From an uncultured Chloroflexia bacterium (GTDB lineage Bacteria; Chloroflexota; Dehalococcoidia; DSTF01; JALHUB01): DNA of 64,000 nt. The stretch covers positions 1,856,001 through 1,920,000 of the forward strand of contig OY969814.1 in NCBI GenBank assembly GCA_963703345.1. Direction: 5' to 3'. This document shows, piece after piece, positions 1-64,000 of the stretch (its first letter is position 1; each line of letters starts with the position of its first letter). The position numbers and the translations under genes were made by a program. Under the pieces are notes generated by a model. The model searched no databases and had not been told where the DNA came from. It saw nothing but the letters and a program-made list of their open reading frames with translations.

Positions 1-147
1 CGGTGTGGTACACTGCAAGAGGAACCACATTAGACAAGCTTCATACACACTACAGGCCGGAACTCCCGGATACCTCAACAACTTTCGCGAGGCAGTTGGC
101 CGCGGCACGCGCGGCCGGGCATCGCATATTAGCAGGGAGGCTTCGCC

Positions 148-1266
148 ATGAGGATCCTTCAACTCGCACCACTCTGGGAAACCGTGCCACCGCCGGCCTA
201 CGGGGGCACGGAGGCAGTAGTCAGCGTACTGTGCGAAGAGCTGGTCAGACGCGGCCACGACGTGAGTCTCTGGGCGTCCGGCGACTCGCGCACCAGCGCC
301 GAGCTCTATTCGATCTATCATCGCAGTCTGCGCACGGCGTCGGACATCGCTGATCCGGCTTCTTACGCGCTGATGCATGCGGCCCTCTCGCTGAAGGACG
401 CCGGCTCCTACGACATCATCCACAACCACATCGGCGAGACTGTCATGGCAATGGCGCACCTGGTCGATACCCCGATGCTGACCACCATGCACTGCCTCAT
501 TACGCCGGACACAAAGTTCATCTGGGACCACTACGACGGCTGGTACAACACGATCAGCCATTCCGAGAAGCTGACGATGCCGCCGGTGGCGAACAACAGA
601 TACGCTGGCGTCGTCCACAACGGAATCGAGGTGGAGACCTTCCCCTATAGCGAGAAGAAGGACGATTATCTCCTCTTCCTCAGCCGCGTTTCAACCGATA
701 AGGCTCCCCACCTGGCTGTCGAGGTGGCGAGGCGACTGGGCATGCGGCTTATCATCGCCGGGAAGGTCGATCCGAACGAACACGATCAGGCCTACTTCAA
801 CGATGTGCTAAAGCCTCTCGTGGACGGAAAGCAGATCCAGTTCGTCGGCGAAGCGGACGGACGGATGAAGAGGGAGCTTTACGAGAAGGCTTATTGCCTG
901 GTCCTTCCTCTTCGCTGGGAGGAGCCGTTCGGGCTGGTGATGGCGGAGGCGATGGCCTGCGGCACGCCCGTCATCGCTTTCCAGCGCGGCGCCGCCGCCG
1001 AAATCATCGTCGAGGGCGAGACCGGCTACCTGGTGGACGACGTGGACGAGATGGTGGAGGCGGTGCGCAAAGTCGACCGCATCGACCCGAGGCGCTGCCG
1101 GCGTCACGTCGAAGCGAACTTCAGCCCGTCGCACATGGCCGAGGGCTATCTGCGGGTGTATCAGCAGATCATCCGGCAGGCTGCGGCGAGGCCGGCGCTG
1201 GCGGCCGTTGGCGTGTCGTCGTCGTCGCTGCCGTTGCAGGTCGAGGACGAGACGGCGGTAGCCTAG
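148..1266 (+). CDS. Glycosyltransferase family 4 (GT-B)
   Basis: N-terminal MRILQLAPLWETVPPPAYGGTE; EPFGLVMAEAMACGTPVI (EX7E) motif; GGGAGG SD upstream. Confidence 0.93.
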   Translation: MRILQLAPLWETVPPPAYGGTEAVVSVLCEELVRRGHDVSLWASGDSRTSAELYSIYHRSLRTASDIADPASYALMHAALSLKDAGSYDIIHNHIGETVMAMAHLVDTPMLTTMHCLITPDTKFIWDHYDGWYNTISHSEKLTMPPVANNRYAGVVHNGIEVETFPYSEKKDDYLLFLSRVSTDKAPHLAVEVARRLGMRLIIAGKVDPNEHDQAYFNDVLKPLVDGKQIQFVGEADGRMKRELYEKAYCLVLPLRWEEPFGLVMAEAMACGTPVIAFQRGAAAEIIVEGETGYLVDDVDEMVEAVRKVDRIDPRRCRRHVEANFSPSHMAEGYLRVYQQIIRQAAARPALAAVGVSSSSLPLQVEDETAVA

Positions 1267-1368
1267 GACGGCTAAGGGTTCTCACTGGCTCGAGGCGTTT
1301 GGCCGCGCTAGAATGAATGTGCCTGCCTGCCGATAGGCACGGCGGGAATTGCCAGCGAGGCCGTCCAC

Positions 1369-2205
1369 TTGCCGATAGAAGTCAAGCTCCTCGACCACAG
1401 CCACGACCCGATTCGCTCGCTGTACGTCGCCTATCGCACGGCGTATTCGTCGCTGAAGCCGGCCGAGATCGACGCGCGCATCGAGTCGGAGCGGATAACG
1501 CGGCCGCAGATGCTGGAGTTCGTCGAAAAGCGGCTGGAGACGGGACACTCGTCGCCGCTGGAGCAGGTGTGGTTCGAGTTCGCGCTCTCCGGCGTGACGC
1601 GCGCCTTCAGCCATCAGTTCGTGCGGCATCGCATCGGCATCAGCTTCGAGCAGCAGAGCCAACGTTATGTCGCCTTCAAGGAGGGCGAGTTCCCCTTCAC
1701 GCTGCCGGAGTCGGTGCGAAACGCGGGCCTGGCCGAGAAGATGGAGGACGCGTTCGCCGGCCTGGGACGGCTCTACCAGGAGATGCTCGACGCGGGCGTG
1801 CCGGCGGAGGACGCGCGCTTCCTCATCCCGAACGCGGCCCAGACGAACTTCAAGATTACCGTCAACTTCCAATCGCTGCTGCACATCTGCGACCTGCGAC
1901 TCTGCACGCGGGCGCAGTGGGAGTTTCGCAAGGTGGCGTCGCTGATGCGGGCGGAGGTGAAGCGCGTGGCGCCGGAGCTGGCGCGCTACCTCCAGCCGAA
2001 GTGCGGCGAACGGCGGACGGGCTATTGCGACGAGACGTACGAGGACTGGCAGAAATGCCCGGTTGGTCGCAAGCGGCCCCACAAGCGCGATCTGTTCGCG
2101 CTGTACGACTCCTATCGCAAGGGCGAGCTGGCACCGCTGGGCGACGACGAGTTTCGCGTCATCGAGGGCGAGGCGCCCGTCAGCGAGCGCGGCGAAAGCT
2201 ACTGA
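1369..2205 (+). CDS. thyX: FAD-dependent thymidylate synthase
   Basis: RHRIGISFEQQSQRY (RHRX7S ThyX motif), EDARFLIPNA, AQWEFR; TTG start. Confidence 0.95.
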   Translation: MPIEVKLLDHSHDPIRSLYVAYRTAYSSLKPAEIDARIESERITRPQMLEFVEKRLETGHSSPLEQVWFEFALSGVTRAFSHQFVRHRIGISFEQQSQRYVAFKEGEFPFTLPESVRNAGLAEKMEDAFAGLGRLYQEMLDAGVPAEDARFLIPNAAQTNFKITVNFQSLLHICDLRLCTRAQWEFRKVASLMRAEVKRVAPELARYLQPKCGERRTGYCDETYEDWQKCPVGRKRPHKRDLFALYDSYRKGELAPLGDDEFRVIEGEAPVSERGESY

Positions 2206-2207
2206 GG

Positions 2208-2237
2208 TTGACAGGTTCGCGGCCGGAACGGTAGACT
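2208..2237 (+). promoter_or_regulatory. Sigma70-type promoter of rplU-rpmA-rpmE
   Basis: TTGACA-18nt-TAGACT immediately upstream of the rplU SD. Confidence 0.75.
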
Positions 2238-2268
2238 AGATTGGTTCTGCGCTTGAGGAGGCACCCCC

Positions 2269-2655
2269 ATTTACGCGATTGTCCGTAGCGGCGGCAAGCA
2301 ATATCGAGTCGAAGTCGGCAGCAAGATCGACGTCGAGAAGCTGCGGGCGGCCGAAGGCGATACGGTGGAGCTGCCGGACGTCCTCATGCTGGCCGACAGC
2401 GGCCAGGTGACGGCGGGCAACCCGCTCGTCGCCGGCGCGAAAGTCATAGCTCAAGTCGCCGAGCAGGGTCGCGGCCCGAAAAAGGTCGTCTTCAAGTACA
2501 AGTCGAAGGTGCGCTTCCGGAAGCGGACGGGGCACCGTCAGCCTTTCACGCGGCTGGCGATCGAGCAGATCGTGGCCCCGGGCACAGAGGCCACGGCGCC
2601 GAAGCGGGCACGCCGGACGCGCGCGAAGAAGCAAGAAGGGGAGAGCGAGGGCTAG
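2269..2655 (+). CDS. rplU: 50S ribosomal protein L21 (ATT start)
   Basis: Reads (I/M)YAIVRSGGKQYRV...GHRQPFT; GAGGAGG SD 7 nt before ATT 2269; in-frame TGA at 2254 excludes an upstream start; the ORF track start (2365) misses the conserved N-terminus. Confidence 0.93.
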   Translation: MYAIVRSGGKQYRVEVGSKIDVEKLRAAEGDTVELPDVLMLADSGQVTAGNPLVAGAKVIAQVAEQGRGPKKVVFKYKSKVRFRKRTGHRQPFTRLAIEQIVAPGTEATAPKRARRTRAKKQEGESEG

Positions 2656-2673
2656 GCCCCTCGTCGAAACGCG

Positions 2674-2943
2674 ATGGCGCACAAGAAAGGCATGGGCAGC
2701 TCCCGCAACAACCGCGACAGCGGCGGTCAGCGCCTCGGCGTCAAGCGCTACGACGGCCAGTTGGTGCTGCCCGGCACGATCATCCTGCGACAGCGGGGCA
2801 CGCGCTTCCATCCGGGGGAGAACGTCGGGCTGGGACGCGACTACACAATCTACTCCCTTATTCGAGGAAAGGTTAAGTTCCAGCCGTACGCGAAGGGCCG
2901 GCGCAAGCAGGTGAGCGTGTACGGCGGCGAAGAGCAAAAATGA
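2674..2943 (+). CDS. rpmA: 50S ribosomal protein L27
   Basis: [26 protein letters not shown]. Confidence 0.97.
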
Positions 2944-3140
2944 AAAAAGGTATTCATCCAGACTACGTCGAGGCGACGGTCCACTGCGCCTGCGGCAACG
3001 AGTTCACAACCCGCTCGACGAAGAAGGAGCTGCGCGTCGAGGTGTGCAGCCGCTGTCATCCCTTCTTCACGGGTGAGCAGCGAATAGTCGACACGGCGGG
3101 CCGTGTGGAGCGCTTCAAGAGGCGCTACGGCCTCAAGTAG
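2940..3140 (+). CDS. rpmE: 50S ribosomal protein L31 (Zn-binding type)
   Basis: [29 protein letters not shown]. Confidence 0.97.
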
Positions 3141-3160
3141 AGTCGAAGCGGACGGAGAGC

Positions 3161-3193
3161 AGGGGCGCGGAGTCAATCCCGCCCCTTCTTGTT
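3161..3193 (+). terminator. Probable intrinsic terminator after rpmE
   Basis: AGGGGCG...CGCCCCT stem followed by TCTTGTT. Confidence 0.5.
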
Positions 3194-4141
3194 ATGAGCG
3201 ATAGGAACGGCCAGGACGCGGCGGAGCCCGGCGACAGGGCTATCACGCACTACGGCGGCCAGGCGGTCATCGAGGGCGTCATGATGCGCGGCGCCCGCGG
3301 CATGGCGATAGCGGTGCGACAGCCCGACGGCGGCATTCGCGTCAAGTCGGAGTCGCTGGGCGGCGTCTACGTGGGCCCCCTGCGGCGCATCCCCATCCTG
3401 CGCGGCGTCATCGTCCTCTGGGAGACGCTGGCGCTGGGCATGCGGGCCCTCGTCTTCTCGTCGGAGGTGGCGGCGGGAATCGCCCCCGAAGACGAAGAGG
3501 AGCCGGGCTCAGGCTTCATCTGGCTCGTGGTCGGCGTGACGCTGGCGTTGGCGGCGGCGATCTTCTTCGTCGCGCCGTTGCTGCTTACCGGCTGGCTGAG
3601 CTCGCGCTTCAACGGCAGCCTCGTCGTGCTCGCGGAGGGCGTCGTGCGGCTGGGGATGCTCCTCGGCTACATCTGGGGCATCGGCTTCGTGCCAGACATC
3701 CGTCGCGTCTTCGCCTATCACGGCGCGGAGCACCGGACGATCAACGCCTGGGAGGCCGGCGCGCCGCTGGAGGTGGCGTCGGTGCGACGCTTCAGCAACG
3801 AGCACGCCCGCTGCGGGACGGCGTTCCTGCTGACGGTGGCGGTCGTGTCGCTGGTGGTGTTCGTGGCGCTGGGCACGCCGAGCTGGTGGTGGCGAATCGC
3901 CTCGCGCGTGCTGCTGATACCGGTCATCGCGGCCGTCAGCTACGAGATCATCCGGCTGAGCGCGGCTCTGCGGCGATTCCGAATCGTGCGCTGGCTGTCG
4001 CGTCCGAGCCTGGCGCTGCAGGCGCTGACAACGCGCGATCCGGACGACAGCCAGATCGAGGTGGCGATTCGGGCGCTGCAGGAGGTGCTGGCGTTGGACG
4101 CTTCCTCGTCCGCTCCTTTGACCGAAGAAGGCGTCTCTTAG
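3194..4141 (+). CDS. DUF1385 (YqhQ-like) membrane protein
   Basis: YGGQAVIEGVMMRG, YHGAEH, HARCGT motifs; usual position after rpmE. Confidence 0.9.
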   Translation: MSDRNGQDAAEPGDRAITHYGGQAVIEGVMMRGARGMAIAVRQPDGGIRVKSESLGGVYVGPLRRIPILRGVIVLWETLALGMRALVFSSEVAAGIAPEDEEEPGSGFIWLVVGVTLALAAAIFFVAPLLLTGWLSSRFNGSLVVLAEGVVRLGMLLGYIWGIGFVPDIRRVFAYHGAEHRTINAWEAGAPLEVASVRRFSNEHARCGTAFLLTVAVVSLVVFVALGTPSWWWRIASRVLLIPVIAAVSYEIIRLSAALRRFRIVRWLSRPSLALQALTTRDPDDSQIEVAIRALQEVLALDASSSAPLTEEGVS

Positions 4142-4185
4142 AGGAAAGGAACGTTCCGCGGCGACTGTAGGAGCAGAGCTCTCCC

Positions 4186-4521
4186 TTACAGCGTCTGGTC
4201 CTCCATCAGACGGCCGTCGAACTCACGGTGGAAGCAGGTGCGCTCGCCGGTATGACAGGCCGGCCCGAGTGGCTGGGCACGGATCAGCAGCGTATCGTCG
4301 TCGCAGTCGATCATGATGCGCCGGACGTTCAGGAAGTTGCCGGAAGTGGCGCCCTTGTGCCAGAGCTCCTGGCGGCTGCGACTGTAGAACCAGACCTGGC
4401 GCGACTCCAGCGTCCGCTCCAGCGCCTCTTTGTTCATGTAGGCAAGCACCAGCACCTCGTCCGTGTCGTCGTCCTGGACGATGACCGGAACGAGCCCCTG
4501 GCCTTTGTCGAAATCGACCAT
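4186..4521 (-). CDS. hisI: Phosphoribosyl-AMP cyclohydrolase
   Basis: [30 protein letters not shown]. Confidence 0.96.
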
Positions 4522-4561
4522 GGAAGCCTCCTAGCCTCTGTCCGCCATATCGAAGGGTCTT

Positions 4562-5320
<759 letters not shown>

Positions 5321-5341
5321 TGTGACCTCCTCAGAGATGCC

Positions 5342-5350
5342 ATTGTATCA
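5342..5350 (-). promoter_or_regulatory. Extended -10 (TGnTACAAT) for hisF
   Basis: Minus strand TGATACAAT ~20 nt before the hisF GTG start. Confidence 0.5.
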
Positions 5351-5839
5351 GCTTGCGCGGGTGTTGAGCACCGGCGAAAGGAGCGCCGTGGCGAAGTGCT
5401 CCATCTCCAGTCTCTCGCCGTCGGAGTCGACCTCCAGGAAGCGGACGCTGCACCTCTCCGTTATGTAGAGACTGACGGCGGGCTCGCCCTCCAACCGTTT
5501 CAGTCGGGCGAGCTTGCGCCGGAAGATGTTCGCCTTGCCGTTGCCGCGGCGGTGGTCGACGAGGAGGCGTCGCCGCAGGTTGCGCGACTGGCCGACGTAG
5601 TAGGGCCGCTCGGAGCCGTCGTAGATTATGTAGATTCCAGGCCTTGGAGGGATGTCAGCGTCGGCGAAGGAGAGGGACGCCGAGCGCAACATATGACGAA
5701 GCGAAGCCATGAAGGCCATGACCCTCGCTTCCAGGGCAGCTTCGACTTCACGCACGGTTCGTTCCGCGATCCGAGTTGGCGCGGGACCGCCAGCAAGCCG
5801 AGAACGACCGCAGAAGGGACCAAACGTGGCCGGAGTCAT
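5348..5839 (-). CDS. GIY-YIG nuclease family protein (start uncertain, probably ~5720-5755)
   Basis: PGIYIIY..YYVGQSRNLRRRL..H..LEMEHF..PVLN. Confidence 0.75.
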   Translation of the reverse strand: MTPATFGPFCGRSRLAGGPAPTRIAERTVREVEAALEARVMAFMASLRHMLRSASLSFADADIPPRPGIYIIYDGSERPYYVGQSRNLRRRLLVDHRRGNGKANIFRRKLARLKRLEGEPAVSLYITERCSVRFLEVDSDGERLEMEHFATALLSPVLNTRAS

Positions 5840-6029
5840 CGCGAGGGGTGGGCGGAGCGCCCTGACGAGTTTCCGGCGCTAGGGTCCCATTGTCACATCT
5901 CCCGGCGGTTTTCGGCTCGACCGCGAATAGAACCTACAGGGACGTTCCACGCGTTCGTGAAAGGTCCCTCAGGAGTGGATGATAATGCAGCGAGGGCCGG
6001 GTTGCAATCCGATCCGATTCGAAGCGGGC

Positions 6030-6749
6030 TTATGATTTGGCGACAGCAGCGATAGCGTCCGGAAGGGAGAGTGCGCCGTCGTACAGGGCGCGGCCGAGGA
6101 TGGCACCTTCGACACCCGTGCGCACAAGTCGCCGCAGGTGGGCGAGCGAGGCGATTCCGCCCGACGCTATGATCTTCGCTGGGACGGACTGGACGGCTCG
6201 CGCAGTAGCGGCGACGTTGGGGCCGCGAAGCGTCCCATCGCGGGAGATATCGGTGTAGACGAATCGGCGGACGCCCATCGCGGCCAGACGCCGCATAAGC
6301 TCCTCCGCCTTCTCGCCGCTCTGCTCCCGCCAGCCGTGCAGGGCAACCCGGCCGCCACGAGCATCCACGCCGACGACGACGGCCTCGCCGAAGCGGCCCA
6401 GCGCGCCTGCCAGCATCGCCGGCGCTTCGACGGCAACGCTGCCGAGGATGACGCGCTGCAGCCCGGCCTCCAGATAGCGGGCCATCGTATTCGTGTTGCG
6501 TATGCCGCCGCCGACCTGACAGGGCACGGCGACGGCACGGGCAATTGCGATGACGACGCCGTGGTTGACCGGCCGCCCTTCGCGGGCGCCGTCGAGGTCG
6601 ACGAGGTGAAGACGCGGCGCGCCCTCCGCCTGCCAGCGCCTCGCCATGGCGACGGGGTCGTCGGAGAAGACAGTCTCGCGCGCGTAGTCGCCCTGATAGA
6701 GGCGGACGCAGCGGCCATCGCGGATGTCGATTGCCGGGATTAGTTCCGT
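6030..6749 (-). CDS. hisA: ProFAR isomerase (start probably ACG 6749)
   Basis: (T/M)ELIPAIDIRDGRCVRLYQGDY N-terminus lies upstream of the ORF track start; HLVDLDGA, TDISRDGTL, IASGG. Confidence 0.93.
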   Translation of the reverse strand, partial: TELIPAIDIRDGRCVRLYQGDYARETVFSDDPVAMARRWQAEGAPRLHLVDLDGAREGRPVNHGVVIAIARAVAVPCQVGGGIRNTNTMARYLEAGLQRVILGSVAVEAPAMLAGALGRFGEAVVVGVDARGGRVALHGWREQSGEKAEELMRRLAAMGVRRFVYTDISRDGTLRGPNVAATARAVQSVPAKIIASGGIASLAHLRRLVRTGVEGAILGRALYDGALSLPDAIAAVAKS

Positions 6750-6756
6750 CGGAGCC

Positions 6757-7335
6757 TCATTCCTTCACGCGTTTCGTGATATCTTCCCTGGCTACGAAAC
6801 CGAAGTTATGGGAGTCCGTCGCGCCGCAGCGGTTATCGCCCAGGATAAAATAGTTGTCATCGGGGATGCGTGTAGGCCCATAAGCGTAGTTAGCCGGATT
6901 CGCCACGTATGGTTCTTCGACGACCTCTCCGTCAATGTACACTGGACCATTGCGTACCTCGACGGTCTCCCCCGGCAGCCCGATTATACGACCGACATAC
7001 TCGTGTCCAGAGTCTCCCGGCGGATGGTAAAGGACGATGTCTTGACGCTGGGGTCCGGCATCCCCAAAACCCGAAACATGAATGGTTTGACCATCAGCGA
7101 TCGTAGGTTCCATTCCTGTTCCGTGTAGTTTGCGCTCTTGCGCCTTCTCATGGCGAACGTACATGCTGACGGCCGAGAAGATAACGAGGACGACTACGGA
7201 CGCAACCGTGTGCCATCGAATGCGACGGCTTCTTCTTCGCGGGGGCTGCCCTGACGGGTCCATAGGATCGGCTTCATAGGGCGATTGAGGCAGAGGGTGG
7301 CTTCCGTAGGGATCCTGCATCTGCGCCTCAGACAC
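6757..7335 (-). CDS. Signal peptidase I (S26)-like protein, catalytic Ser and Lys both replaced by Gly
   Basis: TM helix; GTGMEPTI (box B), YVGRIIGLPGETV (box D), LGDNRCGATDSH (box E). Confidence 0.82.
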   Translation of the reverse strand: MSEAQMQDPYGSHPLPQSPYEADPMDPSGQPPRRRSRRIRWHTVASVVVLVIFSAVSMYVRHEKAQERKLHGTGMEPTIADGQTIHVSGFGDAGPQRQDIVLYHPPGDSGHEYVGRIIGLPGETVEVRNGPVYIDGEVVEEPYVANPANYAYGPTRIPDDNYFILGDNRCGATDSHNFGFVAREDITKRVKE

Positions 7336-7942
7336 CGGATGCCCAGCGCAGGAAGTTGTCGTAGAAGAGGAGGCCCACGTCGCCGCTCTTCTCCGGGTGG
7401 AACTGCGTCGCGATCACGTTGTCGCGGACGAGGGCGCTGGCGAAGGTAATGCCGTAGTCGGTCTCGCCCAGCACCGTATCGCCGTCGTCGGGCTCCGGAT
7501 AGTAGCTGTGGACGAAGTAGAAGTAGGCGGCCTCGGGTATGCCCTCGAACACGGCGTGCTGCCGCCGCCGCCGGACCTGGTTCCAGCCCATGTGCGGCAC
7601 CTTGAGGCCGCCCGGCAGGCGCAGGACGCGTCCCGGCAGGATGTCGAGGCAAGGGTGCTCGCCGCCCTCCTCGCTCACCGTCAGCAGCGCCTGAAGCCCC
7701 ATGCAGATGCCCAGGTAGGGACGGCCGCTACCGACGAAGGAGCGAATCGGCTCGACGAGGTCGCGCTCGCGCAGATTGCGCATCGTGTCGGCGGCGGCGC
7801 CGACGCCCGGGACGATGACGACCTCCGCCGCCTCAACCGTCGCCGCGTCGCCGCTGATTACGGCGTCGTGGCCGCAGTGGGCGACGGCCCTCGCCACGCT
7901 ACGCAGGTTGCCGGCGCCGTAATCGACGATTACCACTCGCAT
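7328..7942 (-). CDS. hisH: Imidazole glycerol phosphate synthase glutaminase subunit
   Basis: MRVVIVDYGAGN, PGVG, LGICMG, YFVHSY, QFHPEKS. Confidence 0.96.
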   Translation of the reverse strand: MRVVIVDYGAGNLRSVARAVAHCGHDAVISGDAATVEAAEVVIVPGVGAAADTMRNLRERDLVEPIRSFVGSGRPYLGICMGLQALLTVSEEGGEHPCLDILPGRVLRLPGGLKVPHMGWNQVRRRRQHAVFEGIPEAAYFYFVHSYYPEPDDGDTVLGETDYGITFASALVRDNVIATQFHPEKSGDVGLLFYDNFLRWASGV

Positions 7943-8071
7943 GTCATCCTCCACGTCCGATTCTAGCACAGCTTCCTGTAACGGACTGCGCGGCTGGCGG
8001 GTCAGAGCTTTCGCCGCTTATAATGCGGTATCGGTTGCCACCCCGTCAGGTTTGAAAGGGCCACCGGACGA

Positions 8072-9454
8072 ATGGCCGACGAAGTCGTGCGCGATTCTCC
8101 TGCTGCGATCGCGGGTCGTGAGGACAAACCCGCGTCGAGGCGACACCTGGTGCTGCTCATCGGCATCGTCGTCCTGGCAATCGGCCTGCGTCTCGCCTGG
8201 ATCGCTTATGTCAACCCGAATCCTCTCGACGGCAGGACGGACGACACCGCGTTCTACGCCTCCGCCGGGCAAGCGCTGGCGGCCGCCAAAGGGTACGTGA
8301 ACTTCCTCGGCTTCCCGACGGCGCAGTGGCCGCCCGCCTATCCGTTCCTCCTCGCCGGCATGTTCAAGCTCTTCGGCAGCACGAACTTCGTCGTCCCGAA
8401 GATCGTCAACGCCCTCGCCGGCGGCCTCACCTGCCTGCTGATTTACCTCATCGCCGCCAGGGTATTCGAGCGGCGAATCGGCCTGCTGGCGGCGCTCCTG
8501 TTCGCGCTGTTCCCCGGCCAGATCTACTTCTCGACGCTGTTGATGACGGAATCGCTGACGCCGGCGCTCGTCGGGCTAATGCTGCTCCTGCTGCTGATGT
8601 GGGTCGTCGAGCGGAGGGACACGCGCTGGTTCCACCACGTCACGCTGGGGGTGCTGTTCGGCGTCGCCCTGCTGGCCCGCGGCGAGGCGGTCATGCTGGT
8701 ACTGGCGGCGCTGCTCATCTGGAAGCTGGCCGTGCCCGCCTGGCGGTTGTTCGCGCGGCAGGCGGGAGTGTTCGTTCTGGCGGCCGGTCTCACGGTCCTC
8801 CCCTGGACGGTCCGAAACGCTATCAGCATGCATTCTTTCGTCCCGGTGAGCACGGCGCTCGGCCACACGCTGCTTGCCGGCCACCAGCCGAACCCCTACG
8901 CCATCGGCTCGCTCTTCCCTGAGGCCAAGATCCAGCAAGAGTACTCGTATCTGCCGTATCCAGAGCGTGAGGTCAAAGTGGAGAGCGTGGCGGAGCACCA
9001 GGCGCTGAGCTTCATCGTGCACCACCCGGTAGAGGAGGCATGGTATCCGCTGCTGAAGTTCAAGCACATGTTCCAGAATGACGATGACGCCGTGAGCTGG
9101 GTGAACTCCTGGGCGCCGGCGCCGGACACGCGCCCGAAGCTGCTTTCGGCGCAGCAGGAGGACAACCTGTCGACGGTAGCGAACGTCTACTACGTGGCGG
9201 TCATGCTCGTCGCCCTCGCCGGCGTGCCCTTCTGGCTGTCGCTGAAAGACAAGCGGAAGTTCCTCCTCGTCCTGTTCGCCGTCGCCTGGGTGGCGATCCA
9301 CCTCGAGCTGTGGCCGTCCGGGCGCTACCATGTGGCGCTGGCGCCGATATTCTGCCTCTGGGCCGGCCTGACGCTGGTCACGGTGTACGAGTGGCTGGGC
9401 GAGCAGCGACGGCGCACTCTGGCGCAGGCCCGCCGGGCGCGGCAGGCGCGGTAG
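8072..9454 (+). CDS. GT-C membrane glycosyltransferase (ArnT/PMT_2-like) 1
   Basis: Multi-TM; DD in first loop; WPPAYP; LMTESL; PWTVRN; GRYH. Confidence 0.85.
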   Translation: MADEVVRDSPAAIAGREDKPASRRHLVLLIGIVVLAIGLRLAWIAYVNPNPLDGRTDDTAFYASAGQALAAAKGYVNFLGFPTAQWPPAYPFLLAGMFKLFGSTNFVVPKIVNALAGGLTCLLIYLIAARVFERRIGLLAALLFALFPGQIYFSTLLMTESLTPALVGLMLLLLLMWVVERRDTRWFHHVTLGVLFGVALLARGEAVMLVLAALLIWKLAVPAWRLFARQAGVFVLAAGLTVLPWTVRNAISMHSFVPVSTALGHTLLAGHQPNPYAIGSLFPEAKIQQEYSYLPYPEREVKVESVAEHQALSFIVHHPVEEAWYPLLKFKHMFQNDDDAVSWVNSWAPAPDTRPKLLSAQQEDNLSTVANVYYVAVMLVALAGVPFWLSLKDKRKFLLVLFAVAWVAIHLELWPSGRYHVALAPIFCLWAGLTLVTVYEWLGEQRRRTLAQARRARQAR

Positions 9455-9463
9455 GAGCGACGG

Positions 9464-10879
9464 ATGGATGCCGCCCCGGTCGGTCCCGCTCGCTCCCGGA
9501 AGAGACTGCCCTTCCTCCGGCGCCCTTCGCTCTCCGAGGCAGGCTTTCTGCTGTTTGTCTTCCTGCTCGCGCTGGGGCTGCGGCTGGCCTGGATAGCCTA
9601 CGCCCACTACGACCCCAACGACGGCCGCTTTGGCGATGACCTTTTCTACGACTTTATGGCGCGCGGCCTGGCGGCGGGCAAAGGCTACCTGAGCGCGTAC
9701 AACGCACAAAGCGCCCTCTGGCCTCCCGGCTACTCGCTGATCCTGGCCGGGCTGTACAAGGCGATCGGCCACAGCATCATTGCGGCGGACGTGCTGAACG
9801 CCCTCGCTGCCGCCGTCACGACTTTGCTCGTCTACTTCCTCGGGGCGCGCGTGTTCTCGAAGAAGGTCGGCGGAATCGCGGCGGTCATGCTGGCCGTCTT
9901 CCCCGGCCAGATCTACTATTCGGCGCTTATTCTGAACGAATCGCTATTCGCCTTCTTCTCGACGCTCATCCTTCTGCTCACGGTCGTGTGGATCTCTAGG
10001 GGACGGCGTATATGGCCGCCGGCACTGCTCCTGCTGGGGATACTCTTCGGCTGGGCGGCCTTGATGCGCAGCGAGGCCGTCGTCCTGCTCGTCGCGGCGC
10101 TGATCGTCTGGGCGCTTGCGGCTCCCTCCTGGCGCGCCTTCGTCGGTCAGGGGGCGCTGGTGCTTGCCGGCGCGGCCATTGCGATTGCGCCCTGGATGGC
10201 GAGAAACGCCATCGCCATGGACGGCTTCGTCCCGATTTCCAGCGGCGGCGGGCACACGTTCCTCGCCGGGCACCTCGAGGACCCGTACGGCACCCCGTTT
10301 GTCTTTCCCGCCTCCGACCTCTGGATTAAGTACTCTTACCTGCCATACCCGCAGCGCGAGCTGAAGATGGAGCGGGAATCCTGGCGACTCGGGTGGGATT
10401 TCGCTAAGTCGCACCGGAGCTACGAGGTGCAACTCGTGGGCGAGAAGTTCTATCAGCTCTACAAAGACGACTCCGAGGCACTGCTCTGGATCGAAGGCGC
10501 CTGGCCCAGCCCGGGCAACCTGCCCTGGTTGCAGGGGAGCTGGGTCGCCGAGCGCCCGCCGCCGGATCCCGTGGTGACGATTCCGCGGGCGGCGGAGAGG
10601 AACTGGGCTCGCCTAGCCGACCGCTACTACTTCGCGGTCCTGGCCGCCGCGCTGATTGGCGTACCGCTCTGGTTCTCCGTGAAGGACAAGAAACGCCTTC
10701 TGCTCGTGCTTGCGGTCGTGCTCTGGACGGCGCTGCACCTGGCGTTCATTCCCAACTCCCGCTACCACGTGGCGCTCATCCCCGTGTTCTGTCTGTGGGC
10801 GGCGACGACGCTGGTCTTTGCGTTCGACCTTGTGAAGCGGCGGCTGACGAAGAGGCCGAAGGAGAGCTCGACGTCGTGA
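9464..10879 (+). CDS. GT-C membrane glycosyltransferase 2
   Basis: Paralog of previous gene: GDDLFY, WPPGYS, LNESL, PWMARN, SRYH. Confidence 0.85.
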   Translation: MDAAPVGPARSRKRLPFLRRPSLSEAGFLLFVFLLALGLRLAWIAYAHYDPNDGRFGDDLFYDFMARGLAAGKGYLSAYNAQSALWPPGYSLILAGLYKAIGHSIIAADVLNALAAAVTTLLVYFLGARVFSKKVGGIAAVMLAVFPGQIYYSALILNESLFAFFSTLILLLTVVWISRGRRIWPPALLLLGILFGWAALMRSEAVVLLVAALIVWALAAPSWRAFVGQGALVLAGAAIAIAPWMARNAIAMDGFVPISSGGGHTFLAGHLEDPYGTPFVFPASDLWIKYSYLPYPQRELKMERESWRLGWDFAKSHRSYEVQLVGEKFYQLYKDDSEALLWIEGAWPSPGNLPWLQGSWVAERPPPDPVVTIPRAAERNWARLADRYYFAVLAAALIGVPLWFSVKDKKRLLLVLAVVLWTALHLAFIPNSRYHVALIPVFCLWAATTLVFAFDLVKRRLTKRPKESSTS

Positions 10880-12216
10880 AGCGCTCTCCCCTGAGACTGC
10901 TCCTGAGCCGCGAGGCCGCGCTGCTTTGCCTGGCGCTCGGCATCGCCTTCGCGCTGCGACTGGGCTGGATGCTGGCCGTGGACCCGGAGCCAACCGAGTT
11001 CCGCGTCGGCGACCCTTATTTCTACGACCTCTTTGGCCGTTCGCTGGCCGCCGGCAAGGGCTACCTGAACATGTGGGGCGCCCCGACAGCGCAGTGGCCG
11101 CCCGGCTATCCGCTGGTGCTGGCGGCCATCTACAAGCTCTTCGGGCACAGCATACTGCTGGCGAAGCTGTTGAACGTCGCGCTGGGCACGGCGACTTGCC
11201 TCCTGGCGTATCTCATCGGCAGGCGCGTGTTCAGCGGCGCGGTGGGGCTGACGGCGGCCTTCGCGCTGGCGGTCTTCCCCAGCCAGGTCTTCTGGCCGAC
11301 GCTCCTCCTGAGCGAGACGATGGCAACCTTTCTCGTCGCCCTGATCGCCTACATCGTTCTTTCGACGCTCGGCTCGCGTTCCTGGAAGAAGGCGATTGTG
11401 CTGGGAGCGCTTATCGGCTTCACGTCGCTGGTGCGCGGCGAGACCGTGCTGCTGGCGGTGCCGCTCGTCGTCGTCTGGGCCCTTGCGCACCGCTCCTGGC
11501 GCGCGGGTCTTCGCTACGGCGGACTGACGCTTGTCGCCACGGGCCTGGTCATCCTACCCTGGGTGGTGCGCAACTGGGTCGTGATGGACTATCCGATCCT
11601 TATCTCCACGGGCTCGGCGGAGAACCTGATCGGCGGGCACTGGCCGGGAGCCAACGGTCTGGGCAGCTTCGTCCCGATCATCGAGGTCACGGACACATAC
11701 AAGAGCCTTCCTTCCGACCAGGCGGAGACGGCGAGCTACAAGGAGGAGACGCGCCGGGCCATCGACTTCATGGTGCACAACCCGGGCAAAGAGGTGCCGC
11801 TGGTTGCGAAGAAGCTGCGCGCCTTCTACAGCACCGACGACCGGCCGATTCTCTGGACGCAGAAGGGCACGATCAACGATCCGGTCTTCAGCGACAGCAC
11901 GTCGCACCGGCTGGAGGTGCTGGCGAACACGTACTACCGCATCGTCTTCGTGATCGCGGCGTTGGGCCTGCCGCTGTGGTTCTCGCTGCGCAACCCGCGG
12001 AAGCTGCTCCTCGTCCTGCTGCTCTTGTACTACTCGTTCTTCTTCGGCTTCGTCTTCGTCGGCGAGCCGCGACTGCACTCGGCGCTGATACCCGTCTTCG
12101 CCGTCCTTGCCGCGGCGTCGCTGCTGGGCGTGCCGCGAGCGCTCTACCGCTTCGCGATGCAATCGCAGGCGAGGGCGAGGGCTGGCACGCGGGGCCGTCG
12201 CGGAGTAGTCTCTTAG
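10876..12216 (+). CDS. GT-C membrane glycosyltransferase 3
   Basis: Paralog: GDPYFY, WPPGYP, LSETM, PWVVRN; GTG start overlaps the previous TGA. Confidence 0.85.
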   Translation: MKRSPLRLLLSREAALLCLALGIAFALRLGWMLAVDPEPTEFRVGDPYFYDLFGRSLAAGKGYLNMWGAPTAQWPPGYPLVLAAIYKLFGHSILLAKLLNVALGTATCLLAYLIGRRVFSGAVGLTAAFALAVFPSQVFWPTLLLSETMATFLVALIAYIVLSTLGSRSWKKAIVLGALIGFTSLVRGETVLLAVPLVVVWALAHRSWRAGLRYGGLTLVATGLVILPWVVRNWVVMDYPILISTGSAENLIGGHWPGANGLGSFVPIIEVTDTYKSLPSDQAETASYKEETRRAIDFMVHNPGKEVPLVAKKLRAFYSTDDRPILWTQKGTINDPVFSDSTSHRLEVLANTYYRIVFVIAALGLPLWFSLRNPRKLLLVLLLLYYSFFFGFVFVGEPRLHSALIPVFAVLAAASLLGVPRALYRFAMQSQARARAGTRGRRGVVS

Positions 12217-12242
12217 GAAAGGCGACGGTCCGGAGGATTGAC

Positions 12243-12983
12243 GTGGAAGCCGAACGCAGCAGGGCACTGGTCATCGTCCCCGCCTACAACGAGGAGGCGA
12301 CGCTGCGTCTCGTGCTCCAGGAGCTGCGCGAGGTAGCGCCGCAGTTCGACATCGTCGTCATCAACGACGGCTCCAGCGACGCCACGCCGACCGTCGCCCG
12401 CTCGCTCGGCCTGCCCGTGCTCGACCTCTGCTTCAATCTGGGCATCGGCGGCGCCGTCCAGACCGGCTTCAAGTACGCGCTGGACAAGGGATACGAGACG
12501 GCCGTGCAGGTGGACGGCGACGGCCAGTTCCCACCGGAGCGAATCGCCTCGCTGGTGGCGCTGGTGCTGGACGAGGGCTTCGACATGGTGATCGGCTCTC
12601 GCTACCTGGAGGAGCCAGGCTACGCGGGAAGTCCGCTGCGACGGCTGGGCAACTTCATCCTCTCCAGCATCGCGACTCTCTTCAGCCGGCAGAAGATAAC
12701 GGACGCGACATCCGGCTTTCGCGCCTACAGCCGGCGCGCGCTGCGCTACCTCGCCGACTACTATCCGCCCGACTACCCGGAGCCGGAATCGATTGTCTTC
12801 CTGTCGCGGCAGGGCCTGACGATTCGCGAGGTGCCGGTGGCGATGAGGGCGCGCCAGGGCGGCGTTTCGTCCATCGGCGGGCTGAGGCCGCTGTCCTACA
12901 TGGGCAAGGTGAGCCTTGCCCTGACGCTGAATGCCCTCAAGGAAAAGCCGTTCCCCACTCCCGAAAGGAGACGAGAGCAATGA
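12243..12983 (+). CDS. GT2 polyprenol-phosphate sugar synthase-like glycosyltransferase
   Basis: IVPAYNEE, INDGSSD, NLGIGGAVQTG, VDGDGQ, DATSGFR; GAGG SD before GTG 12243. Confidence 0.9.
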   Translation: MEAERSRALVIVPAYNEEATLRLVLQELREVAPQFDIVVINDGSSDATPTVARSLGLPVLDLCFNLGIGGAVQTGFKYALDKGYETAVQVDGDGQFPPERIASLVALVLDEGFDMVIGSRYLEEPGYAGSPLRRLGNFILSSIATLFSRQKITDATSGFRAYSRRALRYLADYYPPDYPEPESIVFLSRQGLTIREVPVAMRARQGGVSSIGGLRPLSYMGKVSLALTLNALKEKPFPTPERRREQ

Positions 12984-13390
12984 TCCTGCTTTCTTTCTCG
13001 CCGAGGCCGATAAGCGTGTTCGTCATACTCGTCTCTCTGGCGATTGCGGCCATCGTGCTCACGTACGTCCGCAAGTGGCGGTTGCGAGAGGAGTACTCGC
13101 TCCTCTGGCTGCTGCTGTCCGCCGCAATGCTGCTGCTGGCGTCGTTCGAAGGGATCATGGAGTGGACGGCGGAGCGGCTGGGCGTGCTCTATCCGCCGTC
13201 GATCATGTTCTTCGTCGCCATCGCCTTCGTCGTCGCGATGCTGTTCCACTACTCCTTGGAGATATCGCGCCTGTCCGACCAGAGCCGTCGGCTGGCGCAG
13301 GAGCTGAGCCTGCTACGCTCGCGGCTGGAGACGGAGGGCCGCCTGCCGATGCGTCAGCAGGAGGGGCAGGCGGCGGAGGGCGAGGCGTAA
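12980..13390 (+). CDS. DUF2304 family membrane protein
   Basis: LREEYSLLW, LGVLYPPS, SRRLAQELSL; typical GT2 partner. Confidence 0.85.
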   Translation: MILLSFSPRPISVFVILVSLAIAAIVLTYVRKWRLREEYSLLWLLLSAAMLLLASFEGIMEWTAERLGVLYPPSIMFFVAIAFVVAMLFHYSLEISRLSDQSRRLAQELSLLRSRLETEGRLPMRQQEGQAAEGEA

Positions 13391-13412
13391 GCGCGACAGC
13401 CGCAACATTCCC

Positions 13413-13421
13413 TGCTATAAT
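13413..13421 (+). promoter_or_regulatory. Extended -10 promoter (TGCTATAAT) for the lipoprotein cluster
   Basis: Consensus TGnTATAAT upstream of ATG 13466. Confidence 0.6.
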
Positions 13422-13465
13422 CCGCGTAGCCGACACCTTCTGGATTCGACGTGTCGAGGACGCAG

Positions 13466-13906
13466 ATGAATCGAAACCGCCTGCTTGTCGTGCTGCTACT
13501 GCTGACGGCCCTCGCTGCTGTTTCCTGCGCTTCCTCCAACAAGCACAGCAAACCTACGCCAACGCAATCCGCCGCATCTGCAACCGCCTCAGCCACGTCT
13601 GACGACCCGATCGATAGCATCATTAGGGGGTTGGTGCTCAACGAAATAGGTCCGACTTTCAAGGATCTGCCCATGAGAAGTGAGAACCTGACCATCAGGG
13701 ACAAGCATTACTACACCGACTCGTCCGGCACTAGTTGGATTGCGTTCGGCGCGGAGGTAACATTCGAAGACGGCTCAGAACTAGCCGTCGGAGTGGTGAA
13801 ACAAGCCTCGGGAGGAACAAAGTGGGAATTAGTCGCATTGGGAACCGGTCCCCTCCCCGAGACCATTCCTGACGATGTCAAGAACGGTTTGGGAATCAAA
13901 TGGTGA
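13466..13906 (+). CDS. Lipoprotein with one copy of an unknown repeat domain
   Basis: Lipobox AVSC, PT linker, YYTDSSGTSW..KWELVALGTG domain. Confidence 0.75.
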   Translation: MNRNRLLVVLLLLTALAAVSCASSNKHSKPTPTQSAASATASATSDDPIDSIIRGLVLNEIGPTFKDLPMRSENLTIRDKHYYTDSSGTSWIAFGAEVTFEDGSELAVGVVKQASGGTKWELVALGTGPLPETIPDDVKNGLGIKW

Positions 13907-13913
13907 ATAGAAC

Positions 13914-14345
13914 TTGAGCAATCGGAACCTGCTGCTGTTCGCGTTGCCCCTTCTCCTGCTCACGGCGCTCGCTGCCGCCTCCTGCGCCTCGTCCAACAAG
14001 CAAACTGAATCCACGCCAACGCAATCACCCGCATTTGCAACCGCGTCGGCTACTCCTGCAGAAGACATGGACGGAATCATTACAGATCTGCTCCTGAACA
14101 ACAAAGCGACACAAGATGTGACCATTGGTGAGAAACGCTACTACAATGACCCCTCGGGCACCACGTGGGTTGAATTCGTCGCGTCTCCAATACGGAAGGG
14201 GACGGCAGAAGGGGGCTACGGGATCATCAAGAAGGTACCCGGCGGAAGCTGGGAACTGGTCAATTATGGAACGGGCGCAGTCGAATGCGGCCTTCCGGAG
14301 GACGTACAAGTCGGCCTGGGATTTGATTACTGCCCGCACGGTTAG
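13914..14345 (+). CDS. Lipoprotein paralog, one repeat domain
   Basis: Lipobox AASC-ASSNK; YYNDPSGTTW..SWELVNYGTG. Confidence 0.75.
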   Translation: MSNRNLLLFALPLLLLTALAAASCASSNKQTESTPTQSPAFATASATPAEDMDGIITDLLLNNKATQDVTIGEKRYYNDPSGTTWVEFVASPIRKGTAEGGYGIIKKVPGGSWELVNYGTGAVECGLPEDVQVGLGFDYCPHG

Positions 14346-14402
14346 CCATATTCCAAGATAGCTCCAACTGCGGGTCTTTCCGTTCCAAACGAGGGGCCAG
14401 CG

Positions 14403-15908
14403 ATGAAGAAGAGCCTACTGCTGCTGTCAATGCTGGCGCTAGCGCTGGTGACGGCCTTAGCCGGCGGCTCTTGCGCCTCGTCCAAGAACCAGCCCGAATC
14501 CACGCCAACGCCCTCGGCCGCGTCCGCCACTGCCACACAGATTTCCAACGAAGCGGCGGAAGCGGCGGCAACGACTTTCGTGGAGGCCTGGGAGACGATC
14601 AACTACCACGACCAGGAAGGCCGATTCAACCGGGTGCTTTTGCTGCTGAGCTCCGATAGGCTCGCCCAGTATGCTGCCTTCCACGAAAACCCTTACGTTC
14701 GGATGTACGAGGTGACGGGAACGACCGCAGTCGTGTCAAGCCGGGTGACCGAAACCTCGGGGGGCGTAGCCACCGTCGCCGTTACCACTCAGCGTACTCG
14801 CCACCTCGTCGTGCCTGGTTCAGAATCGGTACCCGTTGAGCAGTCATCAATCGAGCAGATGGAGTGCCATCTTGTCCTAGAAGGCGGCCAGTGGCTCGTG
14901 CAGAGTTGGCAAATCGAGTCTGAGCAACTGCTTCCGACGGAGGGAACGGCAGTGACAGCAACGGCGACGCCCTCGCCAAACACGTCTTCCGCGACCCTTT
15001 CGATGATAGCAGGGGACTTCATCGCGAGCTACGCTTCGGCAATTACAGAGGACGTCGGAGGCGGCGTTGTTGCGCAATATACTGATTCAACCGGCACAAC
15101 CTGGGCCAGGATTAAGACGCTCGAGCACGGCTACGATGTCAACGGCAAGGAAGTGACTACGCCCTACACTGGAATCATAAAGGAGACATCGGACGATACC
15201 TGGGAACTGGTCAGCCTCGGGAACGCTGGCGTGGCCTGCGGGCTTGCGGCCGACGTCCAGTCTGCCCTGGAATTCCTTGTCTGTACGCCGGGACCGATGG
15301 CGACGGCCTGGGCCGAGGAGGATGAGCAGGCGGATCAGGCTGTCAAGGGGACCGCATCGTCCGCGTACAACGCGAGAGTTGATGACAAGATGTACTACAC
15401 CGATTCGGACGGAAACCTGTGGCTCCAGTTCAACATATCCCCGGTTCCCAATGATCTCACGGACCCGGCTCGCGGCTACATGGTGAAGTTGCCCGACGGC
15501 AAATGGCGTGTCGTCAGCGGTCCCGGCACAGCCATGATGGAGTGCGACTTGCCGGTCGAGGTGCAGACTGCATTCCGGCACCGGACCTGCCTTCCGGATG
15601 AGGCTGCGCTTGACGGGGCCATCCGGGCCTTCGTTCGACAAAACGAGCCTGAGGACGTCGACAAAGTGATAATCGATGCAAAGCGGTGGGATGACAGTTC
15701 GTCCCAGCGGACCTGGGTGCAGGCCGGAGTCCTCCTGGTTCGGGGCGAGAGCACCGCACAGGTCTACATTCTGATGAGAAAAAGGCCGGAAGGGGGTTGG
15801 GAGGGAGTTGCCAGCCCTTCAACAGATAGCAGCGTCTGGTGCGATGCCCCTGCGAACGTTCTGCCTCGCCCTCCCTACTGCCCGACGCCTACGCCGCCCG
15901 CTAGTTGA
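14403..15908 (+). CDS. Lipoprotein paralog with an NTF2-like segment and three repeat domains
   Basis: Lipobox GGSC-ASSK; three ..DSxGxxW..W(E/R)xV..C units. Confidence 0.75.
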   Translation: MKKSLLLLSMLALALVTALAGGSCASSKNQPESTPTPSAASATATQISNEAAEAAATTFVEAWETINYHDQEGRFNRVLLLLSSDRLAQYAAFHENPYVRMYEVTGTTAVVSSRVTETSGGVATVAVTTQRTRHLVVPGSESVPVEQSSIEQMECHLVLEGGQWLVQSWQIESEQLLPTEGTAVTATATPSPNTSSATLSMIAGDFIASYASAITEDVGGGVVAQYTDSTGTTWARIKTLEHGYDVNGKEVTTPYTGIIKETSDDTWELVSLGNAGVACGLAADVQSALEFLVCTPGPMATAWAEEDEQADQAVKGTASSAYNARVDDKMYYTDSDGNLWLQFNISPVPNDLTDPARGYMVKLPDGKWRVVSGPGTAMMECDLPVEVQTAFRHRTCLPDEAALDGAIRAFVRQNEPEDVDKVIIDAKRWDDSSSQRTWVQAGVLLVRGESTAQVYILMRKRPEGGWEGVASPSTDSSVWCDAPANVLPRPPYCPTPTPPAS

Positions 15909-15913
15909 GGCCG

Positions 15914-17035
15914 TTACCACTCCGGCGGGCCGCGATGCATCCGCACGCTCTCTAATATCCCCAGCGCGATGAACAGCGTCAGCAGCGAGCTGCCCCCCTG
16001 GCTGATGAACGGCAGCGGAATGCCCGTCACCGGCACGAGTCGGATGTTCACGCCGACGTTGATGAACACCTGGAACAGTATGTACGTGCAGATTCCCGTC
16101 GCCAGCAGCCGTCCGAACGGGTCGCGCGAGGAGGCGGCGGTCTGCAGGCAGCGCATCAGCAGCACGACGAACAGCGCGAACAGGATGACGACGCCCACGA
16201 AGCCCAGCTCTTCGCCCAGCACGCTGAAGATGTAGTCGGTCGTCTGCGTGCGCAGGTAGTCGAGCTGCGTCTGCGTGCCATGCGTCAGCCCCTTGCCGAA
16301 CAGCCTTCCCGAGCCGATGCTTATCTCCGCCTGAAGCGTGTTGAAGCCGGAGCCGAGGGGGTCTTTGCCCGGGTCGAGGAAGGTGGCGATGCGCTCCCGC
16401 TGGTAATCGCTGACAAGGGCGATGAGGGCGAACGGCGCGGCGACGGCGGCCGAAGCGACCAGCCCCAGGACGTGCGTCGCGCGGGCACCGGCCATGATGA
16501 CGATCGCCAGCCAGATCGCCAGGAGAATTATCGCCGAGCCGAGGTCGGGTTCGGCGAAAACGAGCACGGTGGGCACGAGAGTGATGACAAGCGACGTGAC
16601 GAACACGGCCAGCGAGCCCATTCGCTCCTGCCGGTCCGTCAGATACTTGGCGAGGACGATGACGACGATGAGCTTCGTCATCTCCGACGGCTGCACCTGC
16701 GTCCCGCCGAGCTCGATCCAGCGCCGCGAGCCGTAGACGGCCTGCCCCACGAATAGCACGAACACCAGCGCCGCCAGCGCTCCCAGAAACAGCCACTTTG
16801 AGGCGTAGCCCCACAAACGGTAGTCGACGCGGGAGATGGCGAACATCGCGGCAAGGCCCACCCCGGCGAAAAGGACCTGCCGGGCCACCGGGTGCTCGAT
16901 GACGGCGCTCGAGCTGCCGTAGCTGGGGAGGCTACCGCTGTAGATGAGAAGGACGCCCAGCGCCACGAGGGCGAGGGCGGCGAGCAGCAGTATGTAGTCA
17001 AACTGCCTGACGTAGTCAATCTTCGCCGCTCTCAT
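15914..17035 (-). CDS. rodA: Rod shape-determining SEDS protein
   Basis: QPSE, EPDLGS, TDYIFSVLGEELGF, TGIPLPFISQGGSS; follows mrdA. Confidence 0.93.
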   Translation of the reverse strand: MRAAKIDYVRQFDYILLLAALALVALGVLLIYSGSLPSYGSSSAVIEHPVARQVLFAGVGLAAMFAISRVDYRLWGYASKWLFLGALAALVFVLFVGQAVYGSRRWIELGGTQVQPSEMTKLIVVIVLAKYLTDRQERMGSLAVFVTSLVITLVPTVLVFAEPDLGSAIILLAIWLAIVIMAGARATHVLGLVASAAVAAPFALIALVSDYQRERIATFLDPGKDPLGSGFNTLQAEISIGSGRLFGKGLTHGTQTQLDYLRTQTTDYIFSVLGEELGFVGVVILFALFVVLLMRCLQTAASSRDPFGRLLATGICTYILFQVFINVGVNIRLVPVTGIPLPFISQGGSSLLTLFIALGILESVRMHRGPPEW

Positions 17036-17040
17036 CGTCC

Positions 17041-18933
17041 TCACCTGTGGTTGAAGTAATAGTTGAGGATGCGACCCGCCAGCGGAGCGGCGTTCTTGGC
17101 GCCGTTCCCCTGATCGAGAAAGACGACGACGGCGATCTGCGGATCGTTCGCCGGCGCGAAGCCAGTGAACCAGGCGTGGCTGGCGTAAGTGCCGCCGCCC
17201 AGGTCGGGGCCGAACTCGGCCGTGCCGGTCTTGCCGGCCACCGCGACGCCCGGGACCGACGCGGTGCTCGCCGTGCCCCAGGCTACAGCCTCTCGCATGC
17301 CCTCGCGGAAGATGGCCAGGTTGTCCGCGCTCACCGACAGGTGGTGAGCGACGTTGGGAACGAAGGGGAACAGCGGCTTCCCCGCGGAGTCGACGACGGC
17401 GCGCACGATCCGCGGCACCAGGACGTCGCCGCCATTCGCGACGGCAGCGGTGACGCGCACCATCTGCAGCGGCGTCGCGGCGACAAACCCCTGGCCGATC
17501 GCCATGTTGTACGTGTCGCCGATGGTCCACTCCTCGCCGAGCTGGCTCTTCTTCCAATCGGGGTCCGGCACCGTGCCCTCAGCCTCGTCCGGCAGGTCGA
17601 TGCCGCTCGTCGCGCCGAGGCCGTATTCGCGCGTGTAGCGGGCAAGGGCAGCGGCGCCCATGCCGCGGAACAGCTCGACGCCGTTCTGATAGTAGCCGCC
17701 GGCCAGGTAGTAGAAGTAGACGTCGGAGGACTGCGCGACGCCCTGGTAGAAGTTCATCGTGCCCAGCGCGGCCCAGTCCTTGAAGACGTAGATGATGCTG
17801 GGGTCGTACTCGTTGGGGACGCTGATGGAGCCGTAGCTGGTGATGGTCGTACCGGCGTTGGCAACGCCTTCCTGAAGGGCGCCGGGGCCGGTGATCTGCT
17901 TGAACGTGCTGCCCGGCGGGTAGACGGAAGAGATGCAGTGGTTCAGAAGCGGCTTGCCGGGATCGTCGAGGAGCGACTGGTACTGCTGCTGCGATATGTT
18001 GGTGAAAATGTTGTTGTCGTAGTTGGGCAGCGACACCATCGACAGGATCTCGCCGGTATGGACGTCCATGACGATGGCGCAGGCGTTGGTGGAATCGCCT
18101 TTGCCCTGCTGGAGGAGATCGGTGACGTGGCGCTGGAGGTCGAGGTCGAGTGAGAGGACCAGGCCGGCGCCGGGCGTCGCGGCGTTCTCCTTCAGCGTCT
18201 GCATCTCCCTGCCGGCGGCGTCGACCTCAACGTCATTGCTGCCGGGCTCGCCGCGGAGCACTGATTCATATACTGATTCAACGCCCGTCTGCCCGACACG
18301 ATCGTTTATCTGGTAGCCCTTAGTCTTCAGGTCGGGGTACTGCGTTTCTGTGACCTGCCCGACGTAGCCGAGGATGTGCGAGAGGAGGTCGCCCGTGGTG
18401 TAATGCCGGATGGGCGTGACGATGACCTGGGCGCCGGGAATGCTGCTCTGGCGCTCTCTGAGAGCGAACGCTTCGTCGGAGCTGATGCCTTCCTTGATGA
18501 TGACGGGCGTGAAGGGGTCTTTGCTGTCGCGCTTCTCGTCGACCTTGGCACTGATCTCGGCGGCGGGCACCTGCAGCAGCGCCTCCAACTGCCGCGACAG
18601 GTCCGCCTCGCGGTCCTTCGGGAAGTCGGCGGGGACGATGCCGGCCGAGAATTCGGGGATGTTCTCCACCAGCGGCGTGCCGTTGCGGTCGAAGATGATG
18701 CCGCGCGCCGGCATTACCGGCGACACCCTCAGACTATTGGTCTCGGCGCGCTGCTCGTACGCCTGGCCCTCGAAGACCTGCAGGCGCATTAGCTGCAGCG
18801 TCATGACGCCGAAGACGACGAGTATGACCAGCCGGAAGTAGAAGAACTTATCGCGCAGCACCTGCTTATCGCTGCGCTCCTTCTTCTCTTTCGGCGAGCG
18901 CCACCTTCGCTCTTTGTGACCTAGTAGATCCAC
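17041..18933 (-). CDS. mrdA: Penicillin-binding protein 2
   Basis: STFK (SxxK), SSD (SxN variant), KTG; position in the mre operon. Confidence 0.93.
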   Translation of the reverse strand: MDLLGHKERRWRSPKEKKERSDKQVLRDKFFYFRLVILVVFGVMTLQLMRLQVFEGQAYEQRAETNSLRVSPVMPARGIIFDRNGTPLVENIPEFSAGIVPADFPKDREADLSRQLEALLQVPAAEISAKVDEKRDSKDPFTPVIIKEGISSDEAFALRERQSSIPGAQVIVTPIRHYTTGDLLSHILGYVGQVTETQYPDLKTKGYQINDRVGQTGVESVYESVLRGEPGSNDVEVDAAGREMQTLKENAATPGAGLVLSLDLDLQRHVTDLLQQGKGDSTNACAIVMDVHTGEILSMVSLPNYDNNIFTNISQQQYQSLLDDPGKPLLNHCISSVYPPGSTFKQITGPGALQEGVANAGTTITSYGSISVPNEYDPSIIYVFKDWAALGTMNFYQGVAQSSDVYFYYLAGGYYQNGVELFRGMGAAALARYTREYGLGATSGIDLPDEAEGTVPDPDWKKSQLGEEWTIGDTYNMAIGQGFVAATPLQMVRVTAAVANGGDVLVPRIVRAVVDSAGKPLFPFVPNVAHHLSVSADNLAIFREGMREAVAWGTASTASVPGVAVAGKTGTAEFGPDLGGGTYASHAWFTGFAPANDPQIAVVVFLDQGNGAKNAAPLAGRILNYYFNHR

Positions 18934-18948
18934 GGCAAACCCCGGGCG

Positions 18949-19449
18949 TCAGATGTAGCCATGCGCCTTGCGCAATCCGGCGCTTCGCGACCAGACGATC
19001 CAGTACAGCGGCGGCGTGAAGAGCACGTCGATTATGCTCGTCGGTAGGACCACCCGCGTCAGAGCGGACAGCCAACCCACGGTATCTCCCTCAAGGCGCA
19101 GCGCGGCGAGAAGAATCGCCTGGTAGATGAGGCTGGACAGGAACACCACGGCCAGCGCCAGCAGCAGGTTGTTCGGCGTCAGGCGCAACGCCTGCAGCTC
19201 GGAGAGAAGAAGAACGGGCGTAGCCGCGAGGAGCGCCACGCCGACGGGCTGGCTGCCGAGGAGGCTGAGGCAGAGGCCGCCGACGGGGATGACGACCATC
19301 GCCTCCTGCCGGCCCCGGACAATTGTCCAGCAGACGAGCAGGACGAGCACGAGGTTCGGCGAAGCCCCGAATATCGGGAACGCCGGCAGCACCGACGTCT
19401 GTACAAGCGCGATCAGCAGGAGCAGCAGCGTCGCGAAGACGTATTTCAT
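18949..19449 (-). CDS. mreD: Rod shape-determining protein MreD
   Basis: Hydrophobic, PNLVL motif, lies between mreC and mrdA. Confidence 0.85.
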   Translation of the reverse strand: MKYVFATLLLLLIALVQTSVLPAFPIFGASPNLVLVLLVCWTIVRGRQEAMVVIPVGGLCLSLLGSQPVGVALLAATPVLLLSELQALRLTPNNLLLALAVVFLSSLIYQAILLAALRLEGDTVGWLSALTRVVLPTSIIDVLFTPPLYWIVWSRSAGLRKAHGYI

Positions 19450-20276
19450 GGCGTCTCCAGCTTCTGCGGGACGAAGCTCGTCAGAACCAGCACCGTCTCG
19501 AGGTGGGAGAGGCTCGCCAGCGGCTCCAGCGTCACCGACTTAAACAGGTCCTGCGGCCCGCCGCCGACGTTCGTCACCTTCCCTATGACCAGCCCGGCCG
19601 GATACAGTCCGCCGATGGCCGAGGTGATAACCGTGTCGCTGTTCTTGACCGCCGCGCCCTGCCCGACGAAATCGATTGAGAGCTTGCGGCTGTAGCTGCC
19701 CGTGACGACGCCCTGGGCGCGCGATTCTTCGATCATGGCGGAGATGGCGCTGTTGGGATCGGTAACGAGCGTTACCCAGGAGTAGGTGTCGAACATATGG
19801 GTAACGGTGCCGACGACACTGTGCCCTTCCGTGACGACGACCATCCCTTCCTGGAGCCCGTCGCGCTTGCCCCGGTCGATGGCGACGGCCTCTTTCAGGC
19901 TGCTCGGCTCCGTCGCCAGCACGTTGGCGGCGAGGTACTGCTCATCGGGGTAGGTCTGCTTGACCTGGAGCAGCTTCTGCAACTCCTGAAGCTGCGCCTG
20001 GCCGTTTAGCAACCTGGCGACTTGGTCCTTGAGTTGCTCGTTTTCGGCGCGCAGGCGGTCGTTCTCGCTGCGCACGTCGCCAACGTCCCGGAAGTTCGTC
20101 AGCCAGCCAGCCAGGGGATCGGCGACGTTGCGGAGGCCGTGTTGAACAGGCGCCGTGACGCTAAGAAAGGCGTTCTGGAAAGGATCGATGACGCCGGCCC
20201 GCGAGAGCAGGATGAGGACCAGGCTGAGGCCGATGACCCCCAACGTCCAGGTTCCCAGCCGAGAACTCATCGCCAT
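19446..20276 (-). CDS. mreC: Rod shape-determining protein MreC
   Basis: TM, coiled coil (LRAENEQL), IDRGKRDG, GGLYPAGLVIG. Confidence 0.92.
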   Translation of the reverse strand: MAMSSRLGTWTLGVIGLSLVLILLSRAGVIDPFQNAFLSVTAPVQHGLRNVADPLAGWLTNFRDVGDVRSENDRLRAENEQLKDQVARLLNGQAQLQELQKLLQVKQTYPDEQYLAANVLATEPSSLKEAVAIDRGKRDGLQEGMVVVTEGHSVVGTVTHMFDTYSWVTLVTDPNSAISAMIEESRAQGVVTGSYSRKLSIDFVGQGAAVKNSDTVITSAIGGLYPAGLVIGKVTNVGGGPQDLFKSVTLEPLASLSHLETVLVLTSFVPQKLETP

Positions 20277-20366
20277 ACCCTCTTCCCGTCGGCGAGATCG
20301 CTCCGAAGAAGCTGCCGCCTGGGAATCACTGCCACCCGCACGATTGACGCCGGCCGCGCCGAGGGT

Positions 20367-21428
20367 CTAGCGCGGAGGCTTGCGCGCCGCCAAATTCGAC
20401 TGCACCTTCGCGAGGAGGGCCGCCTCCTCCAGCACTTCGCCGGCGCCGCGGACCACGCAGGTCAGCGGCCCTTCGGCGACGTAGACGGGGAACTTCGTCT
20501 CCTGCGCCAGCCTGCGGTCGAGGCCGGCGAGGAGGGCGCCACCGCCGGCAAGGGCGATCCCCCGGTACATGAGGTCCGCCACCAACTCCGGCGGCGTGAT
20601 TTCGATTGTGGAGCGCACAGCATCGACGATGGCGTTGATGGAGCCGGAGAGAGCGTCGCGCAGCTCGACGGTGCTGACTTCGACCGACTTCGGCAGGCCG
20701 GTCGCCAGGTCGCGGCCGCGCAGGACGACCGTCCCTTCCTCGTCCATTGGGAAGGCGGATCCCGCCTCGATCTTTATCTCCTCGGCCGTGCGCTCCCCGA
20801 TGAGCAGGTTGTGAACCTGGCGGGCGTAGGCCATTATCTCCTGGTCCATCTCGTCGCCGGCGGTGCGTACGGAGGTGGCGACGACGATACCGCCGAGGGC
20901 GATGACGGCCACTTCGGTCGTGCCGCCGCCGATATCGACGATCATACAGCCGCTGGGCTCCATGATCGGCAGGCCGGCGCCGATCGCCGCGGCCATCGGC
21001 TCTTCGATGAGGTAGGCGGCGCGGGCACCCGCGTTCAGGGAGGCGTCGTGAACGGCGCGCTTCTCGACCTCGGTCACACCGCTTGGAACGCCGACGACGA
21101 CGCGCGGTCGCGGGATGCCGAAGCCGAACTTATCGTGGACGGAGCGAATGAAGTACTGGAGCATGCGCTCGGTGACCTGGAAGTCGGAGATGACCCCGTC
21201 GCGCATCGGGCGGACGGCGACGATGTTGGATGGCGTGCGCCCGACCATGCGCTTGGCCTCGGCGCCGATGGCCAGGATCTTCTTGCTGACGCGGTCGATG
21301 GCGACGACGGAGGGCTCGTCGATGACGATGCCACGGCCCTTGACCATGACCAGCGTGTTGGCCGTGCCCAGGTCAATGCCGATGTCGTGCGAGAACGCGC
21401 CCAGCAAGGCGGAGAGGGGATTCCACAC
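20367..21428 (-). CDS. mreB: Actin-like rod shape protein
   Basis: IGIDLGTANT, EEPMAAAIGAG, DIGGGTTEVA. Confidence 0.97.
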   Translation of the reverse strand: MWNPLSALLGAFSHDIGIDLGTANTLVMVKGRGIVIDEPSVVAIDRVSKKILAIGAEAKRMVGRTPSNIVAVRPMRDGVISDFQVTERMLQYFIRSVHDKFGFGIPRPRVVVGVPSGVTEVEKRAVHDASLNAGARAAYLIEEPMAAAIGAGLPIMEPSGCMIVDIGGGTTEVAVIALGGIVVATSVRTAGDEMDQEIMAYARQVHNLLIGERTAEEIKIEAGSAFPMDEEGTVVLRGRDLATGLPKSVEVSTVELRDALSGSINAIVDAVRSTIEITPPELVADLMYRGIALAGGGALLAGLDRRLAQETKFPVYVAEGPLTCVVRGAGEVLEEAALLAKVQSNLAARKPPR

Positions 21429-21598
21429 GGAAAGCCGCTCCTTGGCTAGATGACGATCCGAATCGTGGCGAATTATAGCGCATCGAGCGGGCGGGGGAAA
21501 GGGGCGTCAAGGGATACTATTTCTAGCGCTTCGATATGTTCCTGGAGGCAAATCGAAGCGCTAACGTGGGATGTCGCAGGGGCCACGGCTGTGTGCCC

Positions 21599-23743
<2,145 letters not shown>

Positions 23744-23880
23744 TCACGGATTCTTCCTATTCTGCGAACAGCAGCTCGGTCGGGAGGCCGCGTTCGCATA
23801 TGACGGTTTGGCCAGCAGATGACTACAAACGTGGCGCTCTCATTCCCTTCCCTTTGCCTCAGATTCCCCTTCCGACATTG

Positions 23881-26340
23881 ATGCGACAGAGCTCTTCCAG
23901 CAAGCGAATCGAGCGCCTGCTGGACGTGGAGTTTCGCCTTGGCCAGGAAGCGGCCGGCACGGTGCTGGAGGAGGGGTTGGGGCGACCGGTCTACGTGCTG
24001 GACCTTTACCACCACGAAGCGCCCCTGAGAAAACCGTCGAAAAAGCGGGACAGCGCCGCCCAGCGACTGCTGCCGTTCGTGGGCGCGCTGTCGGAGAGTT
24101 TGCAGACGAACGACCGGCTCCGCGTCGTGCTCTATCTCGACGGCGAGACGTTCGAGGAGCTGGCGGGAAACGAGTCGCAGACGGTGGGGCGACTGCGGGA
24201 GTCGCTGGCAAGCGGCCGCCTGGAGATTGTCGCCGGCGCCTACACGAAGGGCACGGGCGAAGCGTTCAGCGGCGAGTCGTTCATTCGGCAGCTTTTCTAC
24301 GGGCTTCTCGCCGCCAGGCATGCCGTCGAGGCGCAGGCCGAGTCCTATCTCACGGCCGAGGCGCTCCTGTTCCCGCAACTGCCGCAACTCGTGCGCAGCT
24401 TCGGCTTGCGACGCGTCGTCGTGCTGCTGGACGGCATCTCGGCAAGGCCGCCGGAGGATCGCCGCACGCCGATTCTCCTGCGCGGACCGGACGGCACCCA
24501 CGTCGCGACAGCGCTCGCGCCCCGAGTCGACGCCGCACTGGCCACAAAGCGGGAGAAGAAACGCGAACACCCGGACCCCTTCCTCTGGAGCAACGAGCGC
24601 TTGGAGCGCTTCCGGCAGGAAACGCCGCTTACGTCCCATCCCCTTCTCTGCCGCGTCCAGGGCATCGACTCCTGGCGGGGGCGGTTCTCCGGCTGGTCGA
24701 CGGTTGCGGCCAGGAGCGACATTCACCTGGTCACGCCGCGCCAGTACTTCGAGGTCGCGGAGTCGCCCGCCGTTGCCGAAAGCACGTCGCCCGTCGTACG
24801 CCCGGGCCGCTGGGAGCTGGGCGGCCGGCGCCAGCGGGAGCTGGTCAACGCCGAGATGTCGCTGCTCCTGGCGGAGCGGCTGGACGCCCTGGCCTACGCC
24901 ATGGGCCGCGGAAGCGACGAGCGGGAGCTGGAACACGCCTGGAAGGGCCTCCTCCGAGCGCAGAGCCGTGGCTTCCCCGGGCCGGCGGAGGCATCCAAGG
25001 CCGGGCGGGCGATAGCGCAGTCCGCCGCGCGCTACCTGGCATCCCACGTCAACAGCGACGGCGTCGAAGGACGCAGCCTGGTCGTCTTCAACCCATCGTC
25101 CTGGCCACGCGAAGAGTACCTGGAGGCGAGGCTGGGCGGTGAGGGATATCGCATCTTCCAGGGCGAAGAGGAGGTGCCGTCGCAAGTCGTGGAGCGTCGC
25201 CGCGGCTACGTCACGCTGGGATTCGTGGTGCAAGTGCCGGCACTTGGGTACCGGCTGTTGGAGGTGCGGCCAGCTCTGGCGCAGCAAGCGCCGGCGCAGA
25301 AGAGGGCGCTCGATTCGCGCTTCTTCACCAACGCCTTCTACGTGGCCGAGATCGGCGAGGGCGGCGCCCTGAGCATCGAGGCCGGCGGCGAAAGACTGAG
25401 CGCGGCGGCGGGCCACTTGACGGTCTGGAAGAACAAGCGGCTTCACGACTCCCGCGGATCGGTGAAGGCTATCATCCCGCACCGGCAGGGGCCCGTATTC
25501 GACCGCTATCTCGTGGAAGGGCGCATCGCCGGGATGCCGTTCCGTCAGCGATTGACATTCTACCACGCCCTGCCGCGCATCGACCTGCGAACGGAGGTTG
25601 GATTCGGGCGCGGCGCTGTGTTCGGCCCGGAGCTTCGCGACTGGCGGCTGGAGGCGGGCGAGGAAGCGAAGATGCTGTCGCTGAACCTGCACTCGCCGTT
25701 GACGCGGTTCTTCGCCGACTCGCCGTTCCTGCTAGCGGACGTCGGCGGTGAGAGAGCGCACGCGCTGAGCGTCGCCGGCCTGGACGACGAGCGTGAGCGG
25801 GGCGTCGCGCTGCTCAACCGCGGCAGCAGGAGCCACCACTTCGATACCACAGAGGGCATCCTCAGGAACGCGCTGGCCTGGGCGCCGAAGAGCACGAGCT
25901 TCGACGGGACGGTAAAAGGCACCGGCGTCTGGGAGTGCGCCCTGCTGCCGTTCGGCTCGCGGCTGGAGGCGACGCGTGCGGCGCTTGACTACCAGCTCCC
26001 TTGCCTGGGCGCCTTCGTGACGCCGCATGCCGGCGGCCTGCCTCCGGAAGGCAGTTTCCTCAGCGTCGCGCCGCCGGAAGCTCTCCTCTCAGCGATGTTC
26101 GTCCGGGACGGCAGCGTCTACGTCCGCCTCTGGAACGCGTCGCCGGCAACGGCAGAGGCGCGGGTGGAGAGCGGCGCCTCACTCTCGCTCCAGCGCTGCA
26201 CCCTCGACCTCGTTCGACCAATCGTCCGCCGGCGGCCTGCCGATGCGGCCCTGGGGCGTGCAGACGCTGCGGCTGAAGGGAAGCGCCGAAGGTTAGCTCT
26301 CCTCGCCGCCGTCAAGGTATGCGACTTCAGGAGTAGATGA
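23881..26340 (+). CDS. GH38 alpha-mannosidase-like protein, degenerate active site, probable frameshift near the C-terminus
   Basis: GRLEIVAG, GESFIRQLFYG, PQLPQL, VVFNPSSWPR, VPALGY; GH38-like C-terminus PWGVQTLRL is in another frame ending 26296. Confidence 0.65.
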   Translation: MRQSSSSKRIERLLDVEFRLGQEAAGTVLEEGLGRPVYVLDLYHHEAPLRKPSKKRDSAAQRLLPFVGALSESLQTNDRLRVVLYLDGETFEELAGNESQTVGRLRESLASGRLEIVAGAYTKGTGEAFSGESFIRQLFYGLLAARHAVEAQAESYLTAEALLFPQLPQLVRSFGLRRVVVLLDGISARPPEDRRTPILLRGPDGTHVATALAPRVDAALATKREKKREHPDPFLWSNERLERFRQETPLTSHPLLCRVQGIDSWRGRFSGWSTVAARSDIHLVTPRQYFEVAESPAVAESTSPVVRPGRWELGGRRQRELVNAEMSLLLAERLDALAYAMGRGSDERELEHAWKGLLRAQSRGFPGPAEASKAGRAIAQSAARYLASHVNSDGVEGRSLVVFNPSSWPREEYLEARLGGEGYRIFQGEEEVPSQVVERRRGYVTLGFVVQVPALGYRLLEVRPALAQQAPAQKRALDSRFFTNAFYVAEIGEGGALSIEAGGERLSAAAGHLTVWKNKRLHDSRGSVKAIIPHRQGPVFDRYLVEGRIAGMPFRQRLTFYHALPRIDLRTEVGFGRGAVFGPELRDWRLEAGEEAKMLSLNLHSPLTRFFADSPFLLADVGGERAHALSVAGLDDERERGVALLNRGSRSHHFDTTEGILRNALAWAPKSTSFDGTVKGTGVWECALLPFGSRLEATRAALDYQLPCLGAFVTPHAGGLPPEGSFLSVAPPEALLSAMFVRDGSVYVRLWNASPATAEARVESGASLSLQRCTLDLVRPIVRRRPADAALGRADAAAEGKRRRLALLAAVKVCDFRSR

Positions 26341-26504
26341 CCTTCCCCCAACTTATCGGCCTCACTTCACCCGCGTTTAGTCGCTGTCCTCATATGCGCC
26401 CCTTCCGTTGCTCAAGCATAATCGACTCCAGCGCAGGAGATTGGGTGGCTCGCCTGGCGCAGCAAACGTCCCGCCCCATCGTTCTTCAGGAGGGTGGCCG
26501 TCAA

Positions 26505-27194
26505 ATGAACAAGACGCGCGTTCTCATCGCCGACCCCGCGGACCTGGCGCGACAGGGACTCTCCGGGCTCCTATCGGCCCAGGAAGACATCGCGGTAGTG
26601 GCCTCCTGCCAGACGATGGGCGAAACGGTATCCGAGGCCATTGCACAGTCGCCGGACGTGGTCCTTCTGGGCTACGGCTTTTCCGAGCCTCAGCGGCTGG
26701 AGACGGTACGTCAGATAGAGAAGAATCGGCCGTGGATCCCCCTGCTTGTCCTGACCGACCGCCCCGAACTGGAAGCGTTCCTGTCGTGTGTTAGAGCTGG
26801 AGTTCGCGGCTACCTGGGAGGAAATGTGGACGCGTCAGGGCTAATCGATGCCGTCCGGAAGCTGAGTTCCGGCGGCTGTGCGATGGACTCGTGTATAATG
26901 CCGGAGCTGTTCGCATTCCTGACCCAGCCGGTGGGGCAGTTCGCCAGGCGGCCTGTCCGGGTGGGCGACAAAAACTCGCCGCTGATGAAGCTGACGCCCC
27001 GAGAACGCGACGTGTTGCGTCTGATGGCGCAGGGCAGGGGCAACAAAGAGATCGGGGCGCTGCTGGGGATAAGCGTAGGGACGGCCAAGACTCACCTGAG
27101 GCACATCTTCCGCAAGCTGCAGGTATCGGACCGCACGGGCGCTGTGCTCACGGCGCTCGAGATCGACGCCTCGCGGATTCTGCCGGCGGCTTGA
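26505..27194 (+). CDS. NarL/LuxR-family regulator with atypical receiver
   Basis: REC + LTPRERDVLRLMAQGRGNKEIG HTH; Gly at the phospho-Asp position. Confidence 0.88.
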   Translation: MNKTRVLIADPADLARQGLSGLLSAQEDIAVVASCQTMGETVSEAIAQSPDVVLLGYGFSEPQRLETVRQIEKNRPWIPLLVLTDRPELEAFLSCVRAGVRGYLGGNVDASGLIDAVRKLSSGGCAMDSCIMPELFAFLTQPVGQFARRPVRVGDKNSPLMKLTPRERDVLRLMAQGRGNKEIGALLGISVGTAKTHLRHIFRKLQVSDRTGAVLTALEIDASRILPAA

Positions 27195-27386
27195 CGCCTC
27201 GAGGCGCCTCTCTCGCGGCACCAATACTCGCCTCCAGTTACGTCTCTTCCCTATAACGATACGGCCGCCGCTGAACGATAATCCTCTATGACGCAGCGGA
27301 ACCCGCACGCCGAACGCCCCGTGTCGTTCGAAGGCAGAGGCCAGCACGGCCGTGGTTTCAAGGACGAGGCGTCATCGGCGCAAACT

Positions 27387-28079
27387 ATGAACGGCAGCAG
27401 GCAGATTCGCGTTCTCGTCGCCGATCCTACGGACCTCGCGCGACAGGGCCTGCGCGGGCTGCTGGCCGTTCGCGAGGACCTGGACGTCGTCGCCTCCTGT
27501 CGCACGATCGATGATGCCGTATCGGAGTGCGTCAAGCAGTCGCCGGACGTGGCGCTGATCGGCTACGGCTTCTCTGAGCTGCAGCGGCTGGAGGCGGTGC
27601 GCCAGATGGCCAAGAGCCGGGCGTCGATCCCCGTGCTCGTCGTCACCGATCATCCCAATCTGGACGTATTCCTTTCTTGCGTGAAGGCCGGGGCGCGTGG
27701 CTACCTGGGGAGCGATGTGCACGCTCGAGGACTGATCGAGGCCGTGCTGATGCTGGCCTTCGGCGGCTGCGCAGTCGAGCCGGTGATCCTGAGGGACCTC
27801 TTCGCGTATTTGGCGGGGGTTGCGGCCGCGGTGGGTCGCGGGGCCTCGTCGGGTAGAGACTCAGCGCTGGGAAAGCTTTCGCCGCGGGAGCGCGAAGTGC
27901 TGCGGCTGATGGCGCAGGGAAAGGGCAACAAGGAGATAGCGTCGCTGCTGGGAATAAGCGCCGGCACGACGAAGACTCATCTGCGGCACATCTTCAAGAA
28001 GCTGCGGGTGTCGGACAGGACGGGCGCCGTACTGGCGGCCCTCGAGATCGACCCGGCGAAGCTTCTGCCGGCCGCCTGA
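27387..28079 (+). CDS. NarL/LuxR-family regulator paralog with atypical receiver (start 27288 or 27387)
   Basis: REC + LSPREREVLRLMAQGKGNKEIA HTH. Confidence 0.88.
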   Translation: MNGSRQIRVLVADPTDLARQGLRGLLAVREDLDVVASCRTIDDAVSECVKQSPDVALIGYGFSELQRLEAVRQMAKSRASIPVLVVTDHPNLDVFLSCVKAGARGYLGSDVHARGLIEAVLMLAFGGCAVEPVILRDLFAYLAGVAAAVGRGASSGRDSALGKLSPREREVLRLMAQGKGNKEIASLLGISAGTTKTHLRHIFKKLRVSDRTGAVLAALEIDPAKLLPAA

Positions 28080-28196
28080 GTCGTGTCGCCGGAGCATCTA
28101 TCGCATGGTGGATTCTGATTCCGGCAAATCGTCCGAAGAATACTGTGGGGATAGTCCGCGCGGAATCTTGCGGCGAGGGGCTGCCGCTTTCCGTCA

Positions 28197-28991
28197 TTGA
28201 AGGGGGTCAGTATTACGGAACGGGTAAAGCGGGCCACGAACTCGGTCTACAAGAGCTACTTCCATGCCCTTTACCTGAGCCGGCTGGCTTTCTTCGCGTT
28301 CTGGATTTGCTTCAGCTACTTGGTAATGTGGTCGATTCCCTGGTTCGGCATCGGCCTTTCCAGAGACGACTACACGCCCCAGTACGTTGTTACGATGTCT
28401 TTTGCCGCCTGCTGCATCGCGCTCGGGCTGCTTTACATGACGCTGCGCACCCTGGCGCGCCACAAGCGGGAAGCGCTGGTCGCCTGGAACTCGCTGTACG
28501 ATGAGACCACCGGCACGCACACTCGGAGCCACCTGTACGATCGCCTGTCGCTGGAGTGCGAGCGGTCGGAGCGTCACGGGTCGTCCTTCGCGCTGGTCAT
28601 CTTGAAGCTCAGGCTGCCGGAACCGCATCATGGCCATCACGCCGCCGCAACGACCACGAAGTTCCTGCGACGCGCCGCCGACCTGGTGCAAAGCTTGACC
28701 CGACCAAGCGATCTCGTTGCGCTGGTGAGCAGTAACGAGTTTGCCGTCCTCGCGTGCAGCGTGGACTCCCAGGGCGTCGATGTCCTGGTGCGGAGACTGC
28801 GCGCTTCGCTCGCCGTCGGCTTGCCGGGGCTCGCCAGGGACCGCGGAGACGACGCCGAGCCTGTAGTCGAGCTGGGCGTGGCGACGTACGGCGAAGACGG
28901 CGTCACCCCGGAAGCGCTCGTCGATGCGGCTCGGGCTGCGGCTGCGCAGGACCGCAGATCTCCCCCTGTCTCCGGCAGTCGCGTCGCCTGA
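28197..28991 (+). CDS. Two-TM protein with degenerate GGDEF domain
   Basis: YDETTG..RPSDLVALVSSNEFAVL (SSNEF replaces GGDEF). Confidence 0.8.
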   Translation: MKGVSITERVKRATNSVYKSYFHALYLSRLAFFAFWICFSYLVMWSIPWFGIGLSRDDYTPQYVVTMSFAACCIALGLLYMTLRTLARHKREALVAWNSLYDETTGTHTRSHLYDRLSLECERSERHGSSFALVILKLRLPEPHHGHHAAATTTKFLRRAADLVQSLTRPSDLVALVSSNEFAVLACSVDSQGVDVLVRRLRASLAVGLPGLARDRGDDAEPVVELGVATYGEDGVTPEALVDAARAAAAQDRRSPPVSGSRVA

Positions 28992-29029
28992 ACCCGGGCG
29001 TCGAGGCTTTCCTTCCCCGCTGAATTGGC

Positions 29030-30034
29030 CTACCGTAGCACGACGTAGAGGATGAACGCCACGTAGAGGATGCCTGCCCGCGCCAGGACGGTCGGACTGA
29101 GATGACCTCGGCGTGTTATCGACAGGAAGACTATCGCCGTCGACAGGAGAGCGATTCCCGCCGAGACCAGCGCCGGCTGCGTCAGCTCCCAGGGCGTGAA
29201 GATGAGTCCGACCGAGACCGGGATACAGCTCTGGAAGACCATCGCGCCGCTGATGTTGCCCATCGCCAGCGTGTCCTTGCGCTGTCGCACCCAGATGACG
29301 CTGTTGAACTTCTCCGGCAGCTCCGTCGCCAGGGGCGAGAGGATGAGGGCGAGGACAAGAGCGGGCACGTTGAGATGCGTCGCCACTGTTCCCAGGTTGG
29401 ACACGAAAAGCCGCGCGCCGAGGATCATCACCGCCAGCGCCCCGAAGAACTGCAACACGCTCAGCAGCAGCGAGGCCTCTTCGGTCGGGTAGCGGACGGC
29501 CCGCTCAAGGTAGAGCTTCTCCGGCATCTCGACCGTCGCGCCGCCGCGGGTCACCGTCCGGTAGACGTAGAAGGCGTAGAAGAGGAGCAGCAGGACGGCG
29601 AACCCGACCTTCAGACCGTGGTTGGGCAAAAAGCTGGAGAGCACGACGAGGGCGTAGACGACGATGAAGTAGCCCATATCGCGGCGAAGGATGTTGGCGT
29701 TGACCTGCATCTCTCGCGGGCGGCGGCCGCTGCGGGCGAAAGCGAGCACGGCGGCGCCGGTGACGAAGAAGGCTGCCGTCGACAGCATGAACGGCGCGCC
29801 CAGAATAGCGCCAATGCCTATGTCGTCGTGCGTGGCGCCGGTGCTGAAGAGGATGGCGATCAGCGGGATGAGCGTCTCCGGCATGGCGGTGCCGACGGCT
29901 GCCAGGATGCTGCCCACAGCGCCTTCGTTCAGGCGCAGGTGGAGGCCGATCCACTCGACAGCGTTCGTGAACAGCTCGGCGGCGGCAAGGATGATGGCGA
30001 GGCTGACAAGGAGAAGGACAAGGGCTATCGCCAT
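29030..30034 (-). CDS. Sodium:calcium antiporter (CaCA family)
   Basis: Alpha repeats GTAMPE / ATELPE; multi-TM. Confidence 0.88.
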   Translation of the reverse strand: MAIALVLLLVSLAIILAAAELFTNAVEWIGLHLRLNEGAVGSILAAVGTAMPETLIPLIAILFSTGATHDDIGIGAILGAPFMLSTAAFFVTGAAVLAFARSGRRPREMQVNANILRRDMGYFIVVYALVVLSSFLPNHGLKVGFAVLLLLFYAFYVYRTVTRGGATVEMPEKLYLERAVRYPTEEASLLLSVLQFFGALAVMILGARLFVSNLGTVATHLNVPALVLALILSPLATELPEKFNSVIWVRQRKDTLAMGNISGAMVFQSCIPVSVGLIFTPWELTQPALVSAGIALLSTAIVFLSITRRGHLSPTVLARAGILYVAFILYVVLR

Positions 30035-30170
30035 TCGCTCCCTCGTGACACGGCCGGCTGAAGTGGCATCCTGCTCATCGCTCGGAGTATAGCACCAGCG
30101 ACGGCTAGTGCAGATTGACTGTCCTTCGCTTCTCTCAATACACTGACACCACCAACGCCGGGAGAGGACC

Positions 30171-31826
30171 GTGACAAGCGACAGCAAGGCCGATTGGGAG
30201 GAGAGCACCCTGAAACGCTCTCTCGAAAGCGCGGAGCAGCTCCGGGAGCGCTTCGAGTCGAGCTCAGGCGCGGACGTGGCGCCGCTCTACTGCCCGGAGG
30301 ACCTGCCGGACTGGGACTACGTCCGGAAGCTGGGCTATCCCGGCGAGTTCCCTTTCACCCGCGGCGTCCAGGCAAGCATGTACCGCGGCCGTCTGTGGAC
30401 GATGCGCCAGTACGCCGGCTTCGGCGACGCGGCGGACTCGAACCGGCGCTATCGCTATTTGCTGGAGCAGGGGCAGACGGGTATATCCGTCGCCTTCGAC
30501 CTGCCGACGCAGATGGGCTACGACGCCGATCACCCGCGCGCCGAAGGGGAAGTGGGCAAGGTCGGCGTCTCGATTTGCAACGCCGCGGATGTCGAAGAGC
30601 TTTTCGACGGCATCCCGCTTGATCGCGTCACGACCTCGATGACGATCAACGCGACGGCGCCCGTCCTGCTGGCGTTCTACGTCGCGACGGCGAAGAAGCG
30701 CGGCATCGACGTGCGGCGCTTGGGCGGCACGGTCCAGAACGACGTCCTCAAGGAATACATTGCCCGCGGCACCTACATCTTCCCGCCGCGTCCGTCGATG
30801 CGCCTGGCCACGGACATCTTCGCTTATTGCCGGCAGCACCTGCCCTCCTGGAACACGATAAGCATCAGCGGCTACCACATGCGCGAGGCGGGCTCGACGG
30901 CGGCGCAGGAGGTGGCGTTTACTCTGGCGGACGGCATCGCCTACGTCGAGGGAGCAATCCGCACCGGCCTGGCCGTCGACGAGTTTGCGCCGCGCCTTTC
31001 CTTCTTCTTCGCCAGCCACAGCAATCTGCTCGAAGAGGTCGCGAAGTTCCGGGCCGCCCGCCGTCTGTGGGCGACGATTATGCGCGACCGCTTCGATGCC
31101 CGCGACCCGCGCTCGCTGATGCTGCGGTTTCACACGCAGACCGGCGGCGCCACCCTCACGGCGCAGCAGCCGGACAACAACGTCGTTCGCGTGGCCCTGG
31201 AGGCGCTGTCCGCCGTGCTGGGGGGCACGCAATCGCTGCACACGAACGCGCTGGACGAGGCGCTGGCCCTGCCGAGCGAGCGGGCCGTCCAGATTGCGCT
31301 ACGTACGCAGCAGGTCATCGCCTATGAGAGCGACGTCGCGGACACGATCGACCCGCTGGCCGGTTCGTATTATGTCGAGTCGCTGACCGACCAGATCGAG
31401 GAGGAGTCGCGCGAATACATTCGCCGCATCGACGAGATGGGCGGCGCGACGGCGGCAATCGATCAGGGCTTCCAGCAGCGGGAGATCCAGGCTAACGCCT
31501 ATCGCCTGCAACGCGAGATGGAGGACGAGAAGCGGGTGGTTGTGGGCGTCAACAAGTTCCGCAGCGAAGATGACTATTCGCCGGCGCTGTTGCGGGTCGA
31601 TCCGCAGGTCGGCGCCCGTCAGCGCTGCCGGCTAGAGGAGTTGCGGCGCAATCGTGATGCGGCAAAAGCGCAAGCGGCGCTCGACGGCCTGGCGAAGGCG
31701 GCGGAAGGCAGCGAGAACACGATGCCGTTCTTCGTCGAGTGCGCGGAGAGCGGCGTCACGCTGGGCGAGATGTGCGACGTGCTGCGCGGCATCTGGGGCG
31801 AGCAGAAGGAGTCGCTGGTCTTCTGA
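30171..31826 (+). CDS. Methylmalonyl-CoA mutase, substrate-binding (N-terminal) subunit
   Basis: [46 protein letters not shown]. Confidence 0.95.
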
Positions 31827-32227
31827 TGATCAAGGGAATCGCGCACGTCGGGATCGCCGTCAGGAGCCTGGAGAAAAGCCTCGCGTTCTATCGCGACGCC
31901 CTGGGCCTGCCGCTGCTGAAGGTCGAGGAGCTGGCTGACGAGAAGGCAAGAGCGGCGCTCTTGCAACTGGGCGACACGCAGGTCGAGCTGCTGGAGCCGC
32001 TATCGCCGGAGACGGCGCTGGCGCGGTTCATCGAGCAGCGCGGCGAGGGCTTGCACCACGTCGCGCTGGAGACCGACAATGCCGCCGCCGAGATGGCGCT
32101 GGTGCGCGAGCGCGGCGTCGAGCTGCGGGTGGACCGTCCGACGCGCGGGCTGAGTGGCATGATCTTCTTCCTGCCGCCGCGTCAGATGCACGGCGCGCTC
32201 GTCGAGATAGAGGAGCCGCTGGAATGA
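31826..32227 (+). CDS. mce: Methylmalonyl-CoA epimerase
   Basis: HVGIAV..ELLEP..GEGLHHVAL..LVE. Confidence 0.88.
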   Translation: MIKGIAHVGIAVRSLEKSLAFYRDALGLPLLKVEELADEKARAALLQLGDTQVELLEPLSPETALARFIEQRGEGLHHVALETDNAAAEMALVRERGVELRVDRPTRGLSGMIFFLPPRQMHGALVEIEEPLE

Positions 32228-32568
32228 CAGGCGACGCGCATTTGGAGCGCATCGTCCTCGCCGCCGCGGAGCCGGTGGAGGCCGTCGCGACCTGGCGGCG
32301 GACGCTCGGACTGCCGGCCGCGGAAGGCGACGGGCTGCGGGCCGGAAGCACGCTCCTGGAGATGCGACCCGCCGTTGCGGGAGAGCGCGAGGGCCTTTCG
32401 GCCATCGTGATCCAAGTCGATAACCTGGAAGCGACGCTGACGCGTTTGCGCTCGAAGGGGATTGACGCAGCGCCGGCGACGGGCGAAGCGTCACGCTCGG
32501 CCAGGCTCGACCCGGCCTGGACCTGCGGCGTCGAAATCGCGCTGGTCGAGCGGCGCGGCGAGAGGTAG
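32224..32568 (+). CDS. VOC/glyoxalase-fold protein
   Basis: Translationally coupled; VOC-like pattern lacking metal His. Confidence 0.6.
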   Translation: MTGDAHLERIVLAAAEPVEAVATWRRTLGLPAAEGDGLRAGSTLLEMRPAVAGEREGLSAIVIQVDNLEATLTRLRSKGIDAAPATGEASRSARLDPAWTCGVEIALVERRGER

Positions 32569-32571
32569 GCC

Positions 32572-32982
32572 ATGAGAGAAGAGAAGATACGCGTGCTCAT
32601 CGCCAAGCCGGGGCTGGACGGCCACGACCGCGGCGCCAAGGTGGTCGCGCGGGCCCTACGGGACGCCGGCATGGAGGTCATCTACACCGGCATCAGGCAG
32701 ACGCCGGAGATGATCGCCGAGGCAGCGCTGCAGGAAGACGTCCACGTCGTCGGGCTGTCGGCCTTGTCGGGCGCGCACATCGACCTGTTTCCGCGCGTCG
32801 TCGCGGAGCTGCGGGCGCGCGGCGTCGACGACGTGCTCTTGCTGGCAGGCGGGATCATCCCCGCTGAGGACGTGCCGGCGCTCAAGGAGATGGGCTTCGG
32901 CGCAATCTTCCCGCCCGGCGCTGACACGCGCGACATCATCCGCTTCGTCCAGGAGAACGCCTTTGGCCGCCGCCGAGCCTAG
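32572..32982 (+). CDS. Methylmalonyl-CoA mutase cobalamin-binding subunit
   Basis: [10 protein letters not shown] (DxHxxG), VGLS, GGIIP. Confidence 0.95.
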
Positions 32983-33922
32983 CGCAGAGGGCGGCGCAGA
33001 GGAGATGGTGCGGCGCCTGCTGGCCGGCGACAGGCGGGCCCTGGCGCGAGTGCTCTCCTGGATTGAGGACAGCACCGACGAGGGCGCGCAGGCGTCCTGT
33101 TTGCTCTACGGGCACGGCGGCCGCGCGCACAGCGTCGGCGTGACGGGCGCGCCGGGGTCCGGCAAGAGCACCCTCGTTTGCGCAATGACGCAGGAGCTCC
33201 GGCGGCGCGGCAAGACCGTCGGCATCGTGGCCATCGACCCCTCGAGCGCTTTCACGCACGGCGCCCTTCTCGGCGACCGCATTCGGATGCAGGAGCTGAC
33301 TGCGGACGAGGGCGTTTTCCTGCGCAGCATGGCCTCGCGCGGACAACTCGGCGGGCTGGCGCCGAAGACGGCGGAGGTGATGGCGGCGCTGGACGCGGCG
33401 GGGAAGGACGTCGTGATCGTCGAAACGCTGGGGGCCGGCCAGGACGAGGTCGATATCGCCGGCACGGCGCAGACGACCGTCGTCCTGAACGTGCCGGGCA
33501 GCGGCGACGACGTCCAGGCGATGAAGGCCGGCCTCCTTGAGGCGGCGGATATCCTCGTCGTCAACAAGGCGGACACCGCGAACGCGAGCCGGGTCGCTGA
33601 GCAGTTGCACGCGGCGCTGTGCCTGTCTCCCGTCCAGTGCGACGTGCCGGTGCTGCTGACGGTGGCGACGACGGGCGAGGGGGTGCGCGAACTCGTGGAC
33701 GCGGTCGAAGGGCACCAACGGCAGCTCGCGGAGTCGGGAGCGCTGGAACGATACCGTGTCGAACACGCGCGGCGGCAGGTGACGGCGGCGCTGCGGGAAC
33801 TTCTCGTCGAGTCGGCTCTCGAGGACCAGGCCGGGCGGGCGCGATTGGAGGAGGCGGTGCGGGCGGTCGCCGCGCGGGAGCTGGACCCGTGGAGCGCGGC
33901 GCGGCGGCTCGTTGAAGAGTGA
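32963..33922 (+). CDS. meaB: MCM-associated GTPase chaperone
   Basis: [27 protein letters not shown]. Confidence 0.93.
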
Positions 33923-34099
33923 AGGTTGCTCCCGTTCTTCAGATTCCCCCGGCCGGAATCCAAAGGCTGAGGGATTAATCCCTCTCCCGGCGAGCCCACT
34001 GACTTGACGCTGAGGGCGCTTTATCCTCCGCCGGCCCGCCGCGGATCGCGGGCGACGTAGAATCGCTGCCCAGCCGCCTGCCGACTCCCTGCCGCTGCC

Positions 34100-34348
34100 T
34101 CACCGGGTAGACGCCTGGCAACGGCCCCCAACCTGGCTCCTGATGATCGTCAGATCTGTGGAGTTCACCTTTCCATCGTGGTTCAAGAGGCCAGGGTGCC
34201 GTCCGTCCTCACCGCGCAGGTGTGCTGGTTGCCCGTGCTGACCTGGCTGAAGGTGTCGGCGCCGGCTCGGACCCCCTGAGGGGAAGCCGCCAAGCCAAGC
34301 CGCCATGGCGGCTAGAGCGATTATCGGGAGCAGAACCCTGTGCCTCAT
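34100..34348 (-). pseudogene. Remnant of a secreted RCC1-repeat + dockerin-like protein
   Basis: Signal peptide; RCC1-like FSQVSTGNQHTCAVRTDGTLA in a shifted frame; dockerin-like LNHDGKVNSTDLTII. Confidence 0.6.
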
Positions 34349-34854
34349 GGCCCACCTCCCATGAGAAGAATGCAGCAGCCGTGCCGAGTCCAAGGGTGCC
34401 AAATTATTGTACACCGTACGTCAATGGGATGAGTGTTTAGGTATCACATAAAGATGACAGAGGGCGCGACGGAGGAGCGAGAAGACCACCGTCGCCGCGA
34501 GAACGCGACGGAAGCGCCGGACGCCAACGGTAATGCGGCTCAAGCCAGCGACCGCACACGATCCGAGAATGGTGTGTGAACGGGGTCACCACTTCCCTCG
34601 CGGCAAAGGCCTGGGACATTTATTACTGGCCCGAACAGTGCGACACCGAAAACGCTTGACAAGAACACATGTGGTATGCTAACCTGCCAGTGGTCTTGTC
34701 TAGGGCAGTTTCTCTTCCTCACCAGAAAGCCCTCTATCCCCTTAGGCAATCGCAGCAAGCAAGGCCCTCTGAGTTTAGTCCTCCCTAGTACGTGTGTAGC
34801 CTACCCGCAACAAGGCGCAGGTGAACTTATCTTGAAGAGAGAAGAGAGAAAGAA

Positions 34855-35976
34855 ATGAGAATTCTGCAAGTTGCACCGCTCGCGGAACGAGTCCCGCCCC
34901 CAGCCTACGGTGGCACCGAGGCTATCGTCGGATTGCTGGCGGATGGCCTGGCCCGGCGGGGACATGACGTGGTACTCCGCGCCTCCGGCGACTCCATCAC
35001 GCTGGCGCGGCTACGCTCGGTCTACCCGCGCAGCTTAAGGACCGCGACAGGAATCGAGGATCCTCTTCCTTACGAGCTGGTGCACGCCGCTGAGGCGTTG
35101 CGCGATGCCCAGGACTTCGACATCGTCCACAACCACACGGGCGAGATCCTGATGGCCTTCACCGGCCTCATAGATGTACCCATGCTAACGACGACCCATG
35201 GCAACCTGACGCCGGACAGCCGCTTCGTTTGGGAGCACTACCACGGCTTCTACAACACGATCAGTTGGTCGCAGGCGAAGCGCTTCGTCGGTTTCCCAAG
35301 CGCGCAATTTGCCGGGGTAGTCCACAACGCCATCGACGTCCAGACGTTCCCGTTCCGCGTGGACAAAGAGGACTTCCTACTCTGCTTAGCCCGTGTCTCG
35401 CCCGAAAAGGGAACGCATCTCGCGATCGACGCGGCCCGCCGGCTCTCTATGCCGCTCGTTATCGCGGGCAAGGTTGACAGGGTTGACCGGGAGTACTTCG
35501 AGACGGCCATAGAACCTCGGATCGACGGGACAAACGTGCGGTTCTTCGGCGAAGCCAACGCCGAGGAGAAGCGAGTGTTGTATGCCAGGGCCCGCTGCCT
35601 TCTGGCGCCGATCAGTTGGGAAGAGCCGTTCGGCCTGGTAATGCCAGAGGCAATGGCCTGTGGCACGCCCGTCATCGCCTTCGCTCGGGGGGCTGCGCCG
35701 GAGATTGTGGTGGACGGCGAGACCGGCTTCCTGGTCGACGACGTTGACGGAATGGTGGAGGCAGTGCGGCACCTCGGCGACATTGACCCGCGGCGCTGCC
35801 GAAGCCTTGTCGAGAAGCGATTCGACGTCCCGGTCATGGTCGACGGCTATCTCGACGCCTACGAGCGGATCCTGGAGACAGTCCGGCCAGAGCGTCTCAT
35901 CACTGCGCCGTTTCTCCAGTCGGGGAGGTGGACGGGGTCAGAGCGCGATACCCGGGTTGGATCGCGAGTCTCCTGA
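34855..35976 (+). CDS. Glycosyltransferase family 4, paralog of 148..1266
   Basis: MRILQVAPLAERVPPPAYGGTE; EPFGLVMPEAMACGTP. Confidence 0.93.
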   Translation: MRILQVAPLAERVPPPAYGGTEAIVGLLADGLARRGHDVVLRASGDSITLARLRSVYPRSLRTATGIEDPLPYELVHAAEALRDAQDFDIVHNHTGEILMAFTGLIDVPMLTTTHGNLTPDSRFVWEHYHGFYNTISWSQAKRFVGFPSAQFAGVVHNAIDVQTFPFRVDKEDFLLCLARVSPEKGTHLAIDAARRLSMPLVIAGKVDRVDREYFETAIEPRIDGTNVRFFGEANAEEKRVLYARARCLLAPISWEEPFGLVMPEAMACGTPVIAFARGAAPEIVVDGETGFLVDDVDGMVEAVRHLGDIDPRRCRSLVEKRFDVPVMVDGYLDAYERILETVRPERLITAPFLQSGRWTGSERDTRVGSRVS

Positions 35977-36102
35977 TCTTCGTCGCGGCGTAACCCAGCG
36001 CCAAGTGTAGATCATGCGCGCGGAGGCTGTTGCTCAGTAGGGCCCTTCGCCCGCGGCTCCGGCTCGTGTTACTATGCTGACGAAAGCAGAAGGAGGGACA
36101 CA

Positions 36103-36183
36103 ATGGCACGCAAGGATAAGGGCGGCAAGAAGGTCAAGAAGCCTAAGCAGGACAAGGTCAAGAAGGCGCCGAACGCGAAGTAA
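36103..36183 (+). CDS. 26-aa lysine-rich small protein
   Basis: MARKDKGGKKVKKPKQDKVKKAPNAK; strong AAGGAGG SD; TGTTACTAT extended -10 upstream. Confidence 0.7.
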   Translation: MARKDKGGKKVKKPKQDKVKKAPNAK

Positions 36184-36276
36184 GGCGACATCGCTGTCCT
36201 AGACGACGCGGTTACAGGAACCCGCCGATGAATCCGCCCGCGCCGGTGACAAGGGCTCTTTTGCTGCGCTCTTTCG

Positions 36277-37146
36277 TTATGACCGTTCTCCCATCGGCTC
36301 CCGTTGTCTCCTGTAGAATTCGGCTTCCTCTTCGTACTGGTAAGGAGGCTCCGGGGATTTCCACTCCGCCACCGGCTTTCCGGCGTTCAGCTTGGTCCGC
36401 AGATAGTCGGAAGTCATCACGGCGAAGGGCTTGGCTTTGTCCAGCCCCAACGCGCGAAGGTTTTCCGCCATGCGGTGCTTGGCGGGCGTCACCTTCACCT
36501 CGATCTGCTTGCAACGGCGGTGTTTGACCTTGCCGTCCACCTCCACCACCGTCCTGACGATAGTGTCGTTGAAGTTGCCGAACGTCACCATGTCGAACGG
36601 TCTGCCCGTTATCCCCCGACCAAGCTCCCCTTGCACGTCCACGATTGGCTCCCCGCCATCCGGGTCCAGCACCGCGAACTTGAAGTGGTCTTCGGACAAC
36701 TGGCTTGGAATCTGGGTCAGGAACTTCGGGTAGCCCCAGATTTCGCGTCCTCCGGCTCTAGCTTCGGGGATAGTCACCACCATCTCGACAACGTAGACCC
36801 CCATGTTCTTCCAGGAGTTCTCTCTCTTCCCAAGCAGGAGCTTGAGCGTCGGGAACGACGGCCGCCCCAGTGCCTCCGGGTACACACTGACGGACAGCAC
36901 AACCTCGTCATAGGCTGTCAGGCTCACCTCCTGGTAATTGAAAAACGTCAGCGTGGTGAGGACCTTCCCGTTGAAGTAGCGGACCGGCAGCAACCCGGTA
37001 TCCTTCAGAAGCGGAAGCACACGGTCTTGCTCCACGAAGTAGTTGATGGCCCTCATCGCGAGCCTCTGGTAGAACACCGGCACCTGGATCACGCCGGACG
37101 AGGTCGTGTAGTCGGTCTGTGGAACGTCGAAGAAATCGCTCTTCAT
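36277..37146 (-). CDS. Acetoacetate decarboxylase-like family protein
   Basis: YDEVVL, GGREIWGYPK motif. Confidence 0.8.
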   Translation of the reverse strand: MKSDFFDVPQTDYTTSSGVIQVPVFYQRLAMRAINYFVEQDRVLPLLKDTGLLPVRYFNGKVLTTLTFFNYQEVSLTAYDEVVLSVSVYPEALGRPSFPTLKLLLGKRENSWKNMGVYVVEMVVTIPEARAGGREIWGYPKFLTQIPSQLSEDHFKFAVLDPDGGEPIVDVQGELGRGITGRPFDMVTFGNFNDTIVRTVVEVDGKVKHRRCKQIEVKVTPAKHRMAENLRALGLDKAKPFAVMTSDYLRTKLNAGKPVAEWKSPEPPYQYEEEAEFYRRQREPMGERS

Positions 37147-37314
37147 GGCGAACCTCCCTGCGGTTGTCTAGCCTGAGGTGCATGTCGTCTGACTGACGAT
37201 CACCCGCCAAGAATCGCATCGGTGACCGCCACGGTCAAGTGGCCGCCTGGCATGCAGGTTCGGCGTGCTGAAGCTCGCGGATGGGAGGATAGAGGAAGCG
37301 TTCTCGACGAGTCC

Positions 37315-38925
37315 TCAGGCGACGCGCGCGGCGCCGGGCTGAGCACAGACGATATTGCCGCCGCCTGACTTCGCGCGATAAAGAGCCGCGTCGGCGGTTG
37401 CGATGAGTCCGGGCGCAGCCTGCGCTCGTGCAGAATCCGCTTCGGCGATGCCGAGACTGACTCTCAACGCAAGCGTACCGCCCTGGGGAAGATGGAAGGG
37501 CTGGCTTTCCACTCTGCCGCGGAACCGTTCACCAAACTGCACTGCGGCTTCCAGGTCGGCTTCCGGCAGTACAAACAGGAATTCGTCGCCGCCGAAGCGA
37601 CCCACTATGTCGCCCTTGCGACAGCTCCGGCGTGCAAGTCGCGCGAGCTGGATCAACACCTCATCGCCAGCGTCATGGCCGTGTTTGTCGTTCACTGCCT
37701 TCAACTTATCGACGTCGAGCAAGCCGACGCTGAAGCGGCCGCGGTACCGGAGAGCGCGGGCGTGTTCCGCCTCAATCACTTCTTCGACGTATCGTCGGTT
37801 GGGTATGCCGGTAAGGGCATCCGTGCGCGCCAGGCGGTGCTGGATCTCCGTGCCCGCCTGCAGTTGCTGCGAATATCGCTCCAACCGTTCCTTCGATTCA
37901 GCGAGCGCCCTGTACATGCGCGTTGCTTTCAGGCCCACCGCCAGCCTGGCGGCCATCTCGTCCAGCAGCTTTATCTCCTCCGGCGGGAACGTGTGGGGCT
38001 GGTAGCTCGCGAACGATATCGCGCCCAGCACTTCGTCTCCGAAGATGACCGGGACCGACGCTCCCGATACAACCATGATCAACTTGAAGAACTCCATCAT
38101 TTCCGGTGGGGCCCGCTCGTTGTTCTGAAGGTCCGGTGAGTGATCGGCCCGCCGCGAGCGGATCACATCCAGGAAGATCTCGTCAAAGCGCGAGTCAAGT
38201 GGCTCAGTCCAAACGCGTGTCAGGGAAGCGTCTTCCCAGCGCAACAGCTTGCGGACGGCACGGAGGCCGAGCGTCTGGGAAGCCTCGTCCCAGAGCACTA
38301 TTGTTACGAGTTCAAAGCCCGTGACGCTCGCCATGGCGGTCGCGATATTCACGAGTACCTCTTTTGCGTCTTCCGCCTGCGTCAGTACGTCCGCCGGGTT
38401 GGCGAGCGCCTCCATCTGCTCGCGCTCTCGCTCCACCCGCGCGGCGTACAGCATTCGCTCCAGAAAGACCACAAGAGGAGCGCGGGCCGCTTTGAGGAAA
38501 CGCACCAGCGCACGGTCAATGCCGGCCTTCCAGGGGCCATGGAGGATAACCATCTCCGCTGGGCTCTCGCTCACCGGGATCCGCATCGCCAGGTATTCCC
38601 TGTCCCGCGCACCGGCAGCCTTCACAAAGTCCCCGACGCGCCTGGACTGGATATTGAAGGCGACGGACCCTTCTTGGGCCTGAGCTTGTTGCTGGATGAT
38701 CCAGAGGCCCGTCTTCCCCGTCCCAACGTCATCGCCGCCGCTATGGTCGCCGCATGTGGCCCAGTCCAGCTCCTCGGCATACACAAAGCACACCTGCTCA
38801 GCGCCCAATTCATCCCTGAGAGCGTCGGCAACTGAAGCCAGTCCCTCTCTGCTCGGGGGACAGGTCGAAGCCAATGTGGCTAGTCGATGCAGATCTTCGA
38901 ACCCCGGTCGGGCAACTGATTTCAC
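37315..38925 (-). CDS. GAF-GGDEF diguanylate cyclase
   Basis: TDALTGIPNRR, DVDKLKAVND, RKGD I-site, GRFGGDEF. Confidence 0.9.
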   Translation of the reverse strand: MKSVARPGFEDLHRLATLASTCPPSREGLASVADALRDELGAEQVCFVYAEELDWATCGDHSGGDDVGTGKTGLWIIQQQAQAQEGSVAFNIQSRRVGDFVKAAGARDREYLAMRIPVSESPAEMVILHGPWKAGIDRALVRFLKAARAPLVVFLERMLYAARVEREREQMEALANPADVLTQAEDAKEVLVNIATAMASVTGFELVTIVLWDEASQTLGLRAVRKLLRWEDASLTRVWTEPLDSRFDEIFLDVIRSRRADHSPDLQNNERAPPEMMEFFKLIMVVSGASVPVIFGDEVLGAISFASYQPHTFPPEEIKLLDEMAARLAVGLKATRMYRALAESKERLERYSQQLQAGTEIQHRLARTDALTGIPNRRYVEEVIEAEHARALRYRGRFSVGLLDVDKLKAVNDKHGHDAGDEVLIQLARLARRSCRKGDIVGRFGGDEFLFVLPEADLEAAVQFGERFRGRVESQPFHLPQGGTLALRVSLGIAEADSARAQAAPGLIATADAALYRAKSGGGNIVCAQPGAARVA

Positions 38926-39188
38926 CAGACGCAGTTACTCCTTTGATCGCTCTATCTAAGGTTCGGCAAACAAAGCTGCCCGCTAAACGGGTCAGCGGTC
39001 GCCTTTGGCAGACAACCCGCGCGTTCGCCGTGTGGAGAAGGAGCCGTCAGCCGACGCTGCCCATTCCCTCTATTGCGTCGCTGCCACGACGACGCTGGAA
39101 AAGTGTCTTTCGTGGAACCACGAGAGGCGCGGAGGAAGAGCCCTTCGCATTCGGCGGAACGTGTGTAGAGGGCCTGTCTGTGTAGGTA

Positions 39189-39214
39189 TGGTACCCCCGG
39201 CGGGGGTCGAACCC
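39189..39214 (-). repeat. tRNA 3'-end fragment (att-like) at the left edge of the satellite-like element
   Basis: Minus strand GGGTTCGACCCCCGCCGGGGGTACCA = T-loop, acceptor 3' strand and CCA; no 5' half. Confidence 0.55.
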
Positions 39215-39390
39215 ATACTACCTACACGGCAAGCAGGGTGGTTTGCGCCCTCGGAGTTGATTCGAGTGGCGTGATCAGTATCAGGATGCCAGCCATATTG
39301 ACCGACTAGCAGCATAATCTAAGAGCATTCGCCTGGAGCGGCGCAGAGGCTCCCGACAGGCCTGGGAAGGGCCTGTGGAGGACCTTTGTC

Positions 39391-41244
39391 ATGCTCCCAC
39401 AGGTGCAAAACTCCCATGCCAACCCGGTAGTCATCCAAGCGCCTCGGCCCGCAACCCCAGGCCCCGGCGGCGCCACCAAGCCCCCTAACCCGTGTCGCGA
39501 AGACCTTGAGCGCACCCTCCGGCTGTTCGAAGGTGCGGGAATCCCGGTCTTCCCAGCCAGGCGGAGAACCAAGGGCACGTACGTTCCCGGTTGGCCCGAC
39601 ATGACCGTCACGGACGCGCTCTCCTTAACGCGGGCCGAGCTACGCCGCGGCCGCATCAACCTCGCCGGACGGACCGGCAACGGCTGGGCCGTTATCGATC
39701 TCGACGACAAGGACGGGGCCGATCCGGAGGAGATGCTCGCGCTGCTGCTACGGCGACTCGGCTCGGCCGTCTTCGCGGTGGTGCGGACGCGACGGGGCTT
39801 TCACATCTGGGTCCGAGTGCGGGAAGCCGTGCGCAACGGCTACTGCAGCTTCGTCGGTGGCGAGATCTTCTCAGAGCCTCACCTGGCGATGCTCCCACCG
39901 TCTGATCATCCCGAAGGGGGCGAGTACGAGTGGGTTATCGAGCCGCATCACATCGATGCGGTTGCCGACCTTCGAGCCCTCGGGCTGATCCCTGACGTCC
40001 GAGAGCTATGCCAAGGTGCTGCCGGTCGGGAGCAAAACCGAAGGGCCCAGCCTGCAGCACCCGCTGACCAAGAGGAGTTCGAGCAGCTCATGGCACAGGC
40101 CGGCGTCTCCCGCCGGGGCAACCAGATCCAAACGCTGGCGCTCTGTCCCTGGCACCATGATGGCCTTCCTTCCCTCTCGATCAACTGGGAGGCCGCCCTC
40201 TTCTACTGCTTCTCCGTGCACTGCAGCGCTCGTGGTGGGATCGGCAGCCTCCGCCGGCTCGTTCGCTGCGACACCCCAACTTACCGCCAGGGGCGGAACA
40301 ATGCCGGGGGCAATCATCAGCGCCGTGCTGACAACGGGAGGAATCATTTCTCTGGCGATAACCTGGGGTGTGCTGACGTCGATGCTGCCAGCGAGCGGCT
40401 GGCGTCGGGCCTGGAGCAACTGGGCCTGCACCAACGGTCCGGCTCGGTCCGCGACTGCCGACACCATTTCCGCGTAGGCAAGTGCACACAGTGCGCCCGG
40501 ACGCCCGCCTACCCCATCTCCTGCGGCGACCCGCTGTGCCTGCGCTGCATGCCGGGCCGGTTGGCCGCGGACTGGGAGCGCCACAACGCCTCCCTCCCGG
40601 AGAAACTAACCCTGTTGCGTCTGCGGCCCCGTGACCTCTGGGGTATCCCGTCCGATGTTCTCAAGAAGGTGCGTTCCCGGTTCCGGGAGTGGCGGGCCCG
40701 AAGCGGCATCGGCGCCGGCATATACGGAGTTCGCCTCGACAGGACTGCCGGCGCCGTCATCTTGCTGGCAATTCCCGCCCACTTGCCCGTTCCCGAATCG
40801 TCCCTCGCCTTCGAGGTGGAGATAGTGGCGTTGAACCAGGGCCCCCGGGACTTCCTTCGCTGGCTCCAGAGCGAATACGTCCAGGAGGCTCAGGACTGGC
40901 AAACGCCGGATGAGTTGGCGGTCCTGATCGCGGAGACGAAGGGCCGGCGGCGCTTTCAGGGGTTCGGCGCCGTCTACGGTGAAGCTAACGAAAGTTTGGA
41001 CAAGGAGAAGGCGGACATGGTTATGTCAACTGAGGCAGCGGCAACACATAACCGAAAGCCCTTGAGTCGAATCAGCGGTGGAGCCCTCAAGGGCAAGCGT
41101 GAGAAGGCGGAGCACAGCTGCCCCTTCTGTGGCGGCGTCGTCGAATTGTACCCTTTCTCGGTCCCGGCCGACCAGGTGGAACAGGTCGGGGGTCACTGGC
41201 TCTGGCGAGGCCAACGGGCAGCAGCAAGCCATCACCATGAGTGA
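39391..41244 (+). CDS. Prim-Pol + CHC2-type Zn finger + Rep-like fusion protein
   Basis: IPVFP..NLAGRTG..VIDLDD..TRRGFHIW..LPPS (Prim-Pol); CPWHHD..PS..YCFS..C..GG (Zn finger); CxxC..SC..CxxC and GRRRFQGFG (Rep-like). Confidence 0.75.
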   Translation: MLPQVQNSHANPVVIQAPRPATPGPGGATKPPNPCREDLERTLRLFEGAGIPVFPARRRTKGTYVPGWPDMTVTDALSLTRAELRRGRINLAGRTGNGWAVIDLDDKDGADPEEMLALLLRRLGSAVFAVVRTRRGFHIWVRVREAVRNGYCSFVGGEIFSEPHLAMLPPSDHPEGGEYEWVIEPHHIDAVADLRALGLIPDVRELCQGAAGREQNRRAQPAAPADQEEFEQLMAQAGVSRRGNQIQTLALCPWHHDGLPSLSINWEAALFYCFSVHCSARGGIGSLRRLVRCDTPTYRQGRNNAGGNHQRRADNGRNHFSGDNLGCADVDAASERLASGLEQLGLHQRSGSVRDCRHHFRVGKCTQCARTPAYPISCGDPLCLRCMPGRLAADWERHNASLPEKLTLLRLRPRDLWGIPSDVLKKVRSRFREWRARSGIGAGIYGVRLDRTAGAVILLAIPAHLPVPESSLAFEVEIVALNQGPRDFLRWLQSEYVQEAQDWQTPDELAVLIAETKGRRRFQGFGAVYGEANESLDKEKADMVMSTEAAATHNRKPLSRISGGALKGKREKAEHSCPFCGGVVELYPFSVPADQVEQVGGHWLWRGQRAAASHHHE

Positions 41245-41379
41245 ATGGTGCCCGACGCCAGCGAGGGGGAGGGCCGGTCAAATCTCTACAGGTCTGAGGC
41301 ATGTCGAACGGGCGGCAGCAAGGCTTGTGCGTCCGCGAAATGAGGCAGGGGGGTATAGGCGGGAGTAAGGGGCTCCGAG

Positions 41380-41862
41380 ATGGCTGGATATAAGGGCAGG
41401 CAGGGGCGAAAGCCCAGGCCCACAAAGCTGAAGCTCTTGGAGGGCAACCCGGGTAAGCGCCGGCTCAATGACAAAGAGCCCGACCCGCCTCCGGCCATTC
41501 CTTCCTGCCCAGAGCATCTGTCCCCCGCAGCGAAGAAGGAATGGGAGCGGGTCACGCCGCTCCTGGAGAAGCTGGGGCTCCTGAGCCAGATAGACGGCGC
41601 GGCGTTGTCACTCTATTGCCAGGCCTGGGGACGTTGGGTGGAGGCGGAGGAAGCACTCAGGACCTACGGCGTCATGGTGAAGAGCCCGAACGGCTTCCCC
41701 ATGCAGTCGCCCTATCTCGCCGTGGCCAACCGGGCGATGGACCAGATCCGGGCGATGCTCACGGAGTTCGGCATGTCACCCTCCAGCCGAAGCCGCGTTT
41801 CCGCTTCCCCCTTGGAGGATGACGACGACTGGCTGGACAAACTCCTGTCGGGAAAGGACTGA
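41380..41862 (+). CDS. Phage terminase small subunit, P27 family
   Basis: GRKPRPTKLKLLEGNPGKR, AKKEW, YCQAW, SPYL, EFGMSPSSRSR. Confidence 0.9.
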   Translation: MAGYKGRQGRKPRPTKLKLLEGNPGKRRLNDKEPDPPPAIPSCPEHLSPAAKKEWERVTPLLEKLGLLSQIDGAALSLYCQAWGRWVEAEEALRTYGVMVKSPNGFPMQSPYLAVANRAMDQIRAMLTEFGMSPSSRSRVSASPLEDDDDWLDKLLSGKD

Positions 41863-41877
41863 GGAAGGAGCAAGAGA

Positions 41878-42057
41878 ATGACCAACACAGCAACAGCCAC
41901 ACCCACCATCGAATACGTAGGCGTCGAGTCGCTTCGAGACGATGACCGGTGCCGGTCGGATTTTTTGGGGGATACCTGGGACGGGACCGCTGGCATGCCA
42001 GCCTCCGACCCTGTACGGGTTTTCCTGAAAAAGATCACAGGGACAGGAAGGCTTTGA
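41878..42057 (+). pseudogene. Chimeric fragment: ParB-methylase N-terminus joined to a pre-terS sequence
   Basis: MTNTATATPTIEYVGVESL resembles MTTATATVEIENVDIDSL at 42534; has an AAGGAG SD. Confidence 0.55.
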
Positions 42058-42537
42058 ATGGGTGAGAGAGGACCGCTGCCCAAGCCCTATACCCGCCGTC
42101 GCAATCGGCGCCAGACGAGCGGCAAGTCAGTCATCGTCTGCCGGCCGGCCATGCCGCGCGACCTCCCGCCAGAGGCGAAGGCCGAGTGGCGGCGGATCAT
42201 CGGGGAATTGGAGACAGCCGGGCTGGTCGCCACCATCGATAGAGCCGTCCTCATTCGCTACTGCACCGCCTGGTCCGACTGGGTAGAGCTGCAGGGACTG
42301 CTGGAGCGTTCGGGCAAGCTGCTTAAAGGGGCACGCGGGCACCTGGTACGCAACCCACTCTGGTTCATGAAGCAGGACGCCGAGCAGACTCTGGCGGAGT
42401 TGGGCCGACAACTGTGCCTGACACCTGTGGCGCGTCTGCGGGCCGGAATCGCGCACGAACGAGAGCCTGAGCATGAGACTCCGGGCTTAACGGCGATTGA
42501 AGAGTACCGGAAGGCGGTGCAAGGAGACAGACGATGA
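42058..42537 (+). CDS. Second, divergent P27-family terminase small subunit
   Basis: MGERGPLPKP, AKAEWRRI, RYCTAW, RNP, QLCLTPVARLR. Confidence 0.85.
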   Translation: MGERGPLPKPYTRRRNRRQTSGKSVIVCRPAMPRDLPPEAKAEWRRIIGELETAGLVATIDRAVLIRYCTAWSDWVELQGLLERSGKLLKGARGHLVRNPLWFMKQDAEQTLAELGRQLCLTPVARLRAGIAHEREPEHETPGLTAIEEYRKAVQGDRR

Positions 42538-43763
42538 CCACCGCGACAGCCACAGTCGAAATCGAGAACGTAGACATTGATTCCCTGCACCCCGACCCGG
42601 CAAACCCGAGGCGCATTGGCAAAGAGGAGTTGGAGGCGCTGACGCGAAGCCTGCGTGAGTTCGGCTTCGTCCAGCCGGTGGTGGCGAGGAAAAGCGACAG
42701 CGTCGTCATCGGCGGCCACCAACGGCTCCTCGCCGCCCGCAAACTCGGCCTGACGACGGTACCGGTGATCTTCCTCGACCTCTCCGTCGAGCAGTCCCGC
42801 CTCCTCAACCTCGCCCTCAATCGCATCTCGGGCGAGTGGGACCAGGAGCTCCTGGCGAGGATGCTTGCCGAACTCAAGCCGGTCGAGGACATCGACCTCA
42901 GCCTCTCCGGTTTCACGGAGGAGGAGTTGGGAAAGCTATTGAAGTCGCTCGACGTGCGGGAGAAGCGCGAGCGGGTGGAGGCGTTCGACCTCGACGCGGC
43001 GTTGGAGGCCGCACAGGCCGCACACGTTGCCCAACGTGGCGATCTGTGGCGGCTGGGGGATCACCGCTTGCTCTGCGGTGACGCGACCGACGTGGGGGAC
43101 GTGTCGCGGTTACTCGGCGAGACAAGGGCGTCTATGGCCTTCACCGATCCGCCCTACAACGTCGGCCTGGGTGACCACGGCGGCCGGCAGCGGGGAAGCC
43201 GCCGGCGGCGCATCACCAACGATGCCCTGTCTCCCGAAGCGTGGGAGGCTTTCGTCCGGGCCTGGGCACAAAACCTCCTTCAGCACGTCGACGGCGCCCT
43301 CTACGTCTGCATGAGCACCAAGGAGTGGCCTCTCGTCTCCCGCGTCCTGGAGGAGGCCGGCGGCCACTGGTCGGACACCATCATCTGGGCGAAGGACCGC
43401 TTCGTCCTCGGCCGCGCCGACTACCAGAGGCAGTACGAGCCGATCTGGTACGGCTGGAGAGAGGGCGCCTCCCACCACTGGTGCGGCGACCGCGACCAGG
43501 GTGACGTCTGGAATATCTCCCGGCCGGCCGACTCCGAGCTCCACCCGACGATGAAGCCGCTGGAGTTGGTCGAGACGGCCCTTTCCAACAGCAGCCGGCC
43601 CGGGGACGCCGTCCTCGACCTCTTCCTCGGCTCCGGCACGACGCTCATCGCCGTGGAACGAACGGGGCGGATCTGCTTCGGCTTGGAGCTGGAGCCGGCG
43701 TACATCGACGTCGCAGTCCGGCGTTGGGAGGCGTTCAGCGGAGAAAGAGCGCAGAAAGAATGA
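42534..43763 (+). CDS. ParB/Srx domain + N4/N6 DNA methyltransferase
   Basis: NPR..FGFVQP..IGGHQR; TDPPYN; HPTMKP; DLFLGSGTT. Confidence 0.92.
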   Translation: MTTATATVEIENVDIDSLHPDPANPRRIGKEELEALTRSLREFGFVQPVVARKSDSVVIGGHQRLLAARKLGLTTVPVIFLDLSVEQSRLLNLALNRISGEWDQELLARMLAELKPVEDIDLSLSGFTEEELGKLLKSLDVREKRERVEAFDLDAALEAAQAAHVAQRGDLWRLGDHRLLCGDATDVGDVSRLLGETRASMAFTDPPYNVGLGDHGGRQRGSRRRRITNDALSPEAWEAFVRAWAQNLLQHVDGALYVCMSTKEWPLVSRVLEEAGGHWSDTIIWAKDRFVLGRADYQRQYEPIWYGWREGASHHWCGDRDQGDVWNISRPADSELHPTMKPLELVETALSNSSRPGDAVLDLFLGSGTTLIAVERTGRICFGLELEPAYIDVAVRRWEAFSGERAQKE

Positions 43764-43844
43764 CGATTCGCTTGACTTCGTCGCGACTCAGAGTGATGTA
43801 TGTCCGCACCGGCAAGGGAGACCAACTCAGGAAAGGAGAAACGG

Positions 43845-44120
43845 ATGCCAACATTCAAGGTTCCTCAGGAGATGAAGAGCTTCTGGGGCGAGTTCTGGTG
43901 CGGGCCGGAGCAGATCCCGCAAGACGAGCCGACGCCGATCGCGCTTTACAAGCGGCACGGTCGGGACGAGATGGCGGCTCAGGTCGCGATCCTGGTGGTG
44001 GGCGACGAAGTCACCTACACCGTCTGCTCCCAGGGCAAGTGCGTCCGGACGCCGAGCAAGCTCCACGCTGCCGACCTGTGCCGCTGGCTCCGGTTCGGCG
44101 AGATCGAGTTCGTGGCCTGA
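43845..44120 (+). CDS. Hypothetical protein
   Basis: AAAGGAG SD; TTGACT promoter at 43772. Confidence 0.6.
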   Translation: MPTFKVPQEMKSFWGEFWCGPEQIPQDEPTPIALYKRHGRDEMAAQVAILVVGDEVTYTVCSQGKCVRTPSKLHAADLCRWLRFGEIEFVA

Positions 44121-44153
44121 AAAGGGCCGTAGTAGAGAATCAGGAGGTTGAGA

Positions 44154-44642
44154 ATGCCCATCGACAACAGGAACCTGGAGGCCGGGACGCGCCTGGCCGC
44201 ACGCTACAAGGGGGCGACCCACACCTGCGAGGTGGTCCAGACCGAGGAGGGACTGCGCTACCGGCTGGCGGACGGCAGAGAGTTCAAGAGCCCCTCCTCG
44301 GCAGCAAGCGCTGTCATGGGCGGGATGGCGGCGAACGGCTGGCGCTTCTGGAGCCTTGCCGAGGAACTCGCGGAGAAGGCGGCAGCTCCCAAGAAGGAGC
44401 GCCAGAGCAAGAAGAACGGCCACGTGGAGCGCTTCCGCTGCCTGCACTGCCAGCGCATCCACAAGACGGAGAAGGCGGCCGCTTCCTGCCGCTGCGCCGG
44501 CGCCAAGGCTGCCCGCGAGAGCGCCGGCAAGAGCGACTACGAGGCGATCATGATCGACCCGATGAACGCGGTCGGCGAGCCGCCCGCACAGCCACAGGCT
44601 GCCGAGGTCGCGGCCCAGCCGGAGGGAGAGCAGGCCGAATAG
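44154..44642 (+). CDS. DUF2924/RAMA-like DNA-binding domain protein
   Basis: GTRLAARYKG..DGREFKSPSSAASAV..ANGWRFW; C-terminal CxxC. Confidence 0.65.
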   Translation: MPIDNRNLEAGTRLAARYKGATHTCEVVQTEEGLRYRLADGREFKSPSSAASAVMGGMAANGWRFWSLAEELAEKAAAPKKERQSKKNGHVERFRCLHCQRIHKTEKAAASCRCAGAKAARESAGKSDYEAIMIDPMNAVGEPPAQPQAAEVAAQPEGEQAE

Positions 44643-44769
44643 ACGATAGCGGCCCTAGCAGAAGCAGCGGACCCGGTGAGGTCTGCTGCTCTCTCTTGTG
44701 TCTACGGGGAACGAACACTATGGCCCGATGGTGCCCGATAAGCTAGCCCCCGATAAGCAGAGCTTATGA

Positions 44770-45189
44770 ATGCTTATGTCTGAACGCACTTGCATGGCGA
44801 TCACTGAGAAGGGCAAGCCCTGCCGCCAGGCTCCCCTGCGGGGGCAGAGCTTCTGCTTCTGGCACTCGCCGGAGCACTCGCAAGAGGCGGCCGAAGCACG
44901 GAGGCTGGGAGGGCTGCGCCGGCGCAAGGAGAAGATAACCGGCGGCGTCTATGACTTCGAGGGTCTCGAGGACGTGCCCAAGATCCGTCGCCTACTAGAG
45001 ATAGCGGCGGTGGATACGCTAACCCTCGAGTCTTCCATCGCCCGCTCCCGGACGCTGGCCTACCTCGTCCAGATGGCGTTGAAGTGCCTTGAGGTGGGTG
45101 AGGTGGAGAGCAGGCTGAGCGTCCTGGAGGGCTACTTCGAGGAGTGGAAGGGGAAGACGCATGATACCCATGCGGGTCAGACGGCTTGA
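44770..45189 (+). CDS. Phage-type hypothetical protein with N-terminal Cys/His Zn finger
   Basis: CMAITEKGKPC..FCFWH. Confidence 0.6.
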   Translation: MLMSERTCMAITEKGKPCRQAPLRGQSFCFWHSPEHSQEAAEARRLGGLRRRKEKITGGVYDFEGLEDVPKIRRLLEIAAVDTLTLESSIARSRTLAYLVQMALKCLEVGEVESRLSVLEGYFEEWKGKTHDTHAGQTA

Positions 45190-45397
45190 GCGGGCGACGG
45201 CGGAGACACTGCAGGAGGCACGCCGAGATATCACGGTAGAACTACTCAACAGTGTCATCCCGCCCGTCTGCACACTGTTTCTGGAAGTCAATGATGAGCC
45301 AGATCCGCAGGAGCGAATAGACCGCTTCGCGCAGGGCTTCGACAAGATTGTCAACGCGTACCTCGGACCGCAATCGGACGGGCACGGGGGAAGATGA
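45161..45397 (+). CDS. Hypothetical protein
   Basis: Overlapping, coupled ORF in the same operon. Confidence 0.45.
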   Translation: MIPMRVRRLERATAETLQEARRDITVELLNSVIPPVCTLFLEVNDEPDPQERIDRFAQGFDKIVNAYLGPQSDGHGGR

Positions 45398-45732
45398 CCA
45401 ACAGCAGGAGTCGTCTCGGTAGGCTTGAGCGGACTCTTGACCTGGAGCTGGAGGCGAGGGCACGCCGCGTGCTCGGGCTGCGACACTCCGTCGCGTGGAC
45501 GGATTTTGCGCGGGAGTACTGGCAAGTAGCCGGGCGAATGGCTGCCATCCAGAGAAAGCCCGCGCATTCTGAGACGCGCCGAGAAGGGCCAGCTGGTCTA
45601 CAGGCGGAGGTCCGAATGCTGGCAGAGGAGATGGGATTGGACTTCGAGGAACTGATAGGCGAAGCCGAACGAATCACTGCCCAGAGCGAACTCGACCCGC
45701 AAGCCACCAGATGGCTTCTGTCCCGCCTGTGA
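45394..45732 (+). CDS. Hypothetical protein
   Basis: ATGA coupling; RSRLGRLER N-terminus typical of small phage ORFs. Confidence 0.5.
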   Translation: MTNSRSRLGRLERTLDLELEARARRVLGLRHSVAWTDFAREYWQVAGRMAAIQRKPAHSETRREGPAGLQAEVRMLAEEMGLDFEELIGEAERITAQSELDPQATRWLLSRL

Positions 45733-45836
45733 CCTCCGGCGCTGCCCCGCGGAGGACGATGCCGATCGCCGCCCTCATGCTATAATCCCCCCGGTTCGTC
45801 GGCCGAACGGACCAACAGTCGGCAGGGAGACAACGG

Positions 45837-46628
45837 ATGTCGACGCGCCTTTAGGTCACGGCTTGCCTGGCTGCGCTCACGGTCGTTATGTCGAGTGGCT
45901 GTGGCGGCACCACGACGTTTGGCCCGACGCGCTCGCCTACTGCTGCGCGTACGACAGTCCCAGCGTCACCCACGGTGTTCCCGCCCCTCACTTCGACACC
46001 GCTGCCAGCCACCACCACTCCGGCGGCAGCGACTCCACCCTCGTCCACATCCACCTGCGTCTCAAAAGACGGCCTCCCCGACCGCAGCTGCACTCCCGGC
46101 GCCGTCAACCCTCGCGTCACTCAGGACAACATCCACCAGACGATCTGCGTCTCCGGCTACACCACGACGGTCCGACCACCGACCTCGTATACGACTCCGC
46201 TGAAAGTCAAACAGATGGCGGCGTACGGCTGGACCGGGACGACCGCAGACTACGAAGAGGACCACCTCATCCCGCTGGAGGTTGGCGGGAACCCGACAGA
46301 CCCGAACAACCTGTGGCCGGAGCCGTATGCCGAGCCGAACGGGGCCAGGGACAAGGACAAGGTCGAGAACTCTCTGCACGACAGGGTGTGCAGCGGGCAG
46401 ATGACGCTGGCGGACGCGCAGGGCCTGATAGCGACGAACTGGGAGGCGGTGAGCGCCGGCGGAACAACAGGGGAGAGCATCCCGGCGCCGCCTCCCCCTG
46501 CCGCGGTGGATACGCCCACCCAGGGCTGCTGCAAGTACTGCACCACGGGCAAGGCCTGCGGCGACGGTTGCATCTCCAAGAACTACACCTGCCACCAGCC
46601 GCCCGGCTGCGCCTGCAACGCCTACTAA
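45837..46628 (+). pseudogene. Lipoprotein with HNH-like domain and Cys-rich tail; TAG at codon 6
   Basis: GGGAG SD, ATG 45837, TAG 45852 inside the signal peptide before lipobox SSGC; YEEDHLIPLEVGG..NLWP; TGCTATAAT promoter at 45778. Confidence 0.7.
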
Positions 46629-46705
46629 CCCACTTCAGGCTAGACGGATTTGGCCAGAGGAGGTAACCGGTTGCGCGTCCGCTGCCGCCGGCTCAGACTC
46701 AGATC

Positions 46706-47041
46706 ATGAGAATGACGCGGATTCAGCGGGAGAAACGGACGGTGAGCGCTATGATAGCGCTGTACTGTCAGGCTCATCATCCAGCAGCCGACACGCCCTG
46801 CGCCGAGTGTCGGACGCTTCAGGACTACGCGCTCGCCCGCCTCGACCGCTGCCCGTTCGCTGACAATAAGCCTACCTGCGCCAGGTGCCCGGTCCACTGC
46901 TATAAACCCGACATGAGAGCGCGGATCAGGGACGTGATGCGCTATGCCGGCCCTCGCATGCTAGCTCGCCATCCTCTGCTCGCGGCGATGCACCAAATCG
47001 ACTCGCTGGGACGAAGCGGCGTGTCGAGGACCAGACACTAA
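46706..47041 (+). CDS. YgbA family (nitrous oxide-stimulated promoter) Cys-rich protein
   Basis: REKRTV..MIALYC..RLDRCP..KPTCARCPVHCY..MRYAGPRM. Confidence 0.88.
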   Translation: MRMTRIQREKRTVSAMIALYCQAHHPAADTPCAECRTLQDYALARLDRCPFADNKPTCARCPVHCYKPDMRARIRDVMRYAGPRMLARHPLLAAMHQIDSLGRSGVSRTRH

Positions 47042-47066
47042 GTCCCCGTCGTGACCGCTATGGAAC

Positions 47067-47103
47067 AATCCGGAGGTCGCTTCGAACCTCTCACAGCCCT
47101 CCA
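47067..47103 (+). repeat. Degenerate tRNA-Lys 3' fragment (site 0)
   Basis: AATCCGGAGGTCGCTTCGAACCTCTCACAGCCCTCCA-GACGGCT aligns to site 2, including its downstream flank. Confidence 0.65.
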
Positions 47104-47457
47104 GACGGCTCTTCTGAATCTGAATTTGGTCTCTCCTGCTTCTACACCTGTGTTCAAAGGCCATGTTTGAGATCTCCAACCCCGCAGGACAGCTCATGGA
47201 ATTGGAGCGATGCCGGGACTACGATATTGACCCCTTAATACTGCACCAGACCACGCCAGGAAAGGCGCCTGAACCACCAGCCGCAATCGCCGCCTACCTC
47301 CGAGACTAGACTGACCTATCCTGTACCTCTTGCGGTCGTATAATATGTCTTACACATGCACGATTCTTCCGATATAACAGCGCTCGGCCGGTAATATATA
47401 TTCCGCAGGATAACCTCTTCTGAGAAAGATAACGATAGTACATACAAAGGAGCTTCA

Positions 47458-48567
47458 ATGATCAAATCGAGACTGTGTGACCTGATCGGAATCAAGTATC
47501 CCATCATCCAGGCAGGGATGGGACCTTTCAGCAACAACAATCTGGCAGTTGCTGCGGCCAACGCGGGCGTCCTGGGGCTGCTTTCCACCAGCGGTGTCTT
47601 TAACAAGGATACCCAGCCCTGGGTTTACAAAGACTTCGTAAACACTGCCGGCGCAGACTACGACGATGACATGCCGACTGTCATCGAAAAGGTGCTGAAA
47701 CGGACCTACAACCTGGTCAAGGACAAGGGCGGCATTTTCGGCATCAACGTGATGGTCTCGGCGGAGGTCCTCGATCGCTCACGCGTCATAGTCAACACAG
47801 CCATAAAGGTGTGTCAGGAGAACCCGGACATCAAGAAGCATTTTAAGGTCATCTTCACGTCAGCCGGTGACCCCATGGGCTGGAAGGACAAGATCAAGGG
47901 AGCGGGGTTCACCTGGATACACGTTGTCCCGTCGGTCAAGGCAGCTTTGCGCTGCAAGAAGGCAGGAGTAGACGTTATCGTAGCTTCCGGCCATGAAGGA
48001 GGTTTCCACATTTCCTGGGAGCCGGTACACTCCATGATCCTGCTTCCCGCGGTGGTGGAAACGGTGTCCGACGAGAATACGCTGGTTGTCGGCGCCGGCG
48101 GGTACTCCGACGGCAAGACCCTCGCGGCTGCGCTCGTCATGGGCGCAGACGGCGCGCAGATGGGCACGCGCTTCCTGGCCACGCAGGAGAGCGACTTCCA
48201 CCAGATCTGGAAGGAAGAAGTTGTGGCCGCCGGTGACAGAGCAACGCTCGTGGCGCGCGGTGTTGTCGGCCCTGCCCGCTGGCTGAAGACGCCCCGCAGT
48301 GTCGAACATGCCGCCAGCACCCTTAAGAAATCGCCGGGCGTCTTCCTCGGCACTCCTGATGACTACAGCACAATGGACATGTCCCTGCTCGATTACGAAA
48401 TTGAATCAATCAAAGCTGTCTTCGAGGGCAACAAGGAAAAGGCGATGATGGCTGCCGGGGAAGTGGCGCAGCGCATCAAGGACATGCCTAAAGTCAACGA
48501 TATGGTGCAGGAGATCGTCACGGAGGCCGAGACCATCCTGAGAAACGTTCCCAAGCTGCTGGCCTAG
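47458..48567 (+). CDS. Nitronate monooxygenase / FabK-like flavoprotein
   Basis: KYPIIQAGMG, SGHEGGFH, AGG..DG, GAQMGTRF. Confidence 0.88.
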   Translation: MIKSRLCDLIGIKYPIIQAGMGPFSNNNLAVAAANAGVLGLLSTSGVFNKDTQPWVYKDFVNTAGADYDDDMPTVIEKVLKRTYNLVKDKGGIFGINVMVSAEVLDRSRVIVNTAIKVCQENPDIKKHFKVIFTSAGDPMGWKDKIKGAGFTWIHVVPSVKAALRCKKAGVDVIVASGHEGGFHISWEPVHSMILLPAVVETVSDENTLVVGAGGYSDGKTLAAALVMGADGAQMGTRFLATQESDFHQIWKEEVVAAGDRATLVARGVVGPARWLKTPRSVEHAASTLKKSPGVFLGTPDDYSTMDMSLLDYEIESIKAVFEGNKEKAMMAAGEVAQRIKDMPKVNDMVQEIVTEAETILRNVPKLLA

Positions 48568-48594
48568 CCTGTCAAGCCAGGTTGTCCTGGTAGA

Positions 48595-48624
48595 AAAAAG
48601 CCGGCGGCCTGTGCCGCCGGCTTT
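48595..48624. terminator. Intrinsic (bidirectional) terminator
   Basis: AAAAAAGCCGGCGGC-ctgt-GCCGCCGGCTTT. Confidence 0.75.
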
Positions 48625-48661
48625 ATTGAAAGACAAGACCGCCATCGTGGCCGGGGGTGGC

Positions 48662-48851
48662 TTGCCTGGGCATCCCGGACCACTTAGAATCCTCTCGTCA
48701 GATGCCACGCGGGCAAGGCCGCGGGATTCGGCCTCGTTGAGCACCATCTGACCCTTCCCCAAGATTCGGCGGGCAGCGCTGAGTGCGGGCCGAACGGCTC
48801 GCGGACTTTTAATCCGGGAGTCGAGGGTTCGAATCCCTCACGGCCCTCCCA
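48662..48851 (+). repeat. Site 1: promoter + structured arm + tRNA-Lys(UUU) 3' half
   Basis: TTGCCT-17-TAGAAT; GTCAGATG/CATCTGAC and TTCGGC/GCCGAA helices; CGGA-CTTTTAA-TCCGG; GAGGG-TTCGAAT-CCCTC; ACGGCCC. Confidence 0.85.
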
Positions 48852-49044
48852 GCCGTCGCAGCCGTCGCATTCGTCGTCATCGTCAAGCGCGCGTGCGCCG
48901 ACCGGGGAATGCCTCTCAAGTTCGGCCAGCCCGTTCACGCGAGCATCCCCACACGATAGCCAGAACCGACCCTGAGACCCAGCCTCCGCACTCATGCGCG
49001 GTCGATTGGCCTCAAATCTGCGCGGTTCGCGGCCTACCCGGGCG

Positions 49045-52000
49045 CTACGCGGCCCGCCGTCTTCTAACGTACCAGAGACCAGCACCGACAGTGATCGCGC
49101 CTACTGCTCCCGCAGCCATTTCCGCCCAAGGGACGTAATCGGTTGCCGAAGAAGGTTCTGTTGCTTCAGGCGACCCCGGCGCTATATCCGGTGGCTCCGC
49201 AATCCCCCCGACAGCGCCGGAAACGCGCACGGGTGTGGGGGTAGGCGTCGGGGTGGGTGTTGGCACTGAGCCTGCACAAGTCCGCTGGTACCGTCCGGAA
49301 ACGAACTGCAGATCCTTGATGTCGATGTCATAGTCACCGGTCGCCGGCTCAAGGTCAAACCAGATGTTGTACGGCCACTGGCCAAGGCTCGAGCCGTAGC
49401 GCCCGGACCCCGCTTGCTCGTCTATCACGTTGACCTGGCAATCCTTGTTTACGTCGCCTTCCAGCGCCCGCACAAGAATGGTCGACCCGCTGACCTGATC
49501 GATGAGAATGGGATTCCGCAGCACGTCGCTCAGTTCCGCGCCACTCTGGGTGACGTTGGTCAGCATCCCGTTGCCCAACGTCGGCCGAATCGTCACAGTG
49601 GGTGTAAGCGTCAGATAGGCGAGCACGCCCGGCCCTGTGGGCCCCGGCTGACTACCCGTGGATGTGCAAGCTATACTAAGCGAGCTCTCCGTCTGGTCCT
49701 GCCGGCATTGCGTCTGGCGCCCGGTGCTGGCCAGGAACGGGCCTTCGCTCGCGCTAGCGCTGACGACATTCCTATCGTAATAGACTGTGAATTCAAAGCC
49801 ACCGACCTGAGTGCCCGCCGGCACGTTGGCGACCTCATCGGCCAACACGAGCTTCCCTTCACCGTCATGCGTGCAATCTGTCGGGCCCCCGCTGCACTGC
49901 CACAAGTTTGCGCTGCTCGGACTTATCGACAGAACGATTGGGTCCGCCGCCGTCGCAGCGGAAGGAGTCTGGACACGGGCGGCCAAGACAAGCCATAAGC
50001 CGAACACGCCCGTGACAGTGAGAGCGAATGCCGCCGGTATGCGAACCCGCCCCCTTCGCCTGACGACGGCGCCGCTGAGCGCGGCGCGACAACCGCGGAG
50101 CAGTTGTCTGAATCCCCGTTCCGCGCGCATCATCGCGTCCTTCGCAAGAACGATTTCATTCGAACCAGCGCCTCTTGGCTGTTTCGGAGCGCGCCCCTTA
50201 ATCCGTTTCTTGCTTCTCTTACGCCCGGTCGGACGCACCAGAAGTCCGGCCATTCCCGTTAGCAACACGGCAACGGCTGCGTATCGGGGCGCCACCTTCG
50301 ACGCGGGGGGAACCGACCCTGTGGCGGATACGGAAACTGATCCCCCTGCAGCCTTAGCGCTGATAGTGTTGCCGAAAGGATCGGCGAGCGCGTACGCGGG
50401 GAGGTCGAGCGAGCTTGTCCCCAGCGCCAGCGCTCGGAAAGTGATCTCCGCCAGAAGGCCGGTTCCGCTGGCGCCCGGCGCGCTACCGCTGCTTACGCAA
50501 CCGAAGCGGACCTGCCTATCGCTCACCGTCGGGGTTGGGCAGAACACGCCACGTCTGGTGCTGCCGAGAAAAGTCCCATTGCTTATGCCCGAGAGTATCA
50601 GGATATTCGGGTCGAATTGGACCGTAAAGTCGTATGCGGCGACGTTCGAGACGTCACGCGCCATCACGTCCACCACGAAGTAGTCGCCCACCCTCACGGA
50701 CTGTGAGGGCGGATCGATCAGGACAGCCGGAACATTAGGAGCGAGTGTTGGCGTCGGAGTAGGCGGCTCGTTGCCGGCCGTCGCCGTGCTCGTCGGCGTT
50801 TGACTGGGCCCGGGCGTGTACGTCTCCGTCGGAAGAGGCGTGTCCGTCGGCGTCGGCGCCGGTCCAATCGTTACGGACGCCTGTCCACCGATGCTGACCG
50901 CAATGGTTCCTGCCATTGGATTGGTCAGAATGGCCTTCTCTACGGTGACCTGCGTGTCTCCAGTCTGGAGCGGGACGAAAGTGAGAATGGACAGGACGCC
51001 GCTGCCGCTTGCCCCTGCCGGTTCGGGCCCGAGCGTGAGGCAGACCGTACGTACTTTGGTGCCAAAGATATCCGGGGGCAGACAGCTTGGACCCCGGCCG
51101 CTGCTACCCAGGAAAGGACCGTTCTTCACGCTTGCGACCTGGAGAAACGCTGGATCGAAGTCGAGCGTCAACTCATATGCTCCAAGGTCTGTTACGCCGT
51201 CCACCGTGGCATTGACGCTAAACGGAACGCTTACATTTGCTTGCTGCCAAGCCGGCGCCACGCTGATCGTGACCGCGCCGCCCACCGGTGTGTTAGTCGG
51301 CGTTGGCGCGGCCGGCCCCGGCGTCCAGGTTGCCCTTGGCGTGAGTGTCGCCGTCGGCGTTGGGCTCGGCCCGACCGTGAAAGTCGCCGTGGGCGGGACC
51401 GTCTCCGTCGCCGTTGGTGTATCGGTCGGTGTAGGCGACGGCCCGTAAGTCGGCGTCGGCGCCGGCTGGACAACGACCGATGCGCCGAGGAGCGCATCCG
51501 TCGGAATGACAGTGGCCTGAATGTCTGTCAGGACGAAGTCGCTCAGATTCATCAGGCCGATGCCTTCGCGGATGGCGGAAAAAGTGATTGTCGCAAGCAC
51601 GCCGTTGCCGTCGGGACCGGGAGGATGCGTGCCCAACGTGCGACAGACAAGCCGCACCGAGTTGCCCGTCGGACTCGGAGTCGCAGCGTCACAGCTCACA
51701 CTGCGCCCCGTGCTCCCGAGGAAAGGGCCGTACTTAGCGCCGACGAACGAAGCGATAACCGGATCGAACTGAATGCTTGCCTGGAAGGCGCCAAGATCGG
51801 CCACGTTGTTGACCATAAGGTCGATGCTAAAATCGCTGCCGTTAAACGCCGTCTGCCCCGCCGGACGAAGGCAAGCGACCACGCCCGCAGGTGCGCCTTC
51901 GCACGTCGGGCCCGGCGTTGGCGACGGCGTGGGCACGACAGGGGTTGACGTCGGCCGCGGCGTCGGAAAGCCGATAGTGACTTGCCCATTTTCCGCCACC

Positions 52001-52476
52001 ACCGGTATGTCATTGGCCAAGGGATCGCTCAGAAAGGTGGGATCGATGAAATCCAGAGGGCTCACTCCTTCGACGAGAGCGTTGAAAGTCATCGTCGCGA
52101 CCTCACCAGAGCCGTCAACGCCAACTAGCCCATCGAACGAATAACAACCGAATGTCACTTTCCCCAGGGTCGTGTTCACGATAGCGTTGGGACATTCCAC
52201 GGTTCGTCCGCTGCTTCCCAGGAACGGTCCCTCCGTTGCCGTCTGGAAGGCAACCAGGCTCGGGTCAAACTGGAGGGTGAACTCGAAAGAGCCCAGGTTG
52301 GAGACATCGTCCAGCATCACATTGACGCTGAACGAATCCCCTGCGCTCACGTTTTGAGTAGACGGGTCGAGGCGGACGACGGCCTGTTGGGCGGAAACGA
52401 AGCTGAAGTGGTAAGCCAGGAACAGGGCGCCTGCCATCAGCGCCACGCCGAGAAGAATGCCGCGCCATGCCTTCAT
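49045..52476 (-). CDS. Multi-cohesin/dockerin surface protein with PT linkers and TM anchors
   Basis: Signal peptide; five repeats of ..F.V....V..LG.F.F.L.FDP..GPFLGS.GR..C..C..G.G.LA; dockerin-like GDVNKDCQVNVID; C-terminal TM + RRRR. Confidence 0.82.
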   Translation of the reverse strand: MKAWRGILLGVALMAGALFLAYHFSFVSAQQAVVRLDPSTQNVSAGDSFSVNVMLDDVSNLGSFEFTLQFDPSLVAFQTATEGPFLGSSGRTVECPNAIVNTTLGKVTFGCYSFDGLVGVDGSGEVATMTFNALVEGVSPLDFIDPTFLSDPLANDIPVVAENGQVTIGFPTPRPTSTPVVPTPSPTPGPTCEGAPAGVVACLRPAGQTAFNGSDFSIDLMVNNVADLGAFQASIQFDPVIASFVGAKYGPFLGSTGRSVSCDAATPSPTGNSVRLVCRTLGTHPPGPDGNGVLATITFSAIREGIGLMNLSDFVLTDIQATVIPTDALLGASVVVQPAPTPTYGPSPTPTDTPTATETVPPTATFTVGPSPTPTATLTPRATWTPGPAAPTPTNTPVGGAVTISVAPAWQQANVSVPFSVNATVDGVTDLGAYELTLDFDPAFLQVASVKNGPFLGSSGRGPSCLPPDIFGTKVRTVCLTLGPEPAGASGSGVLSILTFVPLQTGDTQVTVEKAILTNPMAGTIAVSIGGQASVTIGPAPTPTDTPLPTETYTPGPSQTPTSTATAGNEPPTPTPTLAPNVPAVLIDPPSQSVRVGDYFVVDVMARDVSNVAAYDFTVQFDPNILILSGISNGTFLGSTRRGVFCPTPTVSDRQVRFGCVSSGSAPGASGTGLLAEITFRALALGTSSLDLPAYALADPFGNTISAKAAGGSVSVSATGSVPPASKVAPRYAAVAVLLTGMAGLLVRPTGRKRSKKRIKGRAPKQPRGAGSNEIVLAKDAMMRAERGFRQLLRGCRAALSGAVVRRRGRVRIPAAFALTVTGVFGLWLVLAARVQTPSAATAADPIVLSISPSSANLWQCSGGPTDCTHDGEGKLVLADEVANVPAGTQVGGFEFTVYYDRNVVSASASEGPFLASTGRQTQCRQDQTESSLSIACTSTGSQPGPTGPGVLAYLTLTPTVTIRPTLGNGMLTNVTQSGAELSDVLRNPILIDQVSGSTILVRALEGDVNKDCQVNVIDEQAGSGRYGSSLGQWPYNIWFDLEPATGDYDIDIKDLQFVSGRYQRTCAGSVPTPTPTPTPTPVRVSGAVGGIAEPPDIAPGSPEATEPSSATDYVPWAEMAAGAVGAITVGAGLWYVRRRRAA

Positions 52477-52551
52477 AACTAATATTACGGGTGCCACCGC
52501 CGGGGCCACCTTCTTCCGTATAGAGTCCTGCCGCCGCTCCTCGCTAGAGAG

Positions 52552-52700
52552 AAAAGCAAAGAAGCCAACCAGCGATGCGCTGGTCGGCTTCCCTTCCGGC
52601 TTGTCTGGAGACGCTTCTCCGGGCCCGTGCCGACAGCCCAGCCACCATGGCTGTCGCAGCCCCTTCTCGCGACTATTCGTCCATGCCCATAGGGGAGAGG
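52552..52700 (-). promoter_or_regulatory. Structured 5' leader with intrinsic terminator (candidate riboswitch/attenuator)
   Basis: Minus strand hairpins CGACAGCC/GGCTGTCG and GGAGA/TCTCC, then GAAGCCGACCAGCG-cat-CGCTGGTTGGCTTC-TTTGCTTTT before the start codon. Confidence 0.6.
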
Positions 52701-52761
52701 AGCAGTCGCGCAGTTCTATACTGTCAGCAGCAGGATTGTCTTGTCAAGACCCCTCTAGGCC

Positions 52762-52871
52762 CACCATCTGACCCTCCCCCAAGATTCGGTGAGCAGCGCC
52801 CGAGTGCGGGCCGAACGGCTCGCGGACTTTTAATCCGGGAGTCGAGGGTTCGAATCCCTCACGGCCCTCCA
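52762..52871 (+). repeat. Site 2: 5'-truncated arm + tRNA-Lys 3' half ending TCCA
   Basis: Near-identical to site 1 from CACCATCTGAC onward. Confidence 0.85.
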
Positions 52872-53079
52872 GACGGCTTTTTTCAGATTCGATTTCCGCT
52901 CTCAAGGGCTGCTTGTTCTTCGCCTAACCCATGATTTGTCGCCTCGGCCAACCCAACCTGACCACCGGACTTGAAGTTTATGAGCCTAAAGACTGAGAGC
53001 CCTTGGCATTCGAGAGCTCTCCCGCAGATACGATTGCCGCGTCTGCAGGCCCCCTCCTCTTCGCCCGCCTCTCCCGGTT

Positions 53080-53134
53080 GAGCACCGGATTCCAAGTCCG
53101 GGAGTCGAGGGTTCGAACCCCTCACGGCCCTCCA
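53080..53134 (+). repeat. Site 3: tRNA-Lys-type 3' part with altered anticodon loop (TTCCAAG)
   Basis: GAGCA-CCGGA-TTCCAAG-TCCGG-GAGTC-GAGGGTTCGAACCCCTC-ACGGCCC-TCCA. Confidence 0.8.
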
Positions 53135-53263
53135 GAGCCCTCTTTCAGATTCGAAATCCGCCTTTCGCCCTGAAAGGCTTTCCGTGCACACAGCGGAGTT
53201 TTGGTGTAGCATCTCGGCATCGTCCGTCTGTGGGTCGTACCACTAGTTCGACAGGGGGTCAAC

Positions 53264-54595
53264 ATGCCATCGAGAAGAAAGCTCTGCCGGATGGCGCTGA
53301 GCGTGACATTCATCGCCATCGTCTTTTCGCTCACGGCCTGTGGCGGGAACGGGTCGTCCAAGCCGAGCGCGGAAGGGACGCCTGACACGACGGGTGTTAC
53401 CGACACCGAGATAACCCTAGGTACCCACTACCCCCTCAGCGGCAACCCGGCCGCCGCCTACGCAGTCATCGCCTACGGAATGAAGGCATTCTTCAACTAT
53501 ATCAATGCTCAGGGCGGCGTCTATGGCCGAAAGATCAACTTTATCATCGCCGATGACCACTACAACCCCCCTGACACGGTCGAGGTCGTCCACCAGCTCG
53601 TGGAGCAGGACCACGTCTTTGGCATCATCAGCGGTCTGGGCGAAGAGACGCACCTGGCTGTCTACAAGTACCTGGAGGAACGGGGCATTCCGGACATGTA
53701 TCTCTCCACCGGCCTCGTAGCGTGGTCTGACCCCGTTGCGCACAGCCGGTTCGCCGGAAACCCGAACTACATCATTGATGGCACTTTCCTCGGCAATTAC
53801 ATTGCAAAGACCTACCCCAATGGTAAGCTGGGCATCCTTGAGCAAAACGACGCGTTGGGCCAGGAAGGGGAAAAGGGGCTGCGGCAGGGGCTGGAAGGCA
53901 GCAACGTTGAGATTGCGGATGTGGAGAAGTATGAAGCGAGCGCTAACGACGTCTCTGCCCAGACCCAGCGGCTGAAAGCCAGCGGTGTGGATGTGCTGGC
54001 TGCGTTTGCGATGCCGGGCCAGGGCGCCAGCCTCGTGAAGACGGCGCACGAAACGCTGAACTGGAAGGTTCCTATCGCAGTAAGCGCAATCGATGTGAGC
54101 GATATTTTCATTCTGCTGGCCGGTGCTCAGAATGCGGAGGGCGTAGTAAGCGACACCTTCGGCATGCAGGTATACGACACTGAAGATCCGGGCATCCAGA
54201 AATACATGAAGATATGGGACAAGTTCCACAACGGCGTCACCGGGCCCCTGACGGACCTAGAGGAGTATGGCATGTCCAGGGCGGAGGACGTGGTATGGGA
54301 CCTCGAGATGGCCGGGAAGGACCTCTCGCGCCAGTCCTTCCTTGACGCCGCCGAAAAGATGTGCCGCGTGGACTGCTCCGTGTGCGCTCCTTGGAGCCTT
54401 GAATCCACCAGCCCGACGGACCACAAGGTATCCGAGACGCTGATCCTCAACACAGTGGTGAACGGCAAGTGGCAGACATCGGGCGACCCAGTTAGCTATG
54501 AGTCGACGAAAGAGTGCACACCGGCGACACCTCCTGACGGCTTTGATCAACAGCCGAAGCTGGGGAAGGACGCGGCCTACGTGGAGACTCCTTAG
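53264..54595 (+). CDS. ABC transporter substrate-binding lipoprotein (LivJ-like, Peripla_BP_6)
   Basis: LTAC lipobox; GVTDTEI.LG..PLSG; INAQGGVYGRKI..DD.YNP; no permease genes adjacent. Confidence 0.88.
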   Translation: MPSRRKLCRMALSVTFIAIVFSLTACGGNGSSKPSAEGTPDTTGVTDTEITLGTHYPLSGNPAAAYAVIAYGMKAFFNYINAQGGVYGRKINFIIADDHYNPPDTVEVVHQLVEQDHVFGIISGLGEETHLAVYKYLEERGIPDMYLSTGLVAWSDPVAHSRFAGNPNYIIDGTFLGNYIAKTYPNGKLGILEQNDALGQEGEKGLRQGLEGSNVEIADVEKYEASANDVSAQTQRLKASGVDVLAAFAMPGQGASLVKTAHETLNWKVPIAVSAIDVSDIFILLAGAQNAEGVVSDTFGMQVYDTEDPGIQKYMKIWDKFHNGVTGPLTDLEEYGMSRAEDVVWDLEMAGKDLSRQSFLDAAEKMCRVDCSVCAPWSLESTSPTDHKVSETLILNTVVNGKWQTSGDPVSYESTKECTPATPPDGFDQQPKLGKDAAYVETP

Positions 54596-54626
54596 AGGCT
54601 CTAGGCTCGACAATGAGGGGGCGAGC

Positions 54627-54759
54627 TAGAATCCGGTCGTCAGGTGCCACGCGGGCAAGACGGCGGGATTCGACCTCGCAGAGCGCCATCTGACCCTTCC
54701 CACAGATTCGGCGAGCGGTGCCGGATACGGGCCGAACGGTGAACGGACTTTTAATCCGG
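54627..54759 (+). repeat. Site 4: full structured arm ending at the anticodon stem-loop, no T-arm
   Basis: TAGAAT..GTCAGGTGCCACGCGGGCAAG..CATCTGACCCTTCCC..TTCGGC..GCCGAACGG..CGGACTTTTAATCCGG, then unrelated sequence. Confidence 0.85.
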
Positions 54760-55083
54760 CCGTCAGAGAGCGAATAAGTGATCATGCCCTTTCAACGCAC
54801 ACCATGCGTGCATCGTGTGCGGCGTTCGTGGGAACTGGTTGCCTTACCAAGCAGAGGGCCGCGGCCTCGAGTCCCCGTTTCCCGCTCGAAGTTCTCCTTT
54901 CCGGTCACACCCCTTCGGCGGCCGCGTACGGCTGGGCCAGAGGCGCACTTGGGCAGCCTGAGCGGTGGAGTCGGCTGGGGGTCTCGCCGGCCTGCGGTCG
55001 TCGGGAGCTAATAGGAACCTGTCCTCTTGACATCGTTAGCAAACGCAGTAATATTGCGTCATCCGGAGCTACGGGTGGCTACG

Positions 55084-58000
55084 ATGGCACACGAGATCCC
55101 TGAAGGCACCGTCACCGTCCTCTTCACCGACGTGGAAGGCTCCACCGATCTGACGACCCGCCGCGGTGACGAGGCCGCACAGGCGATACTGCGCACCCAG
55201 CGGGAGTTGGTGCGTCAGCAGGTCGAGGAGCACTGCGGCCACGAGGTCAAGTCCCTGGGCGATGGCTTCATGGTAGCTTTCGCCTCGGCGCGAAAGGCTG
55301 TGGCCTGCGCCGTCGGCATCCAGCGGGCCCTGGAGGAGCACAACCGACAGCATCCTGACCAGCAGGTACAGGTGCGGATCGGCCTGAACACGGGGGAGGC
55401 GATCCGAGAGGAGGCGGACCTGTTCGGCGAGGCGGTAAACGCCGCTGCCCGCATCGCTGCCAAGGCTAAGGGCGGCCAGATCCTGCTCTCTGAAGCCGTG
55501 CGGGCCGTCCTGGGCCGGGCCAGAGACGTTGAGCTCGTCGATTGCGGCCGCTTTCGCCTCAAGGGTTTCCCCGAACGCTGGCATCTCTACGAAGCCATCT
55601 GGCAGAAGGCGGAGGGGCCCATTGCGGTCCTGCCGGCTGTTGCGGAGCGAACGCCCTTCGTGGGCCGGGAGAGCGAGCGGGCCGAGCTGCGGCGCCTCCT
55701 CGACCAGACCGTCCGCGGCCAGGGCGCCCTGGTCATGATCGGCGGCGAGCCCGGCGTCGGCAAGACGCGACTAGCTGAAGAGTTCCTGCTGGAGACCGGC
55801 CAGCGTGGCGTGCTGGCCCTGACCGGCCACTGCTACGAGATGGCAGGGGCATCGCCCTATATTCCCTTCGTGGAGATACTGGAGACCGCGGCCCGCGTGA
55901 TCCCGGCGGTTGCTTTGCGTGACGCCCTGGGCGACTCCGCGCCGGAGGTGGCCAAGCTCGCGCCGGAGCTCCGCCGTTTCTTCCCCGACATCCCGCCGCC
56001 TCTGGAGCTGCCACCGGAGCAGGAGCGCCGCTACCTGTTCAACCGCGTGCTCGAGTTCCTGCAGCGGACGGCCCAGAGACAGCCCCTTCTCCTGATGCTA
56101 GATGACCTGCACTGGGGTGACGACTCGACCCTGCTGCTCCTCCAGCACATCACCCAGCGTCTCCATGAGATGCCTGTCCTCATCGTGGGGACTTATCGAG
56201 ACGTGGAGCTGGACGTGAGTAAGCCGCTAGGTGCGGCCCTGCGGGAACTGACGCGCCAGCGCTTAGCTCATCATCTGGCCCTCAAGCGGCTGCCTGAGGC
56301 AGACGTGGAGGCGATGCTGCGGGGCCTTAGCGGCCAGGAGCCGCCGAGCTTCCTTGCGCAGGAGGTCTACCGCGAGACGGAGGGCAACCCTTTCTTCGTC
56401 GAGGAGGTGTTCCAGCATCTGACGGAGGAGGGGAAGCTGTTCGACCAACAGGGCCGCTGGCGCTCCGACCTCCGCATCGGCGAGCTGGAGGTGCCGCGCA
56501 GCGTCCGCCTGGTCGTCGGCCAGCGACTGGAGCGCGTCTGCGAGGACTGCCGCCGCGTCCTGACCGTCGCCGCAGTCGTCGGCCGCGGCTTCAGCTTCGA
56601 ACTGCTGGAGGCGCTGGGCGACGTAGATGCCGACGCCCTCCTGGACGCCATCGACGAAGCGGAGCGGGCGCATCTCATCACCTCCACCGCCGACGGCCCT
56701 GAGGCCCGCTTCACCTTTGCCCACGAGCTCATCCGCCAGACGCTGGTCAGCAGCCTCTCCCTGCCCCGCCGGCAGCGGTGGCACCTGCGGGTGGCCGAGG
56801 CCATGGAGCGGCTCTACGCCCGCGCCCTGGAGGAGCACGGTGCCGAGCTGGCCCACCACCTCTACCAGGCGGGGGCCGCCGCCGACCCCGAGAAGACTGT
56901 GCGCTACCTGGCGGTGGCCGGCGACCAGGCCATGAAGGCAGCGGCGTTCGAGGACGCCCTGCGCCACTACGAGAACGCCCTCTCCCTGCACCCGGCCGAT
57001 GACCGGCAGGGGCGGGCTGACCTGCTGCACAAGCGGGGGCAGGCTCTCCGCAGCCTGGGTCGCTGGGAGGAGGCGCTGGCCGACTGGCGGCAGGCGCTGG
57101 CCGCCTACGAGGAGCTGGGCGACGCCCAGGCGGCGGGCCGCATCTGCCAGGGGTTATCCGCGCTGCTGGCCTATGCAGCCCGCTGGGACGAAGCGGTGGA
57201 GCTCGCCCGCCGCGGCCTTGGCGCGCGGGGCCAACAGGTGAGCGTCGACCGCTGCCGCCTCCTCGCCCAGACCGGGACCCACCTCAGCCTCTCCGGAGAC
57301 CACGACACCGGCGCACCCTTGCTCACCGAGGCGCTCGCCATGGCCGAGGAGTTGGGTGACCGGCGCCTGCTGGGATTGGTCCTCTTCGGCAAGGGGATGG
57401 TTCACTACTGGTACCTGCAGCCGCGGGAGGCGGTCGAGTCCGGCCTGCGGGCGGCCGAGCTCTTGCGCTCGGCCGGCAGCCTCTGGAGTCTGGCCGAAGT
57501 GCTGTGGGTCACGCAGCACGCCCTGCTGTTGCTCGGCCGCTATGACGAAGCCGCAAAGATGGGCGAGGAGGCGGAGCCCCTGGCGGAGCGCCTGGGCCAC
57601 CTGTTCGCCCTTGTGTTGACCAGGCGCGCTAGCGGCGGCGTAGATCTCCAGCTGACGGGCGACATCAACAGGTTCGAGGAGTTTGTGAAGGCGGACCTGG
57701 AGCTCTGCCGCAGAACCGGCTACCCCGGGATATCCAACTCCTACACCTGGCTTGGCATGGCGCATTTCTGGAGGGGAGAGTGGGGGCAGGCGCTGGAGAG
57801 CTTGGAGGAGGGCGTTAGGCTGGAGCCCCCGGGCCCGTTGGCTGGCTTGGCCTGGGCCGACCTGTTCCTCGGTAAGGCGTACGTTGGGGACGGGGATTCA
57901 GCTCTCGCCATGCTGGACGACAGGATGTCCTGCCTCCCCCACCCCAGCCGGGCCAATACGCTCGGCACCTGGGTGATGCTGTTCGCGGCGGTCGAAGGGC

Positions 58001-58377
58001 TGGCTGCCCTCGGCGAACGAGAGAAGGCCGCGAAGCTCTACCCGTTGGTCCTGGAGGCCGTCGATACCGGCTGCGTCGCACGATCGTCGATGCTCGGACT
58101 GCTTCAGACCGTAGCCGGCATGGCGGCGGCGGCCGGGAGGCAGTGGAAGAAGGCGGGGGAGCACTACAAGGAGGCCCTTCGTCTAGCCCACGAGCTGCCG
58201 GTCGTCGGCGAGCAGCCGGAGGTGCGGCGCTGGTACGCCCGCATGCTCATCGACCGCGACGCCCCCGGCGACCGCAAGAAGGCTCGCGAACTGCTCTCCG
58301 AAGCCGTCGCGATGTACCGCCGCATCGGCATGCCCAAGCACGTAGAGATGGCGGAAGCGCTGCTGGCCGGGATCTAG
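55084..58377 (+). CDS. Class III adenylate cyclase + STAND (AAA_16) ATPase + TPR-like protein
   Basis: FTDVEGST, KSLGDG, DLFGEAVNAAAR; FVGRESE, GEPGVGKTRL, LDDLHW, TEGNPFF. Confidence 0.9.
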   Translation: MAHEIPEGTVTVLFTDVEGSTDLTTRRGDEAAQAILRTQRELVRQQVEEHCGHEVKSLGDGFMVAFASARKAVACAVGIQRALEEHNRQHPDQQVQVRIGLNTGEAIREEADLFGEAVNAAARIAAKAKGGQILLSEAVRAVLGRARDVELVDCGRFRLKGFPERWHLYEAIWQKAEGPIAVLPAVAERTPFVGRESERAELRRLLDQTVRGQGALVMIGGEPGVGKTRLAEEFLLETGQRGVLALTGHCYEMAGASPYIPFVEILETAARVIPAVALRDALGDSAPEVAKLAPELRRFFPDIPPPLELPPEQERRYLFNRVLEFLQRTAQRQPLLLMLDDLHWGDDSTLLLLQHITQRLHEMPVLIVGTYRDVELDVSKPLGAALRELTRQRLAHHLALKRLPEADVEAMLRGLSGQEPPSFLAQEVYRETEGNPFFVEEVFQHLTEEGKLFDQQGRWRSDLRIGELEVPRSVRLVVGQRLERVCEDCRRVLTVAAVVGRGFSFELLEALGDVDADALLDAIDEAERAHLITSTADGPEARFTFAHELIRQTLVSSLSLPRRQRWHLRVAEAMERLYARALEEHGAELAHHLYQAGAAADPEKTVRYLAVAGDQAMKAAAFEDALRHYENALSLHPADDRQGRADLLHKRGQALRSLGRWEEALADWRQALAAYEELGDAQAAGRICQGLSALLAYAARWDEAVELARRGLGARGQQVSVDRCRLLAQTGTHLSLSGDHDTGAPLLTEALAMAEELGDRRLLGLVLFGKGMVHYWYLQPREAVESGLRAAELLRSAGSLWSLAEVLWVTQHALLLLGRYDEAAKMGEEAEPLAERLGHLFALVLTRRASGGVDLQLTGDINRFEEFVKADLELCRRTGYPGISNSYTWLGMAHFWRGEWGQALESLEEGVRLEPPGPLAGLAWADLFLGKAYVGDGDSALAMLDDRMSCLPHPSRANTLGTWVMLFAAVEGLAALGEREKAAKLYPLVLEAVDTGCVARSSMLGLLQTVAGMAAAAGRQWKKAGEHYKEALRLAHELPVVGEQPEVRRWYARMLIDRDAPGDRKKARELLSEAVAMYRRIGMPKHVEMAEALLAGI

Positions 58378-58416
58378 TTCGTGGGGGCGCTCTCGATAGT
58401 GTAGGATGGGGTCGCC

Positions 58417-59760
58417 ATGGAGCCGCGCATCCAGTACGCCAGGACCGCCGATGGGGTGAGCATCGCCTTCTGGACGCTGGGGGAAGGCGTGCCCTTCGTG
58501 CAAATGCCAGGTCTTCCCTGGAGCCATATCCAATTGGAGTGGCAGATGCCCGGGATGCGCCGCAGTTACGAGCGGCTGGCTGAGAAGAGGAAGCTGGTCC
58601 GCTACGACGGGAGGGGGATGGGCCTTTCGGACCGCAACGTCGCCGACTACTCTTTCGACGCCCATGTTCTGGACCTGCAGGCGGTGGTGGAACGCCTGGG
58701 CCTGCAGAGATTTGTTCTGAGTGGCCATGTCACCTCATGCCCGATCGCCATCGCCTACGCGACCCGCCACCCGGAGGCCGTATCCCATCTTGTGCTTTGG
58801 TGCCCATGGTGGTGGTCACGGGAACCCCGCTCCCAAGCACTTTGGGCGCTGAGCAAGGTGGACTGGGAGCTATACACGGAGGCAATAGCGCATGCCATGT
58901 TGGGCTGGTCGACGGGTGAGGAAGCGCACCGCTTCGCTGCCTTCTGCAGGGAATGCACCACACTAGAGGCGTCACGCGCCACCTTTCGCGCGCTTGCGGA
59001 GTTTGATGTCACCCTTGTGCTTTCGCAAGTGAGGTCGCCTACCTTGATACTTCAGCGTCGCCAGGTCGCGGCGCTTCCCGGCCTGGACATCGCCAAAGGT
59101 CTTGCCTCCGGAATCCGGGATGCCCGCCTCGCTCTCCTGGAGGGAGAGGCGCTCCTCTGGTGGGCAGGCGACATGGAGGCGGTACTTGCGGCCATCGACC
59201 AGTTCCTGGGGGATAGCGAGCCCACCCCAGCCGGAGCCGAGCCGACCGCGGCAGGCGGCCTCTGCACCATCCTCTTCACGGACGTCGAGGGCTCGACGGC
59301 GCTGACCGAGCGGCTGGGGGACGCCAAGGCCCAGGAGCTCCTTCGCACCCACAACGGCATCGTCCGCGATGCGCTCAGGACCCACGGTGGCGCGGAGGTG
59401 AAGGCGATGGGGGACGGGTTCATGGCATCGTTCTCATCGGCGACGCGGGCGCTGGAGTGCGCCGTTGCCATGCAGAGGGCCTTCGCCGCCCACGATGATG
59501 AGCACCCAGAGACGCCGATACGCGTCCGCATCGGGCTGAACGCGGGTGAGCCGGTGGCGGAGGACCAGGACCTGTTCGGGACGGCGGTTCAGGTGGCAGC
59601 CCGCGTGTGTGCACACGCCCAGCCCTGCCAGATACTAGCCTCTAACGTTGTGCAGGAGCTTGCCGCTGGAAAAGGCTTCGCATTCTCCGATCAAGGGGAA
59701 GCTGCCCTGAAGGGACTTGACAAGCCGGTCCGGCTGTACGAGCTGCACTGGCAGACCTAG
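58417..59760 (+). CDS. Alpha/beta-hydrolase-fold sensor + class III adenylate cyclase (LipJ-like architecture)
   Basis: YARTADGVSIAF, YDGRGMGLSDR; FTDVEGST, KAMGDG, DLFG. Confidence 0.88.
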   Translation: MEPRIQYARTADGVSIAFWTLGEGVPFVQMPGLPWSHIQLEWQMPGMRRSYERLAEKRKLVRYDGRGMGLSDRNVADYSFDAHVLDLQAVVERLGLQRFVLSGHVTSCPIAIAYATRHPEAVSHLVLWCPWWWSREPRSQALWALSKVDWELYTEAIAHAMLGWSTGEEAHRFAAFCRECTTLEASRATFRALAEFDVTLVLSQVRSPTLILQRRQVAALPGLDIAKGLASGIRDARLALLEGEALLWWAGDMEAVLAAIDQFLGDSEPTPAGAEPTAAGGLCTILFTDVEGSTALTERLGDAKAQELLRTHNGIVRDALRTHGGAEVKAMGDGFMASFSSATRALECAVAMQRAFAAHDDEHPETPIRVRIGLNAGEPVAEDQDLFGTAVQVAARVCAHAQPCQILASNVVQELAAGKGFAFSDQGEAALKGLDKPVRLYELHWQT

Positions 59761-60084
59761 CGCTCACCGCTGCGCCCTTCAACACACACGATCCGGACAT
59801 GGTGTCGGCCCGAGACGGCACGTCCTCTGCGCGCTGCCCCGGCTCGCTTTCGGCAATCAAACGATCACGTGTCTAGGAGAGTCGTGGGGAGAGGAACGGG
59901 AATGAGGCCCTGGACCGCCCGGGGGGCCAGTCCACCTGCTTGTCACCCGATGACTCTCCGCCGTCATCCCCATTGGACTCGTTGCGGGGCTGGTGTTTGC
60001 CCTGACAGCGCGATATCATGCTGGCGGCGCTAAGAGCGCTTGCTGTCGCCGACCCCTTTGCTCGTGTCCAAAGGAGGCCCCATT

Positions 60085-60246
60085 GTGGAAGTGCTGCCAA
60101 CCCAATTGCTGCCTGCCGTACCCCACATCCAGTTCTCCATCTTCAACCTTGCAATTCCGAACATTGCCGCATGGGTAGCGCTTATCTTTGCCTTCGGCGC
60201 CGCGGCTTGGCTGCGCCTCCCGCGAATCTTCGAGCCCCGAGAGTGA
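60085..60246 (+). CDS. Small membrane protein heading the cytochrome b cluster
   Basis: AAAGGAGG SD before GTG; one TM helix. Confidence 0.6.
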   Translation: MEVLPTQLLPAVPHIQFSIFNLAIPNIAAWVALIFAFGAAAWLRLPRIFEPRE

Positions 60247-60253
60247 GACAGGG

Positions 60254-60886
60254 ATGAGTATGAACTTGACTCGGTCCGCGCAACGCTTCCTGACCGGCAA
60301 CCTCACCCTTGAGGACGCTTTGCCCACGAGGATGCCGGTGTACGTCAGTTCAGTCGCCTACCTCTTCGGCGTGACGGCGCTTTCCGCCATAGCAGTGCTG
60401 GTCGTTACGGGCCTGGCAATGAGCCTGTTCGGGCCAGAATGGTACCACGGTGGACAGGCGCCGGGATCAGGGGTGGGCCGCTTCGTCAACTCGATTCACT
60501 TCTGGAGCGCGCAACTCCTTTTCTTTGCGCTCATCGCCCACGTGGCGACCAAGTATGCGATGGCCGCCTGGCGGGACGGTCGCTGGAAGACATGGACCGT
60601 GGGCGCGCTGGCCCTAGGGGCTGCGATCTTCACCGCCCTCACAGGGTTTCTTGCCCAGACAAACTGGGACTCGCAGTGGATCGCCGTTCAAGCCAAGGAT
60701 GCTTTGAACGCAGTGGGCATTGGCGCGTTTTTCAACACGTTGAACCTAGGCCAGGTCTTAACCCTACACGTTGTCGCCTTGCCGCTCTTGCTCGCATTGT
60801 TGGTCGGAATCCACCTCTTCTTTATCCGTCGAGACGGCCCGGTAAAGCCGATCGACGCGAGGCCGCAAGATGAGCAATCGAACTGA
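60254..60886 (+). CDS. Cytochrome b/b6 N-terminal domain protein
   Basis: Four haem His: IHFWSAQ..AH and LHVV..IH. Confidence 0.85.
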   Translation: MSMNLTRSAQRFLTGNLTLEDALPTRMPVYVSSVAYLFGVTALSAIAVLVVTGLAMSLFGPEWYHGGQAPGSGVGRFVNSIHFWSAQLLFFALIAHVATKYAMAAWRDGRWKTWTVGALALGAAIFTALTGFLAQTNWDSQWIAVQAKDALNAVGIGAFFNTLNLGQVLTLHVVALPLLLALLVGIHLFFIRRDGPVKPIDARPQDEQSN

Positions 60887-61853
60887 AGAGTACCTCAAAG
60901 ACATCCCGATGAAGCCCTACGACTTGCTGCGGGAAGGGTTCATCGTCCTTGTCCTGGCCACGGTAATAGTTGTGATTCTGGCTGCCGTATTTCGATCGCC
61001 CGACTATCCGACGGTGCGCGGCGAGGACGTGGCGAATCTCGAACCGATCGCCTTCTTGCAGACCAGCGCCGATATTCTCGCTGGAAACCACGGTATTCAG
61101 GATTACGGGCCGCCATACACCTCCGACAGCGAGAACGCGCAAAGCCTATTCGGCGTGGCGCCAGCAAACTGGTTTGGGGCCACGATTCCCGTTGATCCGA
61201 CGAAAGACCTCGTGCTCGGCCCCTTGCAGCGGGTGGCGATCCTTAACAGTGACGTTGCCAGCGCGCTGCAAGAGTACCAGGCGGTCAGCCCTGACCAGCA
61301 GCAAACGTGGGTCACGACGTATCTTGACGGTCTGGATCAGGCGACGGAGACGAACGGCGAAGTGAACATCCCTGCCGGCGACTATGGGCCCGTCCCCACA
61401 ATGATGAACGGGATGCTTGCCCTGGGGCGGGCCGGCCTGCTGGAGGGGGCCATAGAGAGCGGCAACCAGTTGCCCTACTCCCTCAACAACACGAAGTCCC
61501 TGCTGTTTTTCCAAGATGACGTCGATGCCAGCGTCGCCGAAACACTGGACATGAAAGGCGATCAGTGGGGCGTCAGCAATGAAACGGGCCGGTTCCCCGG
61601 AGCCTGGTGGCTTTGGCCCTATTCTTTCCTCTACCAGATTCGTCCCATGTCCTCTTCGCCCAATGCCGACCTCGAGGCGATGGGGATTGCGGCCGCTGCT
61701 TTCCTGCTGCTCGTTCTGCTTCCGTTCATCCCGATCATCCGCTGGCTGCCTCGGTACCTGGGCATCCACAGGCTGATCTGGCGCGATTGGTACCGCCGGC
61801 GCGACAACCGGAGACCGAAGGCCAACGGGCCTCGAGGCACCATCAACGCCTAG
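60870..61853 (+). CDS. Membrane-anchored partner of cytochrome b (subunit IV-like ends with a large extracellular insert)
   Basis: PYDLLRE + TM; PGAWWLWPYSFLYQI; LLPFIP. Confidence 0.7.
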   Translation: MSNRTEEYLKDIPMKPYDLLREGFIVLVLATVIVVILAAVFRSPDYPTVRGEDVANLEPIAFLQTSADILAGNHGIQDYGPPYTSDSENAQSLFGVAPANWFGATIPVDPTKDLVLGPLQRVAILNSDVASALQEYQAVSPDQQQTWVTTYLDGLDQATETNGEVNIPAGDYGPVPTMMNGMLALGRAGLLEGAIESGNQLPYSLNNTKSLLFFQDDVDASVAETLDMKGDQWGVSNETGRFPGAWWLWPYSFLYQIRPMSSSPNADLEAMGIAAAAFLLLVLLPFIPIIRWLPRYLGIHRLIWRDWYRRRDNRRPKANGPRGTINA

Positions 61854-62054
61854 GCGGCGCGGTGGCCGCCCGGCCTGAGCAACGGGGTATCGGTCAGCAA
61901 GGCCTTGCCGGGACCGCACACTATTCGTCCATCGTGATGGTGACGGGCGCCCGTCGTGCACCAGCAACCGAACAAGCGATCCTCACGCCTCATTCGTCGG
62001 TTGGTGCGGTAGGCGGGGCGACGTCAACTAAGCTCAGCGCGGAAGGAGGCCGCC

Positions 62055-63275
62055 ATGCAGACCACTGATGTCTTCCTAACAGACCAGGACCGGCTCGTCC
62101 GTTCGGTAATGCGAGACTTTGTCGAACGGGAGGTCATGCCGGTCCGCCAGCAGATCGACGACGACAAGGACCACGTGGTTGTGCGCCGCCTACTCCAGGG
62201 ACTCTTCGGACTCGGCCTGATGCGCGCGGGCCTGCCCCAGGAATACGGAGGGATGGCGGCTGGCGGCGGCGGCGCGAGCAATGTCACCACCTGCCTTGTG
62301 CTGGAGGAGATATCGAGGGGTGATTGCGGCATCGCCGTTGCGGCCAGCGTAACCACCTGGGCCCTGATACCGGCGATAAGGGCGGGCAACGAGACCGTCC
62401 TGAAGCTGATGGGCGAGATGTTCGGCGGAAGTGAGCTCCGGCTGGGCTGCTTCGCCATGACCGAGCCCGCCAGTGGCTGCGACATCGAGAACCTGGCGGC
62501 ACTGCACGGCCGCCCGATTCAGACCAGGGCGGTCTTGGACGGGGATGAATGGGTCATCAACGGGGGGAAGCGCTTCCCCAGCAACGCCGGCGTCGCCGAC
62601 ATCTATTGCACTGTCTGCCAGACAGATCCCGACCTCGGCGAAGAGGGCATCGCTCTTATCTACGTACCCTCGCCGTGGGAGGGGCTGTCCTTCGGCAAGT
62701 TCGAGAGCAAGGCAGGGATGCAGGCAGACCGCAATTGCGACATCTACTTCGACAACGTGCGAGTTCCAAGGCGGTACCGCGCCGCCGGCCCGGGTGAAGA
62801 TGCCCGCCTCATGAAGCGAAACCTGACACTCGGGCGCGGCGCCAGCGCGGCGATGGCTGTGGGCAACGCCCGCGGCGCCTTCGACCGCGTCCTCGACTAC
62901 ACTGGGTCGCGAGTGGTCGAGGGACGTCCGATCCGTCAGCATTCAATGTGCGCCGGCATGCTTGCCGATATGGCGATCGGGATCGAGACGGCGCGGGCGT
63001 ACTATTTGCAGACCGCCTACATGCTCGACCGTCCGGAAGAATACGGGCAGCCGGACTCCGACGAGATGCTGTCAAGGGCCAGCCTGGCTAAGGTCCACGC
63101 CTGCGATGTCGCCGTAATGGTGGCGAACCGCGCTATGGAGTTGATGGGCTCGTATGGCTACATGCGCGAGTTCGACCTAGAGAAATACTGGCGCGACGGC
63201 AAGGAGATCCAGTTGTGGCTGGGCGGCGCGCAACTCGCCAGGCTGGATGTCGCGCGGGGCTATTACGAGCCCTAG
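62055..63275 (+). CDS. Acyl-CoA dehydrogenase
   Basis: FAMTEPASGCD, WVINGGKRFPSN, GSYGYMRE..EKYWRD. Confidence 0.93.
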   Translation: MQTTDVFLTDQDRLVRSVMRDFVEREVMPVRQQIDDDKDHVVVRRLLQGLFGLGLMRAGLPQEYGGMAAGGGGASNVTTCLVLEEISRGDCGIAVAASVTTWALIPAIRAGNETVLKLMGEMFGGSELRLGCFAMTEPASGCDIENLAALHGRPIQTRAVLDGDEWVINGGKRFPSNAGVADIYCTVCQTDPDLGEEGIALIYVPSPWEGLSFGKFESKAGMQADRNCDIYFDNVRVPRRYRAAGPGEDARLMKRNLTLGRGASAAMAVGNARGAFDRVLDYTGSRVVEGRPIRQHSMCAGMLADMAIGIETARAYYLQTAYMLDRPEEYGQPDSDEMLSRASLAKVHACDVAVMVANRAMELMGSYGYMREFDLEKYWRDGKEIQLWLGGAQLARLDVARGYYEP

Positions 63276-63359
63276 CTGGCCCGCCTCGCTTAGCAGACAC
63301 TAAGGGAAGATTGTGTTGGGCCGGCGCTCCCTTTGGGTTCTCTATATTCCTCCAACAAG

Positions 63360-63411
63360 CTTCTGATTTACACCCAGAAGGGCGCAGGTTCGAGCCCTGC
63401 ATCGCCCACCA
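63360..63411 (+). repeat. tRNA-Val(UAC) 3' fragment (att-like)
   Basis: TTTACAC loop; GCAGG-TTCGAGC-CCTGC; ATCGCCC-ACCA; no 5' half or D-arm upstream. Confidence 0.75.
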
Positions 63412-63439
63412 GAACCCCTTCGGAATAGCCAGAAGGTTC

Positions 63440-63464
63440 GCGGGGCCTCATCATGAGGCCCCGC
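63440..63464. terminator. Perfect hairpin downstream of the tRNA-Val fragment and the convergent gene
   Basis: GCGGGGCCTCA-tca-TGAGGCCCCGC. Confidence 0.5.
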
Positions 63465-63492
63465 TGTCGTTTCGCCTGAGCGCCTCTTGCGG

Positions 63493-64000
63493 CTAAGGCG
63501 TTGGGGTGACGGTCGGCGTAGCTGTCTTCGTGGGCGTTGGCGTGCTCTCGATGTTGAAGTCGTTTGGACCAATGACGACGGGCGCGGTCACGTCCGAGCT
63601 ATGAATCGCATCGAACCAGAGCTCATACTGGTCAATGTCGCCAACATCGATGGCGCTCGTGTCAACGGAGACGTCGAACGTCCCTGTATCGTTATCATCG
63701 ATGTCTTCCGGCGTCGTGCTGAAGTCGTGGCCAACTGCTATTACGTTGCCGTCGTTGTCAAACAGCGCGGCGCAGACGTGGACGTTCTCCAGGTCTTGGT
63801 TGGCGTCGATGGAACCCGTGATATGCGTCTCGTCTTCATTGGCAGTCGTAGTGATGACGATGTTGTCTTCGTCGACGTCAAGATCTGCGACGCTCTTGTG
63901 ACCGAAGGTGAGCGCCCTGACAGTCTCTTTCGTCGTCCTCGCGTTTATCGAAGACGGCGCAGTTGCCTCAACTGGCGAATCCATCCCCTTCTGCAGAGTG
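63493..64000 (-). CDS. Partial acidic secreted protein, FxLYD-like domain with PT tail (5' end outside the window)
   Basis: ITGSI..NVHVCAALFDNDGNVI..TGTFDV; TPTP tail. Confidence 0.6.
   Translation of the reverse strand, partial: TLQKGMDSPVEATAPSSINARTTKETVRALTFGHKSVADLDVDEDNIVITTTANEDETHITGSIDANQDLENVHVCAALFDNDGNVIAVGHDFSTTPEDIDDNDTGTFDVSVDTSAIDVGDIDQYELWFDAIHSSDVTAPVVIGPNDFNIESTPTPTKTATPTVTPTP

What the first reader, a model, noticed from the sequence alone, without database searches (positions are those of the whole stretch)
47067..54759. Integrase-free cassette array delimited by five tRNA-Lys-derived sites (candidate integron-like system)
Seen: five direct-orientation sites related to the tRNA-Lys(UUU) 3' half, at 47067 (degenerate), 48802, 52823, 53085 and 54744. 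They separate unrelated single genes (nitronate monooxygenase | cohesin-dockerin protein | ~210-bp spacer | orphan ABC binding protein). Similarity to the tRNA begins at the symmetric anticodon stem-loop CGGA-CTTTTAA-TCCG. Sites 1, 2 and 4 share a non-tRNA upstream arm. Sites 0, 2 and 3 share a downstream flank (..TCCAGA..CT.T(T)TCAGATTCGA-like). No intact tRNA-Lys and no integrase lie in the window. Known: tyrosine integrases often cross over in the 7-nt anticodon loop, and tandem integration leaves attP-like junctions. Inference: these are non-autonomous gene cassettes carrying attP-like arms, inserted and shuffled by an integrase acting in trans.
Basis: partly seen in the sequence, partly recalled or inferred. 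Interest (0 to 1): 0.85.

Follow-up and report, generated by a model that had tools for sequence, protein, structure and literature searches.

The report
Stripped-down mobile elements stacked as cassettes
Five junctions derived from a lysine tRNA gene divide four small DNA units that carry no integrase; their ends match a larger mobile element found in related bacteria, so they are likely its stripped-down leftovers, which likely still move between genomes when an intact helper element is present.

Summary
The five sites are real. They are attachment-site junctions of an integrative mobilisable element (IME) family of Dehalococcoidia that targets the tRNA-Lys(UUU) anticodon loop. A same-genus genome (G003) holds an intact-looking ~25-kb parent: Xer-like integrase, MobC-type relaxase, rep-like gene, same arms. 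This genome lacks that integrase (closest 42%) and relaxase. The units fit cis-mobilisable elements (CIMEs): one still carries the tail of the parent's rep gene, one is an empty micro-CIME. This is not an integron (no IntI, no attC hairpin). The array is not at the tRNA but in a secondary slot of a 47-kb satellite-like island; relatives fill that slot with other cargo. Units of this family are shared between distant genomes at 94-97% identity against 75-86% for neighbouring core genes, and appear in different positions. The least expected point: tRNA ends are fused to nearly the same spot of the rep gene in at least four independent events, suggesting a recurrent route from IME to cassette. 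No circle, empty slot or activity was shown. The scan reported CIME-like tRNA arrays before on other DNA (9 findings) and this genome's tRNA-Val family. Verdict: new variant of a known kind.

The parts
39149..39215 (-). Far end (attR) of the 47.3-kb carrier island; direct repeat of the tRNA-Arg(CCG) 3' end and flank (other end at C1:1942384-1942450, beyond the window)
   Evidence: 88% over 67 nt
39391..41244 (+). Carrier island: prim-pol protein
   Evidence: PF09250
41380..42537 (+). Carrier island: two terminase small subunit genes (41380-41862, 42058-42537)
   Evidence: PF05119; TIGR01558 above cut-off
42534..43763 (+). Carrier island: ParB-domain DNA methyltransferase, followed by a RAMA-domain gene (44154-44642)
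   Evidence: 85% and 78% identical to genes beside the same slot in G008
47036..47053 (+). Left 18-bp palindrome of the cargo slot (one mismatch to the consensus)
47067..47124 (+). Site 0: attL-like junction at a secondary (non-tRNA) target; right half-site, decayed tRNA-Lys 3' half, and stub of the integrase-proximal arm of the parent element (motif at 47116-47124)
47458..48567 (+). Unit 1 cargo: nitronate monooxygenase / FabK-like flavoenzyme; found near tRNA-Lys in 8 related genomes
   Evidence: PF03060
48685..48850 (+). Site 1: full P arm (core-like motifs at 48688, 48724, 48762), core 48802-48817, tRNA-Lys 3' half
48864..48959 (+). 3' tail of the parent element's rep-like HTH_36 gene, fused to the tRNA end; followed by a decayed copy of a conserved downstream block (hairpin motif at 48986-49001)
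   Evidence: 81% nt to the G007 gene; 74% aa, E 1.5e-8
49045..52509 (-). Unit 2 cargo: cohesin-domain repeat protein; its 5' 2.1 kb is 91% identical to this genome's own chromosomal paralogue (C1:670836-672964)
   Evidence: PF00963
52762..52871 (+). Site 2: truncated P arm (only the -50 motif, one extra base), core 52823-52838, tRNA-Lys 3' half
52872..53083 (+). Unit 3: gene-free micro-unit; integrase-proximal arm of a second element subfamily joined to a third arm type
   Evidence: 68-71% to flanks in the main tRNA-Lys array and 93% over 27 nt to the leader of the G010 integrase
53084..53154 (+). Site 3: core with variant loop, tRNA-Lys 3' half, stub of the second-subfamily arm
53264..54595 (+). 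Unit 4 cargo: orphan ABC substrate-binding protein (branched-chain amino-acid type)
   Evidence: PF13458; paralogues in 18 of 18 family genomes, best 84%
54627..54759 (+). Site 4: attR-like junction; full P arm and core, then non-tRNA slot sequence
54800..54817 (+). Right 18-bp palindrome of the cargo slot
54843..54887 (+). Decayed tRNA-Gly(CCC) 3' half directly behind the slot
   Evidence: 89%; same junction in metagenome locus L223
63358..63411 (+). First site of a second, tRNA-Val(UAC)-type array inside the same island (continues at C1:1920558 and 1921862)

Best explanation
The five sites are attachment junctions that match the ends of a tRNA-targeting integrative mobilisable element found in related Dehalococcoidia, and the four units between them are likely deletion derivatives of such elements (CIMEs and one micro-CIME) that lost integrase and transfer genes but kept an att arm and cargo. 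Shown: the parent family, its arms, the remnants in the units, the absence of a close integrase and of a relaxase in this genome, variable content and position in relatives, and recent sharing between distant genomes. Inferred: (1) the arm-less Xer-like integrase binds the core half-sites and three core-like motifs in the P arm and crosses over in the anticodon loop; (2) backbone loss, often running from the tRNA end to the rep-gene tail, leaves arm plus cargo; (3) units accrete in tandem, and chromosomal genes beside the att site are captured; (4) a visiting intact element excises with neighbouring units, carries them to a new cell and later excises alone; (5) here the block entered a secondary site in a satellite-like island, which may be a second vehicle. 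In this genome the array is likely dormant until a helper arrives.
For: G003 has a 349-aa integrase directly behind intact tRNA-Lys, with XRE, Replic_Relax, an NTPase/coupling-like gene, AAA and HTH_36, ending ~25 kb away in the same arm. The family occurs in 14 of 93 order genomes; 12 of 16 loci have a tRNA beside the gene (Lys 4, Arg-UCU 5, Leu-UAA 2, Gly-UCC 1). 13 of 15 of their leaders begin with the motif seen after site 0. 15 arm copies from 7 genomes align without gaps; the motifs at -124, -88 and -50 are present in 14, 14 and 15 of 15; 6 of 8 junctions from other families show at least two of them in phase or shifted by about 10 nt; motif columns are 99% conserved against 88% elsewhere. 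The catalytic R-K-H-x-x-R-H-Y set is intact and there is no N-terminal arm-binding domain. Rep-gene tail in unit 2. Closest integrase in G000 is 42%; no relaxase or coupling protein by tblastn, no PF19044. Catalase-peroxidase unit 97.3% between G006 (first slot at tRNA-Lys) and G008 (island slot) against 78% for core genes; three-gene unit 94% across genera against 75%; hydrogenase unit 96% against 86%. The right end of unit 1 has six different downstream neighbours. Size classes match the CIME and microCIME classes of PMC7563491.
Against: No circle, excision product or empty slot was found. Only one same-genus genome of 8 has the Lys integrase, and G003's arm copy is only 82% identical to site 1. 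Many integrase-free units sit in the first slot at the intact tRNA with no helper beside them, whereas streptococcal CIMEs in composite islands are always farthest from the target. The tight convergence of deletion ends is not what random decay predicts. Site 2's arm is truncated and site 3's loop differs, so some junctions may be dead. Metagenome junctions across a 165-nt repeat can be assembly chimeras. The PF13814 search of G000 had no positive control.
Confidence: 0.68

Rival explanations
1. A working cassette system rather than decay: the IME family regularly spawns minimal cassettes by a programmed event at the rep-gene tail (for example relaxase or Rep nicking), and single cassettes are excised as circles, shuffled and inserted in trans at tRNA arrays and at the island slot, giving an integron-like function built from attP-type sites.
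For: 34 of 88 scanned tRNA-Lys ends are fused to the rep tail, with 16 distinct junction strings. The tails match three rep alleles that are only 62-66% alike, and the same fusion occurs at a tRNA-Gly(UCC) site in G008, so at least four independent events. A conserved hairpin block follows the tail in many units. The 19 units seen whole in metagenomes are 0.3-3.9 kb. Two shared units change order in the tRNA-Val arrays of G003 and G007 at 92-95% identity. One 5.3-kb cargo lies at Pro, Gly and Lys sites in three genomes at 92-94%.
Against: Left ends of the same cargo differ between genomes (flavoenzyme leader 352, ~125 or 43 nt; Fur lost in G006), which is erosion, not precise cassette ends. 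At least 8 tail-bearing loci listed lack the hairpin block. No resident cognate integrase. Most shared Val units keep their order, as polar accretion predicts. The metagenome loci are redundant and short, which favours small units. No circles seen.
Confidence: 0.22
2. Inert scars: the junctions are no longer used by any integrase; units are reshuffled and exchanged by ordinary homologous recombination between the 135-165-nt repeats and by transfer of whole islands.
For: Arm copies are 76-95% identical and long enough for RecA (the RecA argument is established knowledge). Sites 0, 2 and 3 are damaged; other arms in relatives are truncated or have insertions in the T-loop. No helper in G000.
Against: Gap-free spacing and selective conservation of the motifs. 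Shared units stop at the core or the tRNA end. The same arm joins tRNA and non-tRNA targets at the same core position. Intact relatives of the parent are present in 14 of 93 genomes.
Confidence: 0.1

Closest known systems
CIMEs and microCIMEs formed by accretion-mobilisation (Streptococcus ICESt1/ICESt3, S. salivarius, S. agalactiae tRNA-Lys; PMC5704250, PMC7563491)
   Same: Units flanked by att sites, without integrase or transfer genes, derived by deletion from IMEs, stacked in tandem; cargo units 1.7-4.0 kb (published 1.2-13 kb) and a gene-free unit of ~210 nt (published 130-220 bp); metabolic cargo; parent with a PF13814/MobC relaxase as in IME_Class_8 (PMC5357655).
   Different: Four units in a row with no helper in the genome; array at a secondary site inside another island; units often in the first slot at the tRNA; Xer-like tyrosine integrase without an arm-binding domain (Class 8 has a serine integrase); recurrent fusion at the rep tail; several tRNA families interleaved. 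Mobilisation is untested here.
Integrons (IntI, attI, attC cassettes; PMC8618304)
   Same: Tandem array of mostly single-gene, integrase-free units with variable content and order; in some relatives the first gene starts 43 nt behind the tRNA end, which could place it under the tRNA promoter.
   Different: No IntI, no attC hairpin, no adjacent recombinase; sites are double-stranded attP-type arms plus a tRNA half; units arise from decayed elements and have eroded ends.
Tycheposons and Prochlorococcus tRNA islands (bioRxiv 10.1101/2020.12.28.424599); PICI-like satellites
   Same: Partial tRNA repeats inside islands, transient integrase-carrying elements leaving material behind; the carrier island has a recombinase at a tRNA, prim-pol and small terminase and no capsid gene among the ORFs scanned.
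   Different: The paper's PICI-like tycheposons were never seen with extra cargo; this carrier has about 35 kb of it, including two att arrays. The Lys parent is relaxase-bearing. Membership was not tested with tycheposon profiles.
Dehalococcoides ssrA genomic islands (DsiB module; PMC3146451)
   Same: Same class of host; tandem islands marked by short direct repeats; large serine recombinase whose 3' end overlaps the target gene; ParB-domain and methylase genes; proposed to mobilise adjacent tandem islands.
   Different: Target is tRNA-Arg(CCG) here and tRNA-Pro(UGG) in G008, not ssrA; has prim-pol and terminase small subunits; the Lys array uses a tyrosine-integrase site, not the serine recombinase's.

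Membership tests
CIME / microCIME | Flanked by attL- and attR-type sites | tested here: met
   sites 0, 2 and 3 are damaged
CIME / microCIME | No integrase, relaxase, coupling protein or T4SS gene in the unit | tested here: met
CIME / microCIME | Derived from an ICE or IME by deletion | tested here: met
   rep-gene tail in unit 2; parent arm stubs at sites 0, 2, 3; for units 1 and 4 only arm stubs support this
CIME / microCIME | Transfers only by accretion with a helper (cis-mobilisation) | not testable with these tools
   Tandems of an intact-looking element and integrase-free units seen in G003 and G008; transfer inferred from identity
Integron | IntI-type integrase | tested here: not met
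   TIGR02249: 52 bits for the cognate integrase and 37-68 bits for four other recombinases scanned, cut-off 265; XerC/XerD-like genes at C1:1415367 and 2091430 and the broken gene at 1469227 were not scanned
Integron | attC sites folding into a conserved single-strand hairpin | tested here: not met
   six folds of four arm copies, z from -2.07 to +0.49, no shared long hairpin
Integron | attI next to the integrase gene, with a cassette promoter | tested here: not met
   no recombinase within 28 kb of the array; promoter function untested (one search is a pattern scan only)
Integron | Free circular cassettes | tested here: inconclusive
   only contigs could be laid; they drop rare forms
IME (the parent element) | Own integrase and att ends | tested here: met
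   G003, G033, G008 elements
IME (the parent element) | Relaxase, with or without coupling protein | tested here: met
   PF13814 in G003, G033, G042; TrwB-like hit in G033; homologues in two G008 elements
IME (the parent element) | No VirB4/T4SS (otherwise an ICE) | tested here: inconclusive
   the two G008 elements are only ~10 kb; the ~25-kb elements were only partly annotated and not searched for VirB4
PICI-like phage satellite (the carrier island) | Integrase at a tRNA, primase, terminase small subunit, no full virion module | tested here: met
   several island ORFs have no family hit
PICI-like phage satellite (the carrier island) | Induction and packaging by a helper phage | not testable with these tools
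   three IMG/VR contigs carry related modules; the Lys arm was not found in IMG/VR

The most novel reading that the evidence does not exclude
Dehalococcoidia run a genome-wide cassette network: a MobC-type IME family with swappable tRNA-specific integrases sheds its backbone at a fixed point in the rep gene, producing 1-4-kb att-bounded cassettes that capture host genes, are shuffled in trans among tRNA-Lys, -Val, -Gly and -Pro arrays, and are loaded into a dedicated slot on a phage-satellite-like island for transfer: an integron equivalent built from attP arms, with a defined way of making new cassettes.
Probability: 0.2. Interest if true: 0.82.

Novelty: new variant of a known kind. Interest (0 to 1): 0.5.

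Why it matters
CIMEs are thought to be very common but have been studied almost only in streptococci, and usually without a traceable route of formation. Here parent, remnants and horizontally shared products can be lined up in one lineage, including hydrogenase, catalase-peroxidase and efflux cargo. How integron cassettes are first made is, to my knowledge (recalled, no call), an open question; a recurrent IME-to-cassette fusion point would give a directly testable model of cassette birth in an analogous system. The Xer-like integrase that appears to use core-like accessory sites and to tolerate different loop sequences is a compact recombinase worth assaying. If the units prove to be ordinary decay products, the finding is a well-documented further example of a known process.

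Tried and rejected
Integron reading: rejected. Structured RNA or intact tRNA: nothing over an Rfam cut-off in 38000-64000. Island-borne tyrosine recombinase (C1:1938662) as the cognate enzyme: only 25% identical to the Lys integrase, present in 35 of 93 genomes in varied contexts, not tied to the arm; not excluded. Empty slot: a pattern built from both slot flanks gave 7 one-mismatch hits in 93 genomes against 16 for the reversed control; the one inspected lay in an open reading frame. Circles: one apparent head-to-tail junction (L175) diverged after ~350 nt and is another neighbour; joints are explained by other arm copies or other arrangements. Arm in viral contigs: 0 matches. No RNA holder listed. 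Second-subfamily integrase (G010) found only in G010 of 93 at E<=1e-95, so the link between it and the flanks of sites 2 and 3 rests on one genome. Microhomology as the cause of the rep-tail fusion: short similarities exist but do not predict the junction lengths; unresolved. No integrase was found beside tRNA-Val in the 23 loci screened, so the Val helper is unknown. Literature searches for this system in Dehalococcoidia or for tRNA-based integron-like arrays returned nothing matching; a search for arm-less integrases returned nothing useful. Gene calls outside the window come from my own codon-model caller and can miss or misplace genes.


Full report
Observation. The five sites are at the stated coordinates in direct orientation. 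The 16-nt core occurs 4 times within 3 mismatches in the window against 0.34 expected; 0 of 100 shuffles reached 4. The window lies at C1:1856001-1920000 of a 2.28-Mb single-contig genome; record titles of the closest integrase relatives read Dehalococcoidia or Chloroflexia. The intact tRNA-Lys(UUU) is 1.3 Mb away. Sites 1 and 2 carry loop and 3' half, site 3 a variant loop, site 0 only the right half-site and a decayed half, site 4 only the core. Cargo: flavoenzyme PF03060, cohesin-repeat protein with no dockerin hit, a 212-nt gene-free stretch, and a PF13458 binding protein.

Setting. The array lies inside a 47.3-kb island bounded by tRNA-Arg(CCG) and a 67-nt repeat at window 39149-39215. 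The island has a large serine recombinase overlapping the tRNA, a tyrosine recombinase, a type III restriction system, prim-pol, two terminase small subunits and a ParB-methyltransferase; no capsid family was hit among the ORFs scanned. The genome holds 53 tRNA- or tmRNA-derived fragments outside called genes, 13 of Lys(UUU) type, 11 Val(UAC), 10 Gly(CCC), 5 Pro(GGG). The intact tRNA-Lys has its own array of five sites, with efflux, hydrogenase and gene-free units and no integrase.

The parent. Seven of 8 same-genus genomes hold a near-full copy of the arm and the eighth a truncated one. G003 has a 349-aa tyrosine integrase directly behind tRNA-Lys, then XRE, Replic_Relax, an NTPase, AAA and an HTH_36 rep-like gene, and the arm ~25 kb later. 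Relatives at E<=1e-70 occur in 14 of 93 order genomes, 1 of 8 in the genus, not in G000. Twelve of the 16 loci have a tRNA next to the gene: Lys(UUU) 4, Arg(UCU) 5, Leu(UAA) 2, Gly(UCC) 1; three more follow a tRNA-half junction. Thirteen of 15 leaders start with the motif that follows site 0. G033, from another family, has the same layout with a 70% identical arm at the far end. G008 has two ~10-kb elements with the same backbone and other integrases at two tRNA-Gly genes, so the integrase module is exchangeable. The integrase has an intact catalytic set, matches Xer models from residue 23-29, and its model shows core-binding and catalytic domains only, with XerA as best structural match. In G000 the closest enzyme is the tRNA-Pro integrase at 42%; relaxase, coupling protein and PF19044 were not found (one search had no positive control).

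Arm anatomy. Fifteen arm copies from 7 genomes align without gaps and are 76-95% identical; three motifs that resemble the core half-sites sit at -124, -88 and -50 in 14, 14 and 15 of 15 copies, with 99% column conservation against 88% elsewhere. Six of 8 junctions from other families show at least two of them in phase or shifted by about one helical turn. I infer that the arm-less integrase binds these as accessory sites; this is untested. At secondary targets, and in Arg-loop/Lys-half hybrids, the loop sequence stays with the arm and the exchange lies at the right edge of the loop, which suggests tolerance of loop mismatches; few independent events support this.

Units are decay products. 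Directly after site 1 lie the last ~30 codons of the rep-like gene (81% nt to G007; 74% aa, E 1.5e-8). Site 0 keeps a stub of the parent's integrase-proximal arm; sites 2 and 3 keep the arm of a second subfamily known from one genome, G010. Unit 3 is that arm joined to another arm with nothing between. The cohesin gene's 5' 2.1 kb is 91% identical to the genome's own paralogue and 66-71% to other species, consistent with recent capture from a close relative. The flavoenzyme gene lies near tRNA-Lys in 8 relatives, behind the last site in G002, G003 and G006, first at the tRNA in G007, and without internal sites in G010; its leader is cut back to different lengths.

Units move. The catalase-peroxidase unit is first at tRNA-Lys in G006 and fills the island slot in G008, at 97.3% over 2588 nt ending at the core, against 78% for core genes beside the tRNA. 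A three-gene unit is 94% identical across genera over the 1541 nt held, against 75%. The hydrogenase unit is 96% identical over the 9006 nt held between G000 and another locus of G003, against 86%. The flavoenzyme gene itself is only modestly above core identity (81-93% against 76-87%), which is weak. A metagenome scan found 98 stretches with the arm; in the 93 loci read, 19 units were seen whole, 0.3-3.9 kb, median 1.4 kb, with redundancy; none held the Lys integrase, but most contigs are too short to show a large element. The right end of unit 1 has six different downstream neighbours, three of them in separate genomes (G000, G004, G005). In the tRNA-Val arrays two shared units swap order between G003 and G007 at 92-95%, while most shared units keep their order. 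Short-read junctions across these repeats can be chimeric.

The slot. G008 has a related island at tRNA-Pro(UGG) with another serine recombinase, the same flanks and different cargo; L191/L211 and L223 hold further cargoes. The flanks include an 18-bp palindrome found at 9 places in G000 (0 in 2 simulated genomes) and in 11 of 18 family genomes; left and right forms also bracket genes without Lys sites. An empty slot was not found. Three IMG/VR contigs carry related prim-pol/terminase/methylase modules, but the arm itself was not found there, so the satellite route is a possibility only.

The unexpected part. In 34 of 88 scanned junctions (redundant samples) the tRNA end is fused to the rep tail, with 16 distinct junction strings, 7 of them 4-7 nt before the same motif. 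The tails match three rep alleles that are 62-66% alike, and G008 shows the same fusion at tRNA-Gly(UCC): at least four independent events. A conserved block with a short hairpin follows in many but not all units. A deletion hot spot with selection for cargo, or nicking at a transfer or replication origin, could explain this; I could not decide.

Comparison. PMC5704250 and PMC7563491 (passages read) define CIMEs as deletion derivatives of ICEs/IMEs that keep att sites and move by accretion, with sizes of 1.2-13 kb and gene-free microCIMEs of 130-220 bp; the window fits this, with mobilisation untested. PMC5357655 (passages) equates PF13814 with MobC relaxases of IMEs. PMC8618304 (passages) gives the integron criteria, which fail here. 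The tycheposon preprint (passages) and PMC3146451 (passages) describe partial-tRNA islands, material left by transient elements, and a serine recombinase overlapping its target. No supplements were read; they may list comparable arrays. Searches found no description of this family; subscription papers are not covered. Earlier scan notes report CIME-like tRNA arrays in 9 other findings and this genome's Val family; my reading was recorded before I saw them. The unpublished genome G045 enters only the tallies; no specific claim rests on it.

Verdict. Observation confirmed; interpretation partly supported. It works like a CIME array (0.68), may be a more deliberate cassette system (0.22), and is not an integron. 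New variant of a known kind; interest 0.5.

Noticed in passing
window 63358-63411 and C1:1920558, 1921862; main array C1:1252833-1259685: tRNA-Val(UAC) arrays of ~1-kb single-gene units with a separate conserved arm; matches in 15 of 18 family genomes, no adjacent integrase found, one order swap between G003 and G007.
   Followed up: partly
window 47036-47053 and 54800-54817: An 18-bp palindrome pair brackets the array and, elsewhere, single genes without Lys sites; all 7 family genomes with the island tyrosine recombinase have it against 4 of 11 without (p 0.01, kin not independent). Possibly the ends of a further element type.
   Followed up: partly
metagenome loci such as L151, L170, L173, L182; L027 and L043: Displaced tRNA-Lys halves often carry a 20-45-nt GC-rich hairpin inserted in the T-loop, in several variants.
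   Followed up: no
window 48850-48868: A 9-nt tandem duplication right after site 1 is absent from related contigs in four runs.
   Followed up: no
C1:1028430-1028851 and 1034258-1034553; 1096377-1096671: Back-to-back tRNA halves of different type (Gly with Pro, Pro with Arg) separated by about 200 nt, as if one arm region serves two cores.
   Followed up: no
C1:1028936-1033952; L361:4148-9536; L057:794-6086: The same 5.3-kb CoA-activase cargo sits between Pro/Gly sites in G000, in a Gly(UCC) array in G008 and beside a Lys site in G002, at 92-94% identity.
   Followed up: partly
C1:570101-586632: A 16.5-kb NiFe-hydrogenase/heterodisulfide-reductase-like cluster is one Lys-bounded unit and lies at another locus in G003.
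   Followed up: partly
C1:1311212-1312410, 656395, 235849: A split rep-like gene with a duplicated tail near tRNA-Pro(UGG), and stray copies of the downstream hairpin block, one beside an orphan arm at 658328.
   Followed up: partly
C1:1940989-1942488: The island's serine recombinase frame runs 65 nt into tRNA-Arg(CCG) on the opposite strand, as described for DsiB and ssrA.
   Followed up: no
C1:1810855-1811088; 182284; 1589460; 1147895; 2125136: Three spaced copies of the tRNA-Asn 5' end, and single duplicates of tRNA-Sec, tmRNA, tRNA-Ser and tRNA-Thr ends marking further islands.
   Followed up: no
window 62028-63286; L207: The acyl-CoA dehydrogenase gene before the Val site is 94% identical to one that follows the flavoenzyme unit's site directly in a metagenome contig.
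   Followed up: no
window 148-1266 and 34855-35976: Two GT4 glycosyltransferase genes of almost equal length and domain profile; not compared with each other.
   Followed up: no
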